Source of the DNA: Botryllus schlosseri
Lineage: Eukaryota
Reading direction: 5' to 3'
Assembly: GCA_051294905.1 (NCBI GenBank)
Contig: CM119386.1
Coordinates: 15,748,001-15,812,000, forward strand
DNA: 64,000 bases
Shown: piece after piece, positions 1 to 64,000 of the stretch
How positions within the stretch are numbered: position 1 is the first letter of the stretch
Layout: each line of letters begins with the position of its first letter
Notes under the pieces: generated by a model
What the model saw: only the letters and a program-made list of their open reading frames with translations
Told to the model about the DNA's origin: nothing
Database searches by the model: none
Translations under genes and position numbers: made by a program

Positions 1-717
1 TTATCAAGTTAATCGCCTACGTAATTCGTAGTGAACTTGCATTCCGAGAAAGAAAATTGGCATATATTATTTGCTGACTATTACCCTGCAGAGGTACAGT
101 CAAAAGTTCTAACAAGCCTGCCCAAAGCTTTCCCCAATCCTAACCACGGCCTCAGTACCATATGGTAACTCGACGATAACCAAACGAAGGTCACCACCTC
201 CAGTTTTAACTAAGCCCCATTCAACTACCCAATGACGGTCATCAACACTTGTGTGACCCGCTCTATCATTCTCACGCCACGTGTGGGCCAAAAGGTTGGA
301 CGCCTCTGACGTTGTTTGATGATATTTTGAAGTTATCAGCCGACTGCCCAGCTCAATTAAACGAAGTCCGTCGAAATACTTCGGTTCCTTACCATAGCAA
401 GCGTATTCTCGACAACAAACATAACGAGCTAGCTATTCAGATGTCTTTATGGCTATTCCTTTCAGCGAAAAGTGAGAAAGCAATCCTTTAATGAAAATCC
501 ATAATAAAAAAACTACTAAAGAAACCGCACATGATTTAAAACGAACGAAAACGACGCTTATATACAATCGGAAGCAAGAATTGAATAGTAATCAGATGAC
601 AGCATGCAGGCATTTCAAAAACAGAAATTTCAATTTTCCTCGCTGATATCAACTATGAATTCATTACTTTCACGATCGAGGCCAATTCAAATCGATCTCG
701 ACGCTAGACTTCCAAGC

Positions 718-1645
718 CTACGAACTGTCGGAGTAAAATCGATTCCTCAGTCCAGCAGAGCTCATAGTTGTGGTTAGTACAACTTTCATGTTGCGTTGTA
801 CTTTGATTGATTTTTTTGGGCAGTAACTGTCAGTGTGTGCATCATCACCAGTGGCTCCACAGACTCTGCAAGTATATCTGCCAAGAGAGGATAATATAGG
901 TACACAAGTAACGTACAACTAATCAAGTTTGCTGCTGATAACAGAGCACATCAAAATGAAGAAATTGTCCAGGAATTCCGCAGTCTCGGTTATCGATAGA
1001 ACCAGACAGAAAGCAAAGGTGACGGGAGCTCCGAGAGAAAAGTATTCCGGATTTGTTGTTGACCTCTATTTCACGCTGAAAGCGGAACTCCCGCTGCGTG
1101 GCACGGATCGTGTTACACCTTGCAATACACACACAGCTTTTTGTTTGCGGCAATGGCCGACTATGATAACATAGAATGTCAGAGGCATAATTGTACCACG
1201 ATTGCAGACTTGGACACCTAGATGATTGTAGTGGTATATTTAGAGCGAAATTCAGGTACGGTAATCTAATTGGTTTCTATGCTCTACTTTCTGGCTTTCC
1301 AAGTCGAGAATGAACTCTGAATTCATGAACTGAACAGTCATTTTCGTTGAACTTATTCCAAATTCGAAATTTCAAGCAGCTATATTCCGAAGTTTTTTCG
1401 AATTCAGTAATTCTAATTCTAATCAAATTTGGAACCAAAGAGAACTTTCTAGTTGTCCAAATCTGCATGATAGATTCTCCGATAGAAAAACGGTGTTGTA
1501 ATGAATTCGTCTGCGAACTAGAACGTAATAACAACACTTGCCTGCGCAATACTGGGCATGTTACTTTCCCATTAGAGTCTTTCAGCCAGTGGGAAGAGAA
1601 GACAGCGTAAGCCTCCCGATTGCTCCTACAGAACGCGCAGGCCAT
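718..1645 (-). CDS. nanos: Nanos zinc-finger protein, core coding exons 1645-1542 and 877-718 joined across a GC-AG intron (1541-878)
   Basis: Spliced translation MACAFCRSNREAYAVFSSHWLKDSNGKVTCPVLRR/YTCRVCGATGDDAHTDSYCPKK... fits the Nanos spacing C-x2-C-x12-H-x10-C-x7-C-x2-C-x7-H-x4-C exactly. Donor AG|GCAAGT at 1541, acceptor ctctcttggcag| at 878, phase 2 on both sides. Confidence 0.93.
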
Positions 1646-1839
1646 ATCGACATGTTCCTTGAATAAAATGGTTGGTGATAACCAGCTTGTAGGCCGAATA
1701 AGTATTGATAGTAGGCGTATAGGCCGACTGAAAACTTGATGGTTTCGTGTGAGTAGGTTATTTTCTGCGCGACGCAACACTATTTATGTTTTAAACATTT
1801 AAACGGGGGGCATATCCCGCGAGTGACACGACATCAGAA

Positions 1840-2430
1840 GTCCTATCTCAGTGTTGGAGGTCTATCTAGCAGAGATGAGCATGGATTAGGATTAGGTTTT
1901 GAAAAAACAGGATTTGTGAAATTTTGTCGGATTTGGATTAGACATTTTTTCGGAACGGATTAGGATTGGATTTACCTATTTTCTGGGGGATTGAAATGTC
2001 GTATGGCGACAAACTTTATTCAGATCAGTTATTATTGTACTTATGGTTACTAAGTTATCTTGAATCAAGTGAATCGTTGGTTGTGAAAGAAAATTTTCGA
2101 ATCCCTCCATTGCATATATTAGTATTTTTTCTGAATTTCCAGTTGGAATCGGATTAGGATTGGACATGGACTTGAATATGAAAAAGTTATGGATTAGGAT
2201 TTGGATTTGAAGGTTCGGATTTGGATTGGATTAGGACATAGAAATTTCAAATCCGCTCATCTCTGCTATCTAGGCTCCTCGCCATCTCATCCGTGTAAGC
2301 GTTGGTCCTATAAAAGCCTAGAAGTGGACCGTCCTACAAGTAGGCATCTACGGAATAAAAATGAAGAAAATAGGCCTGGCGCAAACGAACATAGTAGTCG
2401 ACAAACACCATGAATGCCACAAACACCAAG
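1840..2430 (+). mobile_element. SINE family A copy, 5'-truncated and split by the MITE
   Basis: gtgttggaggtctatctag/gctcctcgccatctcatccgtgtaagcg...gtagtcgacaaacaccatgaa matches the copy at 63560-63810. Confidence 0.7.
1870..2265. mobile_element. hAT-type MITE (396 bp) with GGATT(A/G) subterminal repeats, inserted into a SINE
   Basis: TIR CAGAGATGAGC/GCTCATCTCTG; exact 8-bp TSD CTATCTAG (1862-1869, 2266-2273); the flanks rejoin as SINE family A sequence. Confidence 0.85.
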
Positions 2431-2866
2431 AACGACTTATCTATAGGAAACATGCGTTCGAAATTATTTGCATCGCCAGTGGAACGGCGAGCCACAACCC
2501 TATCGAAAACCGTAGCCTTTCGATTGATGTAGCACGCAGGTCGCAGTAATCTGCAGAATGAATTGCATATAATGAAGCTAAACACGATTTTAACTCATTT
2601 ATGCATGCATAGACATTCTGTAATCACAGGTTGCCAACGTTGCAATCCATCGCACATAGCAGCAATAGCGAACAATCCAGAAAATATGTATGTATTGTAT
2701 TTTGTGTATACCTGATGATCATTTATCCGCATGTCGCGATGTCGACAGGTGTTATCATTCGATAGCATCGAGTGCCTGAATAGTAAATTAGATTCATGAA
2801 TGACATATTACAGGTACAATTCCTGGGTTTTACAACGAGTGTCGTGCGTCAGCTGGTTGTACTTAC

Positions 2867-3048
2867 CAGTACGTTGTTCTTTGAGGCTTGAAAGGTCGCT
2901 TTCTAGCGGTCGGAAGCAATCCTAATCGACGAGCTGCTTCTTGAAGGCTTTCCTCTTCGTGGTTTTTGTTGGTCTGCCCGCCACAGTCGTCACGTTTATC
3001 CTCGAAGATTTCCATGCCGTCCAGCTTTTCTACAATTTGATCCGTCAT
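2867..3048 (-). CDS. Putative first coding exon of nanos (MTDQIVEKLDGMEIFEDKRDD...RKRPFKPQRTTY-C)
   Basis: ATG-initiated ORF ends at a perfect TG|GTAAGT donor (2866). Phase 2 fits an AAG| acceptor just before 1685 (minus strand) that is in frame with the zinc-finger exon, giving a ~161-aa model. The acceptor is only moderately strong. Confidence 0.5.
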
Positions 3049-3772
3049 AATCTATTAACACTTAACAGCGGTTGCGTCGCAATAACACTCTCAAGACTTC
3101 CGCGCGAATGGTGTACCGTAAGCGCCACGCCGAATAGTTGCGAGAGGTCGAGTGAGAAAAAAAGGATTGTCTCAGATTTGTTGAAATTGAGCAGAACATT
3201 GAATTGAACCCGACACAGGCGAACGTGAATTCATGTTAAGTGTCGACCCTACAATGACTTTTACAGAAGCAATGGATAGAATCATGCAAAAATGTCTAGC
3301 TTCACCGGTATATTTCTTTCGAATTAGGATGTAAAAAAACAATCAACATGTCGAAAATCTTTGTTAACCACCTGATACTTAAATGATAATGAATGCAAAT
3401 CTTGTTTTACACAATTCAATAATAAGATTTCATTAATTTTAACGATAATAGGTAGCGCTACGGATCGTAGCCTATGACTCCATATGAGTGACGCATTTCG
3501 AAATGTGGTAGTTGAGAGCCCCACAGGTAAAGCGAGGTCGAGCACACGGAAGCACTTTGTAACACAGTGTGACATCAGAGAGTATAACATCCGGTACCAT
3601 TGTACTTTCATAGGCTACAAGGCCGTAATTTGTTTGATTTGGCGAAGCCTCGACCCAATATCGTTGTAATTTTCGTGAGTCTGGCACCAAAGGTTTATTT
3701 CTATAGCAAGTTGGTCGGTCCCTGTACGTGTACTGTACATCGTCATGCGGCAAGCATGTACTCGCTGATGTA

Positions 3773-4735
3773 GGGGAGATGTGGTACCGATGGATCACTG
3801 GGACCGAAAATACTTGAAAAATTTTCCATGATAATTCCATGATTGCACTCCGTGAATTCGTCTACAATTATATGCTGACAGAATCTTTTCTCACATGAAA
3901 AAAAATTCGACCTGCGTGAGTTATGGGGCTCGTGACGAATGGTTTACGTTTTAGGGGGTGTAAAGTAAATTTGGATCGAAATTTGCATTTTTCTATATCA
4001 CCTTTCAGACTAACAAACCCGCCATAATTTTTGAAGTGAAGTATAGGGCTTGTATCAGGGTATATAATGCCACATATGTTTTGAATCAATACCATCCTCG
4101 AGTGGACTATTTTCAAGTCAATTACAATATTTATGGGGTGGGGGACCTATGGTACCATAGCCAAATCAAGCAAAATAGATGGGCCAACTAATCACTTAAC
4201 AACAGAAACTTGTCTGCATATATATAGGCTGTAAATCATAGTTACATGTAGTGTTTTTATCGATATTACGAGGTATTTGAAAGTCAAAATGTCGATTTGC
4301 GGGTAATATGTATGTGGCATTAATTTTGTGAGTTTAGGCGTAAATCAAAACATGATTTTATGTCAACATTTGAGTTGATATAATCTATTTTATTCTTGAA
4401 GGTTGCGACGAAACATTCTTCATTGGCTTGCTGTAGCTTAGCTTATAGTACACAACAGAACAAGTTAACAAATTTGAGTTTTTGAGCGTATGTCTCATAG
4501 GTCCCATAGTCGTGTGCCTTTGGACCCACCGGGTGGGGACCGATGACACGTTCGAGCAACAAATTTCAAACGTTCATAAATATTTGTTGAAAAGGCGGAT
4601 ATTCATGTAAATGTCCGCGATAGTTAGAGCTTGTATCAAAGTGTTGAGACAGCAAAAGATCCGCTATTCTCGGCTCAAGATTTGAGGGCCAGAGATCATT
4701 TTGCAATTTTTGATCCATCGGTACCACATCTCCCC
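3773..4735. mobile_element. TA-flanked MITE (963 bp)
   Basis: TIR GGGGAGATGTGGTACCGATGGATCA / TGATCCATCGGTACCACATCTCCCC, with TA on both sides (3771-72, 4736-37). Confidence 0.75.
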
Positions 4736-4807
4736 TACTGTACGTACACAGTGTGTGGTTGTATCAGCCGATGCGACACTTTAACGTGACGAGATACTGA
4801 TAAATAT

Positions 4808-5050
4808 GTGATAGTGGTATGATCCACCGCCGCAACACAAATAGATTGCGGGTTCGAGTCCGACCGGGGTTGACTCCAGATTTCCTACCTAAATATTTGA
4901 GGTTTATCTTGGCTCATCCGCACAAGCGGTGTCTTCAAAAAAATTAGTAGTGGGCCTTTGCTAAATGTCGGCAGAAACGGAATCAAAATAAATATAAATC
5001 AGCCTGGAGTAAATAACCATGAATGAATACACCATGAATACCACAAATAG
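4808..5050 (+). mobile_element. tRNA-derived SINE family A copy
   Basis: Pol III B-box GGTTCGAGTCC near 4852; body shared with copies at 1840, 6961, 8480, 24760, 30868, 39918, 57320 and 63560. Confidence 0.75.
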
Positions 5051-5490
5051 CATCAACATTTTATCATGGCTTCTCTTAGTCACGTGAGCAACTAGGCTTG
5101 CTGTGAGTTAGTTTTGAGTTATGGTTTTTGGATACTGAAACTGACTATAGCGACACTTCTTCAGGGTCAATAGATACGCAGTACGCACCAGAGAGTTGGG
5201 GTGGGGTTACAAAGTGTCGCATGTTCATTGTTCATGAACGTACGTACGTACTCGTACGTCCATGTTGGGCCCTCATGCTAAAGAGTAACTTTCAATATGT
5301 GAAGTATATGCTCAAACGCAGGACCGAAACAGCACTTCGTCAGCCCCCCCCCAAAAAAAAAGAAAACGTTGGTCTTGGGTCCTCCATAGGGTGATAAAAC
5401 AAACTTTTGCAGGGATCCGCTCCACAGACCCCACATCTGCCTGTACGTTTTCCCTCTACTTATTAGCGAGTGTTGTTGTACTGTTTAGTG

Positions 5491-6704
5491 CAGAGGTCTC
5501 AAACTCAAATGTGCTCGCGGGCCAATTTCCTACTTTTGATGACGCCGCGGGCCGCAGCACCAATAATAGGGGAATTCAATGTATTTCCAAGTAGGCCTCA
5601 TTTGACGGGATTTGCAGACTCACATTCCACACGCATGAAAATGTGATTTACTATTGTGAATTCACGCCTGGCACAACAAAAATCACATTTATAAATATTT
5701 GAATCAAATTGGTGCTGTACTTGGCATAGTTTGTCAAAATAATTAGTTGTAGACACCATGCGACAGTACAGACGCATCAGGTCATCGTAGAAGCTGTCGC
5801 GTTATAATTTTGCAGCTATAGTGGACATTTCACGTGCCACAACCACAGGTAGAATTTGAGAATTTTACGAAGATTGATATGATATCAGAGCATTGGAGCA
5901 GTACACCCGGGTTTCGGGCATAGGCCTACTCCTGATAACTAGGCTAAATTGATCATGTCATTACCAAAGTCAAATATAATTAGCGTTAAATGTACCTTCG
6001 AAATGGAACAGATCAATAACACCTTGAACATAATGAATACTGTGCCGTAGCAGTAGTAATGTGCAATCGCCGAAGAACCAATTGGTGTTACAGCTGTGAA
6101 GCATAGACTAGTTAGGCTACGACTACTTAATTCGCCACATTTAATTGGCGATAATAACCAACTATACATCAGAGGGGCAACATAATGCCAATGGTGGTTG
6201 CCATACCGAGCTGCTTAGATATCTAAAGAAGCTACGCAACGCAAGCTACGAACTTTTGATATTTCACTGTTTCTCATACCAGTTTGATAGTTTCTTGCGT
6301 CCGTGGTTGTACCAAGTCACGGCATTCTGAGTCACAAAAGTCCTTCTCTGATTGTAACGTTTGACACGACGAGTACGAGTAGGCTATAAGTAATTCTACA
6401 AAAGGTCGCGCCCCAGTCCAAATCACAATTTTCAGTCACGAATCATCAACGGGTCATGTTTTACCATCATGAACAAGTAATGTCACGTGATTGTTGATCT
6501 TCCACTGCGTGGTAACTTTTGGAAGTGATGTAATAGTGAAGTTTGACGAGTAGTTTCAGGCTTCTGGAGTAGTTTTAGAGCGAATTTCAAGTTCTCAAAT
6601 TAAAAAATAAATTTGTAGTTAAATATTGTCGAATACTTCGAAATCCAAAATGCCGTCGCGGGCCGCACAAAATGGTCTCGCGGGCCGCGTGTTTGAGACC
6701 TCTG
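5491..6704. mobile_element. hAT (Buster/Charlie-like) MITE, 1214 bp
   Basis: TIR CAGAGGTCTCAAAC/GTTTGAGACCTCTG, GCGGGCC subterminal motifs, exact 8-bp TSD GTTTAGTG. Confidence 0.88.
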
Positions 6705-6960
6705 GTTTAGTGTGTCATCATATATCGTCTAAACGTGCAAAACGCGAAAAAAGTTATATAATTCATGATTGAATCGTCAATATGATCGGGAATTCCGTGT
6801 ATATTACTATCATTTTTTTTATCCTCACTCTAATCAATTATTCAGATTTACCGGTAGAGCGGAGTGAGGTGCCTCGGAAAACGTAGGGTCCGTAAATAGT
6901 AATTAAACAAGTCAAGTCGAGTCAAGACAAGTCAAGTCACGAGTCAAGTCACAATTCAAG

Positions 6961-7115
6961 CCACCCCATCCGCGTCAGCGGTGTCTTACAAAAAGCCTAG
7001 AGGTGGGCCGTGCTATAAGTCAGCAGTTACGGAAAATAAGAAAATTATCGGCCTGGTGTAAATGACCATAGTAGTCGACAAACACCATGAATACCCCAAA
7101 ACAAACAAACAAACA
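6961..7115 (+). mobile_element. SINE family A, 3' half
   Basis: ccatccgcgtcagcggtgtcttacaaaaagcctagaggtgggcc...gtagtcgacaaacaccatgaa followed by an (aaac)n tail. Confidence 0.7.
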
Positions 7116-8265
7116 AAGTCAAGTTGAATTTCGAAAGTATGAGGCATGCTTACGTCATTGCATTTTGCTAGCTGTCTGAAATACAGATTGAGTGGTCAAC
7201 TGGTCATTGATTCTGAACCGATGAACGAAAATATACGCAAGAAGACGCTGTATCGCTCACATACACGTAGAAATGCTTATCTACTTACGTGATTACATAG
7301 CATCAGTTTATATCTACCAGCCAAAATAGAGAATAGAGAAACGAATTGATAAGTTGCAATACATTACCTATTTACAAATTGATATGATACAATTCGAGCC
7401 TGCGCTGATGGCCGATGACTATATAACCTATATTCGAATTCAATTTAAAAAAAAACAAGAGGTTTGGTTATGAGGTATGAACAGAGAACAGAAATAGACA
7501 TTTTGCTGTTAAATTACATTACTATACTAGTTTACGACAGCGTAGGCTGTAAGCTTCGATCACTTCGTTTGCGGTCAATTTATTTGTGAGAGAACAATGG
7601 AGGCTCAGTAAAACGCACGATCATTTCGCGAACGATCCTACCATAAGCAAGATACAGTGAATTTTATCGACAGCGATTGCTTGATGACTTGAAATTACCT
7701 CGAAAAATTTTGCTCCGAGTAACGAGTCAATCCACATTTCTGATACGCCGAGTCAAGTCAAGTCAAGTCATTTTAGCATAGTGACTCGAGTCAAGTCATG
7801 CCATACGAAAAAGGTGACTCGAGTCATCCCAACACTGGTGTTCACTGTTCATTATAGAGTACAGGTCAGGCTCAACTCATCTTATTGAAACTCGTTGGTG
7901 ACATCGAATACCTTCTTTCTCAATATACACATTTATCTCACTCCTACTATATTTATTTAAACAGATAAAAGACAGTTCCTTTGTATATCTTTCAAGTAGA
8001 GCATGTCGGTACTGATAGACGAGGCTGAGTCACGTCATATAGAATGTCCCCAGCCATATGGCTGAGTTGAGTCATGCGCAATGACTTGAGTACAAGTCGA
8101 CTCAATAAACAAAGTGACTCAAGTTGAGTCATTTTCCATGACAAAGAGTCAACAAAAAATTGTTACTCGAGTCATTACAAACCTGGTGATGAGTCACCAG
8201 TTTGGTTCCACTTGATGCAACGAGACTCTTATTGTAAATTGCAACCTGCATGCATAATTAGTAAT

Positions 8266-8960
8266 TACTAGGGCAAGTTTTTGTTTCAGTCAAATCCGAC
8301 GAAAGTTGCACTTATTTTTCACAAAAGTTACACTAAAAAGTTGCATTTATATGGACAAATCCCTTGAAATTATGCGGGTGTGAGATACTCAAATCGATCC
8401 GTATCCAAGGCACTGTAGCCAGTGCTGGCGACTTCAACAAAATCAATAGCCGGAAAAAATTGACCCATGCAGTGAAAATGTTTGTTTGTTTTTGGGGTAT
8501 TCATGGTGTTTGTCGACTATACTATGGTCATTTACACCAGACCTATATTCTTCGTATTTTCCGTAACTGCCGACTTATAGCACGGCCCACCTCTAGGCTT
8601 TTGTAAGACACCGCTGACCCGGATGAGGTGTTTGTTTGTTTGTTTGTAATTTTTGGCTGACGTCAAGTCAGAAAGGTCCTCAAATTTAACCGACAGTGAA
8701 ATAATTAAGCGATCTATTTACAGATAGTGCCAAATATTTCCAGTAAAAAGTTAGATATATGAAAAATCGAAAAAAATCTTGCAAAAATTTACATGAAAAA
8801 TCGAAAAAAAGTTGCATGAAATATCTAAAACGTTGAAAAAAATTGTCTGAAAAAATGGAGGAAAGTTGCAAAAAGTTGTTCTATAGGATTCCTCCAAATA
8901 GCTTAAAACACCATAATACACAACTTCTGTGTATTTAGGAAGCTGTAAAAAAAGTTGCAA
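8266..8960. mobile_element. Partial copy of the TAATTACTAGGGCAAG-TIR element, containing a SINE A fragment (8480-8645, minus)
   Basis: Same terminus as 19467-19896; 8800-8960 is a reverse-complement match to 19490-19600. Confidence 0.55.
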
Positions 8961-9074
8961 ATGCTTGCTGTTGCCAATGATATATATACATACAATGATT
9001 GGAAACTCCAGTGAGCTCTGCGTTTGAGCGCGTCGCGAGTCATGCTTCACTACAGGTATGAAATCGATGTAAAC

Positions 9075-10657
9075 CAGGGGTCGGCAACCTTTTGCTAGTC
9101 GCGGGCCAAATTTCGGGTGTACAAGTTTTTGGCGGGCCGGAATTTTTCTTAGTACTATATTTTACGCTCACTTCGGTATATTATCCTACATTGCTGCAAT
9201 CTCAATCATGCCAATCAGAAGACACATGTACTTACACTTCAACAACACAGAATAAATGTGACAATTGACGCAGCTTGCTTTGTGAAAGGTTTTCAACTTC
9301 TGGTAACAAGTCGGATGAAACAAGAATCAGACCCTATTCAAAATGGACGTCCGAAAAACGTGATCTTAGCTTGCTCTTCGTGAATTTCATTGTTCAAAGC
9401 TATTGTTCACATGCGTACGTGCTTCCAAAAATCGATGCAATTTCTTTTGCATTGTTGGTCGAGCTGGGATAAAGACAAATTTCAAGAACGTACTCTTTGT
9501 CAAAGTCATGTAGCTTTGTATGAAATTTGTCATTCAATTCAACTGCATCGCATTTCAGAAAGGCCCAATTGAAATTTTCAGGCAATGGTATTGGCGTCCA
9601 CATTAAACGGAGTACTGAATAGTCAGAATTCATTTTGTAGAGAAGGAATGTCAGAAAATTGGGTGAATATTCAGTAGTTAAATTTCGTATCACAGTTACA
9701 AATGTAGTGTTGGTACTAGGTTTTCTGCCCTCCAGTATAGGAAAGTGAGCATAATATTCTTTGTAGGCTATACTGTTGACATTTCCAAAGTCACAGATTC
9801 GTTTTGAATGCGCCTCAACATCTCATGTATTTAGTTGTTTTCCCCCTGAAGTTGCAAATTCAATTTGTTCAGATGTGACGTTAAATGTACCAGGAATACA
9901 AGATGAGATACCGATTTTCGATTACAAGATTATGAGTCGGCGATATTTGTGTTTTCGAGGAAAGTTGCTACTTCATTTCTCAGTTCATACACTCGTGTAA
10001 GCATAGCTGCTTGACTTAATGCGCGAACATGACAGATATAGGCCTACAGGACATCGCCATATTGATTCTCTGCTTCTAGTAATATCTGGCGTAACTGATT
10101 CAGTTAATGAGACAAAAATCATATTAACAGTTTTCCCCATTGTGGCCAAAACACTATTCAGGTTTGTTGTCCTGGCACACAATGCCGTCTGGAGAATTGA
10201 ACTATAGATAGGCTAACTAACATACGGAGGCTAGTTATCTATAATTGAACAGTTCGAGATTCTGTCATTGCGTCTGAGATGTTCCAAGCGTTTTTGAAGC
10301 AAAGGAAGGACACCTTTATTGTCACACCCCATTAGAGTGGTAAACCCTTTAAACAAGTATGGAACACCTTCGGTTGCGAGATACACTCGATTGATAAGCA
10401 CTGATCCAGTCTAGTCTATCGCCATCTCCTACTTCAACCACCTTCGTTTTATGGCGTAACAAATGACTAATACGATGTAGGCTACTATTATAACGTGGCA
10501 ATGCCACATTATTTTCATGCAGTGCTGCACTGCAGATTGAAACTCATTATGAAACGGCGGGCCGTATTCTTGTGATAACTAATTATTATGTCGCGGGCCG
10601 GACGATTTCGCTTGGCGGGCCGGATCCGGCCCGCGGGCCGTACGTTGCCGACCCTTG
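9075..10657. mobile_element. hAT (Buster/Charlie-like) MITE, 1583 bp
   Basis: TIR CAGGGGTCGGCAAC/GTTGCCGACCCTTG (1 mismatch), GCGGGCCG repeats, exact 8-bp TSD ATGTAAAC. Confidence 0.88.
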
Positions 10658-11400
10658 ATGTAAACAAACGGTTCGCCAGCAATCTTTCTTCAGGAACTGG
10701 CGTTAACGTAGTGAAAAGTTTTTTATCGATACCTCTTTTGCACGTGAAATGTGTGCATACTGTACAGGTTTTGGCCAATACCAGTAGCATGGCTTAATAT
10801 TCAGACGAAACTGATGTACCAGTGTGCCTACCTGATGAACATTGTGATCGGAGGTGGTCTCGCAGTATCAAATAAAGGTGGATACTTCATAGTACGAGCT
10901 AGAGTTGGGATCAGGTCACTATCTTCAAGTCATTGCAAATTTTTAATCAAGTCACGAAGTCATTTCTAAATTTTTCAAGTCAATTCAGGCAGGTTCTAAA
11001 ACTGACTCTGAAGTCAGGCCTTCTGAAGTTGTGAAAGTAGGCAAAACTTACTTGAGGATATCGCAAAAAGCATCACGTTTTTGAAGTAATAATAGTCATT
11101 ATTTCTTTGTTACGGAGATTCATCTTGTGATCCGAATGCTCATATATACAATTGAATAAAAATAAAAATATTTTTATTTGATACATATCAGGAGTAATCG
11201 TCAACAGCTTGTAGATACAGTATACAATTGACTAACAGATGTATACAAAGTAAAGTCTAACTCATTTCTTCATACTACTCGAGTACTTTTCAGACCGTTC
11301 ATTTTCTGCTTCAACAAGTAGATTTCAATATCCAATTGACTGAGAAACGTCTGCAAAACCTGGTCTTAACCTACTTTTTCAAACTACGGTACTTCATGAG

Positions 11401-12911
11401 CAATGCTCCCTCTAAGCTGCGCACGTGCGCAAATGCGCAGTGCTGAAGCGGTCCCTGCGCACAGAAAATCTAAGTTGCGCACAGAAAATCCGAAGTGATG
11501 TTTTTTTGAAGTCGTTGCGCACTGTTGTCCAAGGCACCACGCAGGCGCGCAAACTCGTGAAAAATTAGAGGGAACATTGCCAGGGGCAAATAGTGTTATC
11601 GCTGAAGTCTTACATCGAGGTACAAGTGCGGCCAGCAAAGGTAAATACTGCACTCTGTGAAGAAATGAGACTTTGCAATCACGAGCGCCTAACGAAAAAT
11701 CTTTTCTTATAGTATGGTCTCGTACGCGTGAGCGATACTGATATCATTTCAATAGCGCATTATTTTTCGGGAATGGCGAAATAACATGGTTTAACATAGT
11801 TATAAATAACAATGGGCGAGCTCGAAGTTAATCTGCGAGAAACTAGCGCATAGTCTTCTCCGCGTGTCATGAACATTGCGTAAGATTTCCTCAGGACCGT
11901 ATCTGCCGCACCCAAACCCTCAATTAGGGGGCCGAGATCGAAAGGAGCCCAAAATTATTTCGTGAATTAACATAAATCATGGTGTATTTTTTGGGAATTT
12001 TTTCAAAATATTTATCGCGCCGCGCGCGAATTAATTTTGTCAAATGTCTTGACTATTGGGTACCCGTCCCACAACAAAAAATAGGCGTGATTAAGAGAAA
12101 TGGGCACTTGGGCGTCGGCCATTACCTTATGCCACGGCGCACCAAGACATATGAAGTTATAGGCTATGTGACATGCGACTCCGAGAAGTGCGCCAAAACG
12201 ATCAGCAGCGAGAAAAGCTTGACCGAAAAGGACTGCCCTATATGCTGACCGAAAACTTCGATTCATACATATAAGTTAATTTGTCCATAGGCGCGTAAAT
12301 GGCTGGCGCTGAATGTTCATGTGCTGGCGATCCTAGTCCCACAACAAGACAAATGCCATGTCGAGGGAACATTATTTGCCAGTTGAGAAATACCAATTTT
12401 AAATCGTGTTCGTGTTTTAGTTTAGTACGTTTGAGCGATTTCAATGTCTTTTGACATAGCCGATAGGTCACGAAATAGCATCATATAACGAAGTCATTAT
12501 ACCAACGAGTGCGCGCGAAGATGTTTAATTAATATTTAGAGGACCTACCTTTTCTAAAACACCTCACTTGATCAGCTTTACCGGTAAATCTGATTATGTG
12601 AGCAGAGAGATGATAAAATGGATAGCAATAGATATATGCTATGTAATTCCCGATCATATTGACCGATTCAATCATGAATCATATAAAATTTTCGCGCTTC
12701 GCGCGTTCAGGCAAGATAGCCACTAAGCCCCCCCTGACGTAGATGATATCGGCAAAAAGCGCAGAGCCCGATAGGGGGTCTGGGGGACTTCGCCCCCGAT
12801 AAGTTCGATTTATCACCTTATGTGGGGGGCTGGTTGCGCACTATTGTCCAAGGGCCCGCGCAGTGAGTTAACGTGTTTGCGCAGACTCGTGAAAAATTAC
12901 AGGGAACATTG
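11401..12911. mobile_element. hAT-type non-autonomous element (1511 bp) with an extra internal right end
   Basis: Ends CAATGCTCCCTCTAA / TTACAGGGAACATTG, exact 8-bp TSD TTCATGAG; a second TIR copy TTAGAGGGAACATTG at 11565-11579. Confidence 0.8.
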
Positions 12912-15900
12912 TTCATGAGTACAATTTAACATGATATGATGGTATATCTTATAAGTGTATGTGTGCGCAAGAGCGACCCACAATAGGTAGAAAGTTCCTG
13001 CCACTGTCCATGTCAGGTTTGATAGACTTGTGCACAGCCAATGATCTATAAATGATTGTTCACAGCATATACTTTGTATGGTCATTAAATTGTAATGTTG
13101 TCCATGTCCAGTCCAGTTTGTCAACTCTTACAACCATAGTTGACTTGCAAGATGGTGACTTCGAAGAATGGGACGGAATAGAGACTATCCAACAATTCCC
13201 TTCACTCAACAAATCTCCGAACTTACACATCACCATCTATTCCCTCAACGGTCGAGGTGATCATGGAAGAAGTTGGTCGAATCCGAGCATCATAACAATG
13301 TGCCATCGCATGGGTATTACAGAAGCAGGATTTTGAACAGCTTAAATACCTCACCTCTTCATGGACTCCTAAATGCTCTGATACTAGTCGTGTCTAAATT
13401 TCAATGAGGATACCAACACCATAATATAATTGAGAATTTTATACAGGGTATGGATATTTCATTTACTATAACACTTGAAAACTGCATAAACAACTTTTGT
13501 TATCATGTCAGACTTGTTGTCATCTAAATTCAGAATAACGAGAACCAAAATCCTAGTCAACGGAAAGCATTCAAGTCAAGTGAATATCTAGCAAAAGAGG
13601 ATTTTCATGTTTATGCAAATTACAATATCAGATATACCTATGTTTAAGCCATTTGATAATTGTACTGTCTGCATCTATTTTTGTTGTAATTTATGAAACT
13701 GTGCTGTGGTATTATGAACAATCGAATAACTGTGCCTAGTAGTTGATAACGTCAATGTTTCTTGTCACGTAACAAAAATATATATTCTCAAATGTTATTT
13801 TTTCGAGCTTTCTTATCCTCTCTTAATGACAATAACAGGACAGCAGTTGGATGGTAGAGCAGCGATCTCACATGACGTTGGACATCGGAGGGCATTCAAG
13901 CATCAAGTACCATGGCATTTGAACACTAGTATGTTTCAAGCCGTTCAGTCAGTTCATAGTCGTTCAGCAAGATTATTTTTCTCTCCATCAATCGATCCAA
14001 TGAGTATCAATCCAATTCGGCACCATTCGTCAAAGTATTATTCATTTTGACTACAATCTTTGGAAATATCTCAATGTCTGAAGCAAAGTGGAACATGACA
14101 TGGTTGCTTCTCATGGACGGCCTGGCGTGCCGAAATCCCATAAGATAATGATTTGCACTTTTATTAAGATCCCTGAATCCTTTTCAATTTCCTCGCGGCT
14201 GTGGGTTGCTTTGCGGCTGTTTCGATACACGAACAATTTTTTCTTGAAAGTTTGAATGGACTATAATTTATAAAAAATGTTAACGATCCTGTAAAAAAGT
14301 TATGCATTAGACATTTACAGAATGGGAATTTCTTATGTCACAGTTTTGCCTGTCAACTACAATTGAAATCAAGTTATTTATTCAATCCGTCAAGTATGTT
14401 CCGTACTGCCGCATATGCAATATATATGAGCAATATGCATATTCAAGAGAGAGATTTTGCATTGGATGATTGTGGAGTTACATTGCTGGAAAAATAACCT
14501 GAGTATTTGAGGCAGCAGCACATACAATGCAAGTTGATGCTCATGCTCAGGTCATAAAGCGTGATGCAAATGGCGAAAAGTTATGAAGGTTATACATAAA
14601 AAACCATAGACGTACACACTATACAATGACGAAGGTTACAAAATCATTTCCTAACCTTTCAATGAATAAGACACCATATAATGTTGCTCGCAAATGCATA
14701 AATCATCTATTTTGTACAATCCTTCCAGCTATCAATCTTAACGAGTACTCCATGTTAATTTTCAAGGTTTACAGGCAATTCATGGGGAACACTTCACAAC
14801 GGGTAGTTCATATCAAAGAAGTGCCAAAACGTTTACCAGGTATATTTTGAATAAATGGGCATTGGTAGACGCTTTCGGACACCCCGGTGTGAAAGATTCA
14901 ACTATTGAGAGTAGTACGACATATCACGCCAGGTCGATGTGCACAATACCAACTATGGAGTGATTATCCTCAATGTCATTCTAGTGCATTGTTTTGCCGA
15001 TGGAATATTGTTTGGAACAATGCCGATTCTCATTATTCATGTGGATTGAACGGCCTGACCCGGTAAAAAGTTATATCTGTTAGCATTTTACCAATCAGTA
15101 CAATGTTAGTTTCCGGTTAGTTCCGATTTTATATTATATTATGAAGGTACAATCGCTATACTGATACTATGGTTGCCAGTGAACTCGGCCCTACAATATT
15201 ACAACATATACTATATAAAACAACTTAGTTGCTCACACAATTATCGTAATCAACCCTTCTATTTAAAAAAATCAGGTGACATAAATGCTGCCAGAATATT
15301 TTAAAATCCTCTTTTAACAATCCTTCTAGCTTCTGCACATCTATATTGACGCTCACCCACAGTATCTATTAATTTTTTTGGCTGTGTCGTACATGCATGG
15401 TTGCAACCGATGCTAAAATGCCTCACAGCTAGTCGGTACTTTGATAAATGTGCATTGTTAAAAGTTATATTACATCCTAGTATGCAGCACTGCCTCACTA
15501 TGCTCAAGAATCCAACAAAAACTAAACCAATTGGGGAAAAGCAGTGAATTAGTACCCCAGAAAGGTCGATTGCAGCACTCCCCCACAGTCGACATACGCA
15601 ATTCCGTACCTCTACTCAAGCATATCCCGCGACGGACTGATTTCGCCGGGAATCTATCTTATAGCGTTAAGGGGCGTGGCAGTTTCCAATCATTGTATGT
15701 ATATATATCATTGCTGTTGCCCTAGTATAATTACCTTGCTGGTCGAGGTTCGGTTGTACGCCATACCGGTACTGCACTGATTGTAATGTGCTAGGAGTCG
15801 ATTGGTGATGATTATAACGCGTTTGCGGAACATGACACTTTTTAAATTTTTATGGTCGCAAAAGTTATTTATAGAAGATAATCTATAAGTTATTATTGGC

Positions 15901-16119
15901 CTACTTCACCAATCACGGCCACGGATCGCCTCTCTCGCTCGTCATATGTTGACGCCACTGTGCTATATGACGCACGTACAAAACAACTACCCGGTAAAAT
16001 TCCCCGGTATATGAATGGGTTTATCCAAACAGGATATTTTTTACGGTACTTCGCCATTGAAGTTATAAAAGTGGTTACGGTATATCAAGAATGCTCAGGC
16101 AACGTGAAAGATTGAAGAG

Positions 16120-19100
16120 ATGGAGCAGCAGTAAGTGTATTTTGATTATCTTATGTATCAAATATACTAGCTCAGCGAATTAATTTGATAATGCTGTTGA
16201 ATTGTTCATCAATGATATTCGTAGGATGCTGTGAAACTGATATTGGCGTAACTTCTTTTAATGTAATACTGTAATCCAAGACTTTCACTGGCATATTATA
16301 AGCCAATGAAATGTGTAAATGGGCCTGGGTCTGAGCCTGAGGGAAAGCAAAACACTTAATCACCCATGATATTTTTTTACAGATATTACTGTCTCATACT
16401 TGCATTCCTTGTTCTCATAACTTGTGATGGTGTAAAAGGAGTAATTTCAACAGAAGATAGAAGAGCTATTGCGTTGCAGTACATGCCGGTAAGAACAAAT
16501 GATGAAAACGTTTGAAGCAATATGGGTATTAAAATCGACCGTAGCTACAAGAAATCTTGATTGAAAAATCAGTCATAAAAAATTCGTTACATTGCAGGAA
16601 ATTGATCAAGAGAGATTGGAGTGTAAGCTTGGGCAGTTCTACTCATACGAAACTGAAACTTGCAAGTCTTGTTACCGTAACTGTGGAGACAGCGTAGACC
16701 TTATCTCATGCGGATTTGAATGTCAAAGTAAGATGCTACAGCTACATATATTGCATAGCACAGATATCAGAACAGGCCTATTGTTTTATACATGGATTCT
16801 GTATGCACCTTGGAAGTTTGCGCAGAATGACATAGCATGACAAATAAATTATAATGAATTCAGGCCTAGGTCTTATAATCCCGCATCTCAATTCCAAGTT
16901 CATGTACTTATTTGTTGTGCGAATTGGAGAAATATTCTCTAGTGCAGATCTTCAAAATCGAAACAACAGCCACTCTCACAAAAAATATTTGAAATTTTGA
17001 ATTTGCAGCTCCACTGATCAAAAATGAGTTACTTCAAAAGTTCACTGGGAATTGACTCTGTTCATAGCAGTCTCGGAATACTGTTTGACTCGCTTTTGAC
17101 CATGCAATCATTGACACGCTTTCTTGTGAGAACATCTCCAAAATGCCTTCGTACTGTATTGAAAATGTGACTTCAAAATTGATGCGTAATGGATTGAAAA
17201 TGTAGTTTCTGCCGTAGCTGTTCTACAATTATACATTTTGGCGATGTCACAGTAAAGAGGACACGAGTGTAGTGATTACTAGTATATTACATTTTAAAAA
17301 TGCATTGCTGTCACCTGTCACCATTCCAGTATGGCATTTTATTGTTTTGTCAAAATGGAAGCATTATATTATAGTGTTTTGGCAATATGTAAAACACACC
17401 TGGATGCTTGATATTGTGCATAAATCATTCTGTGCTCCTCTCCGACTCTTAATGGTAGTCGCAAGACTATCAATGGCCGTTGTTACCAGCAGGCATTATA
17501 CTGGATCCGATGCTAATAATACAAAAATGACATACCTATTTGTACGTTAACAGGTTACTTTGCAATAGTGAACCTCACAGCCAAACTGCACGAACAAGAA
17601 TCCGTTTATCATGTTAATGCCAGCAAAAGCGAACAAAAAGAACAGGTAAGCTACTCCCCGGGTAGTGTGTTGCATTAATTTTCTTTCCACTTCTCTCTAA
17701 GCTCTCATACGAATGAAACGACTCGTCTACTTCTGTAAATCATTAGTTTTTGGGCTTTGCTTGTATCACTTTTGACTCATTCCATTATAATTTAGCAAAT
17801 TTTTTGACATTTGTAATGCAGGCTGTCAGACTTGTCCAATATTTACAAATGTTGTTCTTTAATGAATTCCAAGTGGATTACAAAAAACAAAATTGAAAAA
17901 TTTCCAACTGTTCAAAAGATAATTGGATTCTAAATTCAAAAAACTTTTATTTGCAATTGTTGATTGCTTAAAATAGTATTTACGGTGAGCAGCAGAGACC
18001 AGCTGTTCACCGTAAATACTGTTTTAAGCCATGAATAATCTGAAAGACCATATTTTTTTGAGATTTTATGAAGGAATAGATTGCACTTCGAAAATCCAAT
18101 TTTATATTAACCATACTGCTTCAAAGTACATTTTGCAATAATTTTTTTTTGTGGAAACTGAACACCACATGGATTTTCAAGTCCGCCCCCCTCCCAATTT
18201 TTTTCATCCGTAACTTTTTTTTCATTGAGTTTAGAGCAAAAAAGTTGATTTTTTCCAATTCCTTGGCCCCAGAATTGTATAATTAGACATTTTAATTGGT
18301 TCTCCACCATCAATTTAAGTAAAAAATATCGATTCCACCATCAATTTAAGCAAAAAATATCGATTTTAAAGATTTTTTGCATGCAGCGCCACCTAATGAC
18401 AAGAGAATTTTGAATCGCATTATCTTTTGAACCGTTGAAAATTTTTCAATTTTGTTTTTTGTAATCCACTTAGAATTCATAAATGAACAACATTTATAAA
18501 TATTGTACAATTCTGAGGGTATGCATTACAGCCCTTGCTAAATTATACTGGAATTAGCCTTTTGTTAGTGAAAATGATCATATCAAATGGACAAAATTGC
18601 TACTGTATCATGGTAGTGGGATATATTTTCGAAAATTGCTCTGCTTATGCAGTCCTAAGTCATTTTGCGTTGTTGCGAGGGTACATCTTGCAATTTAAAA
18701 AGTAACCCGCCTCCAATTTACTGCTAAAAATATGCGACATTTCGGCTAAACGTACTTTTCAAAACTGAATCGAGTACTTTTTACATCTTTCATTATCTAC
18801 CTCTGTCCGAGTAGCGATGCTGACTACTTTAACCACCTCTGACAGCAATGAAATTAGTTACTTTTGTCTCTGGCTTCTCAGTCCTGGCTACAACACGTCA
18901 CGACAAATTTTAATGATAAACATCGTCGGCCCAAGTTAGTTCAACAATACTCGGGATATTTGAACTGGACTGCTTCCTAGCTCGGTTTAGCGATTTGATT
19001 GGAATGGAAGCGATCGAATCTGCACAATTCACTTTTTGATAACGGAATTTATCAAATAAGGAATCTGCCTTGTCCTTGAGGTGACTAGTTTTATGAAAAA

Positions 19101-19383
19101 TCAATGTGATAACATTAGCGGTAGCGTACACACCATAGTTCTATGAGATCGTTTGATTCTTTTCTCCACAGACATATTTGTTCTATTACAGGAGCTTATC
19201 GGACAAATCACTACCTGGCGGGGAGTTGCGGCTGGCATTTTTATGGTTTTTGCAGTCATCACAATCATATTGCTGGTGTGCTTGGTGAAATCAAAAAGGC
19301 GTTATGCGAAATTACGAAAGAGTAGACTAGGAATACCGTTTAGTGATGAAGTGGGATATAGTAATCGCGCAACTGGAGCATGA
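16120..19383 (+). CDS. Single-CRD TNF-receptor-like type I membrane protein, paralog 1 (BCMA/TACI/Fn14-type), 176 aa; exons 16120-16130, 16383-16488, 16598-16727, 17554-17645, 19192-19383
   Basis: All four introns are GT-AG with consistent phases (2,0,1,0). Translation gives a signal peptide (YYCLILAFLVLITCDGVKG), CRD CKLGQFYSYETETCKSCYRNCGDSVDLISCGFEC (C-x12-C-x2-C-x3-C-x8-C-x3-C, the BCMA spacing), a stalk with NLT and NAS sequons, TM (GVAAGIFMVFAVITIILLVCLV) and a short basic tail. Confidence 0.85.
17812..18530. mobile_element. MITE-like element with ~100-bp imperfect inverted termini, in intron 4 of receptor paralog 1
   Basis: 17815-17910 is a diverged reverse complement of 18440-18530 (gaattccaagtggattacaaaaaacaaaattgaaaaattt). 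Confidence 0.6.
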
Positions 19384-19466
19384 GAGGAAACTGTGCAGTC
19401 TCTGTAACTCTATTGTAATAGAAGTGAGATTTAGCTATGCCTGCAAGCAGTGAAGCCTGCTTTAAC

Positions 19467-19896
19467 ATGTAATTACTAGGGCAAGTTTTTGCAACTTTTG
19501 CAACTTTTTTTACAGCTTCCAGCAGCTTCCTAAATACTCGTAAGATATGTAGAATGCTGTTTTAAGCTGTTTGAAGGAATCTTATAGTGCAACTTTTTGC
19601 AACTTTTGTCCATTTTTTTCATGCAACTCTTTGCAACATTTTGCAACTTCTTCGGTTTTCATGAAAGTATTTTTGGTTTTGGTGAAATACACGGCCAAAT
19701 TCGACTGAAACACCGTAAATGAGCACCGAAGTACGGGTATTTCGGGAGCTGAGCCGGTAAATTGACCTTTTTTTTTAGTCAACCGAGCAAAATGTGGTCT
19801 TTTAGTGCAACTTTTACAAGTTTTGTCAAAAATAAATAAATAAATGCAACTTTCCGCGGATTTAACTGCAACAAAAACTTGCCCTAGTAATTACAT
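19467..19896. mobile_element. MITE (~430 bp) with TIR ATGTAATTACTAGGGCAAGTTTTTG
   Basis: Perfect ~25-bp inverted termini and internal (g/t)gcaacttt repeats; the TSD boundary is ambiguous. Confidence 0.7.
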
Positions 19897-20089
19897 TACA
19901 TGGGTACCGTACCTTGAATAATATGCAAAATGGGGAGTGAGCAAACTTCAAAATTTCACCGTATTCTTGTAACCATTGTACAGTTATTATCAAATTATGC
20001 TAGTCAGTTGTCACAGTTTGTTTGGCTAGCTGATAATCTCGTTTGTTATCTGATTAGCCTTACTGGAAAGGGTTTTTTATTTGTGTGCT

Positions 20090-20415
20090 GGACTTTTTCG
20101 TAAACCTCAAGTATTGCTGCGATCAATCTTTTCCGATACCATTTCATACATGTTACCTGACGATTTTTTTTTGTATGTTTGCATTGATTGATGCCGTTTT
20201 TCTAGGCCAAAATTGATTCTTGCATGTTGTTACTGACTATCCTTTCTGGCTAAGTTATATTTCTGTACTGGACTTCTTCTCGAAAACCTCATGTATTATT
20301 AATTTGGAACAATCTTTTCCGATACCATTTCGCACACGTTACCTGACGATTATTTTGTATACTTGCATTGATTGATGCCGTTTTTCTAGACCAAAATCGA
20401 TTCTTGCATTTGTTG
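20090..20415. repeat. Diverged tandem duplication, period ~186 bp
   Basis: caatcttttccgataccattt at 20124 and 20310; ttgcattgattgatgccgtttttctag in both units. Confidence 0.75.
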
Positions 20416-22739
20416 AGGGTGGCCGGTTTTTTGTCATCAAGAATTCGCTACTCACTTGTAAATGCAAAATCTGTTTAGTATGTATGATCAGATTCCTGCG
20501 ATTTTCTGTATATTTGACTGATTGGTACTGTTATCTTGGACAAGTTCACTTTTGCATTCTAAGGGGCGACAGGTTTTCTTCTGAAAAATTTGTTGCTCAC
20601 TAAAATGCTTAGAGTTGGCTGTGTCTTGCAACTGTCATTCAATAATAATATGAACTATTCAGAACTATTATTACTAATTAATGTAGAGAATTATGAGTTG
20701 GGTCAACTCTACTCAATTAGAAGTGGCGGGTGCTGTCGTAAATCATGATCAATTATAAGCGGAAGTAGCTATTTACAAAGCATGCCAAATATTTTTCAAG
20801 TACTTAAACGCTGAAAATCACTCAAGTTGAAAATAACTCAACACTGAATTTGGTCTAAATTGTTTTCTTATTCTAAATGCCATTGAAATGTAACAGATTT
20901 GGTGAAACTATTCGTTGCATTGCCTGTGGATAATAGAATATATGGAATGTACCAAAAATACTTTCATGTTGGTAACACAAAATGGTATGGAAATGCCTCA
21001 GTTATACTTGCTCTAAACTGGATATTATTTGCCGTTTGCTTGCGTCTTATATCTCGGTTTATAATATATGTTTGAAAGTCAACAGAGGATTGTTTTGAAT
21101 CAAAATACATCAACAGAATTATATTTTAGGGTATTAGATTTATCATAATTGGAGACTTTTACGGATATCATATACATAACGAAACTTCAATTATGTATAT
21201 AAGTATTTACCTAGATACTCAAATAACGTTACATAAATTAGATCAGTTTTATGTCTACCACCTATTTTAAATTCAAAATAATCAGTTGGAATATAATATT
21301 AATAACTTATCTTGAAGAAAAATGGTTCTTGTACTATTTTCGGTTGAAAGCAATTTAGTGCAGTTTTTCGAAAGATTAGCGCAATAGTCTGTCATTATGT
21401 TCGTCGCATCTGCACTGATACCTTTCTTTTGTTAACAATTGTTTTGATGCATTGGTGGAACCTTTCCACTTTCTATTCTCACTAATCAACAATATTATCA
21501 GAAAATATATCAAGGTGAACGAACAGGAAGTGAGATTTAATACTGATGTTTGCTCCAAGGTTTCCATATGCAGATACCAATTCTCGGACTAACTTTTTGT
21601 AGTTGGGTGCTTTGTGATCTTCCAAAATTTTTTATTTACTACATCCTAGTAGGGATTCCCTGCTGTGAGCGGTGAGCACCTTTCCTAATATTAAATTGTA
21701 ATCCTTTGTCCGTATTCGAATCTGAGATCCATCAAAGATTCCAGATTTAAGCTTCTCGATTGATATGGATACTAGGTACACCCACTTTGTTAGCTTTACG
21801 TAAAATTATCCATTTACTAGTGAAAAGCGATGAGACGCATATGAGTATTTTAGTTAAGCTTTCTAGGGACAAACTTGATAGCTTAATACTCCTCTTTCAT
21901 CTTGGTATAATGACCAACTGGTACAGAAGAAAATATATTTTCATGGTGCAAAAGTACAATTTTCAGACTTGACAAACTGCTTTTTTAACAAACAAAGTTC
22001 TCGCATCAGGTCATGTTATTATTGATGGAATAACTAAGAACGACATGAGTGTTCATCATAGTCAATTATCTATTTATGCGCAGTATAAAAGTAGAAAATT
22101 CTAAGATTTACTTCCTACCAAGTGAAATATTCAAGGGTAAATACAGTGATTTTAGGCTTTTTTAGGGGTATGAATATCTTCTTTTCTAGAGTCAATGTAA
22201 TATTCGTAACCAGGAACCTTTAAAACCCCAGAAACAGCTCCTAGGTGATCTGTTAAAAATGTTTTTTCCATCTTGCTGACCAGTGAATAATCTGATCCCT
22301 GCCCCAAACCGGATATAGTCCTAGCCGTTACACAAGCTAACCTAGATCATAACACAAGCTAACCAAATATAGCTGCCCTGATATGCTCTGTAATTGTAAC
22401 TGCACGTAACTTGCATATTGGTTATTATTGGCACATTTCAAATTGAACTCAACTTTCTCGATCGATCTCGAGTAATGATGATCCGTGGATTAATTTAAAG
22501 ATGATATGACTTAAACAGAGGAATCTCCAGAATGCAGCAAAATGGAGTAGGCCGGCAAACTAGGTTTTAAATTGTGGTCGCCCGTGGTTATGGGTATAAA
22601 CATATAGGCTTACACAAGAGAAGCTGAGAAGATACAGAAGCTCACAACTAACGCACGCTAAACTAAAGCAAGCTGGCTGAACGGAATGGATACGCCCAAC
22701 CAATATTCAATGTATTCGTCAGATTATATTTTCATCCGA

Positions 22740-23210
22740 ACGAGACACACACAATGTACAATGCTATGTAATGACAGTAGGAGGATGCTGAACGACCAGT
22801 TGCGGTTGCAGTGGCGGTCTTTTTAACTTTTTTTAATAATCGTTGGCTTATATTTTTCATCTGAACAAGTCACACACTATGTACAATGCGATAAGACACA
22901 ATGCGATGTAATGAACAGATAGGAGGATATCGAACGACACGCGCTTGCGATCCTTTAAGACTGATCCACCTCGGCCTAGAGTGCCCGATGTAACAGTTCT
23001 TTGCGAAGTTGATCTTTTTGAAGATACGGCCCTTTCTCGTTCTTTCCATTCCTTGAGAGTGCTTTCTTTCGTCGGGTCTTTTTCTGAACTTTATTACCGT
23101 AAGAACGGCGACATCAGGGGAAGAGGGGCCAAGATTAACCTGACGGAAATCGAACCGCGGCCGCCCGATTCGTAGGCGCTCAGCGTTACCACAACGCTAC
23201 CCCCCCGCCA
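22740..23210 (-). mobile_element. tRNA-derived SINE family B copy with a duplicated 3' tail unit
   Basis: Minus-strand head GGGGGTAGCGTTGTGGTAACGCTGAGCGCCTACGAATCGGGCGGCCGCGGTTCGATTTCC (A and B boxes); body and tail match 63235-63557. Confidence 0.7.
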
Positions 23211-23221
23211 CTGGTATACAC

Positions 23222-24679
23222 CAGAGTTGGATCAATTACATTATTTCAGTTCAATTACAATTACAATTACAATTACTTTCATGCATGTTTCAATTACATT
23301 ACAATTACAATTACTCCATGCTAAAAATATCAAATTACAATGACAATTACAATTACTCCTTGCATGCTTCAGTTACATTACAATTACAATTACAATTGCT
23401 GCTGTTGAACATGTAATTGAAAAATGATAAATTCAACCGTGCTCCTTGACAACCGTAGCGTCGTAATTAACAACAATTCAAGTATTCATGTTTCATTCAT
23501 GATACGCAAATACCCGGTAACTAATAAAAGAAAAACGTTTTCGAACTATTCCAGTATGCATATGTCGTTGAAAAAAGTATTATAATCATGCACGGGTTGG
23601 ATTTGCGTATATAGTATATAATTAAAGAAATAATATTATTTTTATCGAGGGACGTAGGAATTAGGATGAGGGGTGAAAACAAAACCGTGCTTTGTCAGAT
23701 AAGACGTTATATAATATCCAGTGGTCTGGTTAGTTAGCCTAACGAAGTAACGATGCAGCATCGTGATCTGAAATCGTATTGTAGATTGCCAACCCACGGA
23801 TAGATGCGCAAGATGTGAGTCACGGATGAATGCACCGACAAACGTACTGCAGTGCCGGCTAAAAGTAGCAAACTTTGTAGTCCTAGAGCTGGCGATTCAG
23901 GCGTCCAAATTTGATGCATCTGGTCTTTATCGTAAAGCTATTGATGCACTAATTCCGAAAATACAAATTAAAATCTCGTCATGGCAATGTAACTGCTCCA
24001 AAATAGCCGTTTAAGGCCGACTGTTCTAAAAAGTGAGAGCGCCGCAGCAGCATGACCATAACAATGACCAATTACTCCCAGCGATTGTTCAGAACAATGC
24101 CGATTCCCAGACTTTCACGACTATTTTCGGGATGGTACCATTGCCTGGAAATATACTTTTATTGCGGAATCAGTGCGACACTAGCTTTCGATTAGGACCA
24201 TATCAAATTTCGACGCTTGGATCGTTAGCTATGGGACTATCAATTCTGCTGCTTTTAGCCGGCTCAGCAGTTCGCTTCTCGGCGTATTCAATCGTGAGTC
24301 ACGTGTTGCGAATCCATCCGTTGGTTAGTAATCTAATAATTGTATACAATGGCAGCCGAGGCCAGCATAGCGGTAAAAATAAAAAAAACTTCGCCCGCAA
24401 CGGAGCAGTCAAGAGCTTCCGCGAATGGATCCACCAAATTCCTTGTCGACATTTAAAGAGAATGCATAATAAGTCAATTATTTTATGTTGTGCTTGTCAG
24501 GTCTCAATAGCAATTTAATGTAATTGAAATTGTAATTGAGCAAAATTTTTGTCAAATTACAATTACAATTACAATTACACAAAATAAAAATGCTTCAATT
24601 ACAATTACATTACAATTACATTGAAATATGTAATTAATTACATTCAATTACATTACAAATTACAATTGATCCAACTCTG
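23222..24679. mobile_element. hAT-type MITE (1458 bp) with (CAATTA)n subterminal arrays
   Basis: TIR CAGAGTTGGATCAATT/AATTGATCCAACTCTG, exact 8-bp TSD GTATACAC. Confidence 0.88.
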
Positions 24680-24759
24680 GTATACACCTCTGCCTGATTT
24701 CACAGGCGCGACGCCTGATTGCTTGATAAATAATTACTACTGCAGAACAGGCTCGGGGT

Positions 24760-25006
24760 CTTTGTTTGTCTTAGGTGTTTGTCGACTACTATGGTCAATT
24801 AGTGATTTACACCAAGCTAATTTCTTCATTTTCATTCTGTAACTGCCGACTTATTTATGGCCCACTTCTAGGCTTTTATAAGACACCGCTTTCACGGATG
24901 GCAAGGAGGAGCCTAGATAAACCTTCAACACTTAGGTAGGAATTTTGCAGTCGACCTCGGTCGGACTCGAACCCGCAACCCATTGGTGTTGCAGCTGTGG
25001 ATTATA
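24760..25006 (-). mobile_element. SINE family A copy whose head is split by a MITE (remaining head at 26350-26377)
   Basis: cggactcgaacccgcaacccattggtgttgcagctgtggattata...; the rest of the head (ataccactgactacgctatctcgcc) follows the MITE. Confidence 0.7.
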
Positions 25007-26349
25007 CAAGTGGTTCCCAACCGCCGGTCTGCGGACCGGTGCCGGTCCGCGAGGTAAATTACAATTTGATACTTTAATTTCAAGATGCAATGTTGAAGGC
25101 TTGTCCATTGATAAAATAAATAAAGCATCAATTTTTTAAGCGATTCATAACTTTGCGAGGTAACATTAGGGCTGGAAACATGTTCGATGTGACTTAAAGT
25201 TCAAGACGTTTCATTTGGCGACATGCGAGCGAGAAGTACAGAACAGATGCGAGCTCCCTCATCGCTAAGCGCAGTTTGGTCATTGGTTTTTGATTCATTC
25301 ATTTTGTGCAGGACCGTAACTGGGGCACCCCAAACCGCCCAATTGGAGAGGGGCCGAGCCTAAAAAGGGCCCAAACTACTTCGCAAATGAACATAAATCA
25401 TAGCGTATTTATTAGAAACTTTTTCCAACATTTTTCATTTACTTTTCGCGCTTTGCACGATTTAGTGTCCCTAAATGTCTTGCTTATTAGGTGCCCTCCT
25501 CCGAGAAATACACATGATTGATTTATAGGCATTTCGGCGTCGGCCATTACCGCGACACGACGTACCAGCACATAATGAAGTTTAGGTGAACATGGGACTT
25601 CGAAAGGTGGACCAAAAATTCGTCCGCGAGAAAACCGCTTCGGTCGTGAGTGATCGAAAATTTTCGCTATTGGCGCGATAAACTGCGTAAACTCTCTGCT
25701 TACGCTGAGTAGAATGGATTTGATCGTAAGTACAGGTGAAAACATCCACCCAACTGTGGGGTCTGGGGACGAAGCCCCCGGAGGTTTTGCTTATCCCCAT
25801 GTGGGGGCTCCAAGACCAACGTTTTTGGGGTGGGCTGACGAAGTGCTTTTTCGGTTCGGATTTGCGAATGGCCGGTATAGCTGCTTCAATGTGTTTTCTT
25901 GCAGCACGTATTGTATTCGTAGTTGCCAGAGTAGCCTGCGTCTGGTGGCAGTGGGCAATGAGCAAGCAGCACGACGCTGGATCCGATACGCTGCATCTTT
26001 CGATATTGTCAAAGATAAGAATATTATTAGAGTTGGCGTCGACGGTTAAACTCACGGCCTTCGGCGCGAAAGACTGTAAACGACTGTCGGCGGTAGCACG
26101 TTTATCTGGACAAGGCAATTTTACATCGACTCGGCAGACTCACTACCATAAAATCACATGGATGCCATGAGGAATATAATTAAATACGATCAAAACCCTC
26201 TAAATGTCACTCTACAGTACCATGTATTTGCAAAAAACGGTTGCATACTTTACATTTTGGCTTCATTTGAATTTTGAAAGTTCACCGGTCCGCCAGACAT
26301 TTGTTGAAATTTTACCGGTCCGCGAGGCGAAAAAGGTTGAGAACCACTG
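25007..26349. mobile_element. hAT-type MITE (~1343 bp)
   Basis: Ends CAAGTGGTTCCCAACC / GGTTGAGAACCACTG with CCGGTCCGCG repeats; the right TSD copy is degraded (GGATTATA vs GATA). Confidence 0.65.
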
Positions 26350-28074
26350 GATACCACTGACTACGCTATCTCGCCTCTAGGCTCAGGATCGTGACTAAAT
26401 TGGCTCATCGCGAAGCCAATCATCTGACAACTCATCGCGTTGGATAATTAGGTACGATTTATCGGAGCTACATGCGTTGGCCATGGCCAATGAATCTCAG
26501 ATTCTATTGTTTCTATCTGCTCATAAGTAGAGCTGGACAAAATCGAGCAACTTGATGAGTCGATCTCGGATCGTGTAGACTTCGAATCAAGTCGCGTATC
26601 GATCATTATGACGTTGTAACATGATGAATATACTGAAAAGCTCAAATTTGTACCTTCTAACTTGGTGGTTCCCAACCCTTTAACGATATTTGAGCAAAAA
26701 TTTCCCCAATTAGAATAGGTCATCCGGTGAATAAAAAGGTGCTTTCTAACGCACGACCATTTGTTGACTGAGCAATAGGCCTATATGTCTAAACTATGTC
26801 GAATGCGGACCCCGTTACACATTCGTAGAGTACCGCAGACTACTTCCGTATATATTATTTAGCGCTATAGGCTATAGGTGTATAATTTCAATCTTTTTTT
26901 TTTCTTTCTGAAAATGAAGGACTGTATATAAGTGCTAAACTAGATTGCAGACATTTGCCAATCTCGTGCTAATGAGAATCAATTCCGATTTTACAGGAAC
27001 AAGTTTTCGCGAATTCAGTAATTATAATTATAATATAATTTGAAAAAGTTGAACATTTTCTGCTTGTCCCTTGTCCATGTCTGGTCGTAGCAAGGGAAAC
27101 AATTTCGGTACTCGAATCCAACAATCACAATTGTCACTCGATTCGTATCCGAGTACTTGAGCCGCTGTATCCATTTCCACTCATGAGACACATAATGTAG
27201 AATGCGATACACAAGGCACAACGAATGAATGAATAAATGAATAAATATAGGCCTTCGGTCTCGCCTCGCCCGACGATACAAAGCGCGCCTGTGCTGAGAA
27301 TCGAATCATCTTTCTCTCACGTCGATGGCTGTGCTTTTCAACCTTTTTGGACACCATCCGCACTTTTTTCGCTAAAACATTCATCCGGGCAGACCAATAG
27401 AAAATTGTTTTACAAAAAGAAAATGAATATACTTACCAATATTTTGTTGAGACGTACAACAAGTAAGATACTGGTGAAGGCCGTCAAGTGACTCATAAAA
27501 AAGACAATTATTTTCCCTCGTTTTGATTTCAAATATAGCGCACTAAACCACTTTTCGGCTAAATGAGTAGCCGGGTTTTGTGCAAGAACCCTGTTGCAGT
27601 GGTTCTCAAACAGGGGCACGAAATCTTTCACTATCTTTGAGAGCCACTGGTCTAGTGATTGGATAGCCATGTATTTATAAAAACGTCCCAGCACTCCCAT
27701 CAAAATACAGCGTATTTTCCACGAGTGAAAAATGCTTGCTGGCTGCAATCGTTTATAAGAGTATGTCACAATGGTTCGTCGAAGGGGTGCAAAATCCACA
27801 TGCTTGCTAGTAGTAGAGAAATGGTGGATATAGCCGCATATCGTCTTGTAACTTAAAGAAACTAAAATCTCTAATAAAATAAAGAAACAAAGGATAACGG
27901 ACTTACGCATTTTGCAGAATTGCAGTTCGTGACGGATTGCTGCAAGCGATCTGATCGATATGTGGCTGTCTGATTTCCGATTGAAATGAGTTTGGTGTAA
28001 TATTTCTGACGTAATTTTCGCGGTTGTAGCGTGACTTGTTATTTATGAGTGGATTGATAACTGGTTCTGTCTGT

Positions 28075-29265
28075 TGATTTCAAAACCCGGCTGACCTATC
28101 GTGTCGCGCTTTCTGGAATTGAGTACGGTTGCTATCTGTGTGTCAAAACTCGTTTGCGGTGAATATAATTTTATTATCAGGCGAATAATATCAAGGTTAT
28201 TGTCTTTGCTGTAATCGAATCTTTCTGGATCTCTATGGTGTGTACTCCGACGAAACGGAAAAGTTGACGCGGCATGACGCGGCGTGTAATCGTGGGTTGG
28301 TTGATCCAATTTCTCTTGAATGTGATGGGATGAGGGAAAATTTGCCCATTGAACATTACAGCTGTGAAGTGAACGCTCCTCTTGATCCGTATATGAGAGC
28401 CTTATGCTATACCTCAAGTGCACGGTCAAGGCGTTGGGCCAAACGAAACGATGTAAATTCACGCTTGCCGTTTGAACTGGCATACTCTGGTCCGGAACGA
28501 TAACCGTTCAGATCTGTATTAGAGTGATATATATGTATTCTTGGTATCATTTTTAAGGCTACTTGCAGAATTACGTAACTCACTATCGGGCGATGAACGG
28601 ATTCCGAAACTAGAAATGGTCCTGCCTGGCGATTTAAAACTCGGCTGACCTATCATGTCGATCAATGATTTCCGGTTCAATTGAGTACGGCTGCTATCTG
28701 CGTATAATCAAAACTCGTTTATGTTAAATTAAACTCGTTTGAATTTATTATCAGGCGAATATACTCAAGGTTACTGTATTATTTGCTGTAATTTTCCGCG
28801 TATGACGATCGAATCTTTTTGGATCTCTGTAGTGTGTAACCCGACGAAACGGAAAAGCTCGCCTGGCGTGACTCGCCGTGTCAGCGTATAATGGCGGGTT
28901 GATTGATTGATGGGTATATGATGACAATTTATGCTATGTTTCAAGCGTACGGTCAAGGTCACACGAATCGATGTAAAGTCTCGCTTGGTTGGATTCTCGT
29001 ACTTGGATGGGGTGGGGGGTGGCTGACTAAGGGGCTACACATCCAAAACTACTTCCGTAACCCAATGTCAGTCAGGCGCAGAGACGAGCGGATATAAAAA
29101 TTTGGTATTCTGAAACCATCTTGCTCCGGCTTATATTTTAAAACTCAACTGGCGTATGATTTCTCTTGAATCTCTCAATCAATAATTCCCGGTTCAATCG
29201 AGTGTGAATGCAAGCTGTCTGTGTGGTGCACGCGTTATCAAATCAAACTCGTTTGTGTCATTGAG
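28075..29265. repeat. Subterminal diverged tandem repeats (~550-bp period, 2 units plus a partial third); mirrored at ~41650-42840
   Basis: ggctgacctatc at 28089 and 28643; ttattatcaggcgaata, ggatctct and cgacgaaacggaaaag are shared between units. Confidence 0.8.
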
Positions 29266-29477
29266 TCCATGGTAGGCCTATATCACATTGATATCATTGT
29301 AAGCAGACAGTTTTGAGTAACTATGTGGGATTCTATTGAAAACAGCTTTATTACAAAGAAGCCGAGATAAGTCCATCGCTGTTGCTACTTGCTACCCGCC
29401 ATTTTCAAGTGGTTTTTGACGACGTCCAAAGCTACTTCCCGCAGCTTACGACAGTAGAGAGCGAGTGTGCCAGGAGC

Positions 29478-30150
29478 GAGCCTCGTATACGGTACAAACG
29501 AGTGTGGATTTGAATGGGAAAACAAGGCATTGGGGGATCTTTACTGGATTACTTTTGGATTTAAGTTTATTCGGACCCGGATTTGTGGATTTTACATGCT
29601 ACTCGCGAAATAATATCGCGGGCAAGTGATCCCCATGAATCAGCCGTGATCGATCGGGAGGTGATGCGATGATGTCAGTCTGGATTCAAAATACTCGTTT
29701 GGATTAATCACATCATAGTAATCAGTTTTCTTCTGGCTCGTGACTCTTGCATCGATGTGGTTCCTGTATCGAGAACTACGATACTAGATTCCATTGTACG
29801 CCGACGAATCGGGGCTCGTATACTGTACAAATGAGCGTGAATTCGGATGGGAGTACGGCGCATTGGAGTATTTTTACTGGATTACTTTTGGATTTACGTA
29901 TATCCGGACCCGGATTTTTTAAATTGTACATGCTACTGGCGAAATAATTGCGCTAGTAAGTGATGGCCATAAATCAGCCGTGATCGATCGAGAGTGATAC
30001 GATGATGTCGGTCGGGGTTTAAAATACTCATTTCGATTAATTCCATCAACGTAGTCATCTTCTTCTGACTCGTGACTCTTCCGTCGATGTGGTTCCTGTA
30101 TTGAGAACTATACGATACTCGATTCCATTGTACGCTGACGTATCGAAAAA
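29478..30150. repeat. Diverged tandem duplication, period 333 bp; mirrored at ~40765-41437
   Basis: tactggattacttttggattt at 29542 and 29875; cagccgtgatcgatcg and cgatgtggttcctgtat in both units. Confidence 0.85.
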
Positions 30151-30867
30151 GTTCGCCTCGTTTCGTAGGATACTGGGGGAAAGGCTTAATCTCGCTGAAT
30201 ACGAGTTTGGGAATATTTGGCGTTATATTCGAGTGATAAAAAACTTATCTCTAGGCAAGTAGACGTACTTGCTGAGTGATTGTAGCCTGCGACCCAAATT
30301 CCCATTGTCTCTGTCCACAATCGCTTGTGAAGTGGTGTAATGAATCGGTGATCCGAATCCAGCCCGGAATTGCTCCTGCTCCTGGATCCGATCGTAATCA
30401 CCTCCGCTCAGATGTGATCAACCTGTTGACGGATATACAGTCTTGTCGTCATCGTTGTATGTTAAGTTGACGGAATAATACTTGATCATAATGAGCAATC
30501 TGTAAGATATACATCTCAGTAGTACCGTGTTTTCTGTTTCACGGTCATACAAATCGGGTGCAGTTCAGATTAGCAAGAAATCGAGCAGTTTCATTTTCCT
30601 GGTACTGAGTTGAGACGCAATAACTACTGGTCAGGCGTAATCATCTTCCATCTACAAAGGATGTTTCATTTTGGTATGGCTGCATATCAATTGTGTATAT
30701 AAACTTGTATTTCGGCAGTCGATGAAGAAAATATGTAACCCGTTTGCTAAATATGTATGTTGTCTATTTTAGGAACACGAGAAGTGAAGTACATCAACAG
30801 TTTGATGTCAAAGAAAATATTATCCATGACGAAGCGTGAATAATGATTTTACCCGCTGCGTGTCGAA

Positions 30868-30997
30868 ATAGCGTATAGCGTATAGCGTATAATAGCGTCG
30901 ATTCCGCAGCTGCAACACCAATGGGTTGCGGGTTCGAGTCCGACTGAGTTCGACTGCAGAATTCTTACCCAAGTGTTGGATGTTTATCTAGGCTCCT
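30868..30997 (+). mobile_element. SINE family A head fragment inside the left arm
   Basis: cagctgcaacaccaatgggttgcgggttcgagtccgac...gtttatctaggctcct, shared with the host SINE copies. Confidence 0.75.
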
Positions 30998-33241
30998 ATT
31001 TTTCATATAATCCGTACAAGCGATGCCTTCTAGAAGCTCAGAAGTGGGCAGTGCTACAAGTCGGTATCTACAGGACACAAATGACGTAAATCGTCCTGGT
31101 TGAAATGACCGTATTAGCAGTCTACAAGCACAATGAATATCACAAACAACGAAACAAACTCTACCCGCCATGATATCGACTCCAGCAGGACATATTTTCG
31201 ATATATTGAGATATGTAAATTTCATTCTTAATATTTTCAATCTTGCAAGCGAACCATATCTTTTAGGGCGGCAATAATACAAGATTTGTCGTTATCGACT
31301 AACGCTGTCAAGGGCGATTTGGTGTATGGAAATGTGAATATTGATTACGACGGTGCGATTTTGGACGGTTCGCCGCGGTAAACGATCCTTGATATCAGGA
31401 AACAATCAGGCGCAGTCTGAAAATATAGTCGAACATTCGTACCCTGCTACAATACCAAGCACAAAGCGTTATTGGAAGAAAAAAATGCGATGAAGCGGCG
31501 ATCGATATGCATCGTACAAAGACGTAGTAGTAGTCACGCACAAACACACACACACACACACACTAGAATACTAGTCAGATTATAGGACCACGAACTAACA
31601 TATCGATTCAGTTTTCCATCCCATGCCACCTCATTTTGTCTCTTTCCTTTCATATTCTCTGCTTTAGTTTTCATTCGGTGTGCATTCCTCTTCTTTACTT
31701 TACCTATGCCAAGGTGGGGTGTGCGATTTCAAAGACTACTCCAAGCTCCAATTCGTTTCGACACCTCCCTGTCTTTCATTGTATCGCAGTTTTGTAGTGT
31801 TTTGAAACGATGAAAATATTAATAAACTAACACTGATACACTAAATTATCCCAAGAACAGCTGCAATACAGAAACGTTTGAGGTCTATATATTTGCGATT
31901 TTTTATTGCGTGTGAAGATTTAAAAACGACTAGTAGAATAGGTAGGAGAAGACTGGAGGAGCAAGCTCTAGCACATAATAGACATTTCGTCCATCAGTAT
32001 TGGTGTTTGTAAGGCAGGGCTAGAATCTGTGTAAAATGAGGAAAATTACTATATTATGAATGGGAGGCATTCAATAGCACCCAAGCAGAGTTCTGAAAAA
32101 CGTGAGTTGAACTGGATTGGATCCGAAAATGAACAATGCGCAGTGAGCACAATGACTCGGACTCGAGTCTCAACACCGTGATTCGGAGTTGAATATTCGA
32201 ATCCTGAGTTGGACTCGGTGGTGAATGGAAAATGATTCGACTTGACTCGAGTCCTACCGAATGTTGGGATTAAGTCACCATCCTCGAGTCACGAGTAGGG
32301 CTAGGCACAATGATTCGTGTACCCGAATCTGAAACGAGTAATATATATAACGATTCTAGTCGAGTAGTAAAAGACGATTTTTTTTCGAGTACTGAAAATA
32401 TACGCTTCTATCGCCACTAAACGGCAATTTATCAACGAAAGTCATAGGTTCGATACTAGTTTCAAGTGTGGAAGCTGTAAAACTTTGATTGGTCGTATCG
32501 CAGCATACGAAACCTACAGACTACAGTACAATGCTACGAAAGTTACTGAAAATAACAAATCGCTGGTATGCCAGCTAGTTTTATGGCTCTACAGCATCAC
32601 CAGATTTTTATGACTCTATATGGCGGGTGTTTTCAACCCGGATCCAATCATCTGGATAGTAAGTAGCCTATACACAAGTAAGTAACTCCGTCGGTCGGAA
32701 GAAGTAGGCGTATCACGCGATATACTTTTTCGTATCATAGATAATGATATCATGCAAATTCTGCACGAGATGTGTCTTGGAAGTGGCACGTAAAACGTTG
32801 TTGTCCCCCACCAATATAGCTTCTCTAGATGAGATGTCTTATTCGTTTTGCTATCTGACCCGTTTGTGGAAATCTTCAGCGACAATTATTGTTCTGGGGA
32901 TCATTTTCGTTGAGTATTAAAATATGGTCTCTCGCAGAGCGTGACGGTCAACAAATGTATGTCTCAAATATTCAGCGGAAACCGGGGTACATTATTGTTC
33001 GAGACTCCTATATATGACTTGGAATAAAGCACCGATGCCTTGTCATTCAGAGGCTGCTGTATCGAGAGCGTCCATGGCAGTTGATCGAATAATCATGTGA
33101 GAAGATGGTCAAATATGATTGTCTACCTATCTATTATGAATATTCTATTTCGGAGTGTTTCCTTGTATATCCCCGAGAGTGACGACATAGAGTTGACTAT
33201 TACTGATCTCGCGATGTGAGAATACAACTCGTGAAAAGAAG

Positions 33242-33805
33242 CTTCAATATACAATTAAATAGTATATTCATATTGAAATGAACCCGAATATTTTCGGCTG
33301 ACACTCGTCAGGGGTAATCGTCAGCAACTAGTAGAGAATTGGAAAGAACATTGTATATCAACAATCGTATCACAAAATATGACGTCACCAGCATGAAATT
33401 TCGAATGAGAGAACGTTCAATGTACTATTTTTAGGTGATACACGAACTCCTTTTGTTGACAGAGTTTTGGTTGGTGTATTTTGATAAAAGTTGATTCCAA
33501 GGCACACAAATGGAATTGTGAATTGTGAATTGTGGAATTGTGTGCCTTGGAATCAACTTTTATCAAAATACACCAACCAAAACTCTGTCAACAAAAGGAG
33601 TTCGTGTATCACCTAAAAATAGTACATTGAACGTTCTCTCATTCGAAATTTCATGCTGGTGACGTCATATTTTGTGATACGATTGTTGATATACAATGTT
33701 CTTTCCAATTCTCTACTAGTTGCTGACGATTACCCCTGACGAGTGTCAGCCGAAAATATTCGGGTTCATTTCAATATGAATATACTATTTAATTGTATAT
33801 TGAAG
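33242..33805. repeat. Perfect hairpin: 268-bp arms (33242-33509, 33538-33805) and 28-nt loop, part of a 595-bp insertion present only in the left arm
   Basis: Arms are exact reverse complements by eye; the insertion is bounded by a 10-bp direct repeat AAAGAAGCTT (33235-33244, 33830-33839) that is single-copy in the right arm (~37670). Confidence 0.92.
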
Positions 33806-34606
33806 TTCTGTACCTCTAAGAAGCTCTTCAAAGAAGCTTGTGATCTGTGATGGATTACAGAATATTCCGATGTCAACGCTGACGTTCTTGAAAAGGGTGT
33901 GATTCGTTATAGTTCTGATCTTGTGTGACTACCCCAAACAGTAGATTATCGACTATAAAACGTTTGTGTAGCTATAATTCGTATCCAAGTTGTTGAACTA
34001 AGACATATGACGGTAGAATCGAATGTCATACATAAAAACTTATTCAAATACCTACTAAGAGTGAACATTACAACGTTGAGTCACTTGAAAAGTTGTCGTG
34101 GTAGCGGAATATTGTTTGTGAATCGATATGGTTAGTAACAGTTGCATTGTTCGCACATTTAATGCTATTTATCGATATCGGATCGGCTTATGAAATATCA
34201 GTGTGAGAACCAAGTGCGTGCCAACTGCCCTTTGTCGATGGAAATAAACACCTGTCTCCCGTATTGCTGTCAGAAAACAATCTGTTTTCATGAAATACGC
34301 ATATTTGCACGCCAAGTCCTGCTAATTTTGTTGCCCGTTCGTTTTTGTATTAACATTAAGTGTGTAGTATCGCTCCTTTGGCGATGGTAATTTGGCGGAA
34401 AAAGTCAGCACCTAAGATTAAAAAAATCAACCAGAGAACGAGCTGTTTCTCCGTGACCTTTCAATATTCACCTATGGTTTTGAATTCACAGCAAATGTCA
34501 TTATTGTTGACAATATGTGAATTGCTATCGAAGATTCGTAGTAATGGTTTTGTCTGTTTTTAGGATGATATATTTCTCAAACAGTTTCCCAAAATGAGAG
34601 ACTGTT

Positions 34607-35950
34607 ATGGAAAGACACTTCGACCCGGATCCGCCAGTACAGAGATGCGTATATATCGCGTCGGGTTCTCACCGCTCCGAATTATATAGACTCGCTACGT
34701 TCGCCAGGTTTTCGAGACTGTCGTACACAAAGCGTGCAGATTCAGCATCTGACGGATATTATTGGCTAGGGTTCGAAGACAAAATTAAATGTTTCGGATG
34801 CAGTATTTCACTCGAATAATGGGTTGAAAAGGATACGAATGTAAGTTGTCATGAAGCGAGTTGTGTTCGAGACGTATTCAATATTCCCGTTGAAAGATCG
34901 AATTTCAGGAGTCTATTACGGGAGTTTAAGCTTCAAATCGAGACACCGCAAGTCAATAACAGCGACATAAAACTTGCGAATATCATTGACCGAGAACACG
35001 CGTGTTTGATTAAGAACCTCGACTTGAAAAGGGAATCGAAGCGACGCGAAACCTTCAAGAAATGGCCTAGCTATCCAATACCCCACGCAGTAGGCGAGTT
35101 GGCGAAACAAGGGTTTTTCTATCTCGGTAACTTAGACAGAACGCAGTGCTTTAGCTGCTTCGGTGTTCTTCGCAATTGGAAACCCATAGACGACGTATCG
35201 GAAATACACCTTACACATTTTCCAAAATGTACTTTCGCGCGTGGTAGCTTTTCAGGAAATATCGCACTAGCTGAGCACGACCGCGGCAATTTGGATGACC
35301 TGCTTCACGAGAAAATACGACGGCTCACTATCAATGTGAAAGAACCAGATGAGCCCTACGAGGATGAAAAACACTATCTTGCTGAACTATTCCCTTGGCT
35401 TAACCCCGCGAATCCTGTAATGTCGTCCTTGTCACGAAGAATAGCAACCTTCGACGAAGGTTGGGATCCCGCTAAAATCAATGCTAGCGTTGAGCAATTA
35501 GCAAATGCGGGGTTTTATTACATCGATTCGGACAAGACGAAATGTTTTTACTGCAATGGTGGACTTCGGTGGAACCGGACAGACGAGGTTTGGACGGAAC
35601 ATGCTAAATTGTTTCCGCAATGCGAGTACGTACTTCGAATGAAAGGTATCGAATTCGGGCGAAGCATCGAAAACACATATCCAAATCTCAACCGTCCGAT
35701 TATTAGAAACCCCATCACGAAGTTGGAGTTGACTAAACGACAAAATGTTCTGCGGAATCGTCAATCAAACGATGGATCACCGTTGGATTGCATCGAAAAT
35801 GGGAGAGGCCGTGACGTGTAAACGATGTGAAATAAATATAAATGAATATGACTATAGCATGTGGACATCTTTGCATTGTTTCTAGACTTGTGGGACTGAC
35901 GTAGAACGCAGTGGTGGCAGTCATGAAGTACTTCTATTTTTTTTTTCTCA
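34607..35950 (+). pseudogene. Intronless inhibitor-of-apoptosis (IAP/BIRC family) pseudogene: 3 BIR domains plus decayed RING
   Basis: 34607-35821 is one frame with a single TAA at 34817-34819. BIR1 RLATF..KIKCFGC..*W..CHEASC; BIR2 RRETF..GFFY..DRTQCFSC..W..HLTHFPKC; BIR3 RIATF..LANAGFYY..DKTKCFYC..W..EHAKLFPQC. Frameshifted RING remnants CKRC (35817) and ACGHL (35857) follow. Confidence 0.9.
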
Positions 35951-36062
35951 GAATTTTGGTAGGTTTTACCTAATTACACTACATACTCAAGTGCCTTGTG
36001 TTGGAATACTTCTATTTCTATCAGTTGGATTAGACCGGACATTCTAACTGGTTGTAAAACTA

Positions 36063-36903
36063 TTGCTATTCTTCGTGACAAGGACGACATTACAGGATTC
36101 GCGGGGTTAAGCCAAGGGAATAGTTCAGCAAGATAGTGTTTTTCATCCTCGTAGGGCTCATCTGGTTCTTTCACATTGATAGTGAGCCGTCGTATTTTCT
36201 CGTGAAGCAGGTCATCCAAATTGCCGCGGTCGTGCTCAGCTAGTGCGATATTTCCTGAAAAGCTACCACGCGCGAAAGTACATTTTGGAAAATGTGTAAG
36301 GTGTATTTCCGATACGTCGTCTATGGGTTTCCAATTGCGAAGAACACCGAAGCAGCTAAAGCACTGCGTTCTGTCTAAGTTACCGAGATAGAAAAACCCT
36401 TGGTTCGCCAACTCGCCTACTGCGTGGGGTATTGGATAGCTAGGCCATTTCTTGAAGGTTTCGCGTCGCTTCGATTCCCTTTTCAAGTCGAGGTTCTTAA
36501 TCAAACACGCGTGTTCTCGGTCAATGATATTCGCAAGTTTTATGTCGCTGTTATTGACTTGCGGTGTCTCGATTTGAAGCTTAAACTCCCGTAATAGACT
36601 CCTGAAATTCGATCTTTCAACGGGAATATTGAATACGTCTCGAACACAACTCGCTTCATGACAACTTACATTCGTATCCTTTTCAACCCATTATTCGAGT
36701 GAAATACTGCATCCGAAACATTTAATTTTGTCTTCGAACCCTAGCCAATAATATCCGTCAGATGCTGAATCTGCACGCTTTGTGTACGACAGTCTCGAAA
36801 ACCTGGCGAACGTAGCGAGTCTATATAATTCGGAGCGGTGAGAACCCGACGCGATATATACGCATCTCTGTACTGGCGGATCCGGGTCGAAGTGTCTTTC
36901 CAT
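36063..36903 (-). pseudogene. Inverted truncated copy of the IAP (BIR1, BIR2 and start of BIR3)
   Basis: Mirror of 34607-35447 with the same premature stop; one K/N difference in BIR2; diverges after ...SRRIA at the arm boundary. Confidence 0.9.
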
Positions 36904-39900
36904 AACAGTCTCTCATTTTGGGAAACTGTTTGAGAAATATATCATCCTAAAAACAGACAAAACCATTACTACGAATCTTCGATAGCAATTCACATATTGT
37001 CAACAATAATGACATTTGCTGAGAATTCAAAACCATAGGTGAATATTGAAAGGTCACGGAGAAACAGCTCGTTCTCTGGTTGATTTTTTTAATCTTAGGT
37101 GCTGACTTTTTCCGCCAAATTACCATCGCCAAAGGAGAGATACTACACACTTAATGTTAATACAAAAACGAACGGGCAACAAAATTAGCAGGACTTGGCG
37201 TGCAAATATGCGTATTTCATGAAAACAGATTGTTTTCTGACAGCAATACGGGAGACAGGTGTTTATTTCCATCGACAAAGGGCAGTTGGCACGCACTTGG
37301 TTCTCACACTGATATTTCATAAGCCGATCCGATATCGATAAATAGCATTAAATGTGCGAACAATGCAACTGTTACTAACCATATCGATTCACAAACAATA
37401 TTCCGCTACCACGACAACTTTTCAAGTGACTCAACGTTGTAATGTTCACTCTTAGTAGGTATTTGAATAAGTTTTTATGTATGACATTCGATTCTACCGT
37501 CATATGTCTTAGTTCAACAACTTGGATACGAATTATAGCTACACAAACGTTTTATAGTCGATAATCTACTGTTTGGGGTAGTCACACAAGATCAGAACTA
37601 TAACGAATCACACCATTTTCAAGAACGTCAGCGTTGACATCGGAATATTCTGTAATCCATCACAGATCACAAGCTTCTTTTCACGAGTTGTATTCTCACA
37701 TCGCGAGATCAGTAATAGTCGACTCTATGTCGTCACTCTCGGGGATATACAAGGAAACACTCCGAAATAGAATATTCATAATAGATAGGTAGACAATCAT
37801 ATTTGACCATCTTCTCACATGATTATTCGATCAACTGCCATGGACGCTCTCGATACAGCAGCCTCTGAATGACAAGGCATCGGTGCTTTATTCCAAGTCA
37901 TATATAGGAGTCTCGAACAATAATGTACCCCGGTTTCCGCTGAATATTTGAGACATACATTTGCTGACCGTCACGCTCTGCGAGAGACCATATTTTAATA
38001 CTCAACGAAAATGATCCCCAGAACAATAATTGTCGCTGAAGATTTCCACAAACGGGTCAGATAGCAAAACGAATAAGACATCTCATCTAGAGAAGCTATA
38101 TTGGTGGGGGACAACAACGTTTTACGTGCCACTTCCAAGACACATCTCGTGCAGAATTTGCATGATATCATTATCTATGATACGAAAAAGTATATCGCGT
38201 GATACGCCTACTTCTTCCGACCGACGGAGTTACTTACTTGTGTATAGGCTACTTACTATCCAGATGATTGGATCCGGGTTGAAAACACCCGCCATATAGA
38301 GTCATAAAAATCTGGTGATGCTGTAGAGCCATAAAACTAGCTGGCATACCAGCGATTTGTTATTTTCAGTAACTTTCGTAGCATTGTACTGTAGTCTGTA
38401 GGTTTCGTATGCTGCGATACGACCAATCAAAGTTTTACAGCTTCCACACTTGAAACTAGTATCGAACCTATGACTTTCGTTGATAAATTGCCGTTTAGTG
38501 GCGATAGAAGCGTATATTTTCAGTACTCGAAAAAAAATCGTCTTTTACTACTCGACTAGAATCGTTATATATATTACTCGTTTCAGATTCGGGTACACGA
38601 ATCATTGTGCCTAGCCCTACTCGTGACTCGAGGATGGTGACTTAATCCCAACATTCGGTAGGACTCGAGTCAAGTCGAATCATTTTCCATTCACCACCGA
38701 GTCCAACTCAGGATTCGAATATTCAACTCCGAATCACGGTGTTGAGACTCGAGTCCGAGTCATTGTGCTCACTGCGCATTGTTCATTTTCGGATCCAATC
38801 CAGTTCAACTCACGTTTTTCAGAACTCTGCTTGGGTGCTATTGAATGCCTCCCATTCATATTATAGTAATTTTCCTCATTTTACACAGATTCTAGCCCTG
38901 CCTTACAAACACCAATACTGATGGACGAAATGTCTATTATGTGCTAGAGCTTGCTCCTCCAGTCTTCTCCTACCTATTCTACTAGTCGTTTTTAAATCTT
39001 CACACGCAATAAAAAATCGCAAATATATAGACCTCAAACGTTTCTGTATTGCAGCTGTTCTTGGGATAATTTAGTGTATCAGTGTTAGTTTATTAATATT
39101 TTCATCGTTTCAAAACACTACAAAACTGCGATACAATGAAAGACAGGGAGGTGTCGAAACGAATTGGAGCTTGGAGTAGTCTTTGAAATCGCACACCCCA
39201 CCTTGGCATAGGTAAAGTAAAGAAGAGGAATGCACACCGAATGAAAACTAAAGCAGAGAATATGAAAGGAAAGAGACAAAATGAGGTGGCATGGGATGGA
39301 AAACTGAATCGATATGTTAGTTCGTGGTCCTATAATCTGACTAGTATTCTAGTGTGTGTGTGTGTGTGTGTTTGTGCGTGACTACTACTACGTCTTTGTA
39401 CGATGCATATCGATCGCCGCTTCATCGCATTTTTTTCTTCCAATAACGCTTTGTGCTTGGTATTGTAGCAGGGTACGAATGTTCGACTATATTTTCAGAC
39501 TGCGCCTGATTGTTTCCTGATATCAAGGATCGTTTACCGCGGCGAACCGTCCAAAATCGCACCGTCGTAATCAATATTCACATTTCCATACACCAAATCG
39601 CCCTTGACAGCGTTAGTCGATAACGACAAATCTTGTATTATTGCCGCCCTAAAAGATATGGTTCGCTTGCAAGATTGAAAATATTAAGAATGAAATTTAC
39701 ATATCTCAATATATCGAAAATATGTCCTGCTGGAGTCGATATCATGGCGGGTAGAGTTTGTTTCGTTGTTTGTGATATTCATTGTGCTTGTAGACTGCTA
39801 ATACGGTCATTTCAACCAGGACGATTTACGTCATTTGTGTCCTGTAGATACCGACTTGTAGCACTGCCCACTTCTGAGCTTCTAGAAGGCATCGCTTGTA

Positions 39901-39917
39901 CGGATTATATGAAAAAT

Positions 39918-40047
39918 AGGAGCCTAGATAAACATCCAACACTTGGGTAAGAATTCTGCAGTCGAACTCAGTCGGACTCGAACCCGCAACCCATTGGTGT
40001 TGCAGCTGCGGAATCGACGCTATTATACGCTATACGCTATACGCTAT
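39918..40047 (-). mobile_element. SINE family A head fragment inside the right arm (mirror copy)
   Basis: Reverse complement of 30868-30997. Confidence 0.75.
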
Positions 40048-43000
40048 TTCGACACGCAGCGGGTAAAATCATTATTCACGCTTCGTCATGGATAATATTT
40101 TCTTTGACATCAAACTGTTGATGTACTTCACTTCTCGTGTTCCTAAAATAGACAACATACATATTTAGCAAACGGGTTACATATTTTCTTCATCGACTGC
40201 CGAAATACAAGTTTATATACACAATTGATATGCAGCCATACCAAAATGAAACATCCTTTGTAGATGGAAGATGATTACGCCTGACCAGTAGTTATTGCGT
40301 CTCAACTCAGTACCAGGAAAATGAAACTGCTCGATTTCTTGCTAATCTGAACTGCACCCGATTTGTATGACCGTGAAACAGAAAACACGGTACTACTGAG
40401 ATGTATATCTTACAGATTGCTCATTATGATCAAGTATTATTCCGTCAACTTAACATACAACGATGACGACAAGACTGTATATCCGTCAACAGGTTGATCA
40501 CATCTGAGCGGAGGTGATTACGATCGGATCCAGGAGCAGGAGCAATTCCGGGCTGGATTCGGATCACCGATTCATTACACCACTTCACAAGCGATTGTGG
40601 ACAGAGACAATGGGAATTTGGGTCGCAGGCTACAATCACTCAGCAAGTACGTCTACTTGCCTAGAGATAAGTTTTTTATCACTCGAATATAACGCCAAAT
40701 ATTCCCAAACTCGTATTCAGCGAGATTAAGCCTTTCCCCCAGTATCCTACGAAACGAGGCGAACTTTTCCGATACGTCAGCGTACAATGGAATCGAGTAT
40801 CGTATAGTTCTCAATACAGGAACCACATCGACGGAAGAGTCACGAGTCAGAAGAAGATGACTACGTTGATGGAATTAATCGAAATGAGTATTTTAAACCC
40901 CGACCGACATCATCGTATCACTCTCGATCGATCACGGCTGATTTATGGCCATCACTTACTAGCGCAATTATTTCGCCAGTAGCATGTACAATTTAAAAAA
41001 TCCGGGTCCGGATATACGTAAATCCAAAAGTAATCCAGTAAAAATACTCCAATGCGCCGTACTCCCATCCGAATTCACGCTCATTTGTACAGTATACGAG
41101 CCCCGATTCGTCGGCGTACAATGGAATCTAGTATCGTAGTTCTCGATACAGGAACCACATCGATGCAAGAGTCACGAGCCAGAAGAAAACTGATTACTAT
41201 GATGTGATTAATCCAAACGAGTATTTTGAATCCAGACTGACATCATCGCATCACCTCCCGATCGATCACGGCTGATTCATGGGGATCACTTGCCCGCGAT
41301 ATTATTTCGCGAGTAGCATGTAAAATCCACAAATCCGGGTCCGAATAAACTTAAATCCAAAAGTAATCCAGTAAAGATCCCCCAATGCCTTGTTTTCCCA
41401 TTCAAATCCACACTCGTTTGTACCGTATACGAGGCTCGCTCCTGGCACACTCGCTCTCTACTGTCGTAAGCTGCGGGAAGTAGCTTTGGACGTCGTCAAA
41501 AACCACTTGAAAATGGCGGGTAGCAAGTAGCAACAGCGATGGACTTATCTCGGCTTCTTTGTAATAAAGCTGTTTTCAATAGAATCCCACATAGTTACTC
41601 AAAACTGTCTGCTTACAATGATATCAATGTGATATAGGCCTACCATGGACTCAATGACACAAACGAGTTTGATTTGATAACGCGTGCACCACACAGACAG
41701 CTTGCATTCACACTCGATTGAACCGGGAATTATTGATTGAGAGATTCAAGAGAAATCATACGCCAGTTGAGTTTTAAAATATAAGCCGGAGCAAGATGGT
41801 TTCAGAATACCAAATTTTTATATCCGCTCGTCTCTGCGCCTGACTGACATTGGGTTACGGAAGTAGTTTTGGATGTGTAGCCCCTTAGTCAGCCACCCCC
41901 CACCCCATCCAAGTACGAGAATCCAACCAAGCGAGACTTTACATCGATTCGTGTGACCTTGACCGTACGCTTGAAACATAGCATAAATTGTCATCATATA
42001 CCCATCAATCAATCAACCCGCCATTACACGCTGACACGGCGAGTCACGCCAGGCGAGCTTTTCCGTTTCGTCGGGTTACACACTACAGAGATCCAAAAAG
42101 ATTCGATCGTCATACGCGGAAAATTACAGCAAATAATACAGTAACCTTGAGTATATTCGCCTGATAATAAATTCAAACGAGTTTAATTTAACATAAACGA
42201 GTTTTGATTATACGCAGATAGCAGCCGTACTCAATTGAACCGGAAATCATTGATCGACATGATAGGTCAGCCGAGTTTTAAATCGCCAGGCAGGACCATT
42301 TCTAGTTTCGGAATCCGTTCATCGCCCGATAGTGAGTTACGTAATTCTGCAAGTAGCCTTGAAAATGATACCAAGAATACATATATATCACTCTAATACA
42401 GATCTGAACGGTTATCGTTCCGGACCAGAGTATGCCAGTTCAAACGGCAAGCGTGAATTTACATCGTTTCGTTTGGCCCAACGCCTTGACCGTGCACTTG
42501 AGGTATAGCATAAGGCTCTCATATACGGATCAAGAGGAGCGTTCACTTCACAGCTGTAATGTTCAATGGGCAAATTTTCCCTCATCCCATCACATTCAAG
42601 AGAAATTGGATCAACCAACCCACGATTACACGCCGCGTCATGCCGCGTCAACTTTTCCGTTTCGTCGGAGTACACACCATAGAGATCCAGAAAGATTCGA
42701 TTACAGCAAAGACAATAACCTTGATATTATTCGCCTGATAATAAAATTATATTCACCGCAAACGAGTTTTGACACACAGATAGCAACCGTACTCAATTCC
42801 AGAAAGCGCGACACGATAGGTCAGCCGGGTTTTGAAATCAACAGACAGAACCAGTTATCAATCCACTCATAAATAACAAGTCACGCTACAACCGCGAAAA
42901 TTACGTCAGAAATATTACACCAAACTCATTTCAATCGGAAATCAGACAGCCACATATCGATCAGATCGCTTGCAGCAATCCGTCACGAACTGCAATTCTG

Positions 43001-44595
43001 CAAAATGCGTAAGTCCGTTATCCTTTGTTTCTTTATTTTATTAGAGATTTTAGTTTCTTTAAGTTACAAGACGATATGCGGCTATATCCACCATTTCTCT
43101 ACTACTCTTGCTTTGGTGCTTATGCCATATGGCTTGAAAAATAAGCTCCAAAACTATCATGGAGAATGAGCACATTAGAGCTCGCTACCTTCTGATACGC
43201 TGCTCCAATTTCCCATTTTCTGTTTCGCGAGTAAATGAGAACAGACAAGAAAGTCAGGTTACCGTGTGTTCAGCCCTCATTCTCAATCTAACTTGAGAAT
43301 GAGAGTTCATAGCATTTCAATAACCTTGAAGCATTGGTCCTTAAACTTGTTTGACTGCGACCAAAATCTTAGTTTCAGTGGTATATCACGACTCAAGCCT
43401 TACACATCAAAAAGAATGCACTTCTAATATTAGTATGCTACCATTTTACGGGCATGTATGACATAAATAACGTGCACACAACAATTGTCCGCAACACAGC
43501 TCTACGAAACATTGGGATTACCATATGTTCTTATCTGGAAACATATCTGACGTAGGCGATTTCAAATTTTGGTGAATTATATATTCCTTTGCTCGTCGCA
43601 TTTCTATTACTGTCTACTCAAATTATTTCAATAAAATTACTTTTAAAATAACTTATAAAAAATACACATTGGAAGGACTGGACTAGAAAGTCAGTCTTGC
43701 GTTATTTTCCCACGTGCCGCAGGATCAGACTTGTTGACGCCCGCCACTACACCCGCTTTCGAAGCAGAATTTCTAGTACGTATTAGTGCGCAAATAATAA
43801 TTCTCTACGGCAGATGAGAGACAAAATTATTGTTAAAGCTACGAACAGGTCAAATAATTTTTTACAATTACGCCGCAACGACAAAAGTGAGGGAGCCACT
43901 GCTGTTGAATTTCCTATCAAGTCTATTTGAATTATTCCACGTTAGAATTATTTGCGATTTTCATCCACTCTCATCCGGATTTTTATCCGCACTCATCCGC
44001 ACCACGTTTGTCGCTCACACAGGAATTTTTTCCATTAAAAGTACTATTGTGGATTATCCAACTACGCCAAGTCTCGCTCATGCCATAAGTTTGGTATGAA
44101 CGGGAGGTTCACGTTCGCGTTCTGTGTGTGAACCTCAGAAATTTGTAGCTTAGCGTTCGCCAACGAACTTTGGTAGGTTCTGCATTGTGAACCTTTACCA
44201 TTTATTACAATTTTTCACATTTGGTAAAATTAAGCTCCGCTTGACAATTAACTTTGTGTGTCTGTGCCAGCCGTCTGCGAAACCGAACTACCAAAGGATT
44301 TTGTTGAGACTTGAGTTGAAAGTACAATGCATTTGACCATTGTCCATCTCTAACACATGCAAATGTATACTCTGTTGATTTCGATTGTTGTTCAAAAGAA
44401 CCTGTTTGTCTGTATATCCACTCACTCATCTCGTTTTGCGCACGTTAGCTCTACTGCAAACACAATTTTCCGTGTTTTGTGGTAATTATGTTATGTTATA
44501 AGTGTATTTTTGAATTTGATCCCTTGGCTATAAACATCTTAATTCCCTTTACCAGCTTAACGGAACCACGGTAAACTATTATAATGAGCACCCGC

Positions 44596-44605
44596 GGGAA
44601 GTTCC
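44596..44605 (+). promoter_or_regulatory. Candidate NF-kappaB site GGGAAGTTCC upstream of receptor paralog 2
   Basis: Matches GGGRNNYYCC, ~200 bp upstream of the ATG at 44800. Motif match only. Confidence 0.4.
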
Positions 44606-44729
44606 CGTGTATAGCCGTGTATTTACACTTCATAAGAGAGACCTTGGCCTATATAATGGCACGGCCACAGACTATATCCGATAGCTATGCAAACTGCAAA
44701 GGCAGGTCTACACTACATACGCAAGTTTC

Positions 44730-44791
44730 TGTTTCAACGAATATCACTGTGCTAGAAGGTTGTTTCAACAAATATCACTGTGCTAGAAGGT
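44730..44791. repeat. 31-bp tandem duplication just upstream of the receptor 2 ATG
   Basis: tgtttcaac(g/a)aatatcactgtgctagaaggt x2. Confidence 0.85.
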
Positions 44792-44799
44792 ACAACTCT

Positions 44800-45921
44800 A
44801 TGGCAAAGATGATGCATCGAATTGTGCGATTATTGATGCTGTTCGCGTTGAGCCAAGCGAGGACTATTACCAACCGAATTAGCGTCGACGAGTTTCAACA
44901 AAGCTTCGTGCAAACACAAAAGGTATCGGTAAATTATTACTCAATAGATGTAGCCATGGCGTACCAGCGACCAGCGTATTATCATGTAGCCTACGTACGT
45001 ACATTGTATAATGCATAGTACAGTACAGTACATCCGCTAAATTGACGTTCAGTTGGATATGGGATATGATTATGAATTGATCATTCCACACAGGCCCTTA
45101 TCGACATCGGAAACAGATGCGTGACGGAAGAGTTTTTTGATTTGGAATTAGAAACTTGCAAGAACTGCGAGACGCACTGTCCCGACAACCTATGTGGGCA
45201 ATGTAGAGGTGAACTGCTGGTTTAGAATTTAACTATAACTGAGTTGTCCGCGAGCTCGTGTTCTGCATTTCAACAGTGTATTTTTTGGAGAAATTATCCA
45301 GTGAACAGATGCGAAGGTTGGATGCCAGAATCCTCCTACTCGAAAAAAATGTGAGTCGAATAGGCCGAATAGTGACCTTCGCAAACCTAACGGGCTTAAG
45401 CTACAGAAGACTGTTGAAGAAATTAAGGGTAAACCGCAGTTATTTAATCTATGAGATCGAAGTTTATCCCGTTTGTCACTGGACAATATATATTTGAGAA
45501 GTCAAATCACTATTGTAATGTAATTGCATATTGTCGACCCGGGGTTACGCCACAGCCTTCCTTGCTTTCTCCATGACGATCCGAAGGAAATAGTTCATTT
45601 GTATGATTGCAGACAAACGAGACGTGGCAATGGGCGGCAATAATAGCTATAACGCTGGTGATGTTCGGGACAGCAGTAATTTATTTCGCCTGGAGAAAAT
45701 GCGGTAAAACGAAGCAGTGCAACTACGGGCAGAGGAGAACTGCAGCCGTGCAAACGCAGCGTTCCCTTGAAGGATTGACTGTAGTTTGTCATCCCGCACA
45801 ATTTGTTCAGCCGAACAGAGGTAGGGATGGTACAACCTCCCCTAGACGATACGTCACGCTACAATATGAGACTCAGCATGGATACGAAATGGAGACTGCT
45901 ACATCAACTGATTCCGTCTGA
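44800..45921 (+). CDS. Single-CRD TNF-receptor-like type I membrane protein, paralog 2, 206 aa; exons 44800-44922, 45094-45208, 45277-45350, 45613-45921
   Basis: GT-AG introns with phases 0,1,0, matching paralog 1. Signal peptide MAKMMHRIVRLLMLFALSQA; CRD CVTEEFFDLELETCKNCETHCPDNLCGQC (six Cys, FD as in BCMA YFD); stalk exon VYFLEKL.. parallels SYFAIVNL..; TM WQWAAIIAITLVMFGTAVIYFAW; cytoplasmic tail without a death domain. Confidence 0.87.
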
Positions 45922-47252
45922 CTAATTTAGTTCCATTATGCATGGTAGCGGTAAGATAAAAGTGGTAGCACTCCGCTGCGACCGTATGCAATGCTAGACG
46001 AATATCATGCAAAGTCTGCCTATGCGTATTTTGGTGTCTTTATCCCTTCTCTTGGCCAGCTTGAGGTTAGCGCAAATGTACCAGACTATAAAATCAATTA
46101 TCCATCTATTTCGCGGGCAATTGCTCTTTAACCATGTTGATATGGAACGTTTATAGTAAACATATCTATGCATCCTTGTTTCCGTGATTATATTTTCGAT
46201 ATGCATGCATATGCTGTCTTTGCACATGAATATTTCTGACAAAATTTAGTCATTGACCCTAAAATGTTTTTCGCGCAACGCGGGTCCAGGTAATAAATGT
46301 CATTTTGTTATTTGGTTGATAAGACTTACCAACAACGTTATCAATTACAGTACACCCAATTACTAGAAAGCCCAGATATGCAGTTTCCTCGGTGTCTCTG
46401 AAGTCTCTGTTATATCGAGCCTCCCGTCTACCTTTTTACTGTGTTACATTTTTGTTGTATGATGTTGATATGTAATGTAGACGAATAAAAATTCTCTCTC
46501 TCTCTCTCTCTCACTACGTTATTTATATCAAGCCCACCAACCAGACGATTTATACGTTTCGCTTTACGTACATTGTTGTATTTCGATTGAATCATGAACT
46601 CTATTGGCTACTATTCTTGCGTATATGAACTTTATCCGCTTTATGTTGCAATAACGGTGGTGAATAGACGAGCTGCTGAAATTTGAACAGATAGCATTTA
46701 CCTACCTATACCTGCTCTATACTATTCACCATTGTTGTTTATACATTTTCGTATTATGATAAGCTTCGATATAGGATTATGCTCTGGTTCAACTTTTGAA
46801 TCTTGGGTATGGTCGACATGAAGACGACAAGGAACATTTTTTTTTATTCCGCCAGCATTATTGCATAATGATCCATTGCATGTAGGCTAGCTGATCGACG
46901 ATGAATCGATTTCACGCAATCAACATATTGACTAAATCATCTGATCTCAACTAATCACCGTACCTCAATATCATTCGTGCTGGCGAACATTAAAATATAT
47001 TGTTGTACGATTCGCAACAAGATGCTCGTACTATCATTTTGACTATTTGCCAATTTTGGCCAAGTATATCCCCGTTACATTGCCATCAATACACTCAACA
47101 TCAGCATTCACGTGGTTTCGAGGTTCCAATTTATCAGTTTTAGTATACACATCGTACCAAAAACTTTGCCTGTATAACTTGCCTGTATAGGACTGCAACG
47201 CAATACTACTACAACAAATTTGCTGTTAGTCTACCGACACTTTGGTCTATAC

Positions 47253-47535
47253 CAGTGGTTCCCAACCTTTTCCGACTCATCGCCCCCTTTTCAAGCTCAA
47301 CGCCGATCATCGCCCCCCAGATTTTGTGAACCGAAAAATCGGTATACAATCTGTTATCTTCGGCGGGTTGACTAAAAAAGAGGTCATTTCTCCGACTTGA
47401 CTCCTATATAGCCGTTTTAACGCGTCATCGCCCCCTTCGCTATTTTCGCCCCCTTTGTCCATTTTCGCCCCCCTATCGCCCCCTTCGTCATTTTCGCCCC
47501 CTAGGCTGTCAAATCGCCCACGTTGGGAACCACTG
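47253..47535. mobile_element. hAT-type MITE (283 bp) with TCGCCCCC repeats
   Basis: TIR CAGTGGTTCCCAAC/GTTGGGAACCACTG, exact 8-bp TSD GTCTATAC. Confidence 0.9.
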
Positions 47536-48854
47536 GTCTATACTTTCTAACTATCATAAATCCTATTGCACTCACGATTTGTTTCTCTTTGTAATAGCAA
47601 ATAAATTGGATTTTGTTACACTGTTGCAGTATCATCACATGGAATGATTCAGCCCGCAATTGCTGGATCATAGTTGATCCCGTTGCAGCCGAGAAACAGC
47701 ATTTTTAGTGGGAAAGTTCAAAATCAAGATCTGCGACAGACGAGGTGTGCTAAAAGAGACCTTCTCTGTATGCCGCTATGAAATTACAGTTACAGGTAGA
47801 AAAGAATATGGCATCTATCGAAAATTAGTACTTATAAGTATGGTATTATGGGCACAATTAATGATTCGAGTATACTTGAATCTGAATCGAGTATTAATTT
47901 TCCCGGTTCCAGTCGGGTAGAGAGAGAGACGACTGTTTTGAGTACCGAAGTAATACACCCTTTCCACCAAGGAAATCATTTGGATTTATAGTTTATATAC
48001 TTGTCCCACCGTGGAATCGATTGGCCGTACCGTAGCATCCAAAACATGCAGTACAAAGCTGGTAACATTCGCGGAGAAAATACTTCTTCAAGTCGTGATC
48101 GACCAACAGCATTGACACAGAATGCAACGAGATATGTATGGTCAAAATTACCAAATTATCTGTATGATGCTGGAGAACTAGCATTATTGTCTTTGTGATC
48201 GCATATTTTGACATTTCTACCTCATCCATGCTCTTATTATAGAGACTGTAGTTTACAGTCTCTATACTCTTATGATGTCACTTTGAGTGATGCTCGGATT
48301 CGGATTTCGGAATAGATATAGATTATTATAGAATCACTCATGCATGCATTTTGTCCAGACTTATCCATGAGTACATACTGACGGCGAGACGTTACAAATC
48401 ATAATTTGATATAAAAAGTTCGATGAGTATAACCTATACTTTGAGCTATTTTTTAACATAATATAAGAGCGTGGAATAGAATTGGACCAACACTGACCAT
48501 CGTGTACTTTTGCACTCATAGCGACACGCCCTTCCGGAATCCCGTCGGGTCTCTGGACGACTTTTTGGCAGCGCAAGTCTTTATTGAGTCTATGACACGG
48601 GCACAAGGAAAAATACCGTGTGTCTGTGGAAAATTTACAGTGAACTCGTTCTTTGTTTTAGTATCCCACGCCCCGACGAATACATCTGGGTATAAACTCC
48701 GGTGATTTCTAATGCATACTACAGTCAGTCTTTCGCTTTTTAGGTCAGGTAGTTAATGACTTTCAAGATAATCCGTCGGGGATTATTTTACGGTATTTAG
48801 CACACCAATAAATGCCTCATTACGCCACCGTGAATGACTACTCACAAGTTACAC

Positions 48855-49226
48855 ATCAATAGAAAATACAGACGTCAACAGAATTAAATAAGCAAACATA
48901 TCAGGCCAATAAATGGACGGAAGAACTTACTAACACTTCCGGAAAAGCAAACTATTCATTTACAACCCTGGAATATTGATTTGCAACAATTGTGCAATAT
49001 CTATTGACTTTGGGCCTCATTACACCATCGGAACTATTCCCTAGCATCAGTTAGCTACACACTGAAAGATAATACAGAAGTCAATAGTAAGTTAACAAAC
49101 AAAGCCAGCCTAATAAACCGACGGGAAATCTTGTCACTAATACACCGCAAATACAACCTATTCATTTACAATATATACTCGAATATTAGTTTGCAACAAT
49201 TGCACAATGTCTATTGACTTTTTGTG
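48855..49226. repeat. Diverged tandem duplication, period ~206 bp
   Basis: ctattcatttacaa at 48952 and 49158; tttgcaacaattg and ctattgacttt in both units. Confidence 0.7.
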
Positions 49227-51188
49227 AGCTGATCACATTTTAGTCACTGTGATTTTAATTGCCGATTGTGGAGTCATTACACTGCGATCAGGTTCTATTA
49301 GGTCGGAAAATCTGAATTCCATTGACCACTGCGAAGAAACCCCACAGGAACACTCTACGATCGGGGTCCGCAGCGGAGCATCTGGTTCCGGGAGGTACGG
49401 ACCGTGTAATTCGGCGCAAAAGAACAGAAACATAATTTTGCAGCCTTGCTCTAATGAAAGATAAAGTTTATAGATAATGAAATTGCTAATTAATGAAAAA
49501 ATATAATAACCCTGATTTGCTCGAAATGAATCAACGACATTGAAATAGCCTTGTGAACACGATGCTGATTATAGGGTTGCATATAAAATATAAATCAATT
49601 TAAAACAAATATGTTTAAAACATGGCCCTTGTTTGAAACACGTTTTATATCATTTTATTTATTTTTATTCGGTCTTGACGTCACGAGTCTTTAATTGTGA
49701 CATCAGAGTGGATTGAATTTGACAATTGAGGATATATAGAGTAAATATGGCCCCTTCGACGAAAAGGGCTTCCGACCACTGTGATAAACAGACCAAAAAT
49801 ATCTAACCAGAACTACATCGTTATGCAGCATTTTTACTGTCGACGGTCATCATCATCACAACGCCCATTCCGTACCAATGATCTATATCTACTTGCTATA
49901 TCTGTTGAACCTACGACGATATCGAGGGTTCCAGCCACCCCACATCGCATACGTCCACTGTATTGAGTGCAAATGGTCAGTAGGATCAACTACTAGATGT
50001 TTTTTCGAAATTATTTACACAGTTATGGCATAATTAGACAACGTTTGAAATAACACATTTTTTTAAAATTCTTTTGTTTAAAACACTGTTTAATCATGTT
50101 TCATTAAACAAAGTATTTTAAAGCACATTTGTTTTGAATGCAACCCCATGGTGATATAATTCGCAAATGTATTACTTTCAAGGCTGAAATCGGGTACCGT
50201 GAAGAGAAAATGAACTGACACACATGTAAACACAGGAAACTGTATTTCCGGGTTCTTATCGATATCTGAAAGTCTGTTTTTGTCACGCCAGTGTAGATTT
50301 CACGAAATTAGAACGTCGTTGTGACTTTTTTCGCAATGCCATATGATATTTGCGTTTCACTACCCGTATAGTCATAACCCTATGCAATGCCAAATACGAA
50401 TTTTGAGGCGTTGTTCTCGACTTTCAGTGGTCCACATCATTCTACGGGAATTTATATGCTTGAATGGGGTCAACCAATAATAGGACGGTTGCGGTATGTC
50501 ATGTGACCACTTGGTTAATAATTATAATCATGACAGATCTTCCTCCCATCAATAGATCTTCTGAACCATATCTTTCTCCAGATTTGAGCTCTTACCATAC
50601 AGCTGTCTTCATTTAGCCTAGTAGTACGGTAATGCGTTTTACCGCGCTGTTACAAAAAGAGGTTTTTGTTAATAGTGAAAGATCGCTGATGACTTATGCG
50701 CTTTATAAACTTGGTAAGTTACTATTTGGTTTCCCCTAGTTTTCGAGCAAATAAAAAGCATACGGGGTGACCATTTGCAATTGCGATCAGCAGCATTTTA
50801 TTGCTGGGCCGATATATACTTTTCGAACTTTTGGGAATAGCGAATTTGGAATCACTAAAAGTTAGAACGGGGCCTGAGCCAAGGTTAAGCCAAAGTTGCA
50901 CAGTTCGTTCAGAATGGAGTATCTACGGGCGTATGGGGTCGTCGTCTAAAATACCGAAACATGAGACCAAGGTGTGGTGATTATTGTTTCTTCGTGATCT
51001 CACCAATTGTGTTGATTACCCGCATTTGTGTTGATTACCCGCATCTTAACCTACCTATATATTGAGTGTTTTATATACCGCATTTAGTTGCTTGAGTCTT
51101 CATTTAGTTAATATAAATCAAACTCGTAGTACGTTTTCAGTGCAATTTTATTACCTAAACGAACGTTGACGTCTTTTCCGTAAAAGAC

Positions 51189-54100
51189 ATGGCTGCTTGC
51201 AACGAGAAGCTAATCCGCGCACCAGTGTTAGAAGTGTTACCACGTGCGGTGGATTCGCAGAAGGTTTTCAACCATTGGAAGCGTATGTTGGAGAGCTATA
51301 TTGAAGCCGTTGACCAATCAAGAAATGCCGGCTCCGCATAGTCTGGGAGTGAGTCGGATTCACCCGCACTTTCTGCCATCAATAAGGTCGCTATTATGGG
51401 TGGATACATGTCTGCTGAGCTATTTTCGTATATCGAAGATAAGGAGAACTACCTTGAAGCAATGGAGAAATTGAAGAAGATGGATGTATGTCAAGAAGAA
51501 CAATACTATTTACGCTCGTCATAACCTCTCGACCAGAAAACAAATGACGAGTGAGAGCGTATCTGAATTTAAGAATTGTTAACATTGGGCAAGAAATGCG
51601 AGTTCAAGACGGTTACCGCAGAAACGCATTTGGAAGAATCTGTACGCGATGCGTTCATTTCTGGATTGCTATCAGCAAATATACGTCTTCGTCTTCTGGA
51701 ACACGAGGAACTATCTTTGGATAAAGCGCTTCAAGTTGCAGACACTATGGAGAAAGCAGAGTGCTTCTCTCGTTCCTATGAGACCACCGCTACTGTGAAT
51801 AGCATGGCTCATATAGATTGCGCATTCGCACACATTGCTGTGAATAATGATGCGAGCGAGATCGCTAATGTGAATAGCGTGGCTCGCACGGATTGTACAT
51901 CTTCGAATAATGACGGAAGTGAAGTCGCAGTGGTCCGTCGTCAATCGTCGAAGTGTATATTTTCTGGTAACAGTCACGTTTAAGACCGTGCCCTATGCCC
52001 TGCTCGGTACGTGAGGTGTTTCAAGTGCCAAAAGCAAGGACATTTCAGTAAAATGTGTCGATCCCAAGTAGTGAAAACAGCTGCGTCTGTCACTGAACCT
52101 CGAATCTCGTCCATTCTTGCATCTAATAGCTGTAACTCGCCGTCCAACACTACTGTGCCCGCTTACATTCGTAAAGCAAAGTTGCGTGCCTTACTGGACT
52201 CCGGAGCCTGGGAAAATTACATGGACTCTTAAGTAGCCGCTTCGCTTGGGTTGATTTCGCTTGGGTTGAAAGGCAGAGGACTGCAAACCATGATCAAACT
52301 CGCTTCAGGACAATTCGCCGCCGAAGTCGACGGTTTCGTTTGTGTTCCTGTGGATTTGGGTAATGGAATATATAAGTCTGTTCGGTTCGGCGTTTTCGAC
52401 GATCTTTGTTGTGATTTGGTTCTAGGCCATAATTTCTTCGAAAAGCATAAAAAGAGTTATTTTGGAATTCAGTGGCGATGGAGATCTAACCATCAACAGC
52501 GGCAGAGCAAGTGGCGGTGGCGATGGGATGGTCACAAATGAAAGCGTTGACGGGAGCGCTGATACAGCAGCAGCAACTGATGCCTGTAATGTGATAGCTG
52601 CTAAAGTGGATGAGACGCCGTTTATTTTTCGGTTTGTAGATGGAAACGTGCAGCCCTTGGCTACCAAGTCTAGAAACTACAGTAATGATGACAAGGTGTT
52701 AATACGGGACGAAGTCTCAAAACTTTTGGAATCTGGAGTGAATGAACCTTCCTCGTCTCCGTAGAGAGCTCAGGTATTGGTGGTAAAGAACTCCAGACAC
52801 AAGAAGAGATTGGTCGTTGATTACTCTCAAACAATCAACCGCTATACTCCACTAGATGCGTATCCGCTTCCGAAGATTGAAAACGTAGTAAATGAAGTAG
52901 CTCGAGGTAAATGGGACAGTGCGATAGATTTGAAGTCCGCTTACCATCAGGTACCTCTTGGAAGTAATGATAAGCCTTTTACTGCATTAGAAGCTTGTGG
53001 TCGTCTATATCAATTTTGCAGGCTTCCCTTCGGAGTCACTAATGGAGCTGCTGCGTTTCAACGCTTTATTGACAGATTTAGGGGGCAACGGACTAAGAGG
53101 CACTGTCGCTTATCTAGACGACGCTACCATTTATGGCGATACAAAGCAACAGCATGATGAACGTTTGGAAGCTTTTATAGCCGCCGAGAAGGTTTGTGAT
53201 CTAACTCTGAATGTTAACAAGTGCAAGTTCTGTGTTAAGGAATTGTCCATTTTGGGACACCTCGTCGCTCACGACTCCATAAAGCCTGATCCTGCTCATT
53301 TGAAGCCTCTAGTTGACTTACCGGCGCCTTCTGACGGAAAAAGTTTGAAACGTTGACTGGGAATGTTTTCTTACTACTCGAAGTGGATATCGAATTTTTC
53401 CGGTAAAATTGGTCCGCTATGTAACAACGATTTGACATTTCTCGATGGTGCCGGTGAAAATAAATCTGATCTCTCTCTCTCTTACCCTTAAGCAGTGAAG
53501 CCTTGATGGCATTTCGGCAATTGAAAAACGATCTCCTACGGTCAAGTCTCGGTTGTATTCTGGAGGATGAAGAATTTAATATCGAGTGTGATGCTTCTGA
53601 ATTCGCCATTGCTGCAATATTCAGCCAAAGAGGGGGGCCGGTAGCGTTTGCGCACAGAACGCTGAAGAAGCATGAGAAGAGGTACGCTGCCGTAGAAAAA
53701 GAAGCAGCTGCCATTATTGAGGCAGTACGCAAGTGGGGATATTTACTTCATATAAAACCGTTTACCTTGATCACGGATCAAAAGGCACTGTCCTTCATAT
53801 TCGCGAAATCTCATCGCAGTAAGATAAAGAATACAAAATTGTCCTTGTGGAAACTCGAGTTAAGTGCAATCAAACATCGACCAGGTAAAGACAACGTAGC
53901 CGCCGATTCGATATCGAGAGTTTGTGCCTTTACAGGATCGAGCTTACGGGATATTCACGTAACACTGTCGCACCCAGGAGTGCGACGGATGATGCACTTC
54001 GTTCGAGCTAAATGTTTACCTTTTTCCACAGAAGAAAAAAGGAGTGCCGAGATTGCCCAGAATGTGCTGAAATTAAACCTCGATTTTCAGACCAGAAGCT

Positions 54101-55790
54101 TATACTCTCGTCAAAGCTATTAGGGCATGGGATCGCGTGAGTATAGATTTCAAGGGACCAGTCGCTGGAAAGCGACCTTACTTGCTTGTTGTAATCGACG
54201 AATTCAGTCGTTTTCCTTTCGTCTTCCCATGCGCCGATATGACGTCGCAGACTATTATTAGCTGTTTATCGTCATTGTTCGCTTTGTTTGGATTACCTGG
54301 CTATGTACATAGTGACAGGGGAAAGTCTTTTCTCTCTGAAGATGTCAACGAGTTTTTGATCCGAAAGGGTGTTGCGACCAGTCGTACCACTCCTTATCGC
54401 CCTACGGGCAACAGTCATAACAGTCAATGTGAGCGGGCTAATCAGACGATATGGAGGTCAATTGAAATTTTACTCGCATCTCACAAATTGCCAGAGAGCG
54501 CTTGGGAAGTGGTACTAGCAGACGCCTTACACTCTATAACAGGGGTCTCCAACACGCGGCCCGCGGGCCGCATGCGGCCCGCGAGGTCCTATTTTGCGGC
54601 CCGTGACCTGATTTCAAAATATTTCAGAAAAACGCTTGGTAAATCATTTTGAAATGCTGAAATTGATTTCAGTCGAAACAGGATGTTGTTGTTGTTCAAA
54701 GTAAGCCATTCTATGTGTCCAATATCACTATTTCTCACTAGTCGATACGGCTTCGGCATGAAAATATCATTCCATGGATGAAGAATTTGTTGGTACGAAT
54801 GGGTATATTGCCTTGACGTGCAATGGCCCACCACTATTAAGACCGAGACGCTTTAAAAACGACTTCGGGCTCTCCAAAAGACCATGCTTTACGAGGAGAT
54901 ACTTGTCTAGCAAGTATAGGCCTACCGTGTCTATAGCTAACCCCAATATTGATTCTTTAATCCAGGGGTGGCCAATCTGCGGCATTAGAAGGGAAATTAT
55001 GCGGCTGTCGACACTTTAAATAACTACCCTAAGTTTCCGAAGATAACCCCTACATCAGCTTTATCGGTGAATCTGATCACATGGGCCGAAAAAGGATAAA
55101 TGTTTTGTAGTAATATGTGAAACTATACTAATATTTTTTGACGAAATTCAATCATCGATATAAAAAATTTTACGCGCTAGGCGCGACTACAGAACGGTTT
55201 CCTGTGGCTCTTTACAACATAACTAATAACGATTTCGGTGCGCATAGTAAGCCGATATGCATAAATAGATTAGTTCGGAGGGTACCGGCAATGGACATGG
55301 ACAGTTTAACGTGGGTATTTGGCCCCAGCTATAGTTTATCACGGCTAACCAACGGTATGCGGCCGCAGGCTACATGAGTAATCGAAATGCGGCCGTGAAT
55401 AGCAAAAATGTAGGCCACCCCTGTTTTAGCGGCTATACAGAGTGTTGTCAGATATCGTGTACAGCTCATAGTTCAAAATATAACGAAATTGATGATCATG
55501 ATACTTTTTGTTGTATTTGTGTTTGTTCAATAAATTATTATTTCTTTTGTGCTGGCTATAGCCTAACCGTCGCCCATGTTAGAGAGCACAGCATTCTAAT
55601 AACGTAGAGTTATCAGACGTGGTTGTTCATCTGCGTTGCCTACTTTTATCTCGATATTGATGACATGCGGCCCGCGGCCTCTATGAATTTGGAAAAGTGG
55701 CCCGCGACCCATTTTGAGTTGGCGACCCCTGCTCTATAAGGTCATTATTATGTACTGCCACCGGAGTCACTCCGCATGAACGTTTTCTTT
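51189..55790 (+). pseudogene. gag-pol pseudogene with frameshifts and stops, integrase interrupted by a MITE
   Basis: Zinc knuckle CFKCQKQGHFSKMC; protease LLDSGA; RT VVDY..IN, LPFG, YLDD; RNase H ECDAS, EKEAAAI; integrase HPG, IDFKG, VIDEFSRF, HSDRG, CERAN; ALHSI|RSLLCTATGVTPHERF across the MITE. Confidence 0.9.
54540..55731. mobile_element. hAT (Buster/Charlie-like) MITE (1192 bp) nested in the gypsy integrase
   Basis: Ends CAGGGGTCTCCAAC / GTTGGCGACCCCTG, exact 8-bp TSD CTCTATAA. Confidence 0.88.
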
Positions 55791-57319
55791 CCATTTTGTC
55801 GTCGATCGATTGTGGTGATTATTGTTTCTTCGTGATCTCACCAATTGTGTTGATTACCCGCATTTGTGTTGATTACCCGCATCTTAGCCTACCTATATAT
55901 TGAGTGTTTTATGGACCGCGTTTAGTAGCTTGAGTCTTCATTTAGTTAATAAAAACCAAACTTGCGTTGAGGTCGTAGTACGAAACCAAACTTGCGTTGA
56001 GGTCGTAGTACGTTTTCAGTACACAAGGTTTTAGGGAACTGAGCGGAGAACATTTTATAGGAGTAAGATCTGTCATCGTTACTAACCTAATGATGACATG
56101 AGATTCCTTGAACATCCAATCGTGAGATATTTGAGTTCCGTGGATATAAATACCTGGAGGATGATGTACAGGCCGCTTATTTTTGGCATTTTTCAGATTT
56201 TATTTTTGGCAATTTTGCCATCGCCGTGATTTCATATATATAGACTCGAAATAACCATTTAAATCGCTTTGATCTTTCTTTTAAAACAGAAGTCACAAAT
56301 GATGCAGTATGCACATTGCACACTCTGTCATCAAACAGCAAGATTTAAATCCGAATTGAAAACGATATCGTAGACCAAATTTATCCGATACAAAAGCGAG
56401 TGGTTCTGCAATACCTATTATCAAAAATCTATTCACTACGCGTACGACATTACCAGCATTCACACAGCCCACACAATATGTACGATAACAAATCAAAAGT
56501 GTTTCTGATACGTTTGGATAGCATTCTTCACTACCCAACTAATGGTTATAAATGATGGGTAACTTTAATAATAATAATCAATGTAACGTGGAAAAATTAT
56601 TCACCCACATGCTAAGATTTTCATTAACATGTTGAAAGTAAATGGAAAATTTATACACATAGACCTAAATGCAGCACGGGTCGCTCGGGTCGGCTACATA
56701 AGGTGGTGCATGGGCGGTGATGACAGGAAAATGCCTAATAGTCATTGAGCTACATCCCTAATTGCAGGATATCATTTACTACCCGAGTTGATCAATCTAC
56801 ACTAGTATGTCGTAAATCCCGATTTCAGTATTCGACTTTTTGGCCTCGGCCCGTAGATTTTCATTCGCATTACATAGATCACCTGCACGGTAGACCGCGG
56901 CCTTCCGAAGGGTTCACGGATCTTAATTTAGGAATTTAGCGTTACACACTTGATTTGTCGCTTCATGCAGGATCATTTCAATACTTGTTGACATTTCTAC
57001 CTAAAACTTTCATGAAGATCTATATTTTCAAAAAGTCTTATTTCTGGTATTTAAATTTTTTATTTTTGGCAGTTTTGGCATTTGGTTCCCGAAATGGCAA
57101 AAATAACACGGCCTGAAGATGTGGGTGGCAACTGTGATAATCGGAAAATGCCTCATAAGTATAGTATAGTTTCACTTTCTAAATTAATTTTGAACAAATC
57201 TAGTTCACATTGTACAATTGTAGCCTAATGTACAATACATGCTCAGTGGGAGTTGGTTGTCAATCAAAACCGCCCAGCCCAATGAAAAAACATGAAGCGC
57301 CCGCGATATGATTATTGTT

Positions 57320-57510
57320 GTTGTTTGTGGCATTCATGGTGTTTGCGACTACGATGGTCATTTACATCAGGCCAATTTTCTTCATTTTTATTCCGTAGCT
57401 GCCGACTTGTAGCCCGGCCCACTTTTGGGCTTTTATAAGACACTGCTTGGGCTTAGACGGATGAGTTGGCGAGGTGGGTCCTAGATATACCTTAGGTGAC
57501 ACTTAGGTAC
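57320..57510 (-). mobile_element. SINE family A copy (3' part)
   Basis: ggcattcatggtgtttgcgactacgatggtcatttacatcaggcc... is a reverse-complement match to the family. Confidence 0.7.
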
Positions 57511-60500
57511 ACCTATAATTATTCCCCAACATAATAACATTACGGCTTCTCTGATGTCCCTTTGGGAGAATGGAGTTCACATGTGTTTAGCTTTTGATAT
57601 CTGTCTATAATGATTCTCGAGAAAACCGCCGCAACAGCTCAAACATTTGGAATTGGCACGTCTTGCCAGATGCTTACAACTAGCGCAATGTACTCAACTG
57701 CGGAATTGCAGGGGCTGTAGCCTCGGGGGTCGAGTTTGTGAACCACATTGCTAGATGGTGGTCCAGTAATCTCGAGTCCTCATTAGTATCTACAGCACAG
57801 GGGTGGGAAAACTGTACGGTCCACGGGTCGCATGCGGCCCGCAATACCGTTTTGTGCAACCCGTGAAAGCCTCAAGAAACGTAGTAAAAATGTTGATAAA
57901 ATGTGTACTACAATAAAATTACTGTGGGTACTAGATTAAACTTTTATTATATATTTCAATGGATAATGGTAAGTTATATTATTACCATAGTATTTTATTT
58001 ATTTATTTTATTGATGGCGTGATAGCCCAACCTCGCGGTCCATGTATTTTGAAAGGTTACTATTTCTAAACAACATAGAAAGTGAAACGTGAATGACTTA
58101 TTATGGATGTGATTTTAGATTGGCATCACGAGCAATAAGTTTATTAGTTTTAGTGTTGTACTTGAAAAACAAAAAAAGATTCGCGGGTGTGTTAGATAGA
58201 TACGTTTTTTGCATGTGTATTGGTTCCACCTCTTGAAATTTAAAAGACTCCAAAGTTACAGAAATCATTCAAACTATTCACGACTTTGTCGACCAACATG
58301 CGACATATCGCATCTGCCCTGGAGAAAAATCATCGGCGATGAAACCTTTGTCAAAGCTGTGAAGGAGGACGAATTTCCAGAAAGGTGAACATTGAGGCGT
58401 CCTTGGAGGACATTTTCGATTTTCTGAAAAAGGAGGACAAGTGCTAACCCTACTTATAGCATGTTTTTAAAATTACTTCTTAACATTTTGCGCAATACTT
58501 GATAAAATTTACAATAGAAAGTTGCATTAAAAATGGAAAAAAAGTTGCAAAAAGTTGTAATATAAAGTTCATACAAAGAGCCTAAAACATGATGCTGACG
58601 TTGTGGCTGTTATGAAGATTTTAGCCGATCACTAGAAAGCAGTGTGGGAGAAACGCACTCATATTTGAATACCAGCGTGGCTGTAGTGCGTATGCACGAC
58701 CAATCCGAAAACCGCAATAGAGTGTGAAGCAATGTTTGCCATTCTATAGACGTATTATCGGGTTAATTGGAGTCACTGCGAATATTCAGCACGAACTTCC
58801 AATATTACAATCCACGAATCCAGTAAACTCGACCTTGAAAACAGTTGCAAACTAACACGTGAACTTGAATTCGCATAGAAAAATTAATGAATATCAAAGA
58901 TGATTATCAAAGTATTATTGACTTTTGACAATAGTCGTCCATAGACACACGTACCATCTAATCAGATTGAGCGACAGGCTCTCCAGTAGACTGAATGAAA
59001 GCATTATTTCGACACAAGGCGCAATCAATGATGAAATCTTACCCAGTAGCCTTATGACGCTAGTCCACACGTGAGGATGAGTCATAGTAGGTAAACATTA
59101 AACAATAGCCACGAGAAAATGGTTCGTTTAAAGGTAAAGCTCAATATCTTGAGCTTAAACCATTGCCCCTAGTCAAGCCATGTAAAGTCGAGTGAAAATG
59201 ACATAAGTTTTCAGTCACAGCAGCTATACATGCGAGTGTTAGGACTTATTATTTCCATGAGTAACATAATGCACAGGGCCCTGACCACGAACTTCAACAT
59301 TCTCAAGAACGTTCGAGCAGAGAGGCGGTTTATCAACTGAAGCTCACATAGAGTATGGGGCAACAGGCCGAGCCAGGTTGATTACTTCAAATATGTCAGA
59401 TTTCTGATGAGAATGGTATATAAAGAGACCGGGCGTTCACCGGAGACCGAATTTCATCATGGTACGTCTCGGCGGCCGACCTTTTCTCCTCACAAGGTTC
59501 AAAGTTGCATCATTATGACGCAGGCCGTTACCGACGATTACTATGGCGTAATACGTAGATCGGCGCAGAAGTACACCTAGTGCAGAGGCAGTGTGAGGAA
59601 GGCAAATTTATGTCAAATAGAAAGATTTCTAAAACTTTGTTCGATTAATCAGGCGACATAGAAACGTATACTCCAGTCTAGGATTGATTCAACTCCCACG
59701 AAAGTCGGGAAATCGCATTGCAGACATCAGACCCTCTCCAGTCTGCACTATTTTCAAAGTAGATAAAAGATTATCGACATCGGATTACTTAAAAATCAAA
59801 ATGGTAGCGATTTTGTATAGTCTTGAATTCAGAATATGGACAGTAAACGCTTGAATTTCCCTAGGTTGGACTGCAAGTCTTCCTGACCGTATTTTACGTC
59901 ATCGGGGTCAATGGAGTCAAAGCAGCGGACTTGTGAGTACACTCGATTTTGTCATGCGACGGATTAACGAAAACCTCGATCCATATCCATATATCCATAT
60001 TTACCTTTAAAGTTTAGTTAGACGGTCCCTATGCAAATCTCGGCTATATATCGTCAGAACAGAAGCATATACGACGAACTTACCACCCCACACGAATCCA
60101 TTCAACACAACAACATTAGCCTACTTATTCCGAGAGCAGAAGAGTTGAGCAACGAAACACAATATATAAATACAAATGCAGGACGCACGCGGAAATAATG
60201 ATTGACACTAATTACTAGTCCTATACAAATCAGTCGAAGGTTACCGAAGTAAATGCAGGAATATAACAACAAGCGTAGTTCAATATTGCTCTCAAAACTG
60301 GTAAAATCCAGAGTCGAATTTGGATACGAGTAAACTTCCAAATCGGAACCAGGTCAAGATATTCGCTCAATACCTGATCAAGATCATACGATTCGCTATC
60401 ATCGCAATAAGTTGATGACTATATGTGATACGCCCCACACAAATATCAGGAGGACGGGCAGGTGTACCAAAACAATCAACCGGTATGTTATTTCTTACCA

Positions 60501-60859
60501 GGCAAGCGCCGGACGAAGAAAACCGCAGCCCGGCGGAAACAGAGGTCACGCCGCGACGAATAGCGCAATTCGATTCCAGAGTTATAAGAACACTGAAAGT
60601 AAGTTGGCGCAGCAGTCGAGGATGATAGCACGTGTAGCGTACAAAAGACACTATCTTCGTCATCAGTTTATACATAATTCCACCATTTCAAAAACCACAA
60701 GATTGCGATACATATTCCCATTGACTTGGTAGATGTAAATACGAGGCACGCACACTGAACGATAAGCAAAATAAGATAACATAGAATGACAAGTGATGAA
60801 AATGAAGTAGCCTGTGTCGGTAGGTCGATATGTAAGATCATGCTCCGGTAATCTCGAGC

Positions 60860-61730
60860 CAGGGTTGTAACTAAGTCACAAGGCTTCGAGTCACAAATCA
60901 ATCTCACTTTTATAGTTTTGACTCGAGTCAAGTCGAGTCATTTTCAATTCATCACCGAATCAAGTCCGAGTCCAAGTCAGCGAGCAGAGGGTCGAGTACG
61001 AGTCATGGTATTATGACTCGAGTCCGAGTCCAAGTCAATCAGTTGACTGCTCAGTTTCCACGTTGTTTCTGCGCGGCACGCGAAATGTTCGTGTGGCTAC
61101 TATAGGCCATACTTGACGGTTGGTAACGCCGGTATAAATCAAGCACAGTCCTTTACTACAATGATTGAATATATAATGACACAAAGTAGGCAAGGGCAGA
61201 GTAAACGTAGGATTTATAACAATGCCTGACCGCAAATCTTCAACCGTCCTTACAAAGTAACCAACAAAACAGTTCTACCAATTGAATATATAGGGAAAGA
61301 AAAACGCGAGTGATAATGACGATTACACCGATCAGTAATTAAATAGAAATACACACGAAATAAGGTAATGCCGTACGCACGCACTAACACACGTAATGTC
61401 TTTCTAAACCACCATTTTTATAACTCTGTTTGGTGATATCGAGTGGTTCGCATTTATAATACACCAATTTCCCTCACTTTTAGCAGTTTCTGGTCGCATT
61501 TTCTAGTACCAGTACCAATAGACGAAGTCCCAATAGTGTGGTTACTTCACTAGTTTTCGAAATTTCAATGAAATATCGGTCTTAACCGTTTGAGTCTCGA
61601 GTCATATGACTTGGTTCGAGTCATGTGCAATGACTCGAGTCCAAGTCGAGTCAATACACAGATTGACTCGAGTCGAGTCGAGTCATTTCCGTATTTTCAG
61701 AAAATCGTGACTCGAGGCATTACAACCCTG
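60860..61730. mobile_element. hAT-type MITE (871 bp) with GACTCGAGTC subterminal repeats
   Basis: TIR CAGGGTTGTAA/TTACAACCCTG; diverged TSD TCTCGAGC vs TCTTGGGC. Related GAGTCAAGTC-rich fragments at ~6900-8190 and ~32100-32400. Confidence 0.7.
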
Positions 61731-63234
61731 TCTTGGGCGCCGATTATAGTGTTTATTTCCATCTGTAGAATTTGCTTGTATTTTGACGTGGGTGTGGACT
61801 GGGCATGCGTCGGATTGCCGTCGAAATACTGCACTGTCCGTCATATTTGATAGAGCGATGCGTTGTCTTGTATTTCCTGCCGAACATATGGCAGTTAGTA
61901 ACGAGGACCTCGGTAACGAGGACTTGTGCGCCTTATATTCTTAGGTAAAGAAGTCGTTGAATTTTGCAGGGCAGTGTTCGCAGTGGAACTGATACGTAGT
62001 ATTGGCAATTTCTCATATCTGTATGTTTATGACAGCAAACATTTTGAGTAGCGAATTGTTAGTTGCACAGCAGAACCTAACACAAATTATATCACGGTAA
62101 TAAATCTCACGTGACTATATGTGCATATACCTTCATACGTTCAACGTGCATGCACAACTTGGATTAAAATGTTGCATTCGATTTATACCGCGGTATATAT
62201 AAGTCTGAGGAAGGTTCTGATTTCGAGTGCCATGAGTGTCCTGTCCATTCACACCCGTATATCAGTGGCTACTACATTGATCACCATGCGGTATCCTCTT
62301 CCTTGTCCGTTGCGATTTCCACACACCAATATGCGATTTTCCGTCTAGAATATCGACTACGAGGAGCGGCACGCGATGCCAGGGATGATGTTTTCCCTAG
62401 CATCACTTGAGATGGAAAATTGCACCGAGATTTGTCAAGGCGGCGACTACTTATCGGGATCGTGCGGGATGGCATGTAGAGGTGATGTCGCGTCATTGCT
62501 AGATGAAAAAAAATCCCCACATCTAATTTCCAGCTGACACTACCAATTTATTATCCTATGCTACGCCCACATTTTACAGCCCGTATTCGAAAGTAGAACT
62601 CATGAATTGCAGCGAAAAGAGTTCTCGGGGTGTCGTTGGAAAATTACACCCTAATTGTTTGAGCAATCTTGTGCTCTACATGATTATTCTACTAGAACTA
62701 GACTAGATCATCAGAATCTCGTCATCTATATGTTCACCAACCGCATGAACTCTATAGATTGACTCAACAGTCTATGGAATACATGGGGACAAACATTTGG
62801 AACCGTGTTTGTGATTACACCAATAAACTGCCCCAGCATGAATTTAAGATCCAATACCTTGATTACCATACAATAAGGACTGAATGGGTTTTTGCGTCTG
62901 TGGTTTCATCATAGTGTCCTAAATGGTATTGATGAGCGGACTGTGATATTTTTCGGTAAATTTGCGTAATCAGTACATCAGTAGCTTTCCATTGGTACCT
63001 GTTATATCAAATTTACCAATCGGCAAGTCGATCCAAAAGGACCGTCAAGTTGCCTTTGGCCAAATGGAAAGTATGAGAGACCCAAATGCAGTGACCCGTT
63101 CAATCTCGCTGCGTCCGCACCATTTAGAACACTATGGTTTCATATATACTATGTCTCTGGCTATTGATTCAATAAGTATGTTATTATAGTTCAATAAATC
63201 AATCAATGGACAGAATATATTTCATCTGCCCATG

Positions 63235-63557
63235 ACACACACACAATGTACAATGCGATATACAAGACACACAATGCGATGTAATGAACAGATGGAGGGA
63301 TGCCGAGCGAATAACCAGTTGGGGTCTCTTGAACTGGCATCTACTCGACCTACAGTGCCCGATATCACAGTCTTCTCCGATAACATTCTTTCTTCGTCGG
63401 TTCCTTTTTGAAGCTATTTCTTGCTCTTTTTTCTTTTGTTATAGGGTCTTTTTTCTAGGCTTTTTTGTCGCCGTAAGAACAACGAGATGAGGGACGAGGA
63501 GCCCAGAATAACCTCCGACAGCGGGAATCGAACCCGAGCCGCCTGCTCGGATGACGC
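63235..63557 (-). mobile_element. SINE family B copy
   Basis: Minus-strand B-box GGTTCGATTCCC; tail cacacaatgtacaatgcgat shared with 22740-22920. Confidence 0.7.
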
Positions 63558-63810
63558 TGCGGCGAGATAGCTTGGTGATATAATCCACGGCCACGGTTCG
63601 AGTCCGACCGAGGTCGACTCCAGAATAATTACCTGTGTTGGAGGTTTATCTAGGCTCCTCCTCACCATCTCGTCCGTGTAAGCGATGTCTTATAAAAGCC
63701 TATAGGAGTGGGCCGTTCTACAACTCGGCAGCTACGGAATCAAAAAGAATATCGACCTGGTGTAAATGACCATAATAGTCGAAAATCACCATGAATACCA
63801 AAAAAACACT
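63558..63810 (+). mobile_element. SINE family A copy (near full length)
   Basis: Head ggcgagatagcttggt...ggttcgagtccgaccgagg; body as in the other copies. Confidence 0.75.
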
Positions 63811-64000
63811 ACCCTATCTCCCCCGCTATATATCATATTGACATGACGGCTGATTTTGTTATTTATTTGTGTTTTTGTATTTATTCTTTTCTTTCTGTTA
63901 CCCACAATTTCAAAATGTCCACTGTTAAATTAATACACTGTATCACTTCACTGTCACGGAGCCGATGGAGGTGACGAGTAATAAGACCTTTACTGGTCAT

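What the first reader, a model, noticed from the sequence alone, without database searches (positions are those of the whole stretch)
16120..19383. Invertebrate receptor with exact BCMA cysteine spacing
Seen: a single CRD with C-x12-C-x2-C-x3-C-x8-C-x3-C, a signal peptide, a TM segment and a ~30-aa tail with no death domain or clear TRAF motif. Established: this is the spacing of human BCMA/TNFRSF17; BCMA, TACI and BAFF-R lack signal peptides, while single-CRD Fn14 has one. Inference: a member of the BAFF/APRIL/TWEAK-receptor-like clade in an animal presumably without B cells, possibly a decoy or sorting receptor.
Basis: partly seen in the sequence, partly recalled or inferred. Interest (0 to 1): 0.72.

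Follow-up and report, generated by a model that had tools for sequence, protein, structure and literature searches.

The report
Small single-domain TNF-receptor-like gene, tunicate
This is a real, spliced and expressed gene for a tiny cell-surface protein whose single cysteine-rich domain looks like those of the smallest TNF receptors (BCMA, TACI, Fn14, fly Grindelwald). It belongs to an unannotated five-gene cluster in what is probably a sea-squirt genome, and neither its ligand nor a direct kinship with BCMA has been shown.

Summary
Observation confirmed. A five-exon GT-AG gene (16120-19383, +) encodes 176 aa: signal peptide, one six-cysteine domain with C-x12-C-x2-C-x3-C-x8-C-x3-C, a glycosylated stalk, a TM helix and a 31-aa tail. 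All four junctions appear in RNA assemblies, one also in raw RNA reads.

Interpretation partly supported. Pfam finds nothing. A family profile run against all PDB sequences returns only BCMA and TACI (E 0.05-0.5). Foldseek, VIA-align and the ESM Atlas rank BCMA, TACI, BAFF-R, Fn14 and Grindelwald first, all at non-significant scores. A profile-profile match (96.9%) links the family to single-CRD receptors that score on TNFR_c6 just under its cut-off.

The "exact BCMA spacing" is not a family trait. The two closest paralogs have x9, and two diverged ones have x4/x2. This gene lacks the DxL ligand-binding hairpin motif. With cysteines fixed, the remaining residues add little similarity to BCMA (p about 0.055).

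The only named relative is an uncharacterized Styela clava protein with identical CRD-exon boundaries.

Best reading (0.6): a tunicate lineage of small TNFR-type receptors for one of the genome's TNF ligands. The scan had noted this stretch and one paralog on this window, not on other DNA.

The parts
16091..16130 (+). Transcribed 5' end containing an upstream ATG (16091). After splicing to exon 2 it opens an out-of-frame 25-codon uORF that overlaps the main start codon.
   Evidence: The X1 contig reaches 45 nt upstream of the 16130 donor. uORF translation.
16120..16130 (+). Coding exon 1: ATG plus 8 nt (MEQ + 2 nt). Donor is GTAAGT.
   Evidence: Junction 16130>16383 in an RNA contig.
16383..16488 (+). 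Exon 2: hydrophobic signal peptide and the start of the mature chain (..YYCLILAFLVLITCDGVKGVISTEDRRAIALQYMP).
   Evidence: Junctions. The homologous exon is present in both close paralogs.
16598..16727 (+). Exon 3: the whole cysteine-rich domain. It starts in phase 0 eight residues before Cys1 and ends in phase 1 one codon after Cys6.
   Evidence: The exon has the same boundaries and phases in the Styela clava homologue and in the diverged paralog.
16622..16723 (+). Six-cysteine core CKLGQFYSYETETCKSCYRNCGDSVDLISCGFEC (C-x12-C-x2-C-x3-C-x8-C-x3-C). The model predicts a beta-hairpin between Cys1 and Cys2, then a short helix.
   Evidence: AF2 model with pLDDT 72, strands at 13-16 and 21-24, helix at 25-29. 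Fold and profile matches.
17554..17645 (+). Exon 4: stalk (S)YFAIVNLTAKLHEQESVYHVNASKSEQKEQ. It is Q/E/K-rich, probably helical, and has two N-glycosylation sequons.
   Evidence: The YF/FF + xISNLTxxLQxQE stretch is conserved in paralogs.
19192..19383 (+). Exon 5: the rest of the stalk, the TM helix (19222-19287, GVAAGIFMVFAVITIILLVCLV), the 31-aa tail KSKRRYAKLRKSRLGIPFSDEVGYSNRATGA (19288-19380) and the stop codon.
   Evidence: Junction 17645>19192 in an RNA contig and in 2 raw RNA reads.
44800..45921 (+). Diverged paralog in the same window: 4 exons, 206 aa, with signal peptide, CRD (C-x12-C-x2-C-x3-C-x4-C-x2-C, hairpin EEFFDLELETC), heptad-like stalk, TM and a 76-aa tail.
   Evidence: Its CRD exon hits Pfam BCMA-Tall_bind at E 0.001, 19.5 bits, below the 27-bit cut-off.

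Best explanation
The gene encodes a small type I membrane receptor of the TNF-receptor superfamily with a single cysteine-rich domain. The domain has a beta-hairpin 'A1' module followed by a four-cysteine module, as in BCMA, TACI CRD2, Fn14 and, more loosely, Drosophila Grindelwald.

It belongs to a lineage-specific family that current domain models do not recognise. There are five genes within about 185 kb of one chromosome, plus one detectable orthologue in the ascidian Styela clava.

Inferred mechanism:
- The hairpin-plus-helix domain sits in the groove between two protomers of a trimeric TNF-family ligand. The genome encodes about six such ligands, including a tandem pair closest to APRIL/BAFF and an EDA-like ligand with a collagen stalk.
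- Three receptors bind per ligand trimer.
- The Q/E/K-rich, probably helical stalk may help clustering.
- The short, fast-evolving tail either recruits an adaptor or only drives internalisation. This copy carries a membrane-proximal YAKL tyrosine motif.

Shown: the gene, its splicing, its architecture, purifying selection, and the TNFR-type resemblance of the domain.

Inferred: ligand binding, stoichiometry and the signalling output.
For: - Gene model and RNA junctions.
- Family: two close paralogs (CRD 67-69% identical) and two diverged ones on the same contig, all on the + strand with the same exon plan.
- Selection: dN/dS among the three close copies is 0.10-0.17, so the ectodomain is under purifying selection. 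All cysteines are kept in the expressed alleles.
- Orthologue: Styela clava XP_039251465 has the same cysteine spacing. It hits only this cluster when searched back against the 495-Mb genome (E about 1e-4), and its CRD exon has identical boundaries and phases.
- TNFR link by sequence: hhalign of the family against the CRDs of P0002/P0007/P0008 gives probability 96.9%, E 1.3e-10, over 36 columns. Those proteins match Pfam TNFR_c6 at E 6e-6 to 4e-4.
- The family profile against 177,635 PDB sequences returns 12 hits at E <= 10. All are BCMA or TACI, ungapped over all six cysteines.
- TNFR link by fold: the top 16 Foldseek PDB hits are TACI, BCMA or Grindelwald. The same holds for the top 18 with a model of the Styela orthologue.
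- VIA-align against 48,161 chains returns only three with Z >= 2: BCMA, BAFF-R and Fn14.
- The ESM Atlas shape search puts BCMA and TACI clusters first (TM 0.54-0.57, rmsd 1.7-2.4 over 31-32 residues), with a Grindelwald cluster further down at TM 0.50.
- Ligands exist in the genome.
Against: - No single comparison is significant: PDB profile E 0.05-0.5, Foldseek E 0.5-3, VIA Z 2.0-2.1.
- VIA found nothing at Z >= 2 for the Styela model.
- Pfam TNFR_c6, BCMA-Tall_bind, TACI-CRD2 and the Fn14 model do not hit this gene at E <= 10. A genome-wide TNFR_c6 scan does not pick up the cluster.
- The bridging proteins themselves lie under the TNFR_c6 gathering score (27 against 29.4 bits).
- The models are shallow (7-9 sequences, pLDDT 68-72), and the second half of the domain is poorly predicted.
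- Sequence-aware structure tools partly re-read the cysteine pattern, so these lines of evidence are not independent.
- Furin-like cysteine repeats also appear among the weak fold hits, over the first 22-29 residues.
- No TRAF motif or death domain is present, and the tails are not conserved between paralogs.
- No binding test could be run.
Confidence: 0.6

Rival explanations
1. It is a true co-orthologue of the vertebrate BCMA/TACI/BAFF-R (and perhaps Fn14) lineage. On this reading it serves as receptor for the tunicate EDA/APRIL/BAFF-type ligands, so the APRIL/BAFF receptor module would predate B cells.
For: - BCMA and TACI are the only PDB sequences the family profile finds, and they are the first rows of the Atlas shape search.
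- This gene and the Styela protein have exactly BCMA's cysteine spacing.
- The diverged paralog's hairpin EEFFDLELETC lines up with BCMA's NEYFDSLLHAC and gives the only Pfam hit in the family: BCMA-Tall_bind, E 0.001.
- The tandem ligand pair on C14 has APRIL and BAFF as its best or only PDB matches.
- Marin 2026 (PMC12843592) places tunicate TNFSF-T2/T3/T4 next to the vertebrate EDA/TNFSF13/13B group.
Against: - The spacing is not conserved in the family: x9 in two copies, x4/x2 in two others.
- This gene has no Asp at the DxL position.
- With cysteines fixed, BCMA's other residues score above shuffles only at p about 0.055.
- All hits are below curated cut-offs.
- It has a signal peptide, unlike BCMA, TACI and BAFF-R.
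- The ligand matches are weak (single-chain E 0.06-0.4), and TNF-alpha scores equally for one of them.
- No phylogeny or synteny was possible. The only neighbour marker tried, an Eph receptor host gene in Styela, is not shared.
Confidence: 0.15
2. It is not a TNF receptor. On this reading it is a lineage-specific small membrane protein whose cysteine-rich module is a generic hairpin-plus-CxxC knot of furin-like, EGF or laminin type. It would match BCMA's spacing by convergence and bind something other than a TNF ligand.
For: - Pfam gives no hit.
- The language-model atlas returns only low-score furin-like, VSP and GF_recep_IV clusters.
- PCSK5/6, Fur2, EGFR and laminin repeats appear among the weak Foldseek AFDB hits.
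- All TNFR matches are statistically non-significant and largely driven by cysteine positions.
Against: - The furin-like matches cover only residues 9-30, whereas the TNFR matches span the whole domain.
- Furin-like repeats occur in tandem arrays, not as one domain on a signal peptide-TM scaffold.
- hhalign gives 96.9% to TNFR_c6-positive single-CRD receptors of the same architecture.
- Four structure libraries and one sequence library independently put small TNFRs first.
Confidence: 0.22
3. It is a decaying or non-functional duplicate whose transcripts are noise.
For: - Expression is very low.
- An upstream out-of-frame ATG lies in the mRNA.
- The expressed alleles differ at 7 nonsynonymous against 7 synonymous sites.
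- The tails are not conserved between paralogs.
Against: - The frame is intact across five exons with consensus splice sites, and the transcripts are correctly spliced.
- dN/dS is 0.10-0.17 against paralogs at saturated dS.
- All six cysteines and the exon plan are kept in alleles, in paralogs and in Styela.
Confidence: 0.03

Closest known systems
BCMA (TNFRSF17) and TACI CRD2 (TNFRSF13B), vertebrate APRIL/BAFF receptors
   Same: - A single functional CRD of about 35-40 residues: hairpin (Cys1-Cys2) followed by C-x2-C-x3-C-x8-C-x3-C.
- The spacing is identical to BCMA's in this gene and in the Styela homologue.
- They are the only PDB sequences found by the family profile.
- They are the top fold matches.
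   Different: - This protein has a signal peptide, while BCMA and TACI are type III.
- There is no DxL motif in the hairpin (FYSYE).
- The tail has 31 aa and no recognisable TRAF site.
- The spacing is not conserved among its own paralogs.
- Pfam BCMA/TACI models do not reach their thresholds.
- Orthology is not shown.
Fn14 (TNFRSF12A), the TWEAK receptor
   Same: - This is the best match in overall architecture: signal peptide, one six-cysteine CRD, TM and a tail of about 30 residues in a very small protein.
- It is one of only three PDB chains with VIA Z >= 2.
   Different: - By my recollection of the Fn14 sequence (not taken from a tool), its cysteine spacing is x12, x2, x2, x8, x2.
- No PIEET-type TRAF motif is present.
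- The Pfam Fn14 model gives no hit.
Drosophila Grindelwald (and Wengen), invertebrate single-CRD TNF receptors (PMC8024323; bioRxiv 10.1101/2024.07.27.603686)
   Same: - A type I protein with signal peptide, one CRD carrying the CxxCxxxC signature, in an animal without adaptive immunity.
- Grindelwald structures rank 7th and 14th in Foldseek, and a Grindelwald cluster appears in the Atlas search.
- Lineage-specific tandem expansions of such receptors are reported in annelids and molluscs.
   Different: - Grindelwald has eight cysteines (an X2 hairpin with two disulfides plus a C2 module) and a much longer cytoplasmic domain.
- No sequence-level hit was found.
- The cited survey did not cover tunicates.
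Styela clava LOC120328943 (XP_039251465), 'uncharacterized protein'
   Same: - The same cysteine spacing.
- CG[FI]EC followed by x-YF.
- The same CRD-exon boundaries and phases.
- A reciprocal match to this cluster only.
   Different: - CRD identity is only 35%.
- It has a roughly 70-residue extension before the CRD and a 57-aa tail.
- Stalk, TM and most of the tail sit in one exon.
- It is a single copy at its locus, nested in an Eph receptor gene.

Membership tests
TNF receptor superfamily (TNFR/NGFR cysteine-rich domain) | Recognised by the curated CRD profile (Pfam PF00020 TNFR_c6) at or above its gathering score | tested here: not met
   No hit at E <= 10 for the CRD exon. The genome-wide PF00020 scan finds other loci but not this cluster.
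TNF receptor superfamily (TNFR/NGFR cysteine-rich domain) | Six-cysteine domain with an N-terminal hairpin module (Cys1-x10-14-Cys2, aromatic residue in the first strand) followed by CxxC and a second two-disulfide module | tested here: met
   C-x12-C-x2-C-x3-C-x8-C-x3-C, with an invariant Phe and Thr-Cys. The AF2 model shows the hairpin plus helix. The disulfide pairing of the second module is not resolved.
TNF receptor superfamily (TNFR/NGFR cysteine-rich domain) | Detectable homology to accepted TNFR CRDs | tested here: inconclusive
   hhalign gives 96.9% probability to CRDs of P0002/P0007/P0008. These match TNFR_c6 at E 6e-6 but at 27 bits, below the 29.4 cut-off. Direct PDB and fold matches are all to small TNFRs but non-significant.
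TNF receptor superfamily (TNFR/NGFR cysteine-rich domain) | Binds a trimeric TNF-family ligand | not testable with these tools
   The ligand TNF-homology domains are split over exons, so no unaltered reference existed for complex prediction. No annotated ligand protein was found.
BCMA/TACI/BAFF-R (APRIL/BAFF receptors) | Cysteine spacing of the BCMA A1-D2 domain | tested here: met
   Identical in this gene and in Styela. It is not conserved in the four paralogs, so it is not a family character.
BCMA/TACI/BAFF-R (APRIL/BAFF receptors) | DxL motif at the tip of the ligand-binding hairpin | tested here: not met
   The hairpin is QFYSYETET, with Ser at BCMA's Asp position in the alignment register. 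The diverged paralogs have F[FY]DLEL.
BCMA/TACI/BAFF-R (APRIL/BAFF receptors) | Match to Pfam BCMA-Tall_bind, TACI-CRD2 or BaffR-Tall_bind | tested here: not met
   None at E <= 10 for this gene. The diverged paralog scores 19.5 bits against a cut-off of 27.
BCMA/TACI/BAFF-R (APRIL/BAFF receptors) | Similarity beyond the cysteines | tested here: inconclusive
   BCMA scores 12.4 bits on the family HMM. Cysteine-fixed shuffles score 4.5 +/- 4.4, and 109 of 2000 reach the real score.
BCMA/TACI/BAFF-R (APRIL/BAFF receptors) | Type III topology (no signal peptide) and TRAF-binding sites in the tail | tested here: not met
   An N-terminal hydrophobic leader is present and conserved in the paralogs. 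By inspection, the 31-aa tail contains no PxQE/PxExx motif.
Fn14 (TNFRSF12A) | Signal peptide + one CRD + TM + tail of about 28 aa | tested here: met
   The architecture matches.
Fn14 (TNFRSF12A) | Fn14 CRD profile or spacing, and a PIEET TRAF motif | tested here: not met
   No Pfam hit. VIA gives Z 2.0 with rmsd 4.7 only. The spacing differs at two positions, and no PIEE-like motif is present.
Grindelwald | Eight-cysteine X2 + C2 domain | tested here: not met
   There are six cysteines, with one disulfide possible in the hairpin. Module definition is taken from PMC8024323.
Grindelwald | Single CRD with the CxxCxxxC signature on a type I scaffold | tested here: met
   C-KS-C-YRN-C. The signature is as stated in bioRxiv 10.1101/2024.07.27.603686.

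The most novel reading that the evidence does not exclude
The C16 cluster is the tunicate counterpart of the vertebrate BCMA/TACI/BAFF-R(/Fn14) receptors, and its members bind the tunicate EDA/APRIL/BAFF-type ligands. [quoted passage not shown]
Probability: 0.15. Interest if true: 0.72.

Novelty: new member of a known kind. Interest (0 to 1): 0.45.

Why it matters
[quoted passage not shown] Their TNF ligands have just been catalogued: Marin 2026 (PMC12843592) places some next to EDA, APRIL and BAFF.

I found no paper in the library describing their small receptors. The only database relative of this gene is labelled 'uncharacterized', and domain models miss the family altogether.

The cluster therefore gives concrete receptor candidates for testing two questions. 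Did the minimal one-domain TNF receptors of vertebrates (BCMA, TACI, BAFF-R, Fn14) and of insects (Grindelwald, Wengen) share an older origin? What did such receptors do before adaptive immunity?

It also shows that counts of TNF receptors in invertebrate genomes based on Pfam TNFR_c6 are underestimates. If binding is not confirmed, the finding shrinks to one more lineage-specific cysteine-rich membrane protein family.

Tried and rejected
- **Pfam on each exon:** nothing relevant.
- **phmmer of the CRD against PDB sequences:** nothing.
- **ESM Atlas by sequence features:** only low-score generic cysteine-rich clusters.
- **Profile search of 1.84 billion representative proteins:** four hits. 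Two were low-complexity repeats (P0001, P0004). The window's own protein is not in the library.
- **The search for homologous proteins:** with the Styela protein it found only itself. With P0002 it found two unnamed relatives. With a ligand exon it found nothing.
- **P0002 searched back against the genome:** it hits only this cluster, weakly, so it comes from another organism.
- **VIA-align on the Styela CRD model:** no chain at Z >= 2, so the VIA result for the window's model was not replicated.
- **Synteny through the Eph receptor gene that hosts the Styela homologue:** this genome's Eph receptor exons lie on other contigs.
- **Complex prediction:** not run. Every TNF-homology domain in the genome is split over at least two exons. 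A spliced ligand has no reference, and I did not type long sequences.
- **Full-length protein:** for the same reason, the full-length 176-aa protein was never submitted to a search or fold; only its exons were.
- **Bacterial promoter/terminator scan:** irrelevant to a eukaryotic gene.
- **'RRYxxL shared tail motif' and a sorting role:** rejected as a family feature. The two close paralogs and Styela lack the motif.
Full report
**1. What is there**

Reading 15900-19600 and assembling the open pieces gives a five-exon gene on the + strand:

| Exon | Coordinates |
|---|---|
| 1 | 16120-16130 |
| 2 | 16383-16488 |
| 3 | 16598-16727 |
| 4 | 17554-17645 |
| 5 | 19192-19383 (stop included) |

- Every intron is GT..AG, with strong donors (GTAAGT, GTAAGA, GTAAGA, GTAAGC) and pyrimidine-rich acceptors.
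- The joined frame is open for 176 codons.
- The protein has a hydrophobic leader (MEQQYYCLILAFLVLITCDG).
- Next comes one cysteine-rich domain lying wholly in exon 3: CKLGQFYSYETETCKSCYRNCGDSVDLISCGFEC, that is C-x12-C-x2-C-x3-C-x8-C-x3-C.
- A Q/E/K-rich stalk follows, with two N-glycosylation sequons.
- Then come a 22-residue TM helix and a 31-residue tail, KSKRRYAKLRKSRLGIPFSDEVGYSNRATGA.
- The cysteine pattern occurs once in the six-frame translation of the whole window.

**2. Is it transcribed and spliced as modelled?**

Yes.
- A 383-nt contig of run X1 joins 16130>16383, 16488>16598 and 16727>17554.
- The last junction, 17645>19192, is in another X1 contig and in two raw reads of the RNA-seq run X10. 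Their first mates lie on the - strand, as expected for a + strand mRNA.
- Coverage is very low.
- The contig extends 45 nt upstream of the first donor, so it contains an ATG at 16091. After splicing, that ATG opens an out-of-frame 25-codon uORF overlapping the start codon.
- The expressed alleles differ from the assembly at 14 coding positions: 7 synonymous and 7 nonsynonymous, none touching a cysteine.

**3. It is one of a family**

A six-frame search of the 495.5-Mb assembly with the CRD exon finds relatives only on the same contig:

| Copy | Position | CRD identity to this gene | Cysteine spacing |
|---|---|---|---|
| This gene | window 16120-19383 | - | x12, x2, x3, x8, x3 |
| Close paralog | 69 kb downstream (C16:15833169) | 67-69% | x12, x2, x3, x9, x3 |
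| Close paralog | 82 kb downstream (C16:15846641) | 67-69% | x12, x2, x3, x9, x3 |
| Diverged paralog | window 44800-45921 | 34% | x12, x2, x3, x4, x2 |
| Diverged paralog | C16:15947790 | 39% | x12, x2, x3, x4, x2 |

- All five are on the + strand.
- All share the plan leader exon / CRD exon / stalk / TM-tail. The CRD exon begins in phase 0 eight residues before Cys1 and ends in phase 1 one codon after Cys6.
- Among the three close copies dN/dS is 0.10-0.17, so the ectodomain is under purifying selection.
- The tails are short but unrelated in sequence. The YAKL motif of this copy is absent from the two close paralogs, which share SHP[ST]GD instead.
- BCMA's exact spacing is thus a property of this copy and not of the family.

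**4. Relatives elsewhere**

- A profile of the five CRDs, scored by HMMER against 1.84 billion representative proteins, gave only four hits at E < 0.001. It did not return the window's own protein, so this genome's gene is not in that collection.
- Two of the four hits are low-complexity repeats.
- P0003 is Styela clava XP_039251465, 'uncharacterized protein LOC120328943'. It has a hydrophobic N-terminal segment (probable signal peptide), a roughly 70-residue extension, a CRD with the same x12/x2/x3/x8/x3 spacing followed by E-YF, a TM helix and a 57-residue tail.
- Searched back against this genome, P0003 hits only the three close cluster members.
- Its CRD exon has exactly the same boundaries and phases.
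- This is good evidence for orthology of the family between two ascidian-grade genomes.
- Other agents' notes on this genome also call it a tunicate. I did not verify the species.
- P0002 is a 229-residue protein from a transcriptome assembly of an unknown organism. It is also signal peptide, one CRD, TM and tail, and it and its two relatives match Pfam TNFR_c6 at E 6e-6 to 4e-4, just under the gathering score.

**5. What kind of domain is it?**

Direct Pfam searches are blank. Three indirect routes agree.

(a) Profile-profile comparison. The family against the P0002-type CRDs gives 96.9% probability and E 1.3e-10 over 36 columns, from before Cys1 to Cys5.

(b) PDB sequence search. The family profile against all 177,635 distinct PDB sequences returns twelve hits at E <= 10. 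Every one is BCMA or TACI, aligned without gaps over all six cysteines, but E is only 0.05-0.5.

(c) Fold searches with an AlphaFold2 model of the exon. The model has pLDDT 72, with a hairpin at 13-16/21-24 and a helix at 25-29; its second half is poorly defined.
- Foldseek against the PDB: the first 16 hits are TACI, BCMA and Grindelwald.
- VIA-align against 48,161 chains: only three reach Z >= 2, namely BCMA, BAFF-R and Fn14.
- ESM Atlas by shape: BCMA and TACI clusters come first (TM 0.54-0.57, rmsd 1.7-2.4 over 31-32 residues), with a Grindelwald cluster and an arthropod TNFR_c6 cluster lower in the list.
- The two AlphaFold DB libraries give the same families mixed with furin-like repeats that cover only the first 22-29 residues.
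- A model of the Styela CRD repeats the Foldseek ranking: the top 18 are BCMA, TACI and Grindelwald. It gives no VIA match.

**6. How much is that worth?**

- None of these scores is significant by itself.
- They are not independent, because all of them, AlphaFold included, read the cysteine pattern.
- With the cysteines fixed and BCMA's other residues shuffled, 109 of 2000 shuffles score as well as real BCMA on the family HMM. So the non-cysteine similarity to BCMA is marginal.
- This gene's hairpin (QFYSYETET) lacks the Asp-x-Leu motif through which BCMA, TACI and BAFF-R grip their ligands (motif as described in PMC8024323).
- The two diverged paralogs do have F[FY]DLEL in BCMA's register. 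One of them gives the only Pfam hit in the family: BCMA-Tall_bind, E 0.001, 19.5 bits, against a cut-off of 27.

My conclusions:
- The domain is very probably a TNFR-type CRD of the minimal hairpin-plus-helical-module kind.
- The architecture is closest to Fn14 and Grindelwald (signal peptide, one CRD, short tail).
- A specific clade relationship with BCMA, TACI or Fn14 is possible but not shown.

**7. Context for a mechanism**

- The genome encodes TNF-homology-domain exons at about six loci.
- A tandem pair on C14 has APRIL and BAFF as its best or only PDB matches. Single-chain E is 0.06-0.4, and TNF-alpha ties for one of them.
- An EDA-like gene on C11 is preceded by collagen repeats.
- The genome also has about five canonical TNFR_c6 receptor loci.
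- Marin 2026 (PMC12843592) reports that tunicate TNFSF-T2/T3/T4 group with vertebrate EDA/TNFSF13/TNFSF13B, and that ligand numbers change quickly between tunicates.
- Single-CRD receptors that bind TNF trimers 3:3 are established in Drosophila (PMC8024323). A preprint that did not sample tunicates proposes them as the predominant mode in invertebrates.

The most likely mechanism is therefore as follows.
- The hairpin and following helix insert between two protomers of a TNF-family trimer.
- Three receptors are gathered per trimer, possibly aided by the heptad-like stalk.
- The short tail then passes the signal to an adaptor or simply removes the ligand by endocytosis.

None of these steps could be tested here. 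The ligands' domains are split between exons, no annotated ligand protein was retrievable, and so no admissible input for a complex prediction existed.

**8. Verdict**

- The reading 'TNFR-like single-CRD receptor of the BCMA/TACI/Fn14 structural type' is the best available (about 0.6).
- The claim of membership in the BAFF/APRIL/TWEAK-receptor clade, and the weight put on the exact spacing, go beyond the evidence.
- It is a new, unannotated member family of a known kind of receptor.
- It is of moderate interest because of where tunicates sit in the tree, and because it supplies candidate receptors for the recently catalogued tunicate TNF ligands.

Noticed in passing
window 17812-17937 / 18405-18530 (and 17938-18057): Intron 4 holds a MITE-like insertion. 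It has 126-nt inverted arms, 88% complementary and 467 nt apart, plus an adjacent 56-nt hairpin. RNA contigs from other copies pile up on the arms.
   Followed up: partly
window 19418-19800: A high-copy repeat starts about 40-90 nt after the stop codon. Summed contig depth reaches thousands in run X1, with many variants and loose ends. It may lie within or just beyond the 3' UTR.
   Followed up: no
window 44800-45921: This is a diverged paralog of 206 aa in 4 exons. Its hairpin EEFFDLELETC aligns with BCMA's ligand-binding hairpin and gives a sub-threshold Pfam BCMA-Tall_bind hit (E 0.001). Its 76-aa tail ends in TDSV.
   Followed up: partly
G000:C16:15833169, 15846641 and 15947790 (loci L002/L008, L003/L009, L004/L010): Three further cluster members lie outside the window. 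The two close ones share a tail motif, SHP[ST]GD, that this gene lacks.
   Followed up: partly
G000:C4:25962555-25963923 (L023): The last exon of a TNF ligand and a canonical multi-CRD TNF receptor gene lie within about 1.2 kb of each other on opposite strands, as a convergent ligand-receptor gene pair.
   Followed up: no
G000:C11:924061-927195 (L007): This is an EDA-like TNF ligand. Gly-X-Y collagen repeats sit immediately upstream of a TNF-homology exon whose best PDB matches are ectodysplasin-A (E 4e-4).
   Followed up: partly
G000:C14:22020078-22045026 (L005, L006, L020, L021): Two TNF ligand genes lie in tandem about 20 kb apart. Their closest solved relatives are APRIL and BAFF, at weak scores.
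   Followed up: partly
L022 (Styela clava OZ123518.1, 10350400-10373459): The Styela homologue is nested inside an Eph receptor tyrosine kinase gene on the opposite strand. This nesting is not shared by the window's genome.
   Followed up: yes
P0002, P0007, P0008 (transcriptome assemblies; L011): This is an unnamed family of single-CRD TNFR-like type I proteins from unknown organisms. They share a strongly conserved tail (IIYNPVY .. EEPRYVE .. STFQSTSALPLLQSQNSENIY .. DYVYLESN). The family is absent from this genome.
   Followed up: partly

Follow-up and report, generated by a model that had tools for sequence, protein, structure and literature searches.

We found that positions 27809–43106 of the window (the whole 64-kb stretch of DNA analysed) hold a palindromic block that is very probably a non-autonomous derivative of a Maverick/Polinton (polintovirus-like) element, as judged from its ends, target-site duplication, size and analogy. 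The block keeps one parental end only, which is present twice in inverted orientation. It measures 15,298 bp, or 14,703 bp once a 595-bp extra piece is subtracted, and consists of a left arm (27809–35447, forward strand; 7,639 bp including the extra piece) that begins with AGTAGTAG and has the parental orientation, a unique spacer (35448–36062, forward strand; 615 bp) that continues the left arm in the parental order and contains the 3′ part of a BIR gene plus 241 bp, and a right arm (36063–43106, reverse strand; 7,044 bp) that is an inverted copy of the left arm and terminates in CTACTACT. Exact comparison of the arms, in which 27809–33244 pairs with 37671–43106 and 33830–35447 pairs with 36063–37680, revealed 99.86% identity over 7,044 bp, with 10 substitutions (5 transitions and 5 transversions), no small indels and no mismatch in the outer 745 bp of either arm. 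The inverted repeats make up 92% of the element, their complementarity ends precisely at the element termini, and the left flank is not an inverted copy of the right flank. The comparison confirms the palindromic block with two 7,044-bp arms and a 615-bp spacer described in a first-pass annotation, and sets at 10 the arm substitutions that had been put there at about a dozen. The 595-bp insert reported there is also correct, and is made up of a 585-bp insert plus a 10-bp duplication in the left arm relative to the right. The left-arm-only insert (33245–33829) is flanked by the 10-bp direct repeat AAAGAAGCTT, and it is itself a perfect palindrome, with 268-bp arms (33242–33509 and 33538–33805) free of mismatches and a 28-bp loop of GAATTGT repeats.

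Both termini of the element, AGTAGTAG on the left and CTACTACT on the right, are flanked exactly by CTTGCT direct repeats (27803–27808 and 43107–43112), as had been claimed earlier. With the boundaries set by the palindrome, a perfect 6-bp direct repeat would be present there by chance with a probability of ~1/4096, and an AGTAGT start at the element end carries a further chance of ~1/4096. The terminal 22-mer is present at the two ends only (0 expected in shuffles), and the terminal 19-mer gave, in metagenome and viral contigs, only chance matches of 19–22 nt within unrelated sequence. In vertebrates, Mavericks are diagnosed by a 5′-(AGT)2//(ACT)2-3′ or (AG)3//(CT)3 motif at the ends and by a perfect 6-bp duplication, have a published length of 12.7–24.6 kb and, when intact, carry terminal inverted repeats of 46–1,447 bp; the terminal repeats of Mavericks have been ascribed to jumping-back in protein-primed replication (PMC8097293). 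The block shares with these vertebrate elements the (AGT)2//(ACT)2 motif, the perfect 6-bp duplication, the terminal inverted repeats and a length within their range, whereas it differs from them in its 7,044-bp inverted repeats and in being without pPolB, integrase, ATPase, protease and capsid genes (PMC8097293).

No PF03175 match indicating pPolB was obtained with 65 six-frame pieces, each 50 aa or longer, and tblastn with the pPolB of the ENA family described below also detected none. Searches with Pfam and with the proteins of that family gave no rve integrase match inside 27809–43106, and no capsid, packaging ATPase or protease in the block. These negative results agree with the earlier statement that the block has no core genes. 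The sole rve domain in the window belongs to an LTR retrotransposon at ~54.1–54.7 kb.

A multi-copy family of autonomous Mavericks (loci L009 and L011–L020) was found in the ENA eukaryote assembly ERZ25067576. Its proteins include pPolB (PF03175, E 1e-10), an rve+Chromo integrase, an A32-like ATPase and a double-jelly-roll capsid protein; the 1,265-aa polymerase of ctg8226, taken as a whole, gave no PF03175, PDB or PHROG match, and polymerase pieces from other copies matched PF03175. All seven mapped copies (14,249–16,141 bp) have AGTAGTA/TACTACT ends and perfect 6-bp duplications. Across the family the terminal repeats are 80–99% identical, and a BIR/RING IAP gene is the first inward-reading gene from one terminal repeat. 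The block has in common with this family the AGTAGTA ends, the 6-bp duplication and an inward-reading IAP gene at one end, whereas no nucleotide similarity extends past the 7 terminal bases; moreover, the IAP of the family contains one BIR plus a RING and lies 0.7 kb from the end, in contrast to the three BIRs, lack of a RING and distance of 6.8 kb in the window. The Polinton/Maverick class proposed in the first-pass annotation is supported by the vertebrate end diagnostic (PMC8097293) together with the ends, duplication and IAP placement of the ERZ25067576 family. Cargo or accessory genes beside the terminal repeats are common to Mavericks and the block, and host-derived cargo adjoining a terminal repeat has been reported for nematode Mavericks.

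Within the same family, one copy (L012; 14,866 bp, with a perfect duplication) has had ~4 kb of one end swapped for an inverted copy, 3.1 kb long, of the opposite end; the joined sequences overlap by up to 13 nt. The arms of L012 are 70–92% similar in their outer, terminal-repeat part and 94–98% similar in their inner part. This copy resembles the block in its inverted end replacement, unit length and intact duplication, and differs from it in having 3.1-kb arms with most of the core genes kept between them. The ORF at its junction is single-copy, and there is therefore no sign that the L012 derivative spread. Another copy, L019, is an integrated deletion derivative of 9.5 kb, and integrated derivatives therefore need not be of unit length. 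A further locus, L020, was considered as a carrier of two inverted 147-aa genes and was rejected, being an ordinary copy with a nested insertion.

The sole gene of the block is an IAP-like gene (34598–35821, forward strand) with three BIR domains and no RING, which reads from the end toward the centre and spans the arm/spacer boundary. Pfam gave three BIR matches in all, with E values that include 1e-39 and 4e-5, and no significant RING was found after the BIR ORF (an 8-residue match had an E value of 0.026 in a tiny search). In many IAP proteins, a RING lies C-terminal to the BIR domains. The gene is interrupted by one in-frame stop, and the region concerned is present in both arm copies, one substitution apart. 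By tblastn, tunicate IAPs are 41–44% identical to the window gene over 86–90% of its length, and the Maverick-borne IAP of the ENA family is 43% identical to the window protein over 45% of the length; the window protein is no nearer to this Maverick-borne IAP than to the tunicate IAPs, which were taken regardless of their genomic context. No relatives of the BIR protein were found in viral contigs. Likewise, none of 10 window ORFs had an exact counterpart in the protein collection, and a nanos-like ORF of the window gave no match in a homology search. This central gene was overlooked in the first-pass annotation.

The polarity of the rearrangement can be read from the same gene. IAP homologues align unbroken across 35447/35448, whereas on the right-arm side the alignments end at 36067–36070, next to the 36063 junction, past which the right-arm ORF departs from homology. 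The right-arm copy of the BIR gene (36063–36912, reverse strand) comprises the 5′ part only and is cut at the fold-back junction. Because the BIR gene is unbroken on the left and cut on the right, the parental order is that of the left arm and spacer, and the single illegitimate junction of the block lies at 36062/36063. This polarity agrees with the geometry put forward earlier, in which 36062 is joined to the complement of 35447.

No gene was detected in the ~6.8 kb that separate the BIR gene from the element end. A homology search with the longest arm ORF (154 aa) gave no match and its duplicated unit is not conserved at the protein level, and hence the arms look non-coding; Rfam families and tRNAs were absent across the 64-kb window. 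The arms carry a diverged subterminal duplication (28059–28987; two units ~555–594 bp apart and ~70% identical, mirrored in the right arm), two tandem 333-bp units (29482–30145; 83% identical, with a mirror copy at 40769–41433) and a nested SINE-like dispersed host repeat (30903–31157; mirrored at ~39758–40012), further copies of which lie in the window at 4823–4971, 24802–25001, 57315–57449 and 63595–63804. Since the SINE-like repeat is present in both arms, it predates the arm duplication, and the parent had therefore resided in a chromosome.

Regarding the origin of the palindrome, the best mechanism, which we favour over its rivals with about even confidence, is a copy-back event on an extrachromosomal molecule that integrated afterwards. 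In a linear parent replicating by protein-primed strand displacement, the left-end strand would be extended for ~8.25 kb; the growing strand would then switch to the displaced strand, or to itself, 615 nt back, and would copy back to the terminus. The product would be a snap-back molecule of approximately unit length (14.7 kb) with two identical ends competent for replication and integration, and the integrase of a helper element would insert it at CTTGCT. After integration, the arms would have acquired the 10 substitutions, and one arm would have gained (or the other lost) the 595-bp palindromic piece. Today the element is inert and carries a broken IAP gene. In keeping with copy-back, the two ends of the block are inverted copies of one terminus and the sequence next to it, only one illegitimate junction is present, and the absence of mismatches in the outer 745 bp is expected if the whole arm was copied to the terminus at once. 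A random break followed by re-priming would place the total length within the range of the family only ~8% of the time. The first-pass annotation had likewise proposed copy-back outside the chromosome with integration in trans, which is plausible and favoured here, but in-place repair at one locus would look alike.

Some observations run against the favoured explanation as a whole, among them the lack of nucleotide similarity to the ERZ25067576 family past the terminal bases, the window BIR protein being no nearer to the Maverick-borne IAP than to tunicate IAPs, the single-copy junction of L012 and the non-unit length of L019. The 6.8-kb gene-free stretch far exceeds the 0.7 kb of the ERZ25067576 family, the nested SINE-like repeat in both arms fits an in-place rearrangement equally well, and the outer arms of L012 are less similar than the inner arms, unlike the outcome of simple copying to the very end. 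As to the size constraint suggested earlier, the unit length of both the block and L012 is suggestive only, and the 9.5 kb of L019 stands against it.

The adenovirus 'symmetric recombinant' SYREC is a unit-length palindrome with the left viral end at both termini. SYREC has been described as an adenovirus–host recombinant that requires a helper. In copy-back and snap-back genomes and in SYREC, one end is found at both termini in inverted orientation through a polymerase template switch, as proposed for the block; such genomes are, however, extrachromosomal and transient and, in most described cases, those of RNA viruses, whereas the block is chromosomal and has a target duplication. Defective viral genomes of the snap-back type have been described as palindromes of nearly full length that lack coding capacity (PMC13506859). 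The phi29 polymerase, which is strand-displacing and, in its own phage, protein-primed, produces chimeras that are mostly inverted and intramolecular, have intervening deletions and are primed on 2–21 nt of complementarity (PMC1855051). The chimeras of phi29 multiple displacement amplification are thus like the block in their inverted intramolecular copy and intervening gap (PMC1855051), but they are an in vitro artefact of random-primed synthesis, whereas the block is a natural element. Butterfly polintons have gene-bearing terminal inverted repeats of ~2 kb, and their polB-less derivatives keep the terminal repeats (bioRxiv 10.1101/2025.02.07.637071). As in the block, these repeats reach into genes, which are consequently duplicated in inverted orientation; in contrast to the block, the repeats are 2 kb, the core genes are kept and no near-complete palindrome is reported. 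With somewhat less confidence than the copy-back mechanism itself, we tentatively suggest that the block is a snap-back defective genome of a polintovirus, a product of the virus's own polymerase that packaging kept at unit length and a helper integrase brought into the germ line. Transcription through the 7-kb inverted arms may yield a long hairpin RNA, which could in turn supply small-RNA silencing of related IAP-bearing Mavericks.

The rival that survives best, although we regard it as less likely than copy-back, retains the same class of element and has it rearranged in place. A Maverick already integrated at CTTGCT would suffer a break or stalled fork near 36062, followed by fold-back or template-switch repair, and the new copy of the left repeat would anneal to the resident right terminal repeat, so that the core genes would be deleted and the duplication kept. 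The earlier argument that a simple fold-back cannot recreate the duplication holds for a plain fold-back and fails for one resolved by homology inside pre-existing terminal repeats; in-place repair of this kind would retain the 6-bp duplication without integration in trans. It is also consistent with the nested host repeats in both arms, which imply long chromosomal residence beforehand, with the single-copy junction of L012, with the existence of an integrated derivative of non-unit length (L019), and with the outer repeat of L012 being more diverged than its inner arm, as predicted by resolution inside a pre-existing repeat. However, it calls for an illegitimate and a homologous event together at one random chromosomal break, it leaves the approximate unit length of both derivatives (the block and L012) without a reason, and it is at odds with the lack of a divergence step toward the arm ends of the block (for 400 bp, P is ~0.02 even if the terminal repeats were 99% identical). 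Such a step could be masked by heteroduplex correction or by identical parental repeats.

It is improbable that the block is not a Maverick at all, being instead a foldback-type cut-and-paste element or a gene-capturing transposon from a different superfamily whose AG start and 6-bp duplication arose by chance. Foldback, P and hAT elements have 7–9-bp duplications, and the arms of foldback transposons are built of short tandem repeats. Foldback transposons (FB, Galileo) do resemble the block in having inverted arms that are very long and largely or wholly non-coding, and the diverged internal repeats in the arms, the lack of any Maverick gene in the block and the lack of an observed relative in the same genome would all suit this explanation. 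The arms, however, consist of a single 7-kb stretch of unique sequence, in which the junction cuts a gene, rather than of short-repeat arrays, and they contain only two diverged two-copy duplications; no transposase was found, and the AGTAGT ends and 6-bp duplication of the block differ from the foldback pattern. Moreover, the published signature of Mavericks is exactly this (AGT)2 motif combined with a 6-bp duplication, and all seven mapped ERZ25067576 copies have it. Still less probable is an assembly or amplification artefact such as a fold-back chimeric read, or a pair of separate inverted insertions flanking a deletion. Amplified or long-read data often contain palindromic chimeras, but such a read would end in the inverted left flank, whereas the right flank here is unique with a matching duplication, the arms differ by 10 substitutions and the 595-bp piece, and independent insertions would not share one duplication.

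To our knowledge, the replication and movement of Mavericks/Polintons have never been directly shown, and protein-primed, strand-displacing replication of a free linear genome has been deduced from their genes and terminal repeats. The comparison with the ERZ25067576 family also indicates that IAP (anti-apoptosis) genes can be standard accessory genes beside a terminal repeat of animal Mavericks, and no description of them in this role was found in the literature searched. Under the favoured copy-back mechanism, a polymerase template switch and integration in trans would be expected to yield a nearly perfect, gene-less palindrome whose Maverick ends are intact and whose target duplication is clean. 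If the snap-back reading is true, the block would be fossil evidence for free linear, protein-primed Maverick genomes and for forms resembling defective interfering genomes. If such derivatives recur at other sites and at unit length, they would provide, from genome sequences alone, evidence for an extrachromosomal replicative stage, helper-dependent spread and a packaging-size limit.

The palindromic insertion at 27809–43106 was recovered by repeat search as an outer (27809–33244/37671–43106) and an inner (33830–35447/36063–37680) inverted arm pair around a 615-bp spacer (35448–36062). A base-by-base comparison of the arms over 7,044 bp revealed 10 substitutions (5 transitions and 5 transversions) and no small indels, confirming that the block described in the first-pass annotation is real at these coordinates. 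The outer 745 bp of the arms contain no mismatch, and identity is uniform out to the termini, where complementarity ends precisely. The element begins with AGTAGTAG and ends with CTACTACT, each directly adjoined by CTTGCT, and a terminal 22-mer occurs in the window at the two element ends only and not at all in shuffled sequence. The flanks are unique sequence, left and right not being inverted copies of each other. The left arm is longer by 595 bases, made up of a 585-bp insert (33245–33829) and one additional occurrence of the 10-mer AAAGAAGCTT. This left-arm-only piece (33242–33839) is a perfect palindrome: its 268-bp arms pair without a mismatch around a 28-bp loop built of GAATTGT repeats, another 24 bases come after them, and AAAGAAGCTT flanks the piece as a 10-bp direct repeat. 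Other copies were not found within the window. The piece could represent a miniature transposon of the foldback type or have arisen by local template switching, and either a gain by one arm or a loss from the other may account for the difference.

Vertebrate Mavericks are diagnosed by conserved end motifs, most commonly 5'-(AGT)2//(ACT)2-3', combined with a perfect 6-bp duplication of the target (Barreat & Katzourakis, PMC8097293), and their terminal repeats have been ascribed to jumping-back in protein-primed replication (PMC8097293). The present element has the end motif, the 6-bp duplication, and the size of a Maverick, bearing out the Polinton/Maverick-like class initially proposed, and none of the diagnostic genes. 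It is therefore not an autonomous Maverick; the most fitting description is a non-autonomous derivative with Maverick ends.

The element had been thought empty; instead, it carries one gene, a three-BIR, IAP-like gene (34598–35821, plus strand; Pfam BIR, E = 1e-39 and 4e-5), which runs from the element end toward the centre in a single frame over its whole length, interrupted by a single in-frame stop. Downstream of the BIR ORF, no RING reached significance. The nearest relatives of the protein are tunicate IAPs (Ciona, Styela, and Clavelina; 36–44% identity), which makes a tunicate host probable. Further relatives are a Logan contig and a BIR-repeat protein (P0003) that NCBI assigns to an Endozoicomonas MAG; its contig is 1.9 kb long and more probably represents DNA of the animal host that was binned along with the symbiont. 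Alignments with IAP homologues run unbroken over the boundary between left arm and spacer and end on the right side at 36063–36070. Because the homologues cross the left boundary and stop at the right, the polarity is fixed: the left arm plus spacer is the parental order and the right arm the copy. The sole illegitimate junction is 36062/36063, a polarity that agrees with the junction geometry of the first-pass annotation.

No gene was detected in the other 6.8 kb of each arm: Pfam searches of 65 six-frame pieces (≥50 aa) returned BIR alone, and the longest arm ORF matched no homologue, nor is its duplicated unit conserved at the protein level. The arm holds two diverged two-copy duplications (28059–28987 and 29482–30145), both mirrored in the other arm, a SINE-like repeat copy (30903–31157) of a family dispersed elsewhere in the window, and two smaller repeat fragments. 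Since all of these repeats are found in both arms, they are older than the arm duplication, and the parent element was therefore once resident in a chromosome. The SINE-like family (4823–4971, 24802–25001, 30903–31157, 39758–40012, 57315–57449, and 63595–63804; 72–88% identical) carries a tRNA-like GGTTCGAGTCC box; ARAGORN and Rfam gave no call for it. Elsewhere, the window contains an LTR retrotransposon (50973–55962; 152-bp LTRs, 95% identical), degraded since its reverse transcriptase, RNase H, and integrase pieces lie over several separate ORFs, a nanos-type zinc-finger ORF (1277–1780, minus strand; Pfam zf-nanos, E = 4e-12), for which a word-based protein search gave no homologue, and an inverted repeat (17812–17937/18405–18530; 126-nt arms, 88% complementary, 467 nt apart) that may be a miniature inverted-repeat element.

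Through the BIR match P0010 we reached ENA assembly ERZ25067576 (eukaryote, 36% GC), the IAP of which is nearest, among the retrieved proteins, to ascidian IAPs. This BIR+RING gene sits within a dense, intronless gene block that also encodes a zinc-finger–pPolB fusion (PF03175, E = 1e-10 on pieces), an A32-like ATPase, an rve+Chromo integrase, and a double-jelly-roll capsid protein. The reference copy (ctg8226) spans 14,528 bp with terminal repeats of ~780 bp, AGTAGTA at both ends, and a perfect 6-bp duplication (CTGCTC). Six more copies (14,249–16,141 bp) all end in AGTAGTA/TACTACT, and each is bounded by a perfect 6-bp duplication (AATATC, TATCTA, GTAGTA, TCAGTA, ATCGAT, and GACGGG). The abundance of the family shows in its protein clusters, which number 28–236 members. 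The first gene inward from one terminal repeat is the IAP in every full copy, in the same orientation as in the window element. When all 13 proteins of this Maverick were compared with the window by tblastn, the BIR gene was the sole match, and no nucleotide similarity between family and window was found past the 7 terminal bases. The family pPolB (L011:6184–9981, with equivalents in L012–L019) has several C2H2 zinc fingers at its N terminus (Pfam, E = 6e-17), its ORF being in two to four pieces in most copies seen. One otherwise ordinary copy bears a nested insertion (L020:10768–13480) in which a DUF8422 gene accompanies inverted repeats of 437 bp (97% complementary). Two terminal sequence types are distinguishable (L009, L011, and L013–L018); ctg8226 and L013 have unlike types at their two ends, in swapped arrangement, and L014, L017, and L018 have like types at both, which suggests that exchange or copying between ends is frequent.

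One copy of this family, L012 (2178–17043; 14,866 bp, duplication ATCGAT), gives a second case of the REARRANGEMENT seen in the window element. It lacks ~4 kb at the IAP-side end, from most of the capsid gene through the IAP, replaced by 3.1 kb of the polymerase end in inverted orientation; the two alignments overlap by at most 13 nt at the junction, and the junction ORF is single-copy. The inner blocks of its arms are 94–98% identical and the outer, terminal-repeat part 70–92%. L012 corresponds to the copy-back (panhandle) form and the window element to the snap-back form, with three caveats: the lower identity of the outer arm part, the single-copy junction ORF, and the presence in the family of an ordinary deletion derivative. 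This last one, of ~9.5 kb (L019:9395–18884), has lost the ATPase-to-capsid block by internal deletion and retains both ends, the IAP, and the polymerase. Butterfly polintons have ~2-kb terminal repeats with capsid and protease genes (2026 preprint, bioRxiv 10.1101/2025.02.07.637071).

As to mechanism, we favour extrachromosomal copy-back, at about even probability. In the course of protein-primed, strand-displacing replication, a strand begun at the left end and extended for 8.25 kb would switch template, shifting onto the displaced strand 615 nt back, and would be copied to the terminus; either of the two identical ends would then be able to act as an origin and as a substrate for integrase, and an integrase from a helper would create the 6-bp duplication. 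The mismatch-free outer ends and uniform arm identity support copy-back. Viral snap-back and copy-back defective genomes are analogues that count for it, as does the adenovirus 'symmetric recombinant', a unit-length palindrome. This recombinant is on record as helper-dependent. Chimeras made by phi29 polymerase, being mostly inverted and intramolecular, with intervening gaps and priming on 2–21 nt (PMC1855051), also count in favour. So does the unit length of both the window element and L012, judged by the range of the ENA family, from which the window's own family may differ; under a random break and re-prime model, the total falls within that range ~8% of the time. Formation in place, by the same switch or by fold-back repair resolved through homology inside the resident right terminal repeat, is the main alternative, less probable, which preserves the target duplication and is consistent with the parent's earlier residence in a chromosome and with the identity gradient of L012. 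The remaining probability falls to a non-Maverick transposon or an artefact. The latter is unlikely, since a fold-back read should finish in inverted left flank, whereas the actual right flank is unique and bears the corresponding duplication, and substitutions and the 595-bp piece set the two arms apart.

In the literature searched, we found no paper on a palindromic, inverted-duplication, copy-back, or defective-interfering Polinton/Maverick derivative, nor one describing Maverick-associated IAP genes. The Maverick and the defective derivative are each already known as kinds. What is new is the form, a 92% palindrome without a core gene and with a clean duplication, and also the evidence for end replacement as a recurrent process.

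Follow-up and report, generated by a model that had tools for sequence, protein, structure and literature searches.

A palindromic Maverick-like element without detected core genes carries a decayed, intron-free IAP gene in Botryllus schlosseri

Introduction

IAP genes are already known from Polinton-type elements of animals. Adintoviruses and animal Polintons carry IAP and Bcl2 homologues (Starrett et al. 2021, PMC8502044), and the IAP homologues, in the accessible text of that report, are on gene-complete elements and appear in one sentence and in map labels that are not tied to a species. Vertebrate Mavericks are described as 12.7-24.6 kb long, with (AGT)2...(ACT)2 ends, a 6-bp target-site duplication, inverted arms of 46-1,447 bp, and accessory regions that adjoin the core modules (Barreat and Katzourakis 2021, PMC8097293). 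Nematode Mavericks, which are largely complete, carry host-type genes between the element end and the core, and this cargo retains its introns (Widen et al., bioRxiv 10.1101/2022.07.12.499685).

IAP genes also move by other vehicles. Endozoicomonadaceae and mollusc herpesviruses carry intron-free IAPs that were taken from marine invertebrate hosts, including ascidians; as reported, these genes encode BIR and RING domains and are expressed (PMC11521996). Within animal genomes, lineage-specific IAP expansions are common, and the routes have mostly been inferred from position and intron counts, with intron-free duplicates and a role for DNA transposons under discussion (PMC13159474). A mechanism that copies a genome end back on itself, and so inverts part of a gene, is described for the snapback subgenomes of AAV, which are packaged parvovirus episomes (PMC8235507).

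Here we describe an IAP gene on an element in a 64,000-nucleotide stretch of the Botryllus schlosseri genome (the window). The locus resembles the adintovirus case in that an anti-apoptotic IAP homologue is on an animal Polinton-type element. Unlike the adintovirus genes, however, this one has three BIR domains and an ascidian donor clade, lies on a core-less palindrome, is duplicated head to head, has a broken RING, and is interrupted by a stop. The element shares its ends and its 6-bp duplication with vertebrate Mavericks, and its length is within their range, whereas its arms are about 7 kb long and no core genes were found. Like the nematode cargo the gene is of host type, but it has no introns and its element is not complete. 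The Endozoicomonadaceae and herpesvirus genes are likewise intron-free and of invertebrate origin, but they are borne by a bacterium or a herpesvirus and keep a RING. AAV snapbacks, the nearest published parallel, are an analogy only, the element being an integrated 15 kb with a target duplication. IAPs on Polinton-type elements are already known, and what appears to be new is the palindromic, core-less form with head-to-head IAPs. In the open-licence literature we came across no account of an IAP being amplified by a palindromic Maverick that lacks core genes. The word "Maverick" does not occur in the accessible text of a Botryllus genome paper, and the palindromes discussed there are much larger (PMC12448946).

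Results

The element occupies positions 27809-43106 of the window (15,298 bp), starting with AGTAGTAG at 27809 and ending with CTACTACT at 43106. It is flanked by CTTGCT on the left (27803-27808) and again on the right (43107-43112), a target-site duplication of the 6 bp typical of Mavericks. The end motifs, AGTAGT...ACTACT, have the (AGT)2...(ACT)2 form, one of two accepted for Maverick/Polinton elements (the alternative is (AG)3...(CT)3). The inverted repeats are unusual. In Mavericks they measure tens to about 1,500 bp, whereas here they are about 7 kb each and make up nearly the whole element. The left arm (27809-35447, plus strand) mirrors the right arm (36063-43106, minus strand) with 99.9% identity; the two differ at 10 of about 7,040 aligned positions (6 in 5,436 and 4 in 1,618).

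The fold of this palindrome passes through an IAP gene. A unique loop of 615 bp (35448-36062) contains most of BIR3, the linker and a RING remnant, and BIR1 and BIR2 are present in both arms, head to head. The second, mirror copy of the gene is on the minus strand (36063-36903); it begins with an ATG at 36903, has the same premature stop as the first (36691-36693), and is cut off at the start of BIR3. Both the palindrome and the second IAP copy were missed in the preliminary description of this DNA.

The arm contains several repeats besides the IAP. Two diverged repeat units, about 70% alike and with no coding match, lie at 28059-28887. They are followed by two tandem units of 333 bp that are 83% alike (29482-30145) and whose mismatches lack codon periodicity, i.e., they are non-coding. 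A dispersed host repeat, probably SINE-like, lies inside the arm at 30903-31146 and is also found elsewhere in the window. The left arm alone contains a self-palindromic, MITE-like, high-copy insert of ~590 bp (33237-33832). The insert-free joint of 33234-33830 is present in sequencing runs X4 and X1, and the depth of the insert is hundreds of times that of the arm. Confined to one arm, it is a dating mark for the insertion. The ratio of observed to expected CpG is 1.52 in the IAP, 1.17-1.34 in the arm, and 1.01-1.09 in the flanks.

None of the Maverick core genes (protein-primed PolB, integrase, ATPase, protease, major and minor capsid) was found in the element, although highly decayed remnants could escape such searches. 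Against Pfam, six read-through frames of 26001-36000 matched BIR only, and 88 ORFs of at least 40 aa gave only weak, sub-threshold matches. Comparison of 23 ORFs with PHROGs gave one weak match, and the best score of the arm against the protein atlas, 0.75, is uninformative. Polymerase-like motifs that were seen by eye in the arm are unsupported by Pfam, PHROGs or the protein atlas. Because the ends are those of a Maverick and no core gene was found, we regard the element as non-autonomous and outside the autonomous family; ends and duplication, occurrence in multiple copies, and the lack of detected core genes are together those of a non-autonomous Maverick derivative. The preliminary description had placed the IAP inside a Polinton-like element, which agrees with the ends and the 6-bp duplication, but the arm yielded no core Polinton gene.

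Three BIR domains are encoded in one intron-free frame on the plus strand (34607-35821), which runs from the ATG at 34607 for 404 codons to a TAA at 35819-35821. The Pfam BIR family (PF00653) matches three stretches of this frame (E 6.4e-48). The zinc-ligand motif of BIR1 is at 34790-34864; that of BIR2, an intact C-x2-C-x16-H-x6-C, is at 35147-35230; and that of BIR3, in the unique loop, is at 35543-35623. BIR2 and BIR3 retain their zinc ligands. Inside BIR1 there is a premature in-frame TAA at codon 71 (34817-34819), the one stop in the first 394 codons, where the mean of 2000 shuffles was 22.7. Thus, the gene has the three zinc-ligand BIR domains of the XIAP/DIAP2-like IAPs, but its reading frame is not open, as the codon-71 stop is present in both arms, nor does it end in an in-frame RING, the remnant of which lies in two other frames. 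An AATAAA is found at 35831, 3' of the terminal TAA. Upstream, a splice-acceptor-like run (34548-34563) lies 43 bases 5' of the ATG, and a spliced 5' leader is possible.

Compared with three Styela IAPs, the element protein has deletions, and its insertions are of single residues only; therefore, no intron is hidden in the BIR frame. The alignment with Styela clava XP_039274671 (P0001) has seven deletions and one single-residue insertion, and all eight keep the frame. In BIR3, there are two single-residue deletions relative to the Styela homologues. The Pfam matches, the zinc-ligand motifs and the lack of any intron-sized insertion relative to Styela bear out the earlier claim of three BIR domains in one intron-free frame.

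The same claim had included the RING in this frame, and that part does not stand. The BIR frame ends at 35819-35821, and the RING motifs are in the other two frames, with CxxC at 35817-35828 and CGHLC at 35860-35874, in a remnant on the plus strand at 35817-35930 (the 3' limit is approximate). Pfam searches of the region and its ORFs gave no match to this remnant. The pair of motifs occurred by chance in 11 of 20000 shuffles, and we therefore consider the remnant real. The CGHLC frame has an additional stop downstream of the RING motifs. At least three of four breaks are within the RING tail of ~170 bases (binomial P about 0.007). The gene had been described as inactivated by the TAA in BIR1; that stop is present, but the damage goes beyond it, with three or more breaks in the RING tail.

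The frame-keeping indels, the single stop and the retained zinc ligands of BIR2 and BIR3 point to past selection on the BIR part, and we infer that a RING-less, three-BIR stage was once under selection. The frame-keeping indels and the long branch of the gene (see below) could also predate capture and have arisen in the host gene. Selection may have acted in an autonomous Maverick, in the satellite or still in the host.

The lack of introns is informative only from BIR3 onward, because BIR1-BIR2 is natively one exon in chordate XIAP-like genes, in which BIR3 is spread over three exons (PMC13159474). In the element, BIR3 is unbroken by introns. All six Ciona three-BIR genes have multiple exons (7-22), and 1 of 18 Ciona IAPs is single-exon (PMC13159474, supplement Data 2). 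Since BIR3 is unbroken here, split in chordates, and part of a multi-exon gene in all six Ciona cases, introns were likely lost from the parent gene. The host genes in the window are plausibly intron-rich, judging from short exon-like ORFs. The marks of a processed retrocopy, a 3' poly(A) tract and a flanking repeat of its own, were not found: 35701-36062 contains no stretch of at least 7 A residues, and the longest flanking direct repeat is 10 bp, with repeats at least as long in 18% of 300 shuffles. The fold truncates the 3' side, and the sequence past it is lost. An mRNA step is not known Maverick behaviour, as the nematode cargo keeps its introns.

The IAP is of ascidian type. Its closest named proteins are BIRC7-like and XIAP-like IAPs of Styela clava (44% over 430 columns). 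In a 47-row tree of BIR2-BIR3, from which L004 was left out (no usable ORF), the element IAP nests with four Styela-clade rows (98/93; a fifth row, 100/98) and is apart from the IAPs of vertebrates and molluscs and from three IAPs of virus contigs. When BIR1-BIR3 was used, in a tree of 18 rows from which P0037 was left out (motif not found), it fell in the same Styela clade (99/97), and a further tree rooted on two vertebrate rows did not resolve its position. Its branch is long, 0.9-1.5 changes per site. The nesting among Styela IAPs, far from the three virus-contig IAPs, indicates that the gene is host-derived, as had been proposed. It has in common with the Styela and other chordate XIAP/DIAP2-like (BIRC7-like) IAPs the order of three BIRs and a RING, ascidian-type motifs and a clade, and it is unlike them in lacking introns and in having shorter linkers, an out-of-frame RING, a premature stop and a long branch.

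An autonomous Maverick carrying the element IAP was not found in a scan of viral contigs (4 loci, with distant IAPs at 27-31%) or of metagenomes (34 loci), and a scan of prokaryote genomes gave one locus, from Endozoicomonas ascidiicola, and no Maverick-borne element IAP. When the element was compared by tblastx with the 38 collected loci, 1 of 280 matches was outside the IAP, and it was 23 residues long.

Sequences from other runs join IAP variants to element DNA. Four of 24 sequencing runs were compared with 27300-36062 at 85% likeness. A contig from X1 joins the upstream arm to the IAP over 33850-34792 (943 bp, 4 differences), and one from X14 does so over 33850-34889 (1040 bp, 43 differences, 4 gaps). 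Another variant of the IAP is present in X4, with 25 differences over 189 bases. The linkage of variants to the same element DNA shows that the gene is not a one-off retrocopy and upholds its status as cargo, as claimed in the preliminary description. In X4, a DNA run, summed depth over the IAP was 1,077-3,101 with a median of 1,428 (5 bins), which is not a copy number, and the median over the arm was 1,873 (14 bins without host repeats). These are of the same order, and so the IAP is part of the repeated unit. Eight single contigs listed for X4 had depths of 5.7-19.6. The two arms are 0.14% apart, whereas they differ from six long X1 contigs by about 0.85%. Run X14 is RNA by guess only, and it covers non-coding arm DNA as well. 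X24, a single-cell RNA library of which about 3/100 of the run was read, had no depth over 34625-35503, and we draw no inference from this. Summed depth in X4 over 35211-36062 is about half that over 34039-35210, a drop that is not seen in X1, where a contig runs straight through 35447. The drop in X4, near the border of arm and loop, may mean that the fold of other copies is close to this position.

Discussion

We favour, with confidence somewhat above even, the view that the IAP was an accessory gene of an autonomous Maverick and is now a dead passenger of a helper-dependent offshoot. The trees show that the gene descends from a stolidobranch XIAP/BIRC7-like IAP. Its introns would have been lost through cDNA before or at capture, and the cDNA step may precede capture; the linkers would have been shortened with the frame kept. 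We suspect that loss of the RING tail came first and left a BIR-only gene of 404 codons. The BIR domains of IAPs bind caspases or IAP antagonists, and a BIR-only product is predicted to do so without ubiquitin-ligase activity.

The palindrome most likely arose during replication of the element. A polymerase would have started at one end, proceeded for about 8 kb, reversed direction shortly beyond the IAP, and gone back over that end. Such copy-back in end-primed replication would produce two arms, the 615-bp loop and the truncated second IAP. Integration left the 6-bp duplication that is observed, with the integrase presumably supplied in trans. Both arms carry the BIR1 stop, and they are closer to each other than to the long X1 contigs; the gene had therefore probably lost its function before this copy of the element formed, and the offshoot would not have needed the IAP to move. 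Alternatively, the shared stop could come from arm-to-arm conversion after insertion. The events may then have followed in the order of capture, RING loss, stop, fold-back, insertion, and finally the arrival of the MITE-like insert in one arm. The preliminary description had seen in the IAP support for a virus-like lifestyle. In the analysed copy the gene is a passenger, and by itself it is no evidence of such a lifestyle.

A different history, which we consider possible but doubtful, is that the non-autonomous lineage itself acquired an intron-free IAP and multiplied it, without the gene ever serving an autonomous Maverick. The IAP could have come from a retrocopy in the host genome, from a paralogue naturally without introns, or from another mobile element that carried it. 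The presence of host repeats and non-coding tandem units in the arm indicates that the element picks up host DNA; intron-free IAP duplicates are common in animals, being reported in 12 of 20 species (PMC13159474); and the IAP is dead in both arms of the analysed copy. However, the BIR part has suffered much less damage than the RING tail, a pattern not expected from drift alone. The CpG ratio, raised in the IAP and arm relative to the flanks, is a further, weak sign that the gene has resided in the element for a long time.

The view that the IAP once served an autonomous Maverick also has a bolder extension, which we think improbable. A Maverick virus could have captured a host IAP that selection then reduced to a blocker with three BIRs and no RING, and snap-back satellites could then have folded through the gene. 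Their transcript would be an IAP hairpin of about 841 bp around a 615-base loop, and this double-stranded RNA could silence the IAP family of the helper and perhaps of the host. If so, a parasite would be making double-stranded RNA in a colonial sea squirt whose bodies undergo programmed cell death every cycle. IAP transcripts are reported to rise at the apoptotic generation change of Botryllus (PMC4818882), which describes the setting only and has no tie to the element locus.

Transfer through a symbiont is very unlikely. An Endozoicomonas could have taken an ascidian IAP and passed the intron-free gene to the element, or the gene could have moved in the reverse direction. Endozoicomonas IAPs from ascidian hosts are published (PMC11521996), and the IAP of Endozoicomonas sp. 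ex Botrylloides leachii (P0132) is the best phmmer match to the element IAP among 1.84 billion representatives and is in the same Styela clade (99/97). P0132 nevertheless tops this list partly through its repeated domains, and over BIR2-BIR3 it is 44% identical to the element, compared with 52-54% for Styela P0001 and P0019. The free tree keeps the element and P0132 apart; a tree constrained to join them is 8.15 log-likelihood units worse (p-AU 0.07), so that their joining is neither rejected nor favoured.

The symbiont IAPs themselves (P0132, P0041/P0266, and L039:474-1679 from E. ascidiicola) are split between two ascidian IAP clades, a placement pointing to separate host-to-bacterium captures. 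P0132 is 1184 aa long, with an N-terminal, signal-peptide-like hydrophobic stretch and a repeated BIR3.

We give equally little credence to the idea that the mirror and the second IAP come from an assembly fold-back or from two haplotypes joined head to head. The near identity of the arms is what such an error would produce, and the central junction is not among the 15 joints listed of 1,346. However, the 6-bp duplication is perfect at both outer ends and the flanks beyond it differ, the ~590-bp insert is in the left arm alone with its empty form in X4 and X1, and at two of the ten arm mismatches (30146 and 33194) other runs read the right-arm letter, indicating that the left arm has private changes.

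The weakest explanation, a local retrocopy that landed in this one copy of the element and that the preliminary description had named as the case against its own reading, fits an IAP that is intron-free and broken, but we give it hardly any weight, as the gene is in both arms and so predates the mirror, several variants in other runs are on the same upstream arm DNA at arm-like depth, and there is neither a poly(A) tract nor a flanking direct repeat above chance level.

The palindromic Maverick offshoot is a visible vehicle for the spread of IAPs, carrying one and a half IAP copies at a time to many sites. IAP counts in genomes with such elements include copies that are element-borne and dead. 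The locus also makes it possible to test the capture of a host gene by an animal Polinton, with a donor clade that can be traced. The analysed IAP copy is a fossil, whose use lies in recording the order in which the events took place.

Other sequences in the window

A decayed Gypsy-type LTR retroelement is on the plus strand at 50973-55962. Its 152-bp direct repeats are 95% alike, and between them are matches to a zinc knuckle, reverse transcriptase, RNase H and integrase. At 16565-19380, 44575-45918 and 62349-62534 there are short, exon-like ORFs, parts of which are cysteine-rich or resemble signal peptides or transmembrane segments. Read by eye and with no family match, these ORFs on either side of the element suggest a cluster of small TNF-receptor-like genes. 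On the minus strand at 1280-1783 there is a partial match to the Nanos zinc finger (E 4.3e-12), which covers profile positions 1-35 of 54 and probably represents a single exon of a nanos gene.
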